From: Azolla caroliniana
Lineage: Eukaryota; Plantae; Polypodiophyta
Direction: 5' to 3'
DNA: 64,000 nt
Assembly: GCA_043228905.1 (NCBI GenBank)
Contig: JBHGNT010000013.1
Coordinates: 19,716,001-19,780,000, forward strand
Made by a program: the position numbers and the translations under genes. Positions 1 to 64,000 of this stretch are shown here, piece by piece; position 1 is the stretch's first letter, and each line of letters opens with the position of its first letter. A model generated the notes under the pieces. The model saw only the letters and a program-made list of their open reading frames with translations, was not told where the DNA came from and searched no databases.

Positions 1-875
1 TCTACTTTATTGCACACCACTAGCAATGGCTTGTTTACAAACAAAGGCTTGATACTATGAAATAATGCAGCTTGCTGCTCTAAAGTATAGCCACAAGCAC
101 CTGATATGTCTACAAAGAAGAGAACGGCAGCTCTTAAATGAGCCAAAGCAGTAATACTAAGCATTTCAATAGTGTTCCGATCCTCCAAGGGATGATCTAA
201 AATCCCTGGAGTATCAATAACTTGCCATCTAAGATACTTATAATCGGTATGGCCAACAAAGAGAGACTTGGTTGTGAATGCGTAGGGCTGAACATCCACA
301 TCAGCTCTGGTTATCTTGTTAATGAAAGAGCTTTTACCAACGTTAGGGTAACCACAAATCAAGATAGTTCTAGTGTTTGGATCAATGCTGGGGAGCCTTG
401 ACATATGTTGCCTAACTTGTTCTAAGTAAGCTAAACTCGGACCGATTCTCTTCATTATAGTACACATCCTACCGAGTGCGGAAACCTTCAGTTTCTTACA
501 TCTATACAGAGTATCACCATACTTAAGCAGCCTCACATAGTCTTTGCATACCTTGCTGATGAGGTTTCTTGCAGTGTTTATCTGACCAAGGGCAAGCTTG
601 TAGTGGTCTTTGTCATACAGAACGTTGAGAAGGTCCGCATAGAAAGGATGGATGTCATCAACGCGAGGGAAGTCTTCGATGATTTTGGAAAGCTTCTCAT
701 GGAAGTTCTGCTGAGTGTATTTCACCTTACGCATGTAGAACTGACGTAGGCGATTGATGGAGTAACCCTTGTGGACGACGGTGGGGGTCTGCCGCTGCGT
801 GCGAGAGAGGATGATGTCGATGAAGTCTTTGGAAGTGGGGACGATGGTGATCTGCTTGAAATTGTAGAGCACCAT
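1..875 (-). CDS. NOG1: Nucleolar GTP-binding protein 1 (60S biogenesis GTPase), 5' part, runs off the window start
   Basis: The reverse strand from ATG at 875 reads [38 protein letters not shown]...[23 protein letters not shown]...[10 protein letters not shown] (G1)...PYAFTT (G2)...DTPG (G3), with no stop to the window edge. It is absent from the ORF track because it is truncated. Confidence 0.97.
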
Positions 876-895
876 GTCTGCAGAACGAGGGGGGG

Positions 896-1122
896 GGAGA
901 AAGATCTCTCGGCGTGGCTGCTGTGAGAAAGACACAGACCGAAGAGGAGTGCTCAGCGAAGGGAATTAGGGTTTTGACAGCCTTCTTTCTCTGTGCAGTT
1001 TTGCAGGGGGGCGAGGGAGATCTCTCTGCGTGTCTGGTGCGAGAAACACACAGACCAAAGGGGAGAATTCAGCGAAGGGAATTAGGGTTTTGTCAGCCTT
1101 CTCTCTCTCTCTCTCTCTCTCT
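896..1122 (-). promoter_or_regulatory. NOG1 5' region: diverged ~117-bp tandem duplication, each copy with a telo-box (AAACCCTAA), followed by a (CT)n tract
   Basis: Two copies of agatctctc...cacagacc...cagcgaagggaattagggttttg(a/t)cagccttct start near 902 and 1018. Telo-boxes are established motifs of plant ribosome-biogenesis gene promoters. Confidence 0.65.
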
Positions 1123-2038
1123 GTCGTGTGTGGTTTTGGCTATTTACATGAATACCCCCATCTCGAGTGAGTGTGTGTAATATCAATATATGTATTCTAG
1201 AGACTTTTGAAAACTCGACAAATGCCCTCCTCTCCAAGTGGGTGCCCATGGGGTTAGGGTTATGCACAAGCGGAAAGCTCAATGTCAAGAATTAGGGTTA
1301 GGGTTATGCCCAACCCTCCATCAATGCATGCTTGCACCTACCTAATAACTATCTCTCCGAGAGGGGTTACCCTCAACATGGAGCTGCTCCTTCCACACAA
1401 GTAGAGCTCGATGCCGAGAATTAAGGGGTAGGGTTGTGCCCCACCCTCCATCTCTCCGTGCCTGCACTTGCCTACCTGCCTACCTATCTCGCCAAATCAT
1501 TGTATGTCCTTGTAGCTTCTGAAAACTTTGAGCTTCCTCAAAACCCATCTAGGAGTACGTCATAAATATCCTAGAGGTTTTCCCTACAGAGTCGTTGGAA
1601 TGTCGCTAATCTTTTTGGTTATTTACAACGATACTCCTCTAAGATTCCAACTGATCTACATAAGGGTATTCCACTAGCTTTAAAATCTTAGGGGTATTCC
1701 GATAAATACCCAAAGGTATTTACGTGTCCTTTGTTAAGTATAAACACTCTTTCCACACAAATGTCATGTCACCTTTTGTATATTATGTTACGACAAATTA
1801 AGCTTTTATTGTCTACTAGGTATATAGTTGGGTAAAAGATACACCTTAATCAATGTTATAAAAGGAGACAATAGGGTTTGTTAAATATAGTGAATAAGTT
1901 TTGTGAGCATTTCAAGGTTCTCCGCTTGCTTTTTTAGCATTGGGGTAATCATCCTACTTCTTTGTGATAATGTATTATTATTGTAGGATTATGTGGGCAT
2001 ATTTCCTTAAAAGAAAAAAACATTGCTTTTCTCACATT

Positions 2039-2353
2039 TAACAATCAGCAACGGTTCAGTTTGAACCGAACCAAACCACGAAACCACGGCTTAACGGTTT
2101 TGGTTTTTTTTTTTTTAAATAAATAAATTTAACAATCTTTTCATTTTTAGAACTTATTCTCACATTTTAGGAACATATTTCAAATTTAAAAAATTTAAAA
2201 TAATGAAATATTTTAAATTTATTTTAAAAAATTTTAAATATTTAAAATAACTTTTTTTAAATTTTAAAAAATTTTAAAATGTTTTGTTTTTTTTTTAATT
2301 TAATGGTTCGGTTCGGTTTTGACCCTCTCGAACCAAACCGTTGCCGATTGTTA
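2039..2353. mobile_element. Non-autonomous hAT-type MITE
   Basis: ~25-bp imperfect terminal inverted repeats (taacaatcagcaacggttcagtttga / tcgaaccaaaccgttgccgattgtta), an AT-rich core, and a perfect 8-bp target-site duplication ctcacatt at 2031-2038 and 2354-2361. Confidence 0.88.
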
Positions 2354-3357
2354 CTCACATTGTCAAATCGGTGCAATCCTTAAGGCTTGAACACATTTCT
2401 CTCACAATGACAAAGTATTTCACCTTTGGTTCGACAAAATATTTGACCTCCAATGACGATAATAAAATCTATCTCACACAAAAAAAGAAAATGTAAAAGA
2501 CAAACAAGCAAAATATTAAGTTCCAGATGGATGCACAAGATCAAGATAGTGGTTTTGCATATCAATTACTTCATGAAGTTAAATAGAATCTTAAATAAAT
2601 AAAGCTTTGCAATGTCAACCTATAGATGAGAACACAATTCTCTCTTTTGGTTGGGTTAACAAGCAACTATGGACACACTATTTGTGCAATCAACTTATGT
2701 ATGCTCATGATGGTCATTGAGTTGTGTTGTCTAGATGCATTTGCAACCAAATGAAATGAGGATGCTATGCCAATAGTAGGAAATTACAATATCATATCAT
2801 TCACATGAACCCCACGTGTTGGTGCATGGCGAATTGATGTCATTGTAATGTCGTTTCCAAATCCTGGAATCCCTATCATGGAAGTCATGGCACAATAATG
2901 TGAAAATTATGCATTCACATGAATTGAAAGAATGAAGAGTGATAATCCAAGAACATTGTTATTCATGGGAACTTGGAGGAGAATACAAGATCACCTACGT
3001 CACTTGGGAAAGGCATTAGGGACTTTTTCAAAATGCATTATGGCATGCCATGAGTCACTATTTATGGGACATAAATGGTTGGATACAAGGTGTCTCTTGT
3101 GCAAAATAAATGTTGATTGTAATCGCAATGGTCAACAAAACAAAGAGAAGGATTATTCTCGAAAATAATAAGATTTACCCCAAAGGCACGGGGATTATTC
3201 TTTTGAGCCCAAGGATCATACCCTTTTTACAACAAAAATGCTAATCGCAAAATGTATGAGGATAAAAGTAGTAAGCTTGAGGATGTATAAGAAGACAATA
3301 TAGATACACTGAGAGGGGAGGTCCTTGAACAAATAAGGAATCACAACCTATAGAAAT

Positions 3358-3562
3358 ACTCATGACCTACAAGATTAGCTCATATAATCTACAATATATT
3401 AACAACAATAGCTCATGACCTACAAGACTAACTCATATAATCTACAATATATCAACAATGGAAATCAGTGAAATGCGGGGATTGTTGTAGATGAGCTAAC
3501 CAATGGATAACATATTAACTAAGGAGTCATGACCTACAAGACTAGCTCATATATTCTACAAG
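3358..3562. repeat. Three copies of a ~40-bp unit (catgacctacaagaytarctcatatawtctacaa)
   Basis: Copies start near 3361, 3414 and 3528. Confidence 0.8.
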
Positions 3563-4426
3563 TATATTTTCATAATTGTCAGGGATATCCGTGAAATATG
3601 GGCACTATCATACATGAGCTAGCCAATTATGCTTGTTTCGTTATAGATAAAACTTTTTGTCAATCTAGAATAAGCATTACTTCAAATCCAAGGGAGAGCT
3701 CATTGTCTCTAGTAACATTAATGCCTATGGATGAAAATAGATTTGGATCATCTTTAGGCACTACTAATTAGTATGTGATCAAAGAAACCATATGAGAATA
3801 ACATATAATCAATCACACTACTCTCGTTATGTTTTCTACATAGAAAACTATCCCTACCATCTCATAAAGATGCACCATTTACAATCAACAGTCTCGTACT
3901 ATTATGAATTTGTGAAATTAAGTTTCCATAGGCATATATGTTGCACCAAACTATAGAATCATCTTCTTCTCCAAACAAGGAAACCACACTCACCAGCACG
4001 CGCTAGAATCCATCCGTTTGTGCACTATCCACCATTGCTTTCCATATGACTTATCTCTCGTTCTCTTCGATGTGAGACAAGGTGTTTGGGCACAACCAAG
4101 GATAAATGACAACTATAAATATTTGGCCCTGAACAAGTTCATCAATGAGCATCACAACTTAATAAAATGTGAAGCCTTTGACCATATTGAAAACAATGCA
4201 ATGTCAATCTACTTTTGTCCCTAAGCTTGAGTTTATTTTTTTGTGCGATGTCAATCTACTCGATTCCCTAAAAACATTCCTATCACAATGACAAAAATCA
4301 CTCCCAATTGCAATGTTCATTTATAAAATTTGAGCATTAAGAGTTATTCCTTCAATTCCACATGTATAATGTAAATTTTTTTACTTTTCATTCGATAGGT
4401 TATATTTGACTTTCAGTGATGATAAT

Positions 4427-4478
<52 letters not shown>

Positions 4479-5801
4479 CTAGGCAATCAAAGTCAATCTC
4501 CCATTGACATTAAAAATATATCGATTTTTATTGGCTTGTTGCTTGACAATGTACCATTGAAGTTATAAATTTGAGAGATCCCAAGTTTGATCCTTGCCAT
4601 GGATTAAGCTCCATCCCATAGATTGCAATTGGTCCTTGTCAGTGTTAAGATGTCTCTCTGTCTATCTCTCATATAGACGTGTCCAAGTTCCAATAGTGAT
4701 TTGTAATAAGTTCCTATCTTACATTCCATCCTCTTGATTGTTTAATGATTCTTATCATCTATTGATCTGCCATGTTTGATTTATTGTCATTTTCAAATAT
4801 CTCTCTCTCACACACACACATACAAAATGTTTGTTGATGTGGTCATCGATATCCATCATTTATTGGTCTATGCTTTGTCTATCTCTTAATCATCATGTTA
4901 ATCTACATCATACCCATCATTTATTGATATGTATATCTACACGACGTTTGCCCTTTATTTGTGTATATTCCTTCCCTCATTGCATCTTTATGTGATTTCT
5001 ATGCTCTATTATTAGGTTCTCCATATTTATGGCATGGATTTGTCTCATTGGTCAATTTTGGTGCTTTAATTCAATGTTAGTGTGTTTTTCTTTATTTCTT
5101 TGTTTCTACCAATCCCCATTATCGTGGGAAAGGGAAGTTGCATTTCATGTCTAGGCTCAACCAAGAAAAATAATTACTTTGGACCTTGAAAGTCATCCCA
5201 TCATGATACAGATACCCCCCCCCCCTCCCTTTTCCTCTGGCAAAACAATAATAAAAAAAGTGAATTCAAATGTACAAATTGATTGATCTATCTAATCCCC
5301 TCCTCTTCTTATACCTTTGCCTCAATGGTTTACATTGTAGCAACAAATCATAAATTTGAGGGAACTATACTTTGATCCTTGTCATGGGGCAATGCCTCAT
5401 CCCATAGACAATCATATTTGGTCTCTCGTGGGCATTAGCTTATCCATCTCCTTTTGCTATTAACATGTCTTCAAACTCTCCCTAACACTTCACCTTAGAT
5501 GGATCAACTTATCTAATTGACCAATTTCATTAATCTCTCTCCCAAGTTTGCTCGATGGTTTACACCAGAACATCAAAAGTCATAAATTTGACAGAGTTGG
5601 AGTACAATTGTCACCATGACTTAGGCATTATCTCCACACCGAATATTAAAAATATATATATCTTTTTATCGTAATTAGCTTACCTTATTGGTAAATTGTT
5701 ACACTACAAGCCACTACTATGTCTTGGGTTCGAAACCCAATTTTACTCACCTCTATATTATATACTTCATACATATCTCTTAATTCACTAGATGCCACTG
5801 T

Positions 5802-5862
5802 GGAATGTAGGGGTTGAACCCATACCTGGTCTCCATTGTTCAACCTTACCAACTGAGCTACA

Positions 5863-5865
<3 letters not shown>
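5802..5865 (-). mobile_element. tRNA-derived SINE head or tRNA pseudogene
   Basis: Minus strand reads GGATGTAGCTCAGTTGGTAAGG...GGGTTCAACCCCTACATTCC: Pol III A box (TAGCTCAGTTGG), B box (GGTTCAACCC) and ends that can pair. It is only 64 nt and has no proper anticodon arm. Confidence 0.55.
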
Positions 5866-5907
<42 letters not shown>

Positions 5908-6968
5908 GCACCTCTAGACCCTAACCATGAGTTATGGGTCAATATTGGCCTCTCTATGGATGCTAAAAAATATCTATCTATCTTCTTTGTTGGCCCTATT
6001 CCTTTGATCATATACATGATCATGTTTTCTTTTATTACTCCGACGATGTGAAGAAAAGGGCCTTTCTTTAACACCACCGGAACATTGGGTTAGTCTTACT
6101 AAATATATGTATGTACATACATACATAGTGAGTGTTAACACTCTTGTGTGTTATTATTTATGGTTGTAGCCTTTTTGCCCATTTGTGACCCTATATCCAA
6201 AAACAAATCTCTTCCCATCCCCCCCCCGGTTTTCTGTCTCCGCCTGCGTTTTTCTTCATCATTATGCTACCATTTCTTCGTCTTCTCGTATGATCCCTTC
6301 TGAAACCCACATGAATTATCTCTGCTCCGTTGCAGACGTGGGAGAGGTTTTGACCCATTGAATCATCCTTCCCCTGTTTACTTCTAATTCTGCTACAGAC
6401 CTCCCCCCCCCCCCCCCCCCTTCTTTGTCGCAGTAGAGAGCTAGAACGATGTCTACGGAAAAGAAACTGTTTTTTAACCTCTATTTCTGGTAAGCATTAT
6501 GTGATAAAAAGTGCATTAACTCCAGTTTTTTCAGAATGCGTCTGAAGGAAAAATGTGCTGATTGTCGATATGTTTTTTAGTGAGAATTATGGCATGAAAA
6601 GTGTATTAATTTCAATATTTTCAAAAACTAAGAAATGTGCTTTTTCAAAAGCCTTTTTTTATGTAAGGGTAGGATCTTGACACATGAAGAAGCATTGTGT
6701 ACCTTTGTTGTAGATTCAACTATTGTCGAGAATCCTAGGAAACAGGCAAAGTACCTTGTTTGTCAGCTAGAAATTGACCCTAGAAAATACCATAGCACGT
6801 ATTAAAAAACTCCAATTCTCAAGTATCGACATTTTCCAAATTCTTTGTTTGGGCCATAACTTGTTTTACTAGAAGATTCAGATATGACATTACCATTGCA
6901 TACATCAGCCCATTACTTTGTTGTACGCACATTTAAAATATGGACACACCATAATTTAAATGACATTA

Positions 6969-7805
6969 CCATTACTTGTTTTACTAGAAGATTCAGATAT
7001 GACATTACCATTGCATACATCAGCCCATTACTTTGTTGTACACACCATTTAAAATATGGACGTGCACCCATGGGAAACATGAAAAAAGCTGGCAATGATG
7101 CCAGCCAAATTTGAGAATCAAATGAAATGTTTCTCCAGCGATAGGTAAGTGTATCTGCAGATTAAAAAAGATAAGCATGTACTGCTCCATGAAGTGGTCA
7201 ACAGCATTAGGCATTGAGCCTTAGTGCTGTTGAGCTGAAATCCCTCATAGAATAATGTAGACTGTGTAGTTTGAATTTTGCATCTATGTGTTTGTTATTT
7301 TACTTCTTGGATTCTTTTTAAATACCGTTTTTTTTTTCTTTTGCTCCATTATTAGGTGCTGAACCTCATTCCTCAATATTAGACCTCCATTACTTGTTTT
7401 ACTAGAAGATTCAGATATGACATTACCATTGCATACATCAGCCCATTACTTTGTTGTACACACCATTTAAAATATGGACGTGCACCCATGGGAAACATGA
7501 AAAAAGCTGGCAATGATGCCAGCCAAATTTGAGAATCAAATGAAATGTTTCTCCAGCGATAGGTAAGTGTATCTGCAGATTAAAAAAGATAAGCATGTAC
7601 TGCTCCATGAAGTGGTCAACAGCATTAGGCATTGAGCCTTAGTGTTGTTGAGCTGAAATCCCTCATAGAATAATGTAGACTGTGTAGTTTGAATTTTGCA
7701 TCTATGTGTTTGTTATTTTACTTCTTGGATTCTTTTTAAATACCGTTTTTTTTTTTCTTTTGCTCCATTATTAGGTGCTGAACCTCATTCCTCAATATTA
7801 GACCT
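6969..7805. repeat. Near-identical 418-bp tandem duplication upstream of the kinase CDS, plus a partial third copy at ~6858-6950
   Basis: ORF-track entries 7020..7214 and 7438..7632 are identical and offset by 418. The copies differ by about one substitution (gtgctgtt/gtgttgtt) and poly-T length. Confidence 0.93.
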
Positions 7806-7873
7806 CTGAATGCCTTAAGGATAGGTATTTAATACCATCTGAAAAATGTCAATCTGAAATAACATCTAGAAAT

Positions 7874-10800
7874 ATGAAACAAATTCAGGCAGAGGTCTCA
7901 CTTCTTCAATCGGCAGAGTCGCTTCTATCAGAATTATCAGGCCTTAACACTGAAGATGTCTCACCAGGAAAACTCTATCCAAAAAGATGCCTCTCGTTAT
8001 GGAGAAAGTCAGGCTTTTGGCATGCTGAATCGACACGTCGAATCTTGGAAACAATGTCTATTAATAAAAGTATTGGCTCCAGAAAGAATGTTTCAGAAAT
8101 GCAAGCGAATAGTAGAATCATTACAGAAAATGAAACTATATTAAATGACTGTAGCCCATGTGATATAGCTGCATGCTCTCCTGAGCTCCCTTCGTGGAGA
8201 TGCTTCACGCTGGCTGAGATCCTTTCTGCAACAAGTAACTTCAATCCAGGTAATTGTTATATTCCTTTTCAATAGACTAGTGTTTAAACTTTAGAGACAA
8301 TTGAATCACTGATAAATCAAATATGAAAGGAGAAATCATAGCTTTTATTTATTTTGATACATGAATCTGAAACTTTGAAACATTTAACCATATCACTATT
8401 ATCTTTTATTTCACCATGAATCTGCAGATAATATAGTAGGTAAAGGGGGCTATGCAAAAGTATATAAAGGTACTCTGGTGGATGGCCAAGTTATTGCCAT
8501 TAAAAAACTTGATCAATCTGATTCCGATGAGCTGAAGGAGAAGGACTTTCTAGTAGAGATAGGTATCATGGCCCATATTTCTCATCCAAATACGACACCA
8601 TTGCTTGGCTTTTGCCTTGAGGGTGGGTTATATTTGGTATACAAATTTTATCCACATGGAAGCCTTGCAAGCATATTACATGGTATTATGATTTTATCAT
8701 ATTTTTATAAATATTTCCACTAACAATTACACTATGGATTTCCTCAAACATTTTCTTGCTTTCAGGTCCCAGGCTAAAAACATTTGATTGGCCTCTGAGA
8801 TATAAGGTGGCTATCGGCACTGCTCGGGGACTTCTCTATTTGCATGAAAAATGTCGACGTCGTATCATCCATAGGGATATTAAAGCATCAAATGTCTTGC
8901 TTGATGATGACTATGAGCCACAGGTAAAAGTACTGCTGTTTTGGAAATGCGCTTTGTCTCATCTCACAGGTTTCTAATGGACAGATTTCAGATTTTGGTC
9001 TAGCAAAATGGCTTCCTAGGGAATGGACTCATCATTCTGTATCTCCAATTGAAGGAACTTTCGGGTATAGAGGACATACCTTTCTCTGCTTCTATGCATT
9101 AAGACTTTATTTTGTTGCGAGTCTTCTATTTGTCGTTTACTGGGTAGTCTCTTTTTTGAAATGTAATCCAAATATGATCTAATTTATATCACAGCATTGC
9201 CGAGATACCTAATCCTTATAAATCGCTGGTATTGTAATATTTGTTGAGTTTTTTGTTCACTTAGTGATGGTAATACATCCTCCCTTATTTTTGTGTTGTT
9301 TCTCTAGGTTATAGTCTGTTTCATTAGCTTCTTGTTAGCACCTCCCCGTGCTCTCATTGTGCTAGTGAAATGAAGACTGCATCTGTCTGTTTTATGTGTT
9401 TTTTCAGGGTTGCCAAATATATTTCATTTTCTTCCTTGTTCTTGTAAGGGTTGCCAAATCTCCTCTGTTGTATGCCTCTTCTTTTCATGGTGGCCAAATA
9501 CCTTTTGTATGCTTTCATGATCTTTTTACAGTTGTCAAATACTTTTTGTATGCTTCCATGTTCTTTTCACATTTGGCAAATACCTTTTGTGTGCTTCCTT
9601 GTTCTTTTCAGAATTGCCAAATATTTCAGCTTGTCACCACATAAAATTGTAGTTGTGACTTATTCTCTACAAAAGTGCCTGTAGGTTATTCTAGAGTCAC
9701 ATGATTCTTGTTGCAAGCTTCCTGGTTTCTCACAGAATTACACACAGTAGGATTCTTTCAAATGTGTATTTGTTGGCACTGCCTGACAGCACGACAAACT
9801 GGAATATATTTTACTAGAATGCAGGATGGCTGTAGATCTTGTACACAATTATAAAGCTAAGTTACTAGATAATGATTATGTCATTCATGGTACTGCTAAC
9901 AGCAACTCGTGTGGGAACTCATTAAATTTTGAGGTGAAATGTGAAATGAAGATAAGTGTAAAGAAATGCATGAACGAAGTATCAGCACAATAGAACAAAC
10001 AGACCTATCAACTCTAGGAGACATGCATGGGTTTAAGTTTCTTTATGTGCATTTCATCTGATGTAAGTTCTTGCTTCCTTGTAAAGCACTTGGGCATGCC
10101 ATTTCATTGCAAAAGTTTCTTGCATGCTTTCCAATTCATGTCAATTCTCGATTAGTCCTTCCTGAGCAAAAATAGGCTTTTGATTAGATTGAAGCCAACA
10201 TTCTACTTCCATCTAATTCCAAAGGAAATATCTTTTATGTCCCAAAATAAAACAAGTGGTAAGAGAGAAGAAAGTACTTGATCATAATTTCTAAATGTTC
10301 ATCTTGTTTACAGTATAACTGCTGATTTCTATGTACGCAAATTTAGAATGAACATTTGATGATGGTGAACAATATTTTTCCTGGCAGATACCTTGCACCA
10401 GAGTATCATATGCATGGTATTGTCGATGAAAAGACTGACATATACTCTTTTGGTGTTCTCCTGTTGGAAATCATCTCTGGGCGTCGAGCTGTGGATGATG
10501 ATCAGCAATGCCTCGTCAATTGGGTAGGTCTTATGGGAGGATTTAGCTTATTGAGCTTCGTCTATTTTTGCTGAATATCCTTTCTGGTTCTAGGCAAGGC
10601 CATTATTAGAATCAAGGAACATCCAAGAGCTAGCTGATCCAGAATTGCGGGGTTCTTTTAACTATCATCAAATGCACTCCATGGTTATCACTGCAGAAAT
10701 GTGTGTACGGCAATCGTCTATTTCAAGGCCATCAACTAATCAAGTATGCTACTTGAACTTTATGACCATCATTTTGTTACGCATGAGTTGATTAATATGG

Positions 10801-11761
10801 ACACTTTCCAATGTTAAATCATGATAAACAGATGGTGTATTAAAATATTATAGGGATATCCTAAAGTAGCATATAAGAAACGTCGCTTAAAGAACCTGAG
10901 ATACCATGCCAAATATCAGAATAGGCATGAACTTCTAATTAATCCTGGCCATTTGTCAGTTATTCTGAGGTGAAGATAATCGTCCTTTTCTAGCTTCTTG
11001 CTCTCATCTGACATTTAGCATCACTATTATACCTCTAGGCGATATCATAGAATGAAGTTGCTTCAATAAAGTTGTCTGAGATGAAAACACTTACATTCCT
11101 ACAGTCAGTGAAGTGAAACCTAGCCACAACTTTAACTATCTAAGCTTACTAGTAACTAGTTGATGCTTGAGTACTTGCCCCTACAAAGATCTGGTTGAAA
11201 ACTTGTAACTGGTACCCCTCTTGTTTCACTTCAGATTATTTCCAAAGCTGTAGACCCTGTTTCCAGCATAGTAGAACATATGACCCTTTGTCGGATCATA
11301 TTGATCACTTTGTGACTGCATAAGCTGAATAGATGGGATCGTGAATTGATTGAGAGTGTTGAATCATGTTATGAGATTGCGTATATCATTAAAAGTGTTT
11401 TAATGTATATATAATTGCAGACTCTAACTATGTGTTGCTAACGTCATGTCCCAAAATCTCGTCGTTAACCATTTATTTTCAAAAATTAGAGTTGGGTTCT
11501 GGCTTAGAATCCTAGAATTTGGTATTAGTCTCTTTAAGTTTGTTAAAATGGTCTGCATTTATGCATCTCTGCTCACCTGGAGTTAAGGATAGATGTTTGT
11601 AAACATTATATTTGTCACAAAAGAACCATCAAAGTTCTACCATTTTTGGATTGCCATCGTTAAGGAACACCATTGTAAGTGCAACAGTTTCTGATTCACT
11701 AATATACCGTTGATGCATTTTTGGCTTAATTCAGGTGCTGAAACTTTTATATGCAAGATAA
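7874..11761 (+). CDS. Receptor-like cytoplasmic Ser/Thr kinase, RLCK-VI (ROP-binding kinase RBK-like), ~393 aa from the ATG at 7874; N-terminus may extend upstream
   Basis: Exons 7874-8249, 8428-8682, 8766-8923, 8985-9064, 10388-10523, 10594-10743, 11735-11761, all GT-AG and phase-consistent. Motifs: [75 protein letters not shown]. Confidence 0.9.
9405..9640. repeat. Degenerate ~40-bp minisatellite (gttgccaaatay...cttccttgttctttt) in kinase intron 4
   Basis: About six diverged units, each with a tgccaaata-like core. Confidence 0.7.
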
Positions 11762-13320
11762 TTACTTGATTCTTACTCCTCGTTGTACCAAACAACCCTT
11801 TGGTGGAGTTTCGAATATCAGAGAATGAATATGGTATAGACAGACCAGACCGTTGGGGCTAGTGATTGAAAGATGAAATTTGTCGGGACAAGATTCGTTT
11901 GTCTTAACCTAAACGTCATTGCATCTGGATGGTGTGGTAAACTTACATGGAGAGCAGCATAACCACTAGTTAGTGTTATCAAAGATGTGGATATTCACAT
12001 GCATCAATCAATGTTTAAGCCATTTGTTTACTTATAATTCTGATAGCACCATCAGCAACAGCCTTTAAACATGTAGTGTTCAGGTAAGCCTGTAGTATGT
12101 AGTGTTTTGATTTATGTATAACATGATTTTCCCATAGGCGGTAAAGGTTTCTCTACAGAGTTCTGTATTACATTTAGTGACCTTGATGAAGTGTACCCAT
12201 ATGTTCTAAGTGAAAAAGTTCATTAAATTTGGAGCTACATGGATCCTCATGTTTAAAAGTTCAACGACATTTTCTAATAAAAAAAGCAGCTTGCAATAAT
12301 TAAAAGGACATACCACACCTGCAAAATTAATTTGGCACTGAAGAAGAGTATTAAAGATGCAGTAGCCATGGTTATGCTTTGTTATAATGAAGAAAATTTC
12401 TTCCCAGGTAATGCATCGTAGCAAAACATGATATATAGTGAAAAGCTAGAATTGTTCCCTTTCTCTATTAACAAATGACTTCAATTAGAGATCAATTATG
12501 TCTGCTTGATCATGATTTTTGTCCACAAACAAGAACTTTTATTCACAACGGTCATTTAGGAGATGCCTAATTTTTGCGTTTGCAAAAACTACACACTTAG
12601 GATTGCCAGTGCAATTGTTGCATGTCGTTATCAAAGTGAGATTTCCGAGTATGAAATAAGGTATGCTGTTTCTGACAAAGAAACCACATAAATGTTTTCA
12701 GAGAACGATAATAGAACATTAAGCACCACCAAATAGGTTTTTGTGATTTGCCTACAATATTATTAGCTCTCATGCTTCAATCAGAAGAAACTCAAATACT
12801 TGATCATATCGGGGAGTTTCTGCAGTACTAATATTGAATGAAATAATGCAGTTTATAGTTTTACTACAAAAGAAATTTATAACCGCACCTAGAAAAGTTT
12901 ATACATTTTGCGTTTCTTTTGCATTTTCTATCAAACATGAAGACCATCAAAATAACAACCTGAGAGTTGGAGACTTCACTGGAGCCTGGGGGACATTCAG
13001 TGGTCTTTGTGAGAGGCCGACAGGTCAAAGACTTATGGGAGTGAGTGAAGAAAGTGCAGCCTGGACTACTTCTGAGGATTGTGGTACCTTGTCGTAATAG
13101 AGTTATGAGAATTCAAGAAAACTTCATTTAAGATTAATAGAGAAAGAATTAACAAAAGCTTCATCCTACATTAATCAGCGTCTTTTTTACTAAAACACAC
13201 AATTCTACTGCAAACACATATGTGAGCAGCTGAAACAACTATATTGAAAAAGATAACCCACACAACAAACATTATCAAAACTGAAAAAACTGATACTAAG
13301 AAAAAGACAGCCAGGTGCTA

Positions 13321-15750
<2,430 letters not shown>

Positions 15751-17850
15751 CTAACGGCGACACAGCGCCGTCACATTTGCCGCCGTTTTCTCTGACGGAG
15801 AGACGTCCCGTCGTCATCGTTCATGTGGAGTGGTGGCGACTAATAGGTCTAACCTCCCCGGCACCAGCCCAAAAAGCTATCGGTTCTTGGGTCTTGGAAA
15901 TATAAAGGGTTTGTGGTTTTGTAAATGGCTTCTTCACTTCGTTCGGGCTTCCTCGACCCTTGAATCACGTTTCGTGACCGAATCATGTTTCGTGACCCAA
16001 AAACCTCGCGCCCTTTCTTGGATCACGGTACGTGACTCCAAACCAAAGCTTCGATAGCCAATCACGTTCGGTAACTCCACAACCTCGCCTCGTTTCCAAT
16101 ACAGGTGGTGGAGAACCTCATTAAGGTCCCCGATTCACGATCACGATTGGTAGGAGAGACACGTATTGCGACCCAAGAACCTCGCTACGAATTATATACT
16201 CGTAACACTATGTAGTTATAGGAGCATTTTTGGAAAAAATCGGATATATTTCTAAGAAAAATGTTGATTTGCGGTGTGTTCGAAATCGTAAGACTCTAAT
16301 TTAAATTATGTTTTGTTGGTGACATGTTGAATTTCAATTATTGCATTGTGTGTATTCACAATGGATGTATTCACATATCTTCATTTTTTATTGAACCCGC
16401 GTGTTTTCATGATGAAATTCTTCAAACAGTGATATCCATTGGAGCAACACTTATTAAAATAGACATACATCTCCACATAATCCACACCTTCAAGCATTTC
16501 AGGTCTTTATGTATGCTAGATGCATGAGAAACTAAATCGTTCCAAGGTGTCACCTTTCTTATCTTCTTCGTTCAAGGTAGCTTTATTTGCATAGAAGATC
16601 AGTGTATGTGTAACATGAGAGAAACTCATTAACTTGCGGAGGTGGAAGGGTTGCTTTAGGAAATTAAGGTTTTTGTATATTGCATGGGGCTAAGCTTTGT
16701 GGTTGTATGAACGTTGTATAATATTGCTTATTTGGTATTGTTTCATGTTATTTCACCGCCTACCTTGATTTGTGCTATCTCTAGATGTTGTATGAATTGG
16801 AGGCAGAGGATCATTTTAATAATGATATAGCAATAAAAAATGTTACAATTATTCAATATTTTACCGAGCTCATTGTCAAGGGGTTTTAGCACATAATAAT
16901 ATATCTATTCAACAACAACTTCTAAAAGGGACGTTGGATGTGAAAACTCAATGATGTGTAGAAGGGATCGTCAATTGTTGAGTTCAATGTTCTAGTGCAA
17001 AAAAGTGTGAGCAACTATCTCATGAGGGCATCTAGGTGGTTAATGAAATGGTTAGCCTTCCAAATCGAGACAAAAGTTGCCACATGCTCTTTTATGTTGG
17101 TCTCTTCGCAATATTGGGTACAACATATTGATATTGAGAAAGAGGGGAAATTGAGGTGATGGGAAGGTAGGTGGCGTGGCGATGAAATTAAGTTATTGCG
17201 TGGCTTCTTAGGTCTCACAATTTTATATTGTGGCCTTTACTCCACTTCACATTTGTTAGATGACTAACATACAATATATTAGAAATCTAAAAAGCAAGTC
17301 TCAATAGTTTTCTCCTCCACTAAAGACAATGTATGTAATTGTTGTTCTCACTACTAAAGAAGGCATGTAGCTATAACAACTAAGGAAGGAACTTACATGG
17401 CGCACATGCCTTAATCTTCCCATCAGTAAGGCGATTGAGCTTAAGATGGAGCTCTTGCTTGAGTACGAAGGAAAATGTTACGAGGAATTAAAATCCAATG
17501 AATGGTGGGATAAGAGCTTGTACCTTCGAAACGATCAAAACCCAATGCTTGCTCGTTAATTGATGTTCATACGAAAGAGAGAATAATTTCCCTAACGAGA
17601 AGAAGTTACACAATACATTGCCCCTAGGTTTGAAACGAGGACCCGAGGATGATTATAAATAAAGTTAGACATAGGGAGTCAAACCTCCAATCATATGTGG
17701 GTTCTCATTTCGGACCTAGGGACCTTCAATCGTCCACATGCTCATGTTAGACCTAAGAGCTTAGGTCTCACATTCATTTTGTATGTAATTCCGCCCTTTG
17801 AACCTATGTCATTCACATTCATACCTAGCTAAGACTGCACATAAGTGTGG

Positions 17851-18341
17851 CCCATTGTTGTAGAATACTTACCATACAATACACGTAGAATGTGTGTGCT
17901 AAGTATATTAAAAGTATTCAACCTTTTTGAAAAACTACTTAGCATACGTATTTTACAGACAATATATGTAAAATATGTGTAAAATACTTTAAATACGAAG
18001 AATACATGTGGAATACTTCAAATATGAAGAATATTGTAGAATACTTCAGTCTTCAAATACGAAGAATATGTGTAGAATACTTTAAATATGTAGAATATGT
18101 GGAAAATACTTTAAATACGTGGAATACATGTAAAATACATTAAATATTTGTTAAATATAGCCATATTTTATAATTTTTAATTGATTTTTTAAAACTTTTT
18201 GGGAACATTAAATACTTGTCAAATATGTTAGATACTTAGAACACATGAAATATTATAAAATGGCAATTCTAAAATGTAGAATATGTGTAGAGTACTTTAG
18301 AGTATTCTAAATGTGGAATACACATTTTTTAACAACTATGG
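17851..18341. repeat. AT-rich degenerate tandem array (gtagaatactttaaatay...), possibly an old MITE
   Basis: About 15 diverged gaatact/aaatac units. The ends ccattgttgt / acaactatgg are weakly inverted; no target-site duplication was found. Confidence 0.55.
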
Positions 18342-19192
18342 TGCATCTTAACTAATCAGGCCAAAGCAAACACTATATACCAAGCCACAACTAGAGAGCA
18401 CTTGCTACCAACCACTAATAGATTAAGCATGTATGTGAAATAATAAGAGATCAGAAAATACAGAGAGAAACAATAAATACACAAAAGCCAAAAATGTGTA
18501 TTAATAAGACGTGCGAAATTTTCAATGAAATTACTAGAATACTTGCAGGAGATCAACGTCTTATACAAGAGATGGGGCTTGGTTTAAATAAAGCTTTTAT
18601 GGAAATAGACATAGAAGTTAAGAGGAGCCTAATATTAACAAGAAGGGTGAAGATTTCAAGGAACTACCAAAAATACTTAAAAGTATATCAATTAAGTAAA
18701 CAACATGTAATCAACATCTCACACAAAAGCTGGAGCTGGTTTAAATAGAGGTTTAATGGTAGTTCACATTGAAGTTAAGAGGAATCTAGTAATGAATGGG
18801 AGAGTGTGGGATATCTAAGGTATTCACTTCATTCAATGCAAATGGCATATCTTGTTTTCAAAGTCAATGATGGGTTTTAATACACGCACATGCACCAAGG
18901 AGTGTGTGGTTAAGCTCATTATCTCAATGCCATGCAATCCGTTTTTATTTTATTCTTTATCTAATTTCCAATGAGAAAACTTTCAATATATCAGTGCAAT
19001 CTTATTGGTATTGATATTGGTCTATAATTTGGATGTAGAAGGTTTGAATATTGTCCTTTCGAAACATAATTTTTGTATGTATTGTAGTATAAACTTGGTC
19101 AATTTTAATTATTATTCTTTCATACTCTCATACACACCAAAAGGAAGGCTTTTGGTGGGCAGATGCTCCATTTATTAAAAGGCATGAATGGG

Positions 19193-19337
19193 TTGTTACA
19201 CATGAGCTCATGTTGCCTAACTGTTACACATGGCGACCTGCATGAGCTCATGTTGCCTAACTGTTACACATGGCGACCTGCATGAGCTCATGTTGCCTAA
19301 CTGTTACACATGGCGACCTGCATGAGCTCATGTTGCC
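19193..19337. repeat. Perfect 40-bp tandem repeat, ~3.5 copies
   Basis: catgagctcatgttgcctaactgttacacatggcgacctg at 19201, 19241 and 19281, partial at 19321. Confidence 0.95.
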
Positions 19338-21065
19338 ATCATAACATGAGAAGAGAATATTTAGTGAATGTGGCTCAATTGGCATGGGGAGGAATGGCAA
19401 GATGTAGAATAATAATGTGCACATGTTTTTGAAAAGTATTCCAATTACATGATTTATTGGAGTGTTGTGCCTTCAATTTTTTGATAAATAAAAATATCAA
19501 CAATTTGGATTAATGGATTTTGTTATGTCATTGGTGTTGGCCCTTTAATTTAATGTTCATTCTCTTTTAGATTAAATGTTAATGTTCACAATATTAAAGT
19601 AATGAGGGTATATGACAACAAAGGCTTTATGGTAAACGCATGTCCTCGATTATTCTTATTAATGTGACAACAATGATGAGTTAAGTTAACAATATGCTCC
19701 TTTGACTCTGATAGGAGATTTTTATGCAAAAAACATTAAAAACTATAATCGTGGAATGCAAAGGTATATGAATGGTTGTGTATGTGGAAAGGATCCCTCA
19801 CAAATATTGTATGATCAAGGTAAATCATGGTTACATGTGGAATGGAAGCATATAGATGGTCTTGAGTGTATCATGGATCGTTTATGTATGGTCAATGGTC
19901 GTGCATCACCGTCATTGGAGCACGAGTGCGTGTCATGGAGCAAAGAAAAACAAACTTTTCAAAGCTAGCAAACAAACATATCAAACTCAAATCGGCGTTC
20001 TTCATTTGGTGGTCAATCCACTCTCGTGATGAGAAACATTGTCTCCATTTCTTGTGGGGAAAGGATGTTCATTGTCATCTGATCGAGCTAGACGTAGGAA
20101 TGACAAACACCAATGCATCCGGTGACCATGAGGTATCATGACATAGTTTTAGGTCCTATCAACAATACATGGAACTTGCATGGCGGTCAAGGGGCCATTG
20201 GCTTAACATATAAATATGGGATTAGCCATGTCATTTTATCATCTCCTCAGTAAAACTACAAAGATATTGGTGGTTCAATAAAGCTCTTATAACATGGCGC
20301 CAATCATCTAATCGACGCGGCCAAGGTTCATCTCTAGACAATAAGCATCAGCGGAATGGGACGTCGTTAGCTAGGGTTAAGGGATAGTCTCAAACATAGT
20401 ATGAACCATACGTGCATTCACATTCGCGAAAGAAAAACACCCGCAAAGAATGATAAATACCATACTTTTGGATTAACTATTTATTATGAGGTAAATAAGC
20501 CTAAAAAATGGAAAAGAACAAAAAACAAATGGGAAAAAAACAAAAATAAAAACACAAGAATGTTTGAATAACATTCACATTCGTTTTCCAACGTAGGAAA
20601 ACGAATGTTATGCTAGACGAACACAAATTTTACGTACTATGGTCTCAAATCTTTTGCTTGGGGGTGGTCGAGAGGAACACCATAACATCATCAATTTGAT
20701 ATAATTGTGAGACACTAGACATAGACACAGGGAGGCAAGAAGAAGAAGGTTTGGGCGGGCGGGCGGGAGCCCGTCCAAAACAAAAACAAACCAAGTAAAC
20801 GTGAAAGACCAACGAACCAACGAACAAAGGTTCATCATGGGATGACAATGCTATCGATCTATCTATCTATCTATCTCTACGGATACGGTATGCATGTATT
20901 TATTGTTATTTCATGTGACTTGTTGTGCGCGCGAAGGGACTCCTCGCTTGCTCGCGGGCCGGGCCGTCCATGCCTTTGGTTCCTCCTCACCTCTGCGTGC
21001 GCAGACCAGACGGATCTCCTCCTCCTCCTCCACAGAAGAACCGTGAATTCTAGGGTTCCCACTCC

Positions 21066-24000
21066 ATGGAGACCTTGCAGGAAGACGTGGCCTTCTCAGA
21101 CCCTGTTTTAAACCAAAATGTAACCAATCAGTTCTCCTCTTTGCTTGTTCAGCCTTTTGTCTGCTCCCTATTAGGGTTCGCAAAGAGTTTGTTCGAAGAT
21201 ATTTGTGCCTGATGATCTTCTGTTTTTGTTTTGGTTGTTGGTTTGTTCCATCTTTCCCAGATTGATGAAGATCCCACCTCTCATCAGAGCGACAGTGAAA
21301 TCGTGGAGGAGGAATTAATGAAGATTGTTAACGTAAGGAAGTGTGGTTTCTTTTCTTCCCGTTCTGAATTAGAGATTAGAATCGAAAAAATTCTTTTTTT
21401 GTTTTGTTTCCGTTATTAATTAGATATTTTAATCAACTTATTTGTATTTTTGGGTTTTGTTAAGCGAGCATTAGAATCAATAAATTCTTAACTAGAAATT
21501 AAACTAAAATCACTTACGTTTGCTACTATTGCCCTTTCAATGTTTTAGAATTAATAAAGGTTGTTGAGGTAAGAAAGCATGATGCCCCCCCGGCTCACTA
21601 TGCAAGTTAATGGAATATGAGGACCACTGGTTCTCGGTGTTGTTCTTGCTAGAACTATTGTTCTTCTTGAGATTCCACTCCCAGATGACACAATTCGCAA
21701 ATTCTTTCTATAGGGGTAGATGTACATCGCTACATTCCTCAAGGTGTAACTGATGTGAAAAGGTCCGTAGCTGCCCTATCACACTATGCAGCAAATAGGG
21801 TACATGTATGCCCATATAAGCAGGTTTGATGATTAATCCATCCTCAAATGTGAACAAAGTGCCTTATAGTGTGCCATCTTCCTACCAAGAGATGTTGTGG
21901 GTCCAATCCATGATCTTCTGTAATCCAATTTGATAATCAGTTCAGATCACTCTATTCTTTTTCACTTTGGTCATGTTTACATGGGGACAATCCGAGCTAT
22001 AATGGAACAGGGGTAGTGCATTTCTGGTTATGCCATGTGACTCAAACCATTGTTGTGTTTCAGCATACCAATGAGGATTATCTCTGTTTTCAGCAAGTTA
22101 TTTTGATGACATAATTGCCAACTTTTAGTACACGTGTTCAGGGAGCTCCCTCCCAAAGTGGTTGGATACGGGTCACTGGTTGGAATAATGCTTCAGCGAT
22201 TAATGGGCCTGCTCCCATCTCCACCCCAAATTTATCATGGGGCACCAATGCTTTATTTCTGGTTATGCAGGCAATCACCTAGACTAACGGTCCCTTTCTT
22301 TCTAAATCTTTCCAGATATTTGCCTTGCCTTGTTCTCTAGGTTTCAACCATGTAAAGAAGAGTTGGTGTGATAAGTGTATCAAACATTCATAATTTAGTT
22401 CGTGGCTCATGGAACTATAGAGAAAGAAAGAAAGGTATATTAATGTATTTTAAGAGGCCAAGATGGCCCCTAAGACCAAATAGGAGATTACATCTTAAGT
22501 GTTGTCTCATCTTTGAGAACAACAAATCAAGATAAATAAATATGACTTAAGTAAAAAAAAGAAAGAAAGCCAAAAGGAGACTAAAGAATCTTGTGGAAGA
22601 TTCTCATTTTTGTCTTCGAAAGATCTCTAGCATAGATCGATCCAAAATGGAGAGGTCTCTGAGCGAGGTAAGCACCTATGATGGCGGGGGATAATGGGCT
22701 TTATTTGTTGGTGAAATGGGTGGTGAGATTGTGGTCCATGGGGTTTGAGCCTACATGCAGGAGACATTGTTATTGCCTGATCTATTGTAAGCCCTTTGTT
22801 ATGTCCCAGTTAGGAGCACATTTGTGTAGTCCTTGATTTACTTGTGGCATGAGTAGGAGTGATGGGGATAAAGAAAGTTGTGATTTTTCTTTGTTGATGA
22901 ACTTGTGTGGCTGTATGGTTGTCCTTCAACAACGTTTCCATGTGTCTCTTCAGTTCTAGCTAGAAAAGCCCCAAACATCATTAGTCCTCATATTCCATTT
23001 TCTTGCATAGAGGGCCAAAGCCTTGTTTAAAGAGGCAATGTTATTCGCCTCTTATTTTATAAGAAACACTACAATGACAAAAATGGTATTCTTCAGATTC
23101 CACTCCCTGATGACACAACTGGAAAATTCTTTCTTCTAGAGGTATTTGTGCATAGCTGCCTACCAAAAACTCTTAACTGATGTGATGAAGTTTGCAGCTG
23201 CCCTATGACATTGCGCAACACATAGGATAGATGTATGGCGTGATGATGAATCCGTCCTCCAATGTATGTAGAAAGTGTCTTATAATGGGCCTATTACACT
23301 GCGCAACACATAGGATAGATGTATGTCCATATAAGATGGCGTGATGATGAATCTGTCCTCCAATGTATGTAGAAAGTGTCTTATAATGGGCCATTCTCCT
23401 ACCAAGTGAGATTTTGGGGCTGATCCATGTTATCTTGTTTTTTGCAAGTTGATAATATCCAATCGGATCACTTTATTCTTTTCCACTTTGGTCATGTTTT
23501 AATGGGACGATCCAAACTATATTGGAACATGGGTAATGCATTTATGCTTATGCTATGTTACTCGAACCATTGTTGCATTTTAGCATACCAATAATGAATG
23601 TCTCCATGTTCAGCAAGTTGTTTTGATGACATAAGTGCCAATCTTGGGTACCTTCCTTTAGGGAGCTCCGAAAGCCGTTGGATACATGTCATTGTTTGGA
23701 ATAATGCCTCGATTATTATAGGGGCTGTTCCCATATCTACCTGGTTTATATCATGGGCCACCAATGATTTGCTCCTTATCACATAGGCAATCCTTGAGAC
23801 TAAAGGTCTCTCTAATTCTGTTGAGAATATGGAGCCAGCCACAACCGGCTAGCAAGCAGAGATGGAAATAACAACAAAACAGGAAATGAAAACAAAAGAC
23901 AGAGACACAGAGTTTTATCATGGAAACCCTAAATGGAAAAACCACGGGAGCCCACAGATGCCAAACAGAATCATTATATCAGAGTGTGTACACTGCTCAA

Positions 24001-27000
24001 AGCCACAACCTCGAGATGATCTTCGTCTCGATAGACGGATATACAGAGGGAGAGAGAGAGTGCAAAGCAAAATATTGCACAACACTACCTTTTTACACTC
24101 AGATTATACAACTCTGATCATAATAATAACTACGTTGCCCTAGCTCTATATATATAGATATTTATAAATATAGCCATGAGTCGGCTTCCACCGGCTTGCC
24201 TTTGGTCGGATCGGCTGAGTCGGCTCCTAATTGAGCCTGATCTAATACATGTCCGGCTCATAGCTGGACTGATCGGCATCCATCCGGTTCCTAGCCGGAT
24301 AGGTTCTCCTCCCATTAGGAGGGACCTCTCCTACACAACAAACTCCCCCTTCACTCCCGTATGAGAGTTGACCAAATCGACTTTCAACCGGCACAGATTC
24401 ATTCAGCTTGCCCATAGTCAATGCCTTCTTCAGCATGTCTAATCAATTATCATTTGTATGAATCTTCTCAAGGGCGAATTCCATTTCTTCCACTCTCTCT
24501 CGTAACCAATGATATCTCCTTTGGATATGTTTTGTCTGAGAGTGATAGGCAACATTCTTTGCAAGATGAACGACACTCTGATTGTCACAATGTAGAAGGA
24601 ATTGATCTTGCTTCATTCATAACTCATGAAATCTCTCATCCATATAACTTCCTTGCCGGCTTCTACGACAACCATGTAAGAAGTGTCTTATAGTGGGCCA
24701 TCATTGTACCAAGTTAATAATATCAGTTCGGATCACTTTGTTCTTTTCCACTTTGGTCATATTTAGATGGGGACAGTCCAAGCTATATTGGAACGGGGGT
24801 AGTGCATTTATGCTCATGTCATGTGACTCGAACCATTGCTGCATTTCAGCAGACCAACAATGAGTGTCACCATTTTCAGCCAGTTGTCTTGATGACATAA
24901 GTGCCAACCTTTGCACAGTAAATATAAAAGTAAATAAGATGAAAAGAGAAGAAACGAGGGAATCTGGTTTTTGGTACATGTGAGATTCTCAAGTTAGGTA
25001 TATTGTAGCTCCTGTCTTTGAAAGATCTCTAGCATAGGTCAATCCAGAATGGAAATGTCTCTGAAGCGAGGGAAGCACCTACGATGGCGGGAGATAATGG
25101 CTTTTATCTGTCGATGACAAGGGTGTTGAGGTCGTTGTTACGGGCATGACCATTTAATATCCCGTGGTGAGAATTTACCGTAGTATTCTATACACGTGGA
25201 TAAGTGTGAGGGTTAAACAAGAGTGTAAAGAAGGGGAGGATTACTTTTAATCCTCGGGATTGAGACAACCCATTAGGTCAAGTGTGAACTTGCCTGGGGG
25301 CCTTGGGTATCGCTATAAATAAGAGGCCTAGCTACCCTCATTTGATCATCTTTTGACTACATCGAGACTCTGCTCTTGTGGTGGGTCAACTCTTGTAGCG
25401 AGCGCGCCAGCACCAGGTACGACTCGACGCCACGACGGTGGTATGGGACGCCGATCGAGGCTCGAGTCTGTCTCGATCCCTTCGCTCGGGGGTGGTCGGG
25501 TGAATCGGCACCCTTCTTTCTCTTTCTCCTTTCTATCTTTAGTTTATCCTTATCTTAAGCTTACTTTAGTACCTAGATCTCTAATAGTCGTGGTCCATGG
25601 GGCCGGGGCTACGTGCACGGCAAATTTGTAAAGAATCTAGCTCTAGTAGAGTTTAGTATTCAGAAGCGTAGTGTGTGTGTGAGAGAGAGAGAATGTATAA
25701 GCAAGAGAAGGAATTACAGAGAATAACCAAAAAAATAAGAAAACACACAGTAGGGGGATGACAACTTATGCACTTAAGAGAGCTATATTAATTATCTAAA
25801 AATCATCAACTAAATTGAATGGCCAAAGGGGATATATAAAAGTCCTCAAGGGACTGCCCTATTAAATGTGTTGGTGGAATCTAACCAAGATATCCACTTG
25901 AGGACGATTTTGTCATAAGAATATCTAATATTCTTTGACCACACTAACACTCGACAACTACACGGATTACAATAAAGTGTGCTCTCACACACTCGACAAA
26001 TACACAGATTACAATAAAGTGTGCTCACACGCTTTTTCATACATTGTCCTTTTCTTCACAACACATGTTCACACAAGTTGAGCTTGATTCTCAACACGCC
26101 CCCTCAAGGTCAATTGTGTGTCCTCTTAAGCTTGGTTGTCTTGGTGTAGTTGAAGACCCAACTGCAGTTGGTCGGACTACTAGATTGTGGTTTTCCCATT
26201 GTTCCTATGTACTTGATCTTGATCTAGCAATGTCGATCTTGCCAATCCAAAATTTCGAGCTTCAAAAATTCCGGGCTTTGGAGAGTCTTCCTCTAACTTG
26301 CCGGGTCAAGTCGGATTAGATGTGCTGGCCTTACTTTGCCAACACCGGTCTCACTCTTCCTCTTGTATGGTGCTGATTCTCCATGTTTTCCTTCATCTTT
26401 GTACTTTTACTCTCCCCCAAGCTCAGCATATCGAGTGGTCTAAGGCCTAGATCCACTGAGAACTGCCGTAGCTTGTCGAGACCTAGCGCCTTAGTGAAAA
26501 TATCAGCCACTTGCATGTTGGTGCCAACGTATTGGAGGTCAATGTCACCGGCCAATATGCGCTCATGGATGTAATGATAGTGCACCTCGATGTGCTTAGT
26601 CCGGGCGTGAAACACCGGATTCTTTGCAAGCTGGATGCTGCTGAGATTATCGCAGTGGATCAGTATTGGCTTGTTCACCAATTCGTTGAAGTCTTTCAGC
26701 AGTCTTTTAAGCCATACAGCTTCGCAAGCAGCTACAGCTGCGGCCCTATACTCCGCCTCAGTGCTCGATAGAGCGACTGTTGGTTGTTTCTTGCTCCAAG
26801 AGATTGCTCCACTACTGAGTGAAAACATAAATCCCGAAGTGGATCGCCTATCAGATGCATTGCCGACCCAATCAGCATCCGTGAAGCCTTCGAGTCGAAG
26901 TGGTGCTCCACGTTTATAGAAGATACCATAATCAAGTGTTCCACTAATATAACGTAACACTCGCTTAGCACAATCCATGTGAGTGTCGCGGAGGGTTTCC

Positions 27001-30000
27001 ATGAACTGGCTAAGAACCCCGACTGGAAAGCTGAGGTCTGGTCGGGTGATAGTTAAGTAGATAAGACTCCCAATTATTTGGCGATACTGTGTCGGCTCAC
27101 AGAATTTTCCAGAATCTGTTGTTAGCTTCATATTTCGATCAAGGGGTGTTGAGATGGACTTACACTCGGTCATTCCGAACTTATAGAGCAAGTTCAACAC
27201 ATAGTGTCGTTGTGAGAGTAGGAACCCTTCTAGAGTTTGAATGACCTCGATGCTGAGAAAATAATGTAAGTCATTCAGATCCTTCATAGAGACCTCATCT
27301 ATATAGAGACCGAAGAGAGTGGGGGATAGTGGGCATCCTTGCTTCACTCCAATTGTGCTAGCCACCGCCTTTGACAAGCCCTTGGAAGACCGGACTTTTC
27401 TTGACATGGATTCATAGAGTGCATAGATTCCCCATTGCATATATGTAGGAACACCAAGGGCTTCTAGCCGCTGCATAAGCCGTGCACGTGGCAGTGTCAA
27501 AGGCTTTTCGGAAATCCAGAAAACAGCAATAAATCCTCTTATTGTGGGCTCTGCCCTCAATAAGGGCTTGGAGGGTGAATATGTGATCCAAAGTTGTGAA
27601 CCCCTTCCGAAAGCCTGCCTGTCCAACTAAACGGCAACCATTCTGATCTGCCTATATACTCAATTCTGATTCTAGAATCGACCCATATAGTTTAGCCAAG
27701 TAATGGCCAATCATGATTGTCCTATAGTTGCTTGGCATCATGGGGTCTCCACTCTTGAGGATTGGCACAATGGTATGCTGAGTCCATCTAGTAGGGAAAC
27801 CTTCACACATGGCTCTATTAAAGATGTGTGCTAGCAATGGGAGCAAGGTGTCACAGGCATGGATAAAGTGCTCACCCACCAATCCATCATGATCTTGGGC
27901 CTTCCCAAATTGTAGCCGATCAATGGCATTTCTTACATTTTGTGGTGTAAAGAAGGTTGATTCATGTGGGCGTGAATCATTCGGGTGGGGAAGAGGAGGT
28001 TGCCCCGGTATACCATATAGAACCTTAGCATATTCATGCCACACCTGTGGTGAGGTTAATTGTGTGGTGGGCTGCCTCTCATTAAACATTTTCCATGCTC
28101 ATTTACTCCCTTGTCCTAGAAACAAGTGATACAAATGATCTTCAAATTTAGCCAAATACAATCTCTTCTTCTTCCTTACGAGGCGTTGGAAGGTTGCTCT
28201 CGCTTGGTTATGTGTATAAATGCCCCGTGTTGCATCACGCTGCAAGCATCTCCTTGGATCATGACATTCCTCATCATACCAACTATTTTGTATTACTCTA
28301 CCAAGTTTGGGGGGATTGGCCGATGTGTGAGGGAAGGCATTTGTGGCTGCTTTATGCAATGATTTGGACAATCCTTGGGTAAGCTCTTCAAAGGGTGCGA
28401 AAGGATCCAAATCTAGCATGCCATTGTAGACACTACAACTATACACATCAATTGTCTCGCAAGTAAATAGATACTTAGCCAGCCCACTCTCCTTAGCATA
28501 TACATCCTTTGTGCATCCATCCTTTATCTCGAAGCGTAGATATGCACGATCTACTGCCAAGCCAATAGGTCTACCTGATATTGTGAACACTGCTATTTCA
28601 TGTATAAGAGATGGAGATCCCATTAGATAATCGACTGTGCTTGCACCCCCTTTTGGGTTCCAACATGTCGAAGCATCTGATCTAGGCCATTGTGACAAGC
28701 CATTATATATCACAAATCCATGCGCACTTCCCAAGGCTAGAAAGTGTTTTCCATATTCAGTTATAGCACTCATATCTTGAGCTTGTCGCTTTAGACCAAC
28801 CTCTTTTGCCATAACTTCTCCATAAACAGCCTCGTTGGTGTTAAACATAGTTGGTTGTTCATCCTTGGTTTGTGCATTAAAATCTCCTAATAGTATTATG
28901 TCCCCCATAGTAGCAAATCTTATGATATCATCATATAGTGGTAGATATGGTGATTCACCTAGAGGTGCAAACCTTGAGTAGGCAGGTGGAAAGTAGCAAA
29001 TTGCAATATATAACTCGCTAAGATCCCCTCTTTTTATTCGTATCCACATGTAGCGTGCATCTACATCCTTATGGACAACATGCACTCTATCATGGAGCTC
29101 CTTTTTGTATAGCACAACCACTCCTCCCGAACCTCTAGTGCTTCCTCATGTCCGAGGTTGGGGGCGACATATTAACTCCTAGCTATATCCTTGTACCTTG
29201 GGGAGTTTGCTAGCCATGCATTGGTGAGTCTTTGTATACATAGCAATATCTGTCTTTTTCAATGTATCTTCAAAATATCTGACATCTGTCCGTAGAGAGC
29301 CGTTGCAATTCCATATGGTCATGCGTAGTGTCTCATAGGCCATATATTGTCATGCGGTCCTCTTCTCTGTAATAATGACCTTGCCATCTCTATAAACGGC
29401 CCATTTTCCTTCCTTTCTTGCATCAAGCACTCGTGGCATGTTTTCTTTGCGGTGTGCCACTTGGGCTGGAGTGAGATCGTCATCTAAGTATATTTTTCAC
29501 CCTTGAGTGCCTTTCTTTTAGAGAGGAAAGCTTTTTTCTTGTCTATATCCATGAAGCGGATGATAAGGGCTTTAACTCTAGACTCATCTCTTCCCACCCT
29601 CCATGCCGAAGCAAATGGAATATCTGATGCTCCAATCTTTAGAGAGAGAGAGCGAGAGAGAGAGAGTGCAAAGCAGAATATCACACAACACTACCTTTTT
29701 ACACTCAGATTACACAACTCTGATCATAATAATAACTACGTTGCCCTAGCTCTATATATAGGTATTTATAAATATAGCCATGAGTCGGCTTCCGCCAGCT
29801 TGCCTCTGGTTGGATCGGCCGAGTCGGCTCCTAACTGAGCCTGCTCTCATACATGTCCGGCTCACAACTGGACTGATTGGCATCCATCTGGTTCCTAGCC
29901 GGATAGGTTCTCCTCCCATCAGGAGGGACCTCTTCTACACAACAAATTCTTTCTAGTATTTTGCTTTGTTAATACTTGGTCCCACGTTTCTACTCCATAG

Positions 30001-33000
30001 AGAAGAGTCAGTGTCACAAGTGTATCAAACAGACACAGTTTAGTTTGTGGATCTTGGAACTGCAAATTTGCACATTGTCTTTCGAGAGTACCAAGGGCTG
30101 CATATCCATGAGAAAGTTGGGCACAAGCAGCCTTCTGTAAAGAGAACGTAGGCCCTGTAAATGTTACTCCTAGGTATGTGTAGGAGTGTGTATATGCCAC
30201 CTTCTCCTCTCCCAAGAAGAATTCTGGTTCCGACATTGTTACCCATGCTTGAGTGGTGCTAAGCACTATCACTTTAATTTTATCCATGTTTATCGACAAA
30301 CCTTTGTCCGTACAAAATATTTTAGAGGCGTTTAAATGTCTTGGTAGTCCCTCCAGAGAGTCAGAAATCAGCACAATATCATCAGCATATAGTAATGTTT
30401 GTACGCTATACCCGGTAGGCATGCTCCTGAATCCCTGAATCTCTCTATGTAATGTGATACCTCATCTATATACACCGAAGAGAGTGGGTGATGGTGGAAC
30501 ACCTTGATCTACTCCAATTGTAGTAATCATAGCCTCTTACAAACCATTGGGAGACACAGAGGGCTTCTAACCATTGCATAAGCCAAGCATGCACCATAAT
30601 GTCAAAGGCTTTTCGGAAATCCACAAAGCAGCAATAAATCCTCTTATTATAAGTGCTCTGCCCTCCTCGATAAGGGCTCGGAGGGGTCAAAGGATGTGAT
30701 CCAAGGTTGTGAACCCCTTCCGAAATCCAGCCTGTCCAGCTGAACTGAAGCCATTTAATATCTTTTAATGTCCTCAAGATACCGGTTGCGATCTATGATT
30801 TAAGAAGTGACGAATGCTAAAACCTATTACCAAAAAGGAGAGAAAGAGAAAGGAAGAGAAATTAACTTAAAAGGACGTAAGAAGTAACATGTCTTTTAAC
30901 CTTAATATTATAACAAAAAGAGAAAGAGAGAGAGAAAAGTAGAAAGTCAGCCTAAAAGATGTAAGAAGGGACAATGTGCCAAACAGATTGTTGAAGAAAC
31001 AGAGAAAAAACGTGCTGCAAAGGCACAGAGAATCAAACATAGGCATGTCCATATTCAGATTCAGGTAAATATCAAAACAATAATTTTTGGTATGAATACC
31101 TTAGCATGATCTTATTAGAAAATACTTTATCAGGAAACAGATAAAGAGATAAAAGATATGACAATTGAAAACAAGGTATTACAAAAACGTTTGCTTGCAA
31201 TTCAAAAAAGGCGTTCCACCATTGGAACCAAGCTTTTTCTTGAAGGAGCCGATACACAATATCAGATTGTAAGCATAATACTTTGTTCTCTAAGTCTATT
31301 TTAAGAAATCTATATTTACTATCCTTCTAATTCAGCTAGAGAGGATTTTGTTTTTATATGTTGGACAAAATATACATTTATGTGTAATTCTACTGCTAGA
31401 ACTTCCTGCGGGGATGAAATTGAGTTTTTCTCGACTATTCTCAGGCTAATACTCAACACACTTTGAATGCATTTGTATCATTTAAAACTGAGATTAAAAA
31501 AACATATGGAAATAGAAAATTAGAAATATGTATTTTACTATCCGTCTAACTCAGCGAGAGATTTTGTTTTTATATGGTGGACAGAATATAGCTTTATGCT
31601 TAATTCTACTGCTAGAATTTCCTGTGGGCAGGAAATTTGAGATTGTCCTCACTATTCTCATGCTTATAGTCAACATACCTTGAATGCATTTGTATCGTAA
31701 TTTAGATTTTATTTACTATAACTACAAGTCTACAATATATAATTGGTTTAATGAATTTATTTTCTTTATGTGTTATAGCTATAATGACACGTTGATGTAA
31801 AATATCACTGATATATTTTGGATCCAGATTTTTATATATAGGCCGGGTGGTAGATTACTTACAACTTTCAATCCATTGACTCTGGAAGAGTTTGGTTCAA
31901 ATTGTATGGGTTGATTTTATGTTATCCAGTCAGCATCTGAATCCTGATTGTGATCAGCATACGCACACAATTCCTATCGCATGTACGGACGACATCTCTG
32001 CAAAGATATCCTTTTTTCTGGTGTTGGAAATAATTCCTAAAGCTTTGAGAGGTTTTGGTGGGGACACTGGGTTACAGGCTATTTTAATCTTCTCAAGCAG
32101 TGCCAATCGCTTTGGAAAAACCACTTTGCTAATATCAGAATATGCTGAGCAGATGAATTCTCTTTATTAAAGCATCCAACAAAAGAATGCTGGAAGAGGG
32201 GACAGAAAGCTTCAAGCTTGCAATCATCAATTGCTTTTGAAGCTTACCATGGGAATTTCTTGAAGGAAGGCTTGATAAAACATGGATGGATATTTCTCTT
32301 AGTAAGGTGTAAATGATGTACCCTTGATGATTCAAAGGGGATAAACGTTCTCTATATCAAATCCTCCATTCGTAGTTCCGGCTTTATCGATAGTGCAAGA
32401 GTTTACAACACTTCGATCCAGTATATACAAGTAATGAAACCAGTAGGTCGTGGACATATTCGTAGAGCCATCAAACATGAACATCGGGTTGCCGTGCAAA
32501 CCCAAGACTAAAGAGAGATCGTTGATGTGATAGACTCACATAGGATTCCATTTGAACATATAAACTAATTCTTTTGTGAGTCTTATGAATTTATTTAAGG
32601 AAGAAGGAACTGAGAAAGGTCCTCCATATTATGTTGATCATTAACCATAGAACATTGGTGTATCTTGTTTGGGAACGCGCTGCTTACCTTACACATATTA
32701 TCCTGTTTTTGAATAATTTGGTTGTCAAAGTAATGGAGTTTTATGGTCATAGGCATTAAAGCAATGGATGGATGCTAAAGAAGAGTTAGAAAAAGTAATG
32801 GATGAGTACAATAATAAAGTTGACCGTATGCAAGAGAGAGTGAGAGATAAGCAACAAGAAGCTCATGAGCTCTATAAAGAATTTTCAGCATACAAATGGC
32901 AGGTGAACCATACTTTCTACTACCTTACTTCATAATTGCATTGGTACACATGCCATTATCTAGGATAAAACATGATTGGATGTGCCCGAATTTCAATGTC

Positions 33001-36000
33001 CCATCTTTATTATCGATGCATATGAGTGAGTATTGGCAAGTATATCTCATTTGGTAATGCTTGTTCTTATGGAAAGGCAAAGAGCAAAGGCATCAGGTAT
33101 ATTTTCATCATGGTGTAAAGTAAGATAATCCTTCTGACACCTTCTAGCATGACCACCTTTTAATTCTCTTCTACGCCATGTCATTTCAATACAACTTTCT
33201 TGTATCATGGGCATGCAGAGATGGAGGATGAGCAGTTCCCCCACATTCTGAGCAATTGGATGGGGTTACTTTGTTGTAGATCCCATCATGTTTCCTGAAT
33301 ACCAATCACATCTTTGAAATGAAATTCGACCCATTGGTTTAAACGAACTCTCTACACATCCTCTCCTTGGATCGAGCTTGAAAGTGTAAATTCTTACATT
33401 ACATACATCTTTGGCAACTAATACCTGGTATCATGAGTGTTCCAGAGATAGATCAGATTTCCTGAGAATCCCCATAGCATCTTTGATATAAAATTTGGTT
33501 TGTTAGTCTGAAAGAACTCTCTAGTCAGAATAATGAATTTTAAAATGCAAATTCTACCACTACATGCATTTGCTGCAGTCTTCAAAGTGCAACATGAAGT
33601 TACAAAATATGGAACACCAATGAGCATGGGGATCCAAGTGCAGGGGCTTATATTTTAGAGGATACATAGAACATCAGAAAATTTACAATATGAATTAGAT
33701 GACAATAATTCAGTATCCATAGTAGTTATTTATTATTTTGAAGGTAGAAGATGGATGGTGTTGCCCCGTACTCTATGATTGTTGTGAGTCATGATAGTTT
33801 TAATGTGGAATAATCAGACTTATATTGTAGTCTAATTTAAAGTGTAATTTCACTTGTCTTGAATGTATCCAGATATCCTAAATTGTGTAGTAAAAGATAA
33901 TTGAATTATCAAATAACATTTTCAGCCAATGCATCAATATCTCATCAAAGCAGGAAATCTATTTTATTTCAATTGAAACTTTCTAAAGATAATATTCCTA
34001 TATAGAAATGGTAAATATTTAGAATCTTGTAGAGAAATCTGGTTTACTTCATCACTTGTTTGTTATCTTTCATGTTCTTTGTCTCCTCTACTTGCGTAAT
34101 TGATTCATCAAAGGAGTCTCATTTTGAGAGAATTTCTGTGTTTCTTCATTTTATTCCAATAACAATTTGTAGAATCTTTTCAATTTGATATAAGTTTTGT
34201 AAGTAACACAGGACTCAAATAATTAACATCTTTACAGAACAGGTAGCAAGAGAGGCGAGGCATGTGGAATAATCAGACTTATATTATAGTCTAATTTAAA
34301 GTGTAGTTTCACTTGTCTTGAATGTATCCAGATATCCTAAATTGTGTAGTAAAAGATAATTGAATTATCAAATAACATTTTTCAGTCGATGCATCAATAT
34401 CTCATCAAAGCAGGAAATCTATTTTATTTCAATTGAAACTTTCTAAAGATAATATTCCTATATAGAAAGAAAGAAAGATATATTAACGTCTTTTAAGAGG
34501 CCAAAATGGCCTATAAGACCAAATAAGAAATTACATCTTGAGTGTTTTCTCGTCTTTGAGAACAAATCAAAATAAAATAAATACTACACAGTAAATATAA
34601 AAGTAAATAAGATGAAAAGAGATGAAACGAAGGAATCTGGTTTTTGGCACATGTGAGATTGTCAAGTTAGGTATATTGTAGCCTTTGTCTTCGAAAGATC
34701 TCTAGCATAGTTCGATCCACAATATTCCTATATAGAAATGGTAAATATTCAGAATCTTGTAGAGAAATCTGGTTTACTGCATCAATTGTTTTCTTTCATG
34801 TTCTTTGTCTCCTCTACTGGCATAATTGATTCATCAAAGAAGTCTCATTTTGAGAGGATTTCTGTGTTTCTTCATTTTATTCGAATAACAATTTGTAGAA
34901 TCTTTTCAATTTGATATAAGCTTTGTAAGTGAAACAGGACTCAAATAATTAACATCTTTACAGAACAGGTAGCAAGAGAGGCGAGACATGTGCTGTCTGG
35001 AAGAAGACTATCCAGTACACTACTCGATGAGGTACAGACTCTCTTTCATTTATGATCCCATTGATAACATGAAAGGACAGTGTTATATCTACTATAACTA
35101 CTTGGAGATAAGGAAAGCAAATAGATATTGCCTTCATTTATATGGTGTATAAACTCTCGTCAGAAAAGCAAAGGGGTAATGGTATTAGGTAGCACTCTGT
35201 ATGTTGCAATCGTTTACACCATCTACACATTGCAATCAGCATCTCTTTATAGTGCCAGTTGAAGGTAATTTACTGATATTCACTTCAATCACTGAGCTAA
35301 GCCAGTCGTTGAAATGCAGTACAAATCCAAGGATGAGGAGGCAGACATGGACATAGAAAGACTGAGGATAGAGGGTAGACAGCTTGCAAGCCAACTGAAG
35401 AAAACACAACAAGCAATACTGAAGAAGGATCAGCTTTCGGGCAACCTCTTTGCTGTGGATTTTGAGCAGTTAAAAATAGAGAGTGAAGCTTTGAATGAGA
35501 AGGTATCTACGATCCTTAATTTTGATTCTATACTTGCAGGCATGAACAAAAGGAAATATCACATGCATATTAAATTCATATGCCAATTCTGCATGCACTC
35601 TGCTCAATAAACTTTCTCAGGAATTCATATACATTGTACTTGATTTGATATTGAGTGCAAAGTTAAATTTCCACACTAGCTTAAACTTTGAGCGTTCCTG
35701 TGAAAGGCACTAATGCAGATGGCATCAATATAAAGAAAGGTGAGGGGTTGGAAGGGCAGGAGGTGTGCTATATACAGTATCTTTGAGCAAAGTGCACATA
35801 GTGTAGAATTATGGCAGCGTCTGGCTCTCTATATAAGGAGATGAACATACGAGAGACTGACTATGTGGCAGACTTTTGCTTTCAATCTTTGAGCAAAGTA
35901 CATGTATTGCATAGAATCATGGCACTCTTGTGAATCTCTATATGAGATCAACATACAAAATACTATGGGACAACTGGGTTGAGTTCACAATACAGATGGT

Positions 36001-37961
36001 ACTCAAGCAATATTTGACTCTTTGTTTGGTACGTCTGCACAAGATTGGACATGCTTAAAAGACGTATGTACTCAATCAACGTCTGCTTCAACTATAATGT
36101 TCAAAGAAACGTGCACAACCTTCCGCAAATTTTCTAGATCATGTATTGCATCACAGAAAGGATCAATATGAATTTTTTCTGAAGTTTCCATCAGCAAAAT
36201 CTTCCACTTTGAACTGATGCTGGATCAAACAAATTAACAACAGTGTGGACATCAAGATTCACTAACTCTGGAAGTTGAGCTATTCTTGCATTCAAATCTA
36301 TGTATAGACCAATTCTACAACCACCAAAATTGGCACATATGATATTGCCGCTCTCTATTAACTAATGGTGTGTATATTCCCACTGTACATTTGTCCTAGA
36401 TTTAAAAGAATAATTGTTAGTGCTTTTGGGCAATTTGTACTTTCAGTGTGTGGATCATACATGGTCAAATGAGTGATGGGTTGCACGGGAAGATGCGACC
36501 AAGATGTCTTTGTGATACACCATAGAGTGATTGATATATAGAGGATTATGTACAGATGGCCTCATTTAATGCTTATCTTTGGCTAAGCTTTTTATTTACA
36601 GGTATTCAAAAAGAATAAGGAACTTAGTGACTTGGGAAAGAAGACAACCCATGTGGTACATGTTCTGTCTCATTCCCGTGAGCGCCTAAAGTTTGTCCAG
36701 AAAAAGATTAAGGTACTTCCGGCATAAATCTTTTTGTCATGGTATTGTACAAAATGCTCCCATGTGTGTGCTTGAAAAGTATCTAAGACATAATACACAT
36801 ATCTGATGTATTGTGGGGTGCTTCGTTTCTTGATGTTTTTGGACTGAGATCTTTATACACAAAACATTATCAGAAATCTAGTGAACTGAAAGTATTAATG
36901 AGAGATCTAATGATTCGAGCTCCAATAATAAAATAATCTGCATAGACGTACATATGGTTCTTGTTTTCTTGCTTATAATAATGATAGCCTTGTATGTAAT
37001 TAATAAGAGTTTTTCCATTGCTTATATTCTCGTGATTCATCTTGAAGGCATTATATTGATTATCTAAATGCCAATAGACATAGTGTTGCAATCAAACAGG
37101 GCTATGATCCTGAACATGTTTTATTTTGTGGAGTTTCTTAAGACAAACATGATCGGTTTTGTTTTACCCTTGAGACTGCCTCAAAATTGTCTCAACTTTC
37201 AGAAAAGAAGAAAAATTAACATTTAAGCGTGTGAGAATGTGGCATATGGTGATCAACGTCCAAATATGCAAAGCATTACATTCTCAAGCTTATATAGTAG
37301 CTGTATAAGTAACCATTATGATCCCCATCATTTTATTTTATTGAGTTTTGTAAGAAATGAAACATGGTTGGTTTGCTTTGATGCAGTATAAATAATAAGT
37401 CATTGCTTTTGAGGAAGGAGTATTTCTCTTCAATTCAATACCTAGGTTTTAGGTATTCATGCCTAAAATAGGAAATTTGGGTGTCCATTTTCCTCTTTGC
37501 AGGATGACAAAGCTACATTGGAATCTCTTGAGCAAGAATTATGTAAAGCACGTGTAGAACTTCAGCAAATAAAGATGGCTTGTGAAAAGCTAAGAACAAA
37601 ACGTGAAAGAATTCAGGTGTTATGGATATTTTATAATTGCGACAAAAACATTAAGCGTTCCTCTTTATTGACATCTCAAACATGTCTATCCTTTCAGACC
37701 ACGATGAATGTGCAAGCACTACCTCTATTAGATGACATGGAAGCATATAGAGATGAGGGAAAAGCTGCTCAAAAGAGACTCAAAGGGCTGAAACATCAAT
37801 ATGAAACTCTCGTAAATCACATCCACGAGATGCAAAGAGCTATTCAAGATCACTCTTCAAGTTGCTTCATTGATAGTAGCTTGTCAGATTCCCCTACAAA
37901 GAGTTTGAGATGGGGGGCAAGCAGCAATGTCCATGTCAAGAGACCAATTCTCAGAGCTTAG
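21066..37961 (+). CDS. CCDC96: Coiled-coil ciliary protein CCDC96/CFAP184 (DUF4201 family), ~407 aa
   Basis: Exons 21066-21119, 21261-21332, 30987-31064, 31134-31268, 32753-32902, 34969-35031, 35320-35502, 36602-36712, 37503-37616, 37698-37961, all GT-AG and phase 0. LFAVDFEQLKIESEALNEKVFKKNKELSDLGKKTTHVVHVLSHSRERLKFV matches the DUF4201 motif (DFEQLKIENQ..NEKIEERN). The paralog CCDC113 is less likely. The first three exons are less certain. Confidence 0.8.
21550..22415 (-). mobile_element. Degenerate LINE ORF2 C-terminal fragment, same family as LINE A and B
   Basis: Homologous to 23040-23700 and 24660-24912. The minus strand reads ...FHEPRTKL*MFDTLITPTLLYMVET... Confidence 0.7.
25136..25586 (+). 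mobile_element. Solo LTR (451 bp)
   Basis: Ends tgtta...taata, internal TATA box tataaataag, 5-bp target-site duplication gtcgt at 25131-25135 and 25587-25591. Removing it restores gaggtcgtggtccatgggg, which matches the uninterrupted LINE copy near 22725. Confidence 0.85.
25627..27287 (-). mobile_element. Copia LTR retrotransposon B, 3' portion (RT C-terminus, RNase H, PPT, 3' LTR)
   Basis: MKDL..LHYFL, YLTITRPDL, FTDADW, SSTEAEY, CDNLSSI, HARTKHIE, ADIFTKAL. The PPT ttgagggggcg abuts an LTR at ~25627-26096 (tgt...aca). Confidence 0.88.
31304..31697. repeat. Diverged ~218-bp-period tandem duplication in a CCDC96 intron
   Basis: agaaatcta/tatg...tttactatcc...ttgaatgcatttgtatc occurs twice. 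Confidence 0.8.
33803..34987. repeat. 459-bp tandem duplication covering the intron end and the first 24 nt of CCDC96 exon 6; the second copy carries a LINE insertion
   Basis: Copy 1 is 33803-34261 and copy 2 is 34262-34987. There is ATGTG microhomology at the junction. Confidence 0.92.
34469..34720 (-). mobile_element. 5'-truncated LINE 3' end with (tttc)n tail and 18-bp target-site duplication
   Basis: Duplication aatattcctatatagaaa at 34451-34468 and 34721-34738. The empty site is seen in the paralogous copy at ~33991-34008. Homologous to 22420-22645 and 24914-25050. Confidence 0.92.
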
Positions 37962-38376
37962 ATGCAAACCATACTCTTCATCTTGAAGATTGTTTTTACA
38001 ATTATTGGCTTCCCATGTGAAGAGACCAATTCCTAGAGCTTAGATGGAAAGCATACTCTTCGAACTTTTTACAATTATATTGGCTCCCTTGATGCAATCA
38101 TGACATTTATTAAGATATTTTTCTAGGATAATCGATGTTTTGCAGCGTTTTATCCTTTAACGATAATGCAAACATTGGACAAATTCAAACAAGACATGTC
38201 ATGTGACCTTGGATCCAATATATTTGTGAAAAGACTGTTAACATATATGCTAGACATGGAGAGATGTAAGCTCAATCAACTCAAATTTGGGCAGTATGGA
38301 TACTAATGAAGATTTTAGAATATAGATATTTAAGAAAACTTTCCCTTAAGCACAAGCATTTTGAAACGTTCTTCAT

Positions 38377-38675
38377 GAGTGTTAAGGTCACCTTGTTTTC
38401 CATGGTATATAGGATGGACATCCAATCATATTTATTATTTACATGTAGCTAACAAGGTATTGTTCAATTATAGGGACCAATACTGTAATACTCCAAATGA
38501 TCTAATAATATTGAATGGCAAGGAGAGTGCTAAGGTCCCCTTGTTTCCATGGTATAGTGGATGTTGGACATCCAATCATATTTATTATTTACATATAGCT
38601 AACAAGGTATTGTTCAATTATAGGGACCAATACTGTAATACATCAAATGATCTAATAATATTGAATGGCAACGAG
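38377..38675. repeat. 148-bp tandem duplication between the convergent CCDC96 and histidine kinase 3' ends
   Basis: gagtgytaaggtc...ttgaatggca occurs at 38377 and 38525. It explains the internal repeat in ORF 38379..38687. Confidence 0.9.
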
Positions 38676-39551
38676 TTATGGGTTTGATTCTAGTTTTTCT
38701 TTCTATTTTGGAGTATGATGTTAGTATTGTCATGACCTATAAATGTAAATGCACTTGTGAGAATCCACCACAGAAAGTTTTACACGAAGACAATCACAGG
38801 ACATTGTATGCGTAGGGTTGCTATTAACTCAAACTTCAATTTACATCTGGACTGCACTCAGCACACTTAGATCTGTGAACGATACTTTATACAATTTAAG
38901 CAAAGCAAGACATCTTAGTTTCAGGCGGTGAGTTCTCACAGGGAGACACTCAAATGACCCAAGAGTTAATGCCATCATACTATCGAATAATTCAGTAGGT
39001 TTTACTGATGGCATTCACCAATACCCTCATGCTCACAACCAATCTGTTTCTCCCTTCCCACACCTACTTTTCTGAGATACGATAATGATTACAATTTTAC
39101 AAGCTCTTGAAATATTATCTGAAATAATTTTACAAGCTCTTGAAATATTTTCTAAAACAATTTTACAAGCTCCTGATACTCTATAAATACCAATCTTAAT
39201 AACCAGGACCTTTAGCTCTTCCTTTCTGCAGACAATAGAACAGTCTAGGTAACCAAAACTTTGACGTCTTCTTCTGTGGCTTTTCTTATATGTCTACTCC
39301 ACTCCCTTTTGACTTCTCTTGCGTGTCTACGCCCTTGTGGGATTTTTTGTGCGTGCAAGTTCTTGCTTTGGCTTTTCTTGTGTTGTGAATGGCAAATACG
39401 CCATTTACTTCATCATGTATTACCACCACCGATGCTAAATTTCACATCCGAGGGGTCTGTACCTATTTTGAAGAAAACCAGAGAAACCGATATGTTGTTT
39501 TGCTGTTTAACTGTGGTTACTGCTGACAGATACCATTTACAAAGTGCATTC

Positions 39552-42500
39552 CTATGCTTCTTCTTCCACAGGAGAGCTTCTTATAGTTGCTATTTTATTT
39601 AGCAGCTCTTGTAGCACTTTTGCGTTCAAAGGCTTAGTGACATAAAAATCCATGCCCGCATCAATGCACCTTTCTCCATCACCGAACATTGCATGAGCAG
39701 TCATTGCCACAATAGGAATATTCCGACGTATCTTTCCAGCCTTCTCTAGTTCCCTTATCCGTGCTGTGGCTTGGAATCCATCACAAACAGGCATTTGAAC
39801 CTGAAAACAGTGTTAACTAATCATCAACAAGTCCATGGAACAGATCAGCTTATGATTTTGATGCTGCATAAAAACTGCAGAACATGGTAAAACAAAATTA
39901 TTGTCCTATATTGCGATGTTTGAAAATGCATAAGAGTTGGTAACATGCTAATCTTAAGAATGAAATTTTCTATTATCATTAATTAGCCTTTTTCTATTAG
40001 CTGTTGCTGCATCATGATTTCAAGTTTGGAAAGTTGAAAATTATTATTCAACGATTCTAAAGTTTAAATCATATTTCTGACTTAACAAATCGCTCAGATA
40101 AATGAATACGAAAAATGATCTTTTATTCTAATTAATTTAGAAACCAATTCAACTAGATTTCTTCTTAGGCTACCTCATATATATTAACACTTTGGACATC
40201 ATTCTCTAATGAGCAAGTTCATCTTCATCACTCATCTCAAATCTTCTCTCATAAAAAGATACGGTGGCAAACTCCATTCATCATCATGCGGTCATCTTGA
40301 TCCTCATAGAAGTATTCTGCATGCAGTGTGCAGGGTGATAGGACAGCTGTGCACACCTCTAGAAAGAATCTGCCAATTGTGTCAGCAGGGTATGGAATTT
40401 GAAGAACTTGCCACCAAACCATTTTTTATGAAATATGGGAGTATGAGAGAGATACCATTACCTCTTTAGTCAATGCTTTGGCCCCAAAGCCCACTAAGCA
40501 AAGTATAATATACACGAGGCAATATCATGAAGTGCCCAATCCTCCTTTTTGTCCTGATGGAAAATGTTGAATTTAATTATAACATCAAATATCTACGTAA
40601 GTTTTGACATGAGAAAGCTCCATGCCAATCCCTTCAGGCTAGGAAGTTTAATAATCGCTTTAGGAATGAAAAAAGCCTTGCTTGTTTTTGGAAAGATGAT
40701 GCAGAGGAGAGTTATCTCTCTCCAAGGAGAGGTTTGTCTGATGAATCGACTAGCTTCGAAGAAAATAATAAGAAATTAGCCTGGATTGCATGTTAGTGCA
40801 AAATTCCTTCGACAAGATGAATGATTTGAGGGGATACACATTCTCTATGAAGATGCAACATTGTTAGTTGCATTCTCCAATTGGACTTCATAGAGACGAT
40901 AGTACATATAAAATTTCCCTCACTTTCTTAATGTCTATATTGAATCAGCTGGATATTTTCAGGTTGCAGCAGTTTCAGTTCCATCTGATATGTAGATTCT
41001 GTATTTTTTAGCTTGTTTTACTGTATTCATAAGCATGTATTCCTTCAACAAGATCAATGATTTGAGGAGATCGCTAGCTGATATAACATTGAAGTTTCTA
41101 AACACATTCTTTCTTTATGAAGATGCAACATTGTAAGTTGTATTCTCCAATTGGACTTCATAGAGACATTAATACATTTAGAAATTTCTATCCCAGTCTT
41201 CTCCCTCTGAAGGATTCATTTGTGTGCTCTAAAAGATAAGATTTAACATTTATTTATATCTATTCTGGCCCTGTGGGGGATGTTTCTTTCTTGTATTCTG
41301 GCCTCGTGGTCTTTATATAGATGAGATATCTAACTACATAGAGTGATTGGGTGGGTTGGGAGCATGCTTAACAGGGGTAGCTATACTCATACTACTGTAT
41401 ATTGATGAAAATGTGTTAATTTCCGACTACTACGGATTCAGAAAAAGGTGTTAACAGGGATAGCTATACTCATACTACTGTATGTTGATGAAAATGTGTT
41501 TATTTCCGACTACTACGCAAAGGTACTCAAGATCTCCACTCAGGTCATCAAAACAACTGGCTGAAAATGGAGAATCATTCTTGGTATCCAGAAAATGCAA
41601 GAATGGATCCAGTCATATACCCTAACTATAAATGCACTACCCCCATTCTAATTACAGCTTAGATTGACCACATCTAAACATCACTAGTGGAAAAGAATAG
41701 GTTGACTTGAGCTGAAACCATTAAATTGGAAAATGAAAGAACATGGATGAGCTCCACATGGAACTTGGTAGGAAGCTGACCCACTACATGGCACACTTTT
41801 ACACATGTCAATGAATGGTGTTATTATCAGAACTTCTTGTCTGGATACAGATCTATCTCATGTGCTTCATAGTGTGGAGTGCACGGAAATAGATGCGTAT
41901 CCATACATATCTACCTCCAAGGGCTCCACATCAATTTCTAACTGATGTGACGAGTTCAGGAACTCATCACATCAGTTAGAGATTGAGATGGGTGGATTAG
42001 CATCTAAACCTTGGAAGGGCGGATATGCCAAATGTACCATCAGGAGGTAATAGGCAGAATACCATGTCTGCCATTGCGGTGTTTTTTTACGGGTATAAGA
42101 GGGATTGCCTCGGTCAAACAAGGCTTTGGCCCACTATGCAAGATCATGGAATACATATACCAATAAGGCTTGGATTGCTCTTATTGGAACTTACAGAGGA
42201 GTGTTGAGGGTCAGAAATATATGTAGCACAAGTCACCAATGGAGGACAGTCATTCCTTTTCGTGCTACAAGTCATCAACACAGGAGTTAAAATAGATGAA
42301 GGTCACGACTACCTGCACGACAGCCTCATCATCTATGTTGCCGAAAAAGGTGACGAGGCTCCCTCATTACAGAGATCTCTCCATTTTGGAGCAGCCCATG
42401 TTGGAGATTTTTCGTAGAGAGATTTCAGTCTATCTAAGTTTAGAATCTTAAATTCTTAGATACATAGATTCTTTAGTACCATATGTTTAGTTGTATTTAT

Positions 42501-45500
42501 GTTGGTTCTTGTTGTCAAAGACAATAAAATATTGTAAAATGTAAACTTCTTGTTTGATCCTCTAGCCCATTTTGGTGTCTCACTTGAAAATTGATCTATA
42601 TCATAATTTTTTTTCTCCTTCCTATCTTCCGCATTTATCTCTTCTTAGAATTATCAAGCACAACATTTATTCAGAATACAGTAAGGAAAAGAAATGCCAA
42701 AAGACAGTACATCCATTAAAATGAGATCAAACTCTTCTTTAGCTGCTTGTTCCACAGCCTCTTCACCGTTATTAGCCAAGACAGCTGTATGCCCCCATTT
42801 CTTTAAAAGAATAACCATTACACGTTGATTGACAGCATTATCTTCTGCTACCAGAATATGCAAGCGTTTGGGAAGGCTTTGTGATTCCTTCGGTGCTTTT
42901 TCCTGATAATTAAATGACGAGATTAGAAACTGACAGAGCATTGCATATAGAAATAAAGCATTTACATCTACCTCTAAAACAGCTGATTTATCTTGGTAAC
43001 CCAGAACCGACTGCAATACTTGAACCAATAAGGCTCGTTTAATAGGTTTGGAGACATGATAAATCAAGCCAAGTTCAAGACACCTAAGACAACAAAAAAG
43101 GACCACCTTAAAGAATAATATGAAACATAAATTAAACATATAATCTGTACAAGCTATCCACCTGGAAACATCTACGTGATTAATTGATGTAAGCATGATA
43201 ACTGATGAGAGACCACGACAAGAAATAGAAGACATATTCTTTACTGAGACAGGCTTCTCTCCATTAGAAGTATGACAAATGCAAAGACTGGCATCGGCTT
43301 TGCAGCTAAAAACCTCAGATTGTGTGGTAACTTTTTCAGTTGGCTTCTCCAAAGATTCACTATTTAGTTCAAGCTGAGCAGATTCAACTTGAAATCGTTT
43401 TTTTAAACAAGTGTCGTTTGTATGTAGAAATGAAATCAACTCGGACGCATCAGTTCCATCCAACCACATATCCAGCAGCAAAATATTGTACTTCTTGTTG
43501 GATCGAGAAGCCATTTCTAATGCACATATTGCATCTTCTACAGTTCCAGCTCCATCAACTATCATTCCCCAGTTCTGCAAGAAAAAGGACTGCTTAACTA
43601 GAGCACCTAGAGGGATTTTTATATTTCAAGCAAGGATATAACTTAACACATCAATAACTGAATGTCAATAAAACATTTAAATGAGGAGATAAAAAAGTAC
43701 CTTTAACATATCTATTAAGATCATTCGATTGGATTCATTGTCGTCTACAACCAGAGCATAAAATCCCTTGAACATGTTTGCCCATGGAGAAAATGGTACT
43801 GCATAAGATGGGGGTACTTTAAAACGAGCTGTGAACCAGAATATACTTCCATGACCCTTGATACCATCACTTTCCATCCACATGTGTCCGCCCATTGCAG
43901 TAGCCAGTCTATATGATATTACCAAACCTAAACCAGTTCCTCCATAAAGCCTGCAAAAACCACACTTCCTGATTTTGAGTCATTTAATATTAACTATGAA
44001 GACATACATTCCAACATCAAGAGTTGAATCCCTATGATATTTTTCCTTTTTACATGGTTCTCATACCTCAAAAGATTCTAAAGATTAAACATGCAATTGA
44101 TATATCAAGGATTGCACAAATATACTACAGACAAAATGAGTGACAAAATGCCGATTACATGTCCAATTTCATTCCTAGCAGGTAAAGGCTGATTCAGACA
44201 CTGGTTTAAAATAATCTAGGCTTCTTATTAATACACAATCTAAATTACGGATGTGACGCTTGGAGTGGTTAAACATCTATAGTATTATTGATACTTTACA
44301 ACCCGGACATGACAAAGGGGTTACAGTAGATCAGGCAATAGCGAGTTGCTGTGCATGTAGGCCCCAGCCTCATGGACTCACCACCATTGTCATCAACAGA
44401 TAAAGGCCATTGTCTCCCACCATTGTAGGTGATTCCCTCGCTTTGGAGACCTCTCCATTCTCAATCAACCATGCTAGTGATGTTTCAAAGAAAAAAGTTA
44501 CAATTTATCTGATTTGGGAATCTTACATGTATTGATAACAAGAACTTTAGTCACTTTTTATCTTATTTACTTTTATGACATTTAGTTTGGTTCGTTGTTG
44601 TAAAAAATAAGACAACACTTACGATGTAATCCATTGTTTGGTTTTGTAGGCCATTTTAGTCACTTAAAAGACATTAATATAGCTCTCTGTTCTTCTTTCT
44701 TTCTCCTTTATTAGAGTTTTTTCATATCAAACTTTATTGTTCTCCGTTTACAAGAACTTTGGTCACTTTTTATCTTATTTACTTTGATTACATTTAGTTT
44801 GGTTCATTGCTGGTAAAAAATGAGACAGCACTTAAGATGTAATCCATTGTTTGGTTCTTATACGCCATTTTGGTCTCTTAAAAGAAGTTAGTATATCTTT
44901 CTTTCTTTCAAGAGCTTGAACATCTATACTTAATATTCAATGACATTCCAGGACTTACGTGGGCATCAATCATAGTCAATGACATTTATTTCCAGATCAT
45001 CACTAGGCAGCTACATTGCTCTTACATAGGCATCAATATGTTCAATGAAATTTATTTCCAGGTCACACTAGTCAGCTACTTTACTTTTACATACACATCA
45101 ATCATGTGACAACTCCAGCCTGTCCCCACAACTCCTACATTACACAGCATAAAGGCTAATGAAAGTTTCCATACAGATTTTGTGTGGAACTACAAAGAAC
45201 TTTAAACAACACCAACCTCTGTGTTGAGGAATCTACTTGGGAGAATGCTTGAAATAGCAGCGACTGTTTTTCCTTAGGTATGCCCAATCCTATTAAAGGA
45301 CATTAGAATTATGAAACAAAATCAGTCAACGGAATGATATTAATTTGAGGATTAGAAAATTATTGACAGCCTTGATTCATACATACCAGTGTCTTTGATT
45401 CCAAAGAGAAGCTCAAAAGCATCAGTTGTCTTATTCTTCACAGAGACTGATGCAATTACCTCTCCTTTCTCTGTGAATTTTATTGCATTTCCTACAGGTG

Positions 45501-48500
45501 AAATATCAAGAACCAGAAAATTAAAAGCTTAGAAATAGATTCAAACCAGTTTCATGCAAAAATCTAATTATTTAGCAGGACCAAACAATACCACTTGATC
45601 TCTCTCCTGACTGATTTAATATCTTACTCTACAAGTGATAAATACAGTTTCTATAAAACTTGTTTGAATTGTGTTGTCAGTGTTGCCCAATACTGAGCTT
45701 CTACGACTGTATTGCTAGTTGAACAATTTATTTGGAAATCACCACAGCTACTTTCCTCCAATAGTTTTTAAAATTCAAAATGTGGATTTTTTTTCAATGT
45801 CAAAACTCAGTTTTAATACTAGGTAACTAATATTAAAACGTCGCCTATTATTCATTCCTTCCTTGACAATTTCAGCATGGTTGATTTTCATATGCAAGTC
45901 TGTATGAATCCACTACTTTCAAATGCAAAGGTTCCTTTCCACCAATTGTTTGAGCCTTCTCTCTCATGATTGTTTTATGTAAATATATGATTGACTGCCT
46001 ATAATTATAAGGGGATAAGGATCAAACGATGTAATTTATCAATTTTGAGGTATCCTTCTGTTGTCAACGTGGAGCACTTAATAGTCGTAAGCAGGTACTT
46101 AATGCGAACAACAGGACTATTATACCTTAAGTGCGAGTGTCACAGACAGTCAAGTTGTCACTCCTGGCTCCCACTTTATAAAAGGGGGGACAGTCAACAG
46201 TGAAGAAAAGTTTGCTGATAGAAGAAAAATAACTATCTGATTATCCATAGCCAATCCGCCCTCTTATTGGAGCCTCACAACTCCTGCATTTAACATTTGT
46301 TGAGCTGTGCTTCTCATCACCTTCTCTAAATGCTTCCCTCTATTATTATTAGTTGAACTGTTTGTCATCTAATTTATGTCCAACGAATTGTAGTGGCAGA
46401 ATTGTAGTGGCAAATGCATCTTTTGAGCATGGCATTATAATAGTACCAACGAACATCTACATGTTGTAATCATACCTATTTCTCAATCTACAGTAGCAAG
46501 CATTTAGAAGGTCAGCTTTGACTCCCAAATTAGGGAATGTCAAAAACTTACATGCAATCTAAAAACATGATTAGTGAAACCCCCTATATGACTCCAATCC
46601 GCCCTCTTATTGGAGCCTCATAACTCCTGCATTTAACATTTGTTGAGCTGTGCTTCTCATCACCTTCTCTAAATGCTTCCCTATATTATTATTAGTTGAA
46701 CTGTTTGTCACCTAATTTATATCCAACGAATTGTAGTGGCAGAATTGTAGTGGCAAATGCATCTTTTGAGCATGGAATTATAGTAGTACCAACAAACATC
46801 TACATGTTGTAATCATACCTACTTCTCAACCTACAGTAGCAAGCGTTTACAAGGTCAGGTTTGACTCCCAAATTAGGGAAATTATGTCAAACTTTTACAT
46901 GCAATCTAAAAACATGATTAGTGAAACCCCCTATATGAATCCAACTGAGGCGATGTTGAAAAAGTATCGTATGTAACTTGTAAGATGCCCCTACTATCAT
47001 AATGGTCTTTGCTCTGTAAAAATCTGTACCAGAAAGCTACTTCAGATCTATGATAGGAAGCAGCACCCTCATTTTTTGCTGCTCAAGACATCAAAAACTT
47101 GAACCTGGTCCCCTATTGTTTCAATGACCACTCTTGGCTAAAAAGTGGATCACCACCATCCAACCACCTCTTCTATGCAATCTGATAAGATTCAGGCTAC
47201 ATTGAAAACCTACCATCACAGAATTCCATCTGAGCCACTGTACTCGCCACGAAATCCAAATCCACGAAATTTCCAACTCAATTCTTATTTTGTTTCCAAT
47301 TATACTTAACACTTGGTCACAGTACTTTCCAGTTCATTTCTTTTTCTCTTTCTAAAGAAGGGTTTCCATGTAATGCATGAGATCAGTGATTGGATTTGTG
47401 TCAATAACGTAAATACTCAACTCAATTTAAAACCTTGTTCGTGAGGGGCACACATTCACAGGTAACCCTAAACACATAATATGTTCCAACCATGTTCCCA
47501 AAATCAAACACATAATACACCAACAGACTTGAATGAGTAAAGGTACAATGACAAGACATTATGAGTATAATCTAGATCCCCGTCCAAACAACTACTTAGC
47601 AAAGACCAAGGCAAGAAATGTTTAGGTAGAATCTAAATCCCGTCCAGGAATTACTGAAATACTTGTTGATGATGAACAAGTATTTTGTTAAACTTACCAA
47701 TAAGGTTGACAAAAATTTGTAACAGCCTTCCTGGATCACCCAAGAGATAATTAGGAACACCATCGTCAAATCTGCAGCATAGTTCTATACCATTTTTGAA
47801 GGCAGGAGCTGATTGCACTGAAACTGCCTGCTCTAGTTGGTCAAACAAAGAAAATTGTATTTCTTCCATTTCCAGTTTTCCCGCTTCAATCTTACTGAAG
47901 TCTAATATATCAGTGATTAGCCGTAATAAATGTTGAGCAGAAAAACACACCTGCCAAGAAATTTCAGACAAATAGTCCACAACAAAAATAAATATCTGAA
48001 GCATCATGTAGTTTAACTGCAATTATATATTAGAGCACTTACATAACTAAGATGTTCACACTGTTCAGAAGTAATCTGTGTGTCCAAACAGAGCTCTGTA
48101 AAATTTATGATTGCATTTAACGGTGTACGAATTTCATGGGACATGTTTGTCAAGAACTCTGACTTTGTTCTATTTGCGGCTACAGCAATATCTTTGGCTT
48201 GTTCTAGTTCTAGATCAACCCTCCTCCTCTCTTCAATTTTATTAGCAAGACCTTCATTAGCACGTGCCAAATCTAATGTTCTTTCTCTCACCTATGAAAA
48301 CAGTGTTAGAATGCTATTTTCTCATTCAATAATGAAAACATTTAATGCATAGGATACTTGACTTCATAGAACATTGCATTTATAGTTCAAAAATTCATGG
48401 CTTCAAATTTGATTTGCCACACTATTATTCAAAACATGGCCGACTTTACTAGACTAGCTGCTTGATGTGTGTAGCGCACAGATAATTTCTTCATAAGAAA

Positions 48501-51500
48501 TACAATCGAGATACCAACCTTATGCTCAAGTATCATTTGATGACTTGCAATTTGGTTTGCCATGCTATTGAAAGTATCTTTCAAGTCTGCTATCTCATCC
48601 CGAAATACGATTGTCCCTTTTTTCACCCTTGCTGTCATATTCCCTTGCCCTAGTGCCACGGCAGCTTTTTTGAGCTCCACAATTGGGGAGCTAACAATCT
48701 GCATGAATCATTTGGAAACATGAAATCATTTTACTTATATAGTATTCAAAAGAAAAATAAATACAATACAGCTTATTAAATATTCAAACAAAACACATCG
48801 TAATCCTAAGTCACTCAAACTATTATTACATATTGACATCAACTACAAAACTCACTTCTGATTACCTCTCAATAATATGATCAAACCCTACATGAGCTGT
48901 ATAAATAAATGGTAATGAGGAATTCTACTACCAAGGATTATCTGTATTGATCCCAAACCGATGAGCCCTCCTGTCCCATGACTGGAAAGGCTTTGGTTAT
49001 CCATTAGTACCAAGTCTATTAGAGGCGGAATGCTGCAATGAAGGAGTGGAAAAAATGTTTCAAAAGAAGAAGAGGGATTCGAACCCTCAGTAAACAATAG
49101 TCTACATAGCATTTTGGGTGCTACACCTGTAATCCCTGAGTCACCCTTCCTTTGATATCTCAAACATTCTCCCGCATTCACACTTGGGGTAGAAAATCTG
49201 TATCTAAGCTGTTGGTCCATGATAGTCACAGAGTCACATTTATTTTCGACAAAAATCTACCATTTCTGTGCTTCTTAAATGCAAGACCTTGCCTGACTGA
49301 ATTCTTAAGGTCTCCCACCTGACATTGATGTGACATGATGAGTCCTGCCAGCAGATCAATTCACAGCACATGTGGATATTCTTCAATAGTTGTTACTTCA
49401 TACAGGGATTTCCAATGCAATTTGAAGTGCTATTGATCTGTAACTTCTCTGTATGTCCATTGATTAGCAACCAAATAGGCATGCAGAAAATAATTATGCT
49501 ATAAAAAACAGATAGCGTCATATCTTTAAATGCTACTTTTTTCTTTACGCATCTGGCTCAGCAGCCAGAACCCCATTTTGGACATGTAGGGGAAAGTCGT
49601 GTTCTCTATGCATCTAATCGACATATTAGCATGTGCACAAACTGAATTCAGCACATGGACTCCAATGGATGTAAAAGATAATTACGCCATAAAAAACCCA
49701 ATGATATCATCTTTAAGATCTAATTGTTTCTATGCATAGTGTAACAACCAAAACCCACTTATGGGCATGTACAGTCTTCTTCCCTCATCAGATATGCAGG
49801 CAAATGTATGAAGAACAAATCTGCCAATTGCGCCATTATGTGGTGGAAATAAAAGAACATTATGTTTTCCTTTGTGCTATTCTTTATAAATTTATAAGCG
49901 GGCGGTACCACTGCCTCTTCAAACAAGGATTTGGCCTACTATATGAATGCAATGGAATATGAAATCAACAATGGTATGGACTACTCATGTTAAGAGTTTT
50001 AGAGACATAGAAAGGTGGTGAAGGTCAACAATACAACCACGATAGTTCATTAAAAAAGAACCATCACGATTCACCTTTGTCACTCCTTTCTGAACTCAAC
50101 GCCAATCAAGGGCTACACAAATGGGATCTCGATTCTCAATCAAAACACTCAAAAAGGGTTACAATAGATCAGGCAATAGCATTGTGTTGTGCACATATTC
50201 CATGGCCATTTGTGCCACAACCCCATCACCCTTGTCATTGATAGATTAATCCCATTATCACCCAGCATTGAAGGTGCTTCCCTTGCTTCAGTGATCTTTA
50301 TGGCATTGTCCATATGAACTTCAATGCATGTGGAAAATTACATTTTGTCCTGTATACAGAATCCACATAAGGAAATGTTTCTTTGTACATTCACTATAAA
50401 GGTGGGTAAATGAATTCCTCACAAAAAACATTTATGGGCCTGTTGCAGGAAGAAATCTGCAAACAGAACAGGGCGTCAATTTTTGGTTTTTCTAAGAAGA
50501 TATTGTATTGCTGTAAAGAATACATTCAAAGCGTAGGAAATATGTGAGATATTAATCTAGTGATGAGTTAGGCCAAAATTGGATTTTTTCAGTAGAATAA
50601 TACCTTACATTTGAATAATACCATACATCTGAAGTGAATCGTAAATTTATAAAAGGCCATTATCTAGGTCCTTAATTATACCACTTAAGAAGATATGGCT
50701 TTACCTTCGCTAATCCAAGAGATGCCATGACTCCCACAAAGGCAAACACAATAATTGTACTTATAATCACAATCTGCACACTCTGCACAGATGAATATGC
50801 CTCCTGAATATCAAGCTTTGCCAAAAGACCTGTAGAAATTGGATGAATTCATAACAAGTTCCACATGTGACAATACATATATACATATATAAGGACTACA
50901 CACCCCAATGCATGAATCCTACTGGTCTATATGCTGCCACAACTTTCGCACCATTATAATCCCGGAACACCATGACGCCTATCTCCCCATTTAGAGCCCT
51001 TTCCATTGCACCGCTTTTAGGAAACAGAGTCATATTTCGATTGCGAGCAGGGGGAAACAAAAAACGAACCATGTCTGAGCCTTCGGGTATACCTACGAGA
51101 ACTTCACCAGTTTTCTGAAGTCCTGTTCTTCCATAGTACAACTTTGCTAGATTTGTTGCATTAACAAATGTCACCAGTACACCAATAACCGTGTTTTTCT
51201 CCTAAAACAAATATCACAATGAAGTCATTACACATTAAATTGGAATTTGTCATTAAATAATGTTTCAAATGAAAACTTACCTGTGTGCTTACATCAAAGT
51301 AATTGCCCTAAATTTACATAAACATATAGAATAGGTAAGATTTATAAGTTCAAGTTCTCTATAATAAGCTCGCATACATATATAAATCAATCAGGTTGTT
51401 TCGGTACAGAGGTATTATAAGATTTCCAATCCATTCGATTTTGCATTCACATTTTCTTCATTTTGGCATCAATACTGAGTCATATCAATTGAAATTTAGT

Positions 51501-53221
51501 CATATCATCAGTTTCAGATGCTAGCATTCTGGCAAGTGTATGGAGGTTTTAGAACCACAAGACAGACATCCAACACATGCATCAAGAAGCTACTCCATCA
51601 ATGGACATCATTTCAGACCCGAAGATATAACGCATTACAATTCTGACAACATAAGTTTGTAATATTTTGATTGGGATCCACATTTAGTGTCCAATAAAGG
51701 TGAGCATCACCCGTCTGTCATATAATTCTAGATCCTTAAATACCAATGCAAGAAAAAATGTACAAAGTGATTTTTTGTACCCTTAACACCTATAAGACAT
51801 CATATATTGTGACATTTATAATGAGGAAGCTTCAGGACGACTAATTATCGTCAAATTAAAAAATGTCAGCAAGCAAATTCTAGAATAACACATTATAAAC
51901 ATGTACAACTTCAAGAAACTTGTTCCCTGGAGAGGACTTAATAATTACCAAAACCTCTAGAAGCCTATCAGGTTAAAAAGATTAATACTATCCAAAATAC
52001 CATAAGTGTTCATTCCAACATCCAAAAGGCATCAAAATGATAGACACTCCAAAAACCATGGATTTTTCCCATTAGTTTACGATTAACTATACCTTAATAC
52101 ATTTGCTTTTATAAACTTTCTTCGATAAAGGAACGATAAATTATTAGCGGCATAAATGAAACCTGTAAAACAGTTCGGGTTATTTGGTAAGTCCATCCAA
52201 ACTGATCATTTTTGAAAGGGTAGGAGAGCTTAAATTTATCCGCATAAATCTTATTCAATTCATCTCGCTCGAGCGTTGCATTGAAAATGCTGTGATGAGT
52301 TGATATCAATAATTTTCCTTCTCTGTCGTATATACCAGAGTGTAGGAAGTCTGAAATAACTGATGTCGCAGTTGCAAGGTCATAATATACAAATGACTTA
52401 TCAACTTTGCTTGTGTCCATCAAGTATCTGTTAATCATTACTCTGTTAGCTATTAGTTCCGTCTTCTCAGTTTCACTAAGCAAATATTCCCTCAATTGTT
52501 CCTGGCGTAAAGTAGAAACTGTGATTAGCCTGCGCTCTATCTCATCTACCAATTGATTGTGAGCCTTCAACAACAGAAAGATACCAGGCACGCCAGATGC
52601 AAGTAACACCTGTAAATTAATATTATCAAGAGACAGATATGACATGCTGAGAAATGGACACACACTCAGGCCTATATACAATAGAGTCACAGTTCATTAC
52701 AGTGAGGCGAATACTATAATGCATGAAATGTGTATTATCGATGCTTTGCTAGTTAGATCTTCGTTTACTTATGAATAAGAAACCTTGTTGGAAAGAGCAC
52801 ATCAAGGTCCATGTGTTTTGGACTATGGAGACTAGTACTTTTAGAACTTTCCATCTCCATGGAGACTAGTAATTTTGCACTATGGAAACTAGTAATTTTA
52901 GAACTTTCCATCTCCATGCTTAATTTACACTACCATATGGCATCACAAGAGCAGATGAATTACTCTGAAATGAACTTTTACCAGTAAACCAACAAAGATT
53001 GTTAGCTTGAGGCAGATGGGTGCCCTCAAACCTTTACCATGCCATTGATGATTCTGCACAAGTGCACTGCTGTCGAACTCTGATGTTGTCGATGTTGCCG
53101 ATATATTGCTCATATTGTTCGAAGATGCCAATTGTAATGCTGTTGGTGCTGGCATTTCCATTGACACGGTCCAACTACATTGTCTTGGATCATGATTTCC
53201 ACCAGATGAACCATCGCTCAT
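39552..53221 (-). CDS. Membrane-bound hybrid sensor histidine kinase: TM-Cache-like extracytoplasmic domain-TM-HAMP-HisKA-HATPase_c-REC-REC, ~1061 aa
   Basis: 14 phase-consistent GT-AG exons: 52982-53221, 52163-52609, 50904-51201, 50705-50829, 48519-48698, 48043-48291, 47698-47950, 45387-45491, 45217-45289, 43701-43950, 43162-43574, 42972-43083, 42711-42902, 39552-39800 (3186 nt). H-box MSHEIRTP, N-box NLIGNAIKFT, G1 DTGLGI, F-box LFQAFSQ, G2 GGTGLGL; two receivers (VVDD..LLLD..LTS..KP and AEDN..ILMDVQMP..MTA..KP). Confidence 0.93.
41520..42650 (+). mobile_element. Degenerate LINE 3' fragment (same family) in a histidine kinase intron
   Basis: Plus-strand homology to the LINE A/B 3' region (ccacatctaaacatcactagtggaaaagaa...gagatctctccattttgga...). 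Confidence 0.7.
44300..44908 (+). mobile_element. LINE 3' fragment with duplicated 3' UTR and (tttc)n tail
   Basis: gggttacagtagatcaggcaatagc... matches the reverse complement of 22770-22800. The tail region is repeated at 44538-44710 and 44750-44908. Confidence 0.78.
46251..46945. repeat. 343-bp tandem duplication in a histidine kinase intron
   Basis: ccaatccgccctcttattggagcctca...gaaaccccctatatga occurs at 46251 and 46594. Confidence 0.92.
49480..50295 (+). mobile_element. Degenerate LINE 3' fragment (same family)
   Basis: ctgcctcttcaaacaaggatttggcc and aagggttacaatagatcaggcaatagc match the reverse complement of LINE A 22780-23040. Confidence 0.7.
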
Positions 53222-56200
53222 TACTCTCCTGTAACTAAGACAATAGATGCATAGGTTCATCATCATCTGTCTATAATTGATCCTGATTGCTTCACAACAA
53301 TATCAACTTGACCATCTCCCCCACAGAAGAGCTACTATGGTTTGATCTGAATCCATTGTGTAATTGATCCATACACTTTAATTTACAGCGACATGGATGC
53401 GACTTGGATACAATTTGGAGTTTGTGGATCCTGAAGTAGCAGAACCAAACAGTGACCAGACACAAACACACATATAGAAACAGCTTGATAATAAAAGACA
53501 GATGTAGTAAGCTCGTATAAGAGGAAATATTTGATGACGATATAGTTTTCTTTTCAAAAACATAAACCTTGCATAAGGTTGCAAAGAAGATAAAATAGAG
53601 TATTTTTTATATAACCGCGTAAGAAATGGACTGAATTAGCGCGGAGAACAATTGTTTACCTCAATTATCTGCAATCTCATCCAAAGCTCAGAGAGATACA
53701 GATATGGAGACCGTTATCTTATTCTTCTTTAATAAAGAATATGAAGATGAATCCGTTTTGATCAGAGAAGGGAACGTTTTACGTTAATTTTATGCGATCT
53801 CAATGAAAGCTAAGGTAGAGACACGACGAAGGAGACGGCGAGGGCTGCTTTATCTTCAATATAATATAAGAGAAGAGGCTCAAATATTCTTGATCAGAGA
53901 AGAGAATCCACCGTTTTCGAGTCGCTGCAACCTCAGTGGAAGCTCAGAGATAGGCGAGCTATGGCGACCAGAGCTTAAGAGAAAAAAAAAAAACATATTT
54001 AAAAAGAAACAGTATATAAGAATTGGAAGTAAATTATAAACGAATTTAAATTATAAATACAATAAAGAAATATATAATTTTAATTATTTATTTTTGCAAT
54101 TCGGAGGAAAATTTTATAATATAATCTTTAATTTAAAAAATAAATAGTAATTCTAATATGTATATACTTAAAAATTGCTACAATAGTGATTTTTGATAAC
54201 ACAATATATCGGCGAAAAACAAAAACAGGAAAACATGCCGCGAATCAGACAGTTCCACCGGCTATAGCAGGTCAAACTTTCAAATCTCCTCTTTTTCTTT
54301 TCTTTTTTCCACATGAATTAGGCAAAAAACATTGGAAAAGGCAAGAATTCAAAGGCGGTGAAATAGAGAGACGGTGCTATATAATGTACATATACATACA
54401 TAATGTCTGCTTCCTAGCATAAAGAGAGAGCTACACGAGAGGCTGGCCTAATGTTAATACTAACTATAATTGCTTACAAGATCTGCGAGCCATGTCACCT
54501 GCCTTTGGATTAGTCATAGTTGCATCCACATAATCTACACATTATACTTTACTAGCTTGTTTGCTTTATTCTTTATCAAAATCATTTATTACAGACATGC
54601 TCCCCCTTAATCACTTTAATGAAGTGTGTTTCCCATATATATATATATGCCTATAGTTTACGCATTTGCATTTGCATCCATATATATCCACGTGTTTATA
54701 ATTGCACCCGCATAACCTACACATTATATGTTATGAGCTCGTTGGATTTATTGTTTGGTCACAATGCACTAGATATTTGCCCAAATACGCTGTCTAATTA
54801 TTATAGGAAAGTTTCTACAACCACTTCAAACTACATGTGCAAACATATGGCACACACATTAGAGGTTCAACTAACAACTCAAAGGCAGTGTGCATTGAAA
54901 AACAACAAGCTTCTCCTTTGTTTTCCTAGTGATAAGATAAATTTGTCTATAGTAAAAGGTGGTCCAAAGATACAAAATTTCAAGGTAGTTTGAATAGTAG
55001 AATTCTCAAAAAAATAATAATCTTATTTGGCCCAAGAAAATGATCCATTTTTTCAATTATGATGCGATTGTCCTAACATTTTTACTTTGCAATGCCAAAA
55101 TTAGGCAAATTTATCTTGAACACTTGCGACAATATGATGTGTTATGTCTTTAAACTTCTTAACGGGAGTTAATAGTGTTAGAGACTTATCAAGACCTTTA
55201 GCATGTGAACGAACTAATAATTGAAAGGAGATAATTAGACCACCTATAAATACAAACACATCTACATACAGTTATTTCATTCAAGATGAATTACATTTTA
55301 AACAACACAAAGTATGTGTGCTAAGACAATAAGGATATCATAAAGCAAAGTACTTAGTTAAATTTGTATATCATCTAGGGTAGAGCATCTACCATACTCC
55401 AAACTTTGACCTCAGTTCGAATATATATTTCATTGATCGATACCACCATAAATAAAGTACAATCCATATTCATGATTTTTCTCTCATATATGCATGAAAT
55501 GGTAGTAATTGCTTTGGACTGCATTAAAATTGCAACATGTGCATGCCACCAATCCAAACACATGAGTCATGACCATAAGAGCAAGGTAACCAAGAGCCAC
55601 AATCCAAAACTTATCACTCGATAAGGGGAGTGAGGGCACAAGATCGAATTTATAAGATAGCCTACCCCCCCCCTCCAACGAAGGGTGTGCTCACAGGCAA
55701 AAAGGTCACAATGAAACTTCCCGCATTGGCAATGCCCATGGGGATGTAATATATGCATCTCCTTAATATAGTTAATTGATGTCCTATGCTCAAAATAACG
55801 AAAGAGCAAACTGATTTGTGAGGGATATACGTATTTCGAAAACATGGGGACACATCCAACATATTATATATTATCATCATCATAGTACCATTCAATCAAG
55901 ACACTCTCATAATTCATAATTCCTGAAATTCAAATTGTGATTAAGGTCCCATCTATGCAATAGTCATTACTAAGTTTGAAAATGAGAATGGAAACCTTCC
56001 TCTCTTGGCAAGTTACGTTGAAAATAGGTGAAATGAAGTATTTAGACAAATTAAAAACTAGAGGTATGTTGGAGATTATTGTTGATAACATTAGCAATAT
56101 TTCGAGAATTCCATGAGAAATGAGTGGTATACTTTTAAATGTATAATGATACGTTCTAAATCTAATTATAATAACTTGAAAGTTGACACCATCCTTTGGT

Positions 56201-56890
56201 TTTATAATACACATGGTTACTCTTCAAGTAAAAGCTTGATTTACTTTTTAAAAGGAAAATATTATCATTTCAAGAGGTTTGGGTTTCCAAAAACATGTGA
56301 CTGCCAAATTTGTAAAGCTATATTTTACGAGGCTGCAGTCTTAAAACGAAATTAAATCATGACAAAACATACATAGGTACTTCATTATTTCCTTAAAAAT
56401 ACAAGGATAGTATGATAATGTTCCCAATGTATAATGGATAATCAAGCTCTGATATTCCTATGTATAATCAAGGCTGTATGTGATTGCAATCATGACGACA
56501 GTTTAATACTTATTTCCTCCACTAAGCAAATCATCGTAGTTCTTATAATTACAAGAATGCACTATGCCAAGTAAATAATTGTCAACTTGAAGAAAAAGCA
56601 TGAACTGTTCCTAGAGTTCTGAAGAATGCATTTTTATGTTTGCAGGATAGTGCATAAAAATATAAATATTTTCAAAATTCCCTTTTTCAGACATATCTAC
56701 ATCTACATTTCATGAGAGAAATAGGCATTGTCTTAAAGACCACATGGCATGTACTTGCCAATAGGATCAAACAATTACAACATCATTTACTGCATTATGC
56801 ATATAATTAAGGTAACTACCAACAAAGCATCTCCTCAACCACACCGATAAAACCAAGTCCATACATATATATATATAAAGGTCTCGATCA

Positions 56891-59697
56891 TCAACAAACG
56901 CCATTCGTTTTATGCAAAGCATTCTTCTTCCATACGCTGAAAGCCTTTTGCGAGTTCAGGACTTTGTCGAATACGGATGAGATTCGTAAGACATGAGGCT
57001 CTATCTTAGAACCCTCCGAGTCGGCCGGATGTGCTTTGTCTCCCAACAGCGCGGCCGCCACTTTCTTCATCGATCTCGAGGGTTTAGCATCCAAGTAGTG
57101 AACGACTCGGCTTATGTCATTCACGAGACGTTGTGCTAGTGCACAACTGAAGTCCTCTCTAACCACCACTCTTAGAAGGGACACATGTTGAGCATCTGGT
57201 GCCATCGTATAGGCAGGCACGATCCAACCATACCTACATTGACTCACATCCACCCATTTACATAGTAAGATGATCATCTTCCCTCACACTTCCCTCACAC
57301 GCAGACTGCTTTGATTCCAAATCATATCTTTAGGTCAATGCAAGAGTCTATTTATCGAATTCCCTTCTGTAAATTTCCTAATTTTATGAGATGTCAGGCT
57401 AGACTGTTTAACGAAATTTAGTATTGTTCTAATTTCATCAGCATATTAAATCTTCGTGTGACATAGATCTTCCAGATTCAATTTGAAATCGTGAAACTAT
57501 TCATCATCATATAACATACCTGCGAAGGTGATCCGAGATCTCATAATCATCATGATTTCCTTTGTCCTTTAGTGAAAATGCTACCAATGGAACTCCAACA
57601 TCCTTTGACAGAATATTGAACCTCCCAGTCTTCACAATCTCATCCGTTAGCATCTTTGCAGTGGCGCGACAATTGTCCATTATGCTCTTGTAGCCCTAAA
57701 CGCATCAAGAGATATAAACTCTTGAATCCATCAAGAACTAAATATTGCTGGGAGTTATGGATAATCAAGATCACAATCAAACAAAAACACTCTTAACTTG
57801 AATCGAAATATTTAACAAGAGCTTATAAAAATCCTATGCTAGTTACCGCAAACCCCAGCCGGATTAATTGATAGTATTGTGCAATGATTTGGCTAGATCC
57901 TGAGGGGAATTAAACAAATTAGTTGCATAAGTTCCCAAACAAATTTATCCTTTCAGTTAGCCTGCATTGATTTTCATAGGCTTGGTAGTCACCTTTGGAG
58001 AAATTGAGAGTGAAAGTTGGTTGGTCGGCCCCAAGGTAATTGACATGGAAGACGAGCTCTTCTGGAAGGTCCAGTTTGCTCCTCCAGACAACCCACCCAA
58101 TTCCAGCGTACACGAGGCCATACTTGTGGCCACTAACATTGATGCTCCTCACGAGTGGCAACCTAAAATCCCATTCTATATCTGGATAAATGAAGGGTGC
58201 AACAAAACCACCGCTCGCCGCATCCACATGGATTGGAGTGTCCCATCTAACAGTGTATGTAACATAAATTACATTGCCAAGTATTCAGTTATTTTTGTTT
58301 TCATTCATAAAAATACAACTAGGAAGTTCGTTAAAATAATGATTGAAGTACTTAAGCTATTTAACATTGTAAATACCCAGTTTCCTTATTCTTCTTCTCA
58401 AGTAGGTCATCGAGACGCTTCACGTCCTCAAATTCACCATTATATGTGGACCCAAGAATGGCACATACACAGATTGTGTTCTCGTCAACAAGCTCCACCG
58501 CCTTCTCAGGATCCATCACATAATACCCATCTTTCAACTTCACATCCTTGAGTTCAACCTCAAAATATCGTGCAAATTTCTCCCAACAAACCTTTAGACC
58601 AATCAATATCGTTACTTTTAACATCGAATAGAGAAAAAAATTTTAAGTATTTTATTCATTCGACAACTGTTTAAAGCTTTACCTGGACATTTGCACCGGT
58701 CACAATGTTGGGTTTATCATAGGGTTTCCCCTCAGCTTTCCGCCTATTCTGCCATTTCCTCTTGAAAGCTAACCCAGCAAGCATGATTGCCTCCGAAGAC
58801 CCCACCGTGCTTGCCCCAATGGCTTGCTCTCCATCACAAAGGGGTGCATTGAAGAGCCTTGCTATCATGTTTACACATCTATCCTGTGACCCCCGAAACA
58901 AATATAGCATATATACGCTTTTTTTAGTACATTTATAGTACATCATTTTTCCCTATTAAAATTTTCAGTTATATCCTAACCTACGTGCATATACATATAC
59001 ATGCATGCATGCAAGCATACATACATATATCAAATTCACGTAATCATGTATTCCATAGTCATTCAATATACTAGAAAAATGTTACTAGATGATAGGTATA
59101 CCTGAAGTTCAGTGGTGACTGGGTATTCGTCCATGTCAATGTAGTTCTTGTTAAGGGCCCCAAGGATGAGGCGGTCACACTCGGGCTCCATCCAGGTGGT
59201 GACAAAGGATGCAAGGTTGAGGCGGGGGTTGCCGTCCAGCATCAGCTCATCGCTGATAATCTGGTGGGCTGCCTCCTTTGAGATCTCGTGCTGCGGCATC
59301 TTAAACCTAACCAAGAGATAATTAAATGAATTACTAATTAATTGTGAATCATTAAATGAAGATTAATAACAAAAAATATATGGCAATAACTATAGATCAA
59401 TTAAACCAATATTTATGAAGAAATGAAAATAAAACCCAATTCTATCTCTCTCGCTCACTCGCTTTAACACGTTTTGTACAATACTAGAACTCTTTTTTTA
59501 TCTAAGTTTTTACTTTATTTTATTTTATTTTTATTTTCGATGATTGGGTACACACCCCATTTTGTTGTAAACCAATTGTGTCATGGGCCAATTTTGGTCT
59601 TAGAAGAAGTTAATATATATCTTTCTTTCTTTCTTCTTTCTAAATTAAATAAAATTTAAAAAAAAAAGGTAATAACCTCTCTATGTACATATCTCTA

Positions 59698-59737
<40 letters not shown>

Positions 59738-59949
59738 GTCTGCCTCGAAGAACAAAGTAACAACCACATGCATATGTACATAGCATAGATACAAACAAAC
59801 AACCAAAATATGGTCGGTTTATGTTGTGTGCATACATATATATACCTTGGCAGAGGGTTCTGCATGTAGCGAGACGCGAAGGTGGAGTGGAGGAGGGTGG
59901 TGTCATCATCGGCACCAAGCAGTGTCTCTGAAGTGGTGGTCAGAGCCAT
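56891..59949 (-). CDS. GAD: Glutamate decarboxylase with C-terminal calmodulin-binding tail, ~516 aa
   Basis: Exons 59846-59949, 59102-59306, 58683-58883, 58377-58591, 57993-58246, 57847-57899, 57520-57695, 56891-57233. Motifs [23 protein letters not shown] lysine SGHKYG and C-terminal WKK...KTNGVC. Confidence 0.98.
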
Positions 59950-61329
59950 GGCTGATGATATTGGCAGACCCCTTGGAGCTTTACGACTTTCAATTAATTT
60001 GCTCTGAGTTTCACGTTGCCTTCATTCATTCTGCGACACGCACGTTTGTATGTATGTATGTATGTATACATACATTCACATGAAATGCATACATACATAC
60101 ATAATAGTACATATATATAACGTTTCCATATATCTATAAAAGTAGGACCTTCCTTTCACATATTATTATTATAATTTACTACTATCACTATCTCACTACT
60201 ACCTCTCCTGTTACTCTCGTATTACCATTGCTATCAATGTTCCATCCCTCCACTCCGGGACCTCAGAGGGCATTGTAGCTTGTTGTGTCTTCTTTCGTTA
60301 TACATGTGTTTCCATCACCACGAGATCTTGTGCAATACACGAGTCTTCTCAATTCTCTTCTATATTAGCTTTTTGTGTCTTCTATAGAAATACACGTGTT
60401 GTCGTTTTCATGAGCGTGCCCATTAATTATGAATGAGATGAGGATGATGACAATGCATCATTGCACTCTGGAGCCTAGTAACATGACTTGTGAGACGTAA
60501 ACAATAGCAGAAAGGAATTCTTGTAGTCCAAATTAGAGGGGCAAATACATTTCTTCGTGAATTTTTTTACGGTTGATCCACATGCTTTCAAAATAAAGAC
60601 CCTATATATGGGCCGAAGAAGTGACATGGGGTGGTACACACAACCTAAAGAAGTTGTACAAGGTTGGTGCATAGGGTAATCGGAGGTGGGAATGGAAGTG
60701 TATGCTTTACATCATGGTACAAGGTGTTTAGATCAACCTAGGGTTCCAATTAAGACTAACCATCATTCAACAATAGTAATGTACTGGTTTATTATTTATT
60801 TCTTATTTATCAATCGATGGATGGATGGATCCTTAAATATATAGATAGATAGATAGCTAGATGTAATGGCATAGCGAATGCAACATCGTGATGAGAAGTG
60901 GGGACTTCTGTTTCAAGAAAAATGACGTTTACTACAATGGGGAGGAGGTCGATGACGAGTGGTGCACCAATATGAACAATGGGTGGGAAGAGATAGAAAG
61001 AGAAAGTGAGGGCAAAGAGGAGAATCCATGAGGGTTAAATTTGAAAGCAAAACATAAGGGAGAAGCAAGCTCTAGCACTTCACTATGAAAAGCCTTAGGG
61101 CTAGTTATGCGCATCCTTATTAGATATATGGCATATTTACGTAGATGACCATGTCCTTTTATAGCCAAGTTAGAATAGAATGTTTATCATCCATAAAGAG
61201 GCCAGTTTTGACCTATGGTACCAGAGTATACTTGTGTTCTTGATATGTGTCCCCTTCCTAAGAAGGGGTATTCATACATTGAAGCACAAAGTCTCTATGT
61301 GTGAATAAAACATACACATACGAGCTCAA

Positions 61330-62040
61330 CCTTCTAGGTGGTGTCTTAAGTATGACACTTAAGTTATCACTCCCTCTTAGTATGTCAACATATCTTGAAC
61401 GAATTACACTATATGTCGAGCATGTGAAGAGCAAGTGACATTCATCCTATACCATGCCTTCATTGCATACTTTACATGTCTTCAAATTCATTACATTTTG
61501 ATACCATGACATAGCTTCAATACTTAACTTGTGAGATTGAGTGCGAAGTAGTGTAAGGGCTCTACGAGCATTACTACTCATATTGATAATAAGATAAGGT
61601 TGGATACGATCAATAGACATTCTTGCTTTATATTGAGACCAACATTAAGGCTTGACATTTGCAATATAATATTCTAGCTTTGTCCTCTTAGCATCTTCCC
61701 ACTTCATCCTTAATGATTCCACCAACCTTTCCTCAATCATTACATAATGCATAACATCGCCTTTAAAAGATCATCCACACCTCATCTTCTAAACCATTTC
61801 CTTATGTCAACAACCCAACCGGATTAGAGAATCTTACTCTTATGATTCTTTTGTAACTTACATCCAACATTCCAAGCAAGATGTGGTAATTGATGATTTG
61901 GCATATTCTTGACTTTTGTAATGTATTTATATACTCTTTGGAGTACCAATATTTCTATGGGTCGAACACCTGTTTCCAAGAGGGACTAGAGGGAGTCCAC
62001 CTATCAAAGTCAAGTGAGTTGATAGATGGGCTTTCAGGTA
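61330..62040 (-). mobile_element. Degenerate LINE ORF2 C-terminus with CCHC zinc knuckle (a different family)
   Basis: The minus strand reads ARRALTLLRTQSHKLSIE...KTCKVCNEGMV*DECHLLFTC. Confidence 0.6.
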
Positions 62041-62766
62041 TAATTGTGTGACATGTGTAATGCTAACAAATCACATTGCCAAATGAAAGGTACACAATAT
62101 CATAAGAGTTCTTAATGTAAGATACATAGCTAGAACAAACCACACCATGTTTATTCCAATATATGAAAAACATAGATCGCAAAAAGAACTTGTATACATT
62201 TTTTTTGTAATAAAAAGACACCGTGATGGCAACAATATACATGAAATCGCCATTCTAGGTGCTTCCTTACAATAGGCCTATTTTTTGGCCCTTGCTCGCT
62301 AAAACACTAAATGTATTATACATCCACCTATACAAAGGGGAAAAACTCTCTCCCATGTGTCACATCTAATAGAGGACTTCCCCCAGATTTGTTGTATAGT
62401 TAGTTGTTAGTGGACAAAAATTAGAGCCAATAAGCAAAGCCTAATTAATGGGAGACTTGGTCCCTTTGGAGCGGGAGGGGCAGAGTTGATATAACTTCAT
62501 GATGAAACTATCCAATATGATTTCTGCTCCCCCGATGTGTTGCACAATCTATGGAAATTTGTTCACATTTACAGATGCAGTATCAAGAAACCATGCTTTT
62601 CTTTAGTCTTTTCAACAGCAGCTTTTATCTTCACCAAGGACCTGAAGTGAGTGAGAGAATTCCGCCACATAATTGATTGGGTAATAAGTGTATCAGATGA
62701 TACTTGAACGAACTAGTATTTTTAGCTCTGAAAGATGTGTTCTCATCAAATCATAATTACGACTCT

Positions 62767-64000
<1,234 letters not shown>

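What the first reader, a model, noticed from the sequence alone, without database searches (positions are those of the whole stretch)
39552..53221. Intact, intron-rich plant histidine kinase with a bacterial-style Cache-HAMP sensor and two receiver domains
Seen: 14 exons splice in phase into ~1061 aa. The order is TM1 ([22 protein letters not shown]), a ~270-aa extracytoplasmic domain, TM2 ([21 protein letters not shown]), a canonical HAMP ([17 protein letters not shown]...[15 protein letters not shown]), a signalling helix ([13 protein letters not shown]...EERRR...[16 protein letters not shown]), a full kinase core and two receivers. Established: the angiosperm HK classes (CHASE cytokinin receptors AHK2-4, ETR/ERS, AHK1, CKI1, AHK5) lack this HAMP plus ERT-helix plus double-receiver layout, which is typical of bacterial hybrid sensors. 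Inference: this may be a little-studied two-component receptor class of seed-free plants, either ancient and lost in seed plants or horizontally acquired and intronised. The 13 TE-filled introns rule out simple bacterial contamination.
Basis: partly seen in the sequence, partly recalled or inferred. Interest (0 to 1): 0.85.

Follow-up and report, generated by a model that had tools for sequence, protein, structure and literature searches.

The report
Fern Cache-HAMP hybrid histidine kinase gene
This is an intact, expressed plant gene for a membrane sensor kinase built like a bacterial one; the family occurs in ferns, lycophytes, mosses and their closest algal relatives, was not found in seed plants, and nobody knows what it senses.

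Summary
On the minus strand, 14 GT-AG exons (53221-39552) join in phase into 1061 aa. Spliced transcript contigs from public runs confirm eight of the 13 introns to the base. The order is TM1, a ~250-aa outside domain, TM2, HAMP, a helix with an ERT motif, HisKA/HATPase_c, and two receivers.

The outside domain folds as a bacterial-style double Cache (AF2 pLDDT 92; every top Foldseek hit is a dCache ligand-binding domain).

Relatives were found in ferns, Selaginella, mosses and zygnematophyte algae, and in no seed plant. They form one clade, and the window gene sits among the ferns. All 13 introns are shared with Selaginella and Physcomitrium and 10 with Closterium, so the gene is an old nuclear resident, not a recent transfer or contamination.

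The nearest outside relatives are bacterial dCache/PAS-HK-REC-REC-HPt hybrids (41-53% identity). One metagenomic protein is collinear from TM1 to the second receiver (37%).

Two details are wrong: most introns are short, and angiosperm cytokinin receptors also carry two receiver-type domains.

The family is probably the "NarX-like" group noted by Kabbara et al. (2018). If so, that label does not fit the fold. The ligand and the origin remain open.

The parts
52982..53221 (-). Exon 1 (aa 1-80): variable cytosolic N-terminus and the first half of TM1
   Evidence: ATG at 53221 and a GTAAAA donor. The segment before TM1 is conserved in relatives. An in-frame upstream ATG at 53266 is not excluded.
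52163..52609 (-). Exon 2 (aa 81-229): the rest of TM1 (aa 75-93 overall), the long N-terminal helix and the membrane-distal Cache module
   Evidence: Translation. dCache_1 at 17.8 bits. Only 20 relatives among 1.84 billion representatives. This exon is a row in alignment A1.
50904..51201 (-). Exon 3 (aa 230-329, ends in phase 1): the end of the distal module and the membrane-proximal Cache module
   Evidence: Junctions. Aligns to the sensor domains of all relatives.
50705..50829 (-). Exon 4 (aa 329-370): the end of the outside domain and TM2 (aa 348-366, about 50717-50773)
   Evidence: Hydropathy peak of 2.71. Junctions.
48519..48698 (-). Exon 5 (aa 371-430): HAMP domain
   Evidence: Pfam HAMP at 32.2 bits against a cut-off of 25. 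The following intron 5 is confirmed by spliced contigs.
48043..48291 (-). Exon 6 (aa 431-513): signalling helix with ERT (aa 433-435) and the first part of HisKA with the phospho-accepting His482
   Evidence: Pfam HisKA at 49.5 bits. Motifs. Introns 5 and 6 confirmed.
47698..47950 (-). Exon 7 (aa 514-597): the rest of HisKA and the start of the ATP-binding domain
   Evidence: Pfam HisKA tail. Introns 6 and 7 confirmed.
45387..45491 (-). Exon 8 (aa 598-632): N box and G1 box of HATPase_c
   Evidence: Motifs at aa 598 and 631. Introns 7 and 8 confirmed.
45217..45289 (-). Exon 9 (aa 633-656): F box
   Evidence: Motif at aa 645. Introns 8 and 9 confirmed.
43701..43950 (-). Exon 10 (aa 657-740): G2 box, the end of HATPase_c and the start of receiver 1 (acidic pair)
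   Evidence: Pfam HATPase_c at 27.6 bits. Introns 9 and 10 confirmed.
43162..43574 (-). Exon 11 (aa 741-877): receiver 1 with Asp775, then a ~70-aa variable insert
   Evidence: Alignment to relatives. In relatives this region scores 42-49 bits for Response_reg. The window exon alone has no Pfam hit. Most amino-acid differences from close relatives fall in the insert.
42972..43083 (-). Exon 12 (aa 878-915): the end of receiver 1 (conserved Lys)
   Evidence: Alignment. Introns 11 and 12 confirmed.
42711..42902 (-). Exon 13 (aa 916-979): the first half of receiver 2, up to Asp979
   Evidence: Pfam Response_reg at 48.1 bits. Intron 12 confirmed.
39552..39800 (-). Exon 14 (aa 980-1061 plus stop): the second half of receiver 2. 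No HPt domain follows.
   Evidence: Pfam Response_reg at 43.2 bits. TAG at 39552-39554.

Best explanation
The locus is an intact, transcribed nuclear gene of a fern-like plant. It encodes a member of a streptophyte family of bacterial-type transmembrane hybrid histidine kinases.

Shown: the gene structure, its expression, the domain order and the double-Cache fold of the outside domain. Also shown are the family's range (Zygnematophyceae, mosses, Selaginella, ferns; not found in seed plants), its single clade, and an intron pattern older than land plants.

Inferred mechanism:
1. A small molecule in the apoplast (identity unknown) binds the double-Cache domain of a dimer.
2. The change passes through TM2, the HAMP four-helix bundle and the ERT signalling helix to the DHp helices.
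3. This sets autophosphorylation at His482.
4. The phosphoryl group moves to a receiver aspartate, most likely Asp979 of the C-terminal receiver. Asp775 of the first receiver would act as a modulator or sink.
5. Because the protein lacks the HPt domain of its bacterial relatives, the phosphoryl group then passes to the plant's free HPt proteins and response regulators.

Origin: the whole sensor-to-receiver module is collinear with bacterial proteins. I think an ancient transfer from bacteria into an ancestor of Zygnematophyceae and land plants is the likelier origin, but it is not demonstrated.
For: - Gene model and splicing.
- Domains on exon references.
- Catalytic and receiver residues and TM segments.
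- Collinear alignment to relatives.
- Sensor fold: AF2 pLDDT 92 and pTM 0.84. All 50 listed Foldseek PDB hits (of at least 500) are dCache or tandem-PAS ligand-binding domains at probability 1.0 and TM 0.55-0.76, mostly 0.6-0.7. The protein-language-model neighbours are all bacterial Cache/HAMP clusters.
- Range of the family.
- Monophyly, with the window gene inside the fern clade.
- Introns: 13/13 positions and phases shared with Selaginella and Physcomitrium, 10/13 with Closterium.
- Bacterial affinity: 41-53% identity over HisKA to REC2. The model matches P0264 at 37% over aa 65-783 (E 5e-143) plus 43% over 865-1037. P0264 is dCache_1 (57 bits)-HAMP-HisKA-HATPase-REC-REC-HPt on a contig of 62-65% GC.
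- Constraint: 19 synonymous against 21 non-synonymous among the 40 listed differences from close relatives' transcripts. In receiver 2 the count is 5 to 0.
Against: - No biochemical datum exists for any member. Ligand binding, kinase activity, the route of phosphotransfer and the membrane location are all inferred.
- The dCache_1 sequence score of the window exon (17.8 bits) and of plant relatives (18-38 bits) is below Pfam's cut-off of 45.
- The fold was predicted for the closest full-length relative (P0033), with the window exons as alignment rows, not for the window protein itself.
- The window's first receiver has no Pfam hit of its own.
- The tree splits streptophytes from bacteria on a single branch and has no eukaryotic outgroup. 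It can show neither a donor nor the direction of transfer.
- AHK1 and CKI1 could not be put in a tree.
Confidence: 0.78

Rival explanations
1. It is the fern orthologue of the AHK1/CKI1-type (Sln1-like) osmosensing kinases. Its two-TM outside loop would sense turgor or osmolarity rather than a ligand.
For: It has the same gross topology: two TM helices around a large outside domain, then a kinase and a receiver. PMC6324907 describes that topology for the AHK1 group. AHK1 could not be compared directly.
Against: The sensor exon finds no AHK1-type protein and no seed-plant protein among 1.84 billion representatives. No seed-plant or AHK1-like protein is among the best 120 kinase-region hits, whereas bacterial hybrids at about 45% identity fill the list. 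The outside domain is a complete double Cache followed by HAMP. From general knowledge, neither is annotated in AHK1; this was not tested here.
Confidence: 0.05
2. It is a nitrate/nitrite sensor of the NarX type, as Kabbara et al. proposed for what is probably the same group (KniteHK29/44, SmoelHK12/15, PpateHK38).
For: PMC6324907 reports 'domain topology and significant similarity' to NarX for two Selaginella kinases and one Physcomitrella kinase. These are the same gene counts found here. NarX also has two TM helices followed by HAMP.
Against: The outside domain is about 250 aa and folds as a double Cache, not as the ~110-aa four-helix bundle of NarX. The DHp domain is HisKA (PF00512), not HisKA_3, and no PilJ/NarX-type sensor family is hit. 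The identity of the two groups could not be verified, because the supplement is not held. Nitrate binding by a Cache pocket is not excluded by any test made here.
Confidence: 0.07
3. It is bacterial contamination, a recent horizontal acquisition or a decaying relic without function.
For: The domain layout is bacterial and the best outside relatives are bacterial.
Against: There are 13 spliceosomal introns, eight confirmed in transcripts. All 13 are shared with a lycophyte and a moss, and 10 with an alga. GC is 34-37% like the surrounding plant DNA, against 62-65% in the bacterial relative. The flanks carry tubulin, a BEACH-WD40 gene and retrotransposon remains. The reading frame is open and all catalytic residues are kept. 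Substitutions are biased towards synonymous changes.
Confidence: 0.02
4. Same protein and mechanism, but a different origin. The family would descend vertically from an old eukaryotic or plastid-derived kinase and only look bacterial because both evolve slowly. No horizontal transfer into streptophytes would have taken place.
For: The trees separate all streptophyte from all bacterial sequences on one branch, without nesting. The sensor is only 28-33% identical to the best bacterial sensors. The intron pattern is very old. The two-receiver layout, and a weak match to the CRE1 first-receiver family, link it to other plant kinases.
Against: No relative was seen outside Zygnematophyceae and land plants in three searches. 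Whole-length collinearity at 37% with a bacterial-type protein, and about 45% identity over 600 aa to bacterial hybrids, is about twice the bit score obtained for a plant CHASE receptor.
Confidence: 0.3

Closest known systems
Bacterial dCache_1-HAMP hybrid histidine kinases with two receivers and a C-terminal HPt (for example metagenomic P0264, whose kinase part is 61% identical to a Planctomyces MAG; and PAS- or Cache-linked HK-REC-REC-HPt proteins of Planctomycetota, Binatia and Thermodesulfobacteriota)
   Same: The order of parts is the same from TM1 through dCache, TM2, HAMP, ERT helix, HisKA, HATPase_c, REC and REC. Identity is 37% in one alignment over 719 residues, and 41-53% over the kinase and receivers.
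   Different: The plant protein has no HPt domain. A ~70-aa variable insert splits its first receiver. Its gene has 13 spliceosomal introns. Its sensor falls below Pfam's dCache_1 cut-off. Its outside domain carries three N-x-S/T sequons in the window protein; two lie at alignment positions where most family members also have an N-x-S/T sequon, by my reading of alignment A1.
'NarX-like nitrate/nitrite sensor homologue' group of streptophyte kinases (KniteHK29/44, SmoelHK12/15, PpateHK38; Kabbara et al. 2018, PMC6324907)
   Same: The species pattern is the same (present in Selaginella and Physcomitrella, not listed for Marchantia or seed plants). The gene counts are the same. The two-TM plus HAMP topology is the same. 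The same idea of horizontal acquisition was raised.
   Different: The identity of the two groups is inferred, not verified. Here the sensor is shown to be a double Cache with a HisKA-type kinase and two receivers, which does not fit NarX.
CHASE-domain cytokinin receptors (AHK2-4/CRE1)
   Same: They are membrane hybrid kinases with the layout kinase, first receiver(-like) domain, second receiver, and they work through free HPt proteins. The MtCRE1 cytoplasmic region matches at 268 bits in three stretches. There is a weak PF24896 match in the first receiver of relatives.
   Different: Their sensor is CHASE and they have no HAMP. Their similarity is about half that of the bacterial hybrids. They are present in seed plants, whereas this family was not found there.
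Eukaryotic dCache_1 proteins with a VWA insertion (alpha2delta, CACHD1 and relatives; Gumerov et al. 2022, PMC8915833)
   Same: Both have a double-Cache extracellular domain of bacterial ancestry in a eukaryote.
   Different: That paper states that every eukaryotic dCache_1 protein has a VWA domain inserted. This family has an uninterrupted, bacterial-style dCache joined to HAMP and a histidine kinase. In a weak profile alignment to Mlp24 (E 0.018), the residue aligned with an Mlp24 Asp is hydrophobic. I take that Asp, from memory, to be the counterpart of PctA D173, which binds the amino group.

Membership tests
dCache_1 (double Cache) extracellular sensor domain | Long N-terminal helix followed by two PAS-like alpha/beta modules between two TM helices | tested here: met
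   The AF2 model of the closest relative's outside domain (alignment A1 includes window exons 2 and 3) has pLDDT 92. All 50 listed Foldseek PDB hits are dCache or tandem-PAS domains, at probability 1.0 and TM 0.55-0.76.
dCache_1 (double Cache) extracellular sensor domain | Pfam PF02743 score at or above the gathering cut-off (45 bits) | tested here: not met
   Window exon 2 scores 17.8 bits. Full-length plant and algal relatives score 17.8-37.6 bits, though over the whole model length. The bacterial relative P0264 passes at 57 bits.
HAMP-linked transmembrane histidine kinase | HAMP domain directly after TM2 | tested here: met
   PF00672 at 32.2 bits against a cut-off of 25 on exon 5. TM2 ends at aa 366 and HAMP starts at about aa 371.
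Hybrid histidine kinase (HisKA class) | HisKA with the phospho-accepting His, and HATPase_c with N, G1, F and G2 boxes | tested here: met
   Pfam hits on exons 6, 7 and 10. Motifs lie at aa 482, 598, 631, 645 and 660.
Hybrid histidine kinase (HisKA class) | C-terminal receiver with acidic pair, Asp, Thr and Lys | tested here: met
   Response_reg at 48.1 and 43.2 bits on exons 13 and 14. Asp979 and the conserved residues are visible in the translation.
Hybrid histidine kinase (HisKA class) | Second (internal) receiver domain | tested here: inconclusive
   Window exon 11 alone gives no Response_reg hit. The aligned region of relatives scores 42-59 bits. The window keeps the acidic pair, Asp775, Thr and Lys.
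Bacterial HK-REC-REC-HPt hybrids | C-terminal HPt domain | tested here: not met
   The protein ends 60-70 residues after the receiver lysine. There is no Hpt hit in the window exons or in plant relatives, whereas bacterial relatives have PF01627.
Streptophyte dCache-HAMP kinase clade | Groups with the plant and algal members in a tree and shares their intron positions | tested here: met
   The clade has SH-aLRT 100 and the window gene lies inside the fern subclade at 100. 13/13 introns are shared with Selaginella and Physcomitrium and 10/13 with Closterium.
CHASE cytokinin receptors / AHK1 / CKI1 / AHK5 / ETR | Class-specific sensor (CHASE, ethylene-binding TM domain and so on) and orthologues in angiosperms | tested here: not met
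   There is no CHASE or other class-specific Pfam hit. No seed-plant protein appears. MtCRE1 scores 268 bits against about 500 for bacterial hybrids. A tree with AHK1 and CKI1 was not possible.
NarX/NarQ nitrate sensors | Four-helix-bundle periplasmic sensor with P box, and a HisKA_3 dimerisation domain | tested here: not met
   The fold is a double Cache. The DHp domain is PF00512, and no PilJ/NarX-type or HisKA_3 hit appears.
dCache_1AA amino-acid sensors | AA_motif (PctA Y121, R126, W128, Y144, D173; PMC8915833) | tested here: inconclusive
   In the only usable alignment (profile A1 against Mlp24, E 0.018), an Mlp24 Asp aligns with a hydrophobic residue. I take that Asp, from memory, to be the D173 counterpart. 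The Tyr of 'PY' is kept only in some algal members. The alignment is too weak to be decisive.

The most novel reading that the evidence does not exclude
A complete bacterial chemosensor kinase (dCache-HAMP-HK-REC-REC) entered the nuclear genome of a common ancestor of Zygnematophyceae and land plants. The donor would have been a bacterium of the kind that lives on algae, and the nearest full-architecture relative has a Planctomycetes-like kinase. The gene lost its HPt domain, was wired into the plant HPt and response-regulator relay, gained introns, and persisted for hundreds of millions of years as an apoplastic small-molecule receptor. It was then lost in seed plants. It would also be a second, independent lineage of Cache sensors in eukaryotes, contrary to the published statement that all eukaryotic dCache_1 proteins carry a VWA insertion.
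Probability: 0.4. Interest if true: 0.7.

Novelty: new member of a known kind. Interest (0 to 1): 0.55.

Why it matters
Two-component receptors of flowering plants are well studied (cytokinin, ethylene, AHK1, CKI1, AHK5). This family is a further receptor class that mosses, lycophytes, ferns and the algal sisters of land plants keep, and that was not found in seed plants. Its ligand is unknown.

The sensor is a double Cache, the commonest small-molecule sensor of bacteria. The methods used to find ligands of bacterial Cache domains therefore apply directly. Physcomitrium appears to have a single gene, so a knock-out is practical.

The finding bears on three questions:
- which signalling tools streptophytes had when plants moved to land;
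- how much of that tool-kit came from bacteria;
- what was discarded on the way to seed plants.

It also corrects two statements in the literature, if the group identity holds: the 'NarX-like' label, and the claim that every eukaryotic dCache_1 carries a VWA insertion.

Tried and rejected
Those tools received exon pieces by reference, or stored full-length relatives (P0002, P0033) as stand-ins. The joined model was used only inside local scripts for alignment, BLAST against stored proteins and trees.
PDB scores for the MtCRE1, AHK4, AHK5, CKI1 and ETR1 pieces were used instead.
- Literature searches for HAMP/Cache plant kinases and for accession numbers of family members found no functional study. 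The supplement of PMC6324907 that would link SmoelHK12/15 and PpateHK38 to these proteins is not held.
- The species of the window was not identified. Earlier notes gave no taxon. The WD40 exon's best named hit is Ginkgo at 61%, with angiosperms at 59% or less, which shows only that the source is no close kin of those. The tree places the gene among ferns.
- A donor lineage was sought by adding P0264 and a Planctomyces MAG to the tree. They group with other bacteria, not next to the plants. The genome scan found no named bacterium with the full dCache-to-HPt protein; L004 has PAS in place of the sensor on a cut contig.
- Rfam found nothing in the window.
- RNA support for introns 1-4 and 13 was not obtained, because only one read-laying run was available.

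Full report
**What is in the sequence**

The gene lies on the minus strand. Stop-to-stop frames and the junction sequences give 14 exons:

| Exon | Coordinates |
|---|---|
| 1 | 53221-52982 |
| 2 | 52609-52163 |
| 3 | 51201-50904 |
| 4 | 50829-50705 |
| 5 | 48698-48519 |
| 6 | 48291-48043 |
| 7 | 47950-47698 |
| 8 | 45491-45387 |
| 9 | 45289-45217 |
| 10 | 43950-43701 |
| 11 | 43574-43162 |
| 12 | 43083-42972 |
| 13 | 42902-42711 |
| 14 | 39800-39552 |

Every intron begins with GT and ends with AG. The exons add up to 3186 nt, or 1061 codons with one terminal stop.

The introns measure 372, 961, 74, 2006, 227, 92, 2206, 97, 1266, 126, 78, 69 and 2910 nt. Seven of the 13 are under 130 nt, so 'TE-filled' fits only the large ones. 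Intron 9 holds a high-copy repeat at about 44300-45100. Intron 7 holds a 343-nt tandem duplication.

**Expression and splicing**

One 6-kb stretch (42700-48699) was laid against contigs of four public runs. Contigs from three runs skip exactly introns 5 to 12. All the joints read CT..AC on the plus strand, which is GT..AG on the gene's strand.

- One 2052-nt contig (run X4) runs through exons 7 to 13.
- One contig of run X1 matches the window without any mismatch and lacks intron 10. The source species, or a very close relative, therefore transcribes and splices the gene. That contig still holds at least 103 nt of intron 9.
- Runs X2 and X4 come from close relatives (most pieces are 90-95% alike).
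- Of the 40 listed differences from these transcripts, 19 are synonymous and 21 are not. Twelve of the 21 fall in the variable insert of the first receiver. Receiver 2 has five synonymous changes and no replacement. This is a partial list, but it points to purifying selection.
- Introns 1-4 and 13 were not covered.

**Domains**

Exon pieces went in by reference, and stored full-length relatives served as stand-ins. The joined model was used only in local scripts.

Pfam on the exon pieces:

| Family | Exon(s) | Bits | Cut-off |
|---|---|---|---|
| HAMP | 5 | 32.2 | 25 |
| HisKA | 6 | 49.5 | 26.9 |
| HisKA (tail) | 7 | 18.2 | 26.9 |
| HATPase_c | 10 | 27.6 | 26.4 |
| Response_reg | 13 | 48.1 | 30.2 |
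| Response_reg | 14 | 43.2 | 30.2 |
| dCache_1 | 2 | 17.8 | 45 |

Hydropathy finds two membrane segments, aa 75-93 and 348-366. The ERT motif is at aa 433. The phospho-accepting His is 482. The N, G1, F and G2 boxes lie at aa 598, 631, 645 and 660. The receiver aspartates are at 775 and 979.

The first receiver is split by a ~70-aa variable insert. Its window exon has no Pfam hit of its own. The aligned region of relatives scores 42-49 bits, and 59 bits in an uninterrupted bacterial relative.

**The sensor fold**

An alignment of 23 sensor domains from 23 relatives, plus window exons 2 and 3 (A1), was used to model the outside domain of the closest full-length relative, P0033. The model has mean pLDDT 92 and pTM 0.84. 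It shows a long N-terminal helix and two alpha/beta modules.

Foldseek against the PDB returns only double-Cache or tandem-PAS ligand-binding domains among the listed hits. Examples are Mlp24, PctA, TlpC, CtaA, Tlp3 and the rpHK1S-Z16 kinase sensor. Probability is 1.0 and TM is mostly 0.6-0.7. Language-model neighbours of the sensor plus HAMP are all bacterial Cache/HAMP clusters.

**Relatives**

*Sensor exon.* Exon 2 was searched with phmmer against 1.84 billion representatives and found only 20 proteins. The named ones come from Adiantum, Ceratopteris, Selaginella, Spirogloea and Mesotaenium. The full-length ones share the architecture.

*Kinase and receiver region.* A search with this region of P0002 listed family members from ferns, Selaginella and mosses (Physcomitrium, Ceratodon, Sphagnum), and from Closterium and Mesotaenium. 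After these came bacterial HK-REC-REC-HPt hybrids at about 45% identity over about 95% of 619 residues (about 500 bits). No seed-plant protein is among the best 120.

*Sensor plus HAMP.* A search scored on this part alone again found ferns, Selaginella and mosses. It then found bacterial dCache-HAMP proteins at 28-33% identity over the whole region.

*Annotation.* Database names are only 'histidine kinase', 'uncharacterized', 'dokA' or 'kinase J-like'.

*PDB comparison.* With the same kinase query, the cytoplasmic part of a legume cytokinin receptor (7p8e, MtCRE1; identified through PMC8498639) scores 268 bits. The isolated plant pieces score less: the receivers of AHK4, AHK5 and CKI1 score 80, 75 and 51 bits, and the ETR1 kinase-domain chain (4pl9) 83 bits.

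**Trees and introns**

Maximum-likelihood trees of HisKA to REC2 (about 540 columns) put all streptophyte sequences in one clade (SH-aLRT 100). The inner order is Zygnematophyceae, then mosses plus Selaginella, then ferns.

The window protein lies inside the fern clade (100). Its subclade holds a transcript from run SRR17638748, two Adiantum paralogues and a Pteridium protein (97). Ferns have at least three paralogue groups. The source is therefore most likely a fern, but the species was not identified.

The exon structures of the Selaginella, Physcomitrium and Closterium genes were mapped from their genomic loci. On a common alignment, all 13 window introns coincide in position with introns of Selaginella and Physcomitrium. 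They also coincide in phase wherever phase could be resolved. Ten coincide with Closterium. The gene structure is therefore older than the split between Zygnematophyceae and land plants. Contamination and recent transfer are excluded. GC content points the same way: 34-37% here against 62-65% in the bacterial relative. So do the plant genes around the locus.

**Bacterial affinity and origin**

The window protein is 41-53% identical to bacterial hybrids over the kinase and receivers.

One metagenomic protein, P0264, has this architecture: dCache_1 (57 bits), HAMP, HisKA, HATPase_c, two receivers and HPt. It aligns with the window protein in a single stretch from TM1 into the first receiver (aa 65-783, 37%, E 5e-143). 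A second stretch covers the second receiver (43%). Its kinase part is 61% identical to a Planctomyces MAG. That MAG's contig is cut and carries PAS where the sensor would be.

In the tree, P0264 groups with Planctomycetota inside the bacterial side, not next to the plants. The tree has no eukaryotic outgroup. No donor and no direction can therefore be read from it. An old transfer from bacteria is the likelier origin. It would explain the whole-length collinearity, the restricted range, and a similarity to bacteria twice that to a plant cytokinin receptor. Old vertical descent is not excluded.

**Comparison with what is known**

*Kabbara et al. (PMC6324907).* They report that KniteHK29/44, SmoelHK12/15 and PpateHK38 have a sensing region with 'domain topology and significant similarity' to bacterial NarX. 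They suggest horizontal acquisition and nitrate sensing. The gene counts (two in Selaginella, one in Physcomitrella) and the species pattern match this family, so it is probably the same group. I could not verify this. If it is the same group, the NarX label does not fit: the sensor is a 250-aa double Cache, the DHp domain is HisKA rather than HisKA_3, and two receivers follow.

*Gumerov et al. (PMC8915833).* They state that every eukaryotic dCache_1 protein has a VWA insertion. This family is an exception, probably missed because its sequence score is below Pfam's cut-off.

*The amino-acid motif.* In a weak profile alignment to Mlp24 (E 0.018), an Mlp24 Asp aligns with a hydrophobic residue. 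I take that Asp, from memory, to be the counterpart of PctA D173, which binds the amino group. Canonical amino-acid binding is therefore doubtful, but this is not settled.

The family's first receiver even gives a weak match to it.

**Mechanism**

The protein parts are shown; the mechanism is inferred. By analogy with bacterial Cache-HAMP kinases (established knowledge of these families), ligand binding in the outside domain of a dimer is passed through TM2, HAMP and the ERT helix. This sets autophosphorylation at His482. The phosphoryl group goes to a receiver aspartate. Because there is no HPt domain, it then goes to free plant HPt proteins.

The following are all unknown: the role of the first receiver, the ligand, the membrane in which the protein sits, and the downstream regulators.

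**Verdict**

- The gene is a new (fern) member of a family that is catalogued but uncharacterised, and probably mislabelled.
- It is a good, testable lead rather than a surprise of the first order.

Noticed in passing
window 13324-14438 (-): Two adjacent open frames carry a tubulin GTPase domain (103 bits) and a tubulin C-terminal domain (178 bits). This is a tubulin gene upstream of the kinase locus.
   Followed up: partly
window 26334-30422 (-): Open frames carry reverse-transcriptase fragments (RVT_1 and RVT_2, weak to moderate scores). These are retrotransposon remains between the tubulin and kinase genes.
   Followed up: partly
window 62770-63918 (-): A 383-aa open frame of WD40 repeats is the C-terminal part of a BEACH-domain (SPIRRIG/lvsA-like) protein. 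The best named hit is Ginkgo at 61%, with angiosperms at 59% or less. An unnamed ENA contig matches at 95%.
   Followed up: partly
window 46251-46944 (intron 7): A tandem duplication of a ~343-nt unit; the two copies are 93-96% alike.
   Followed up: no
window 44300-45100 (intron 9) and 50152-50337 (intron 4): The stretch in intron 9 is held at very high depth in all four runs, so it is a high-copy dispersed repeat. Open frames there and in intron 4 share similar peptide stretches, which suggests two diverged copies of one element.
   Followed up: partly
window 43951-44053 (start of intron 9): A contig of run X1 (no mismatch to the window) has intron 10 removed but still holds at least 103 nt of intron 9. 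This is either a partly processed transcript or intron retention.
   Followed up: no
P0019 and P0074 (Mesotaenium ME000202S02767 and ME000202S02769): Two family members carry locus names two numbers apart on one Mesotaenium scaffold and are nearly identical in the kinase region. This looks like a local duplication; the second lacks the sensor in its annotated form.
   Followed up: no
P0033:705-965 and P0002:695-900: The end of the first receiver of fern relatives gives a sub-threshold match (17-20 bits, cut-off 27) to PF24896, the first receiver domain of AHK4/CRE1. This may point to a shared origin of the kinase-REC-REC cytoplasmic module with the cytokinin receptors.
   Followed up: no
L001 (ENA ERZ1034373, 3174-nt contig): A metagenome assembly holds a low-coverage genomic fragment that encodes a protein 95% identical to exon 2. 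This is plant DNA from a close relative of the source, present in an environmental sample.
   Followed up: no
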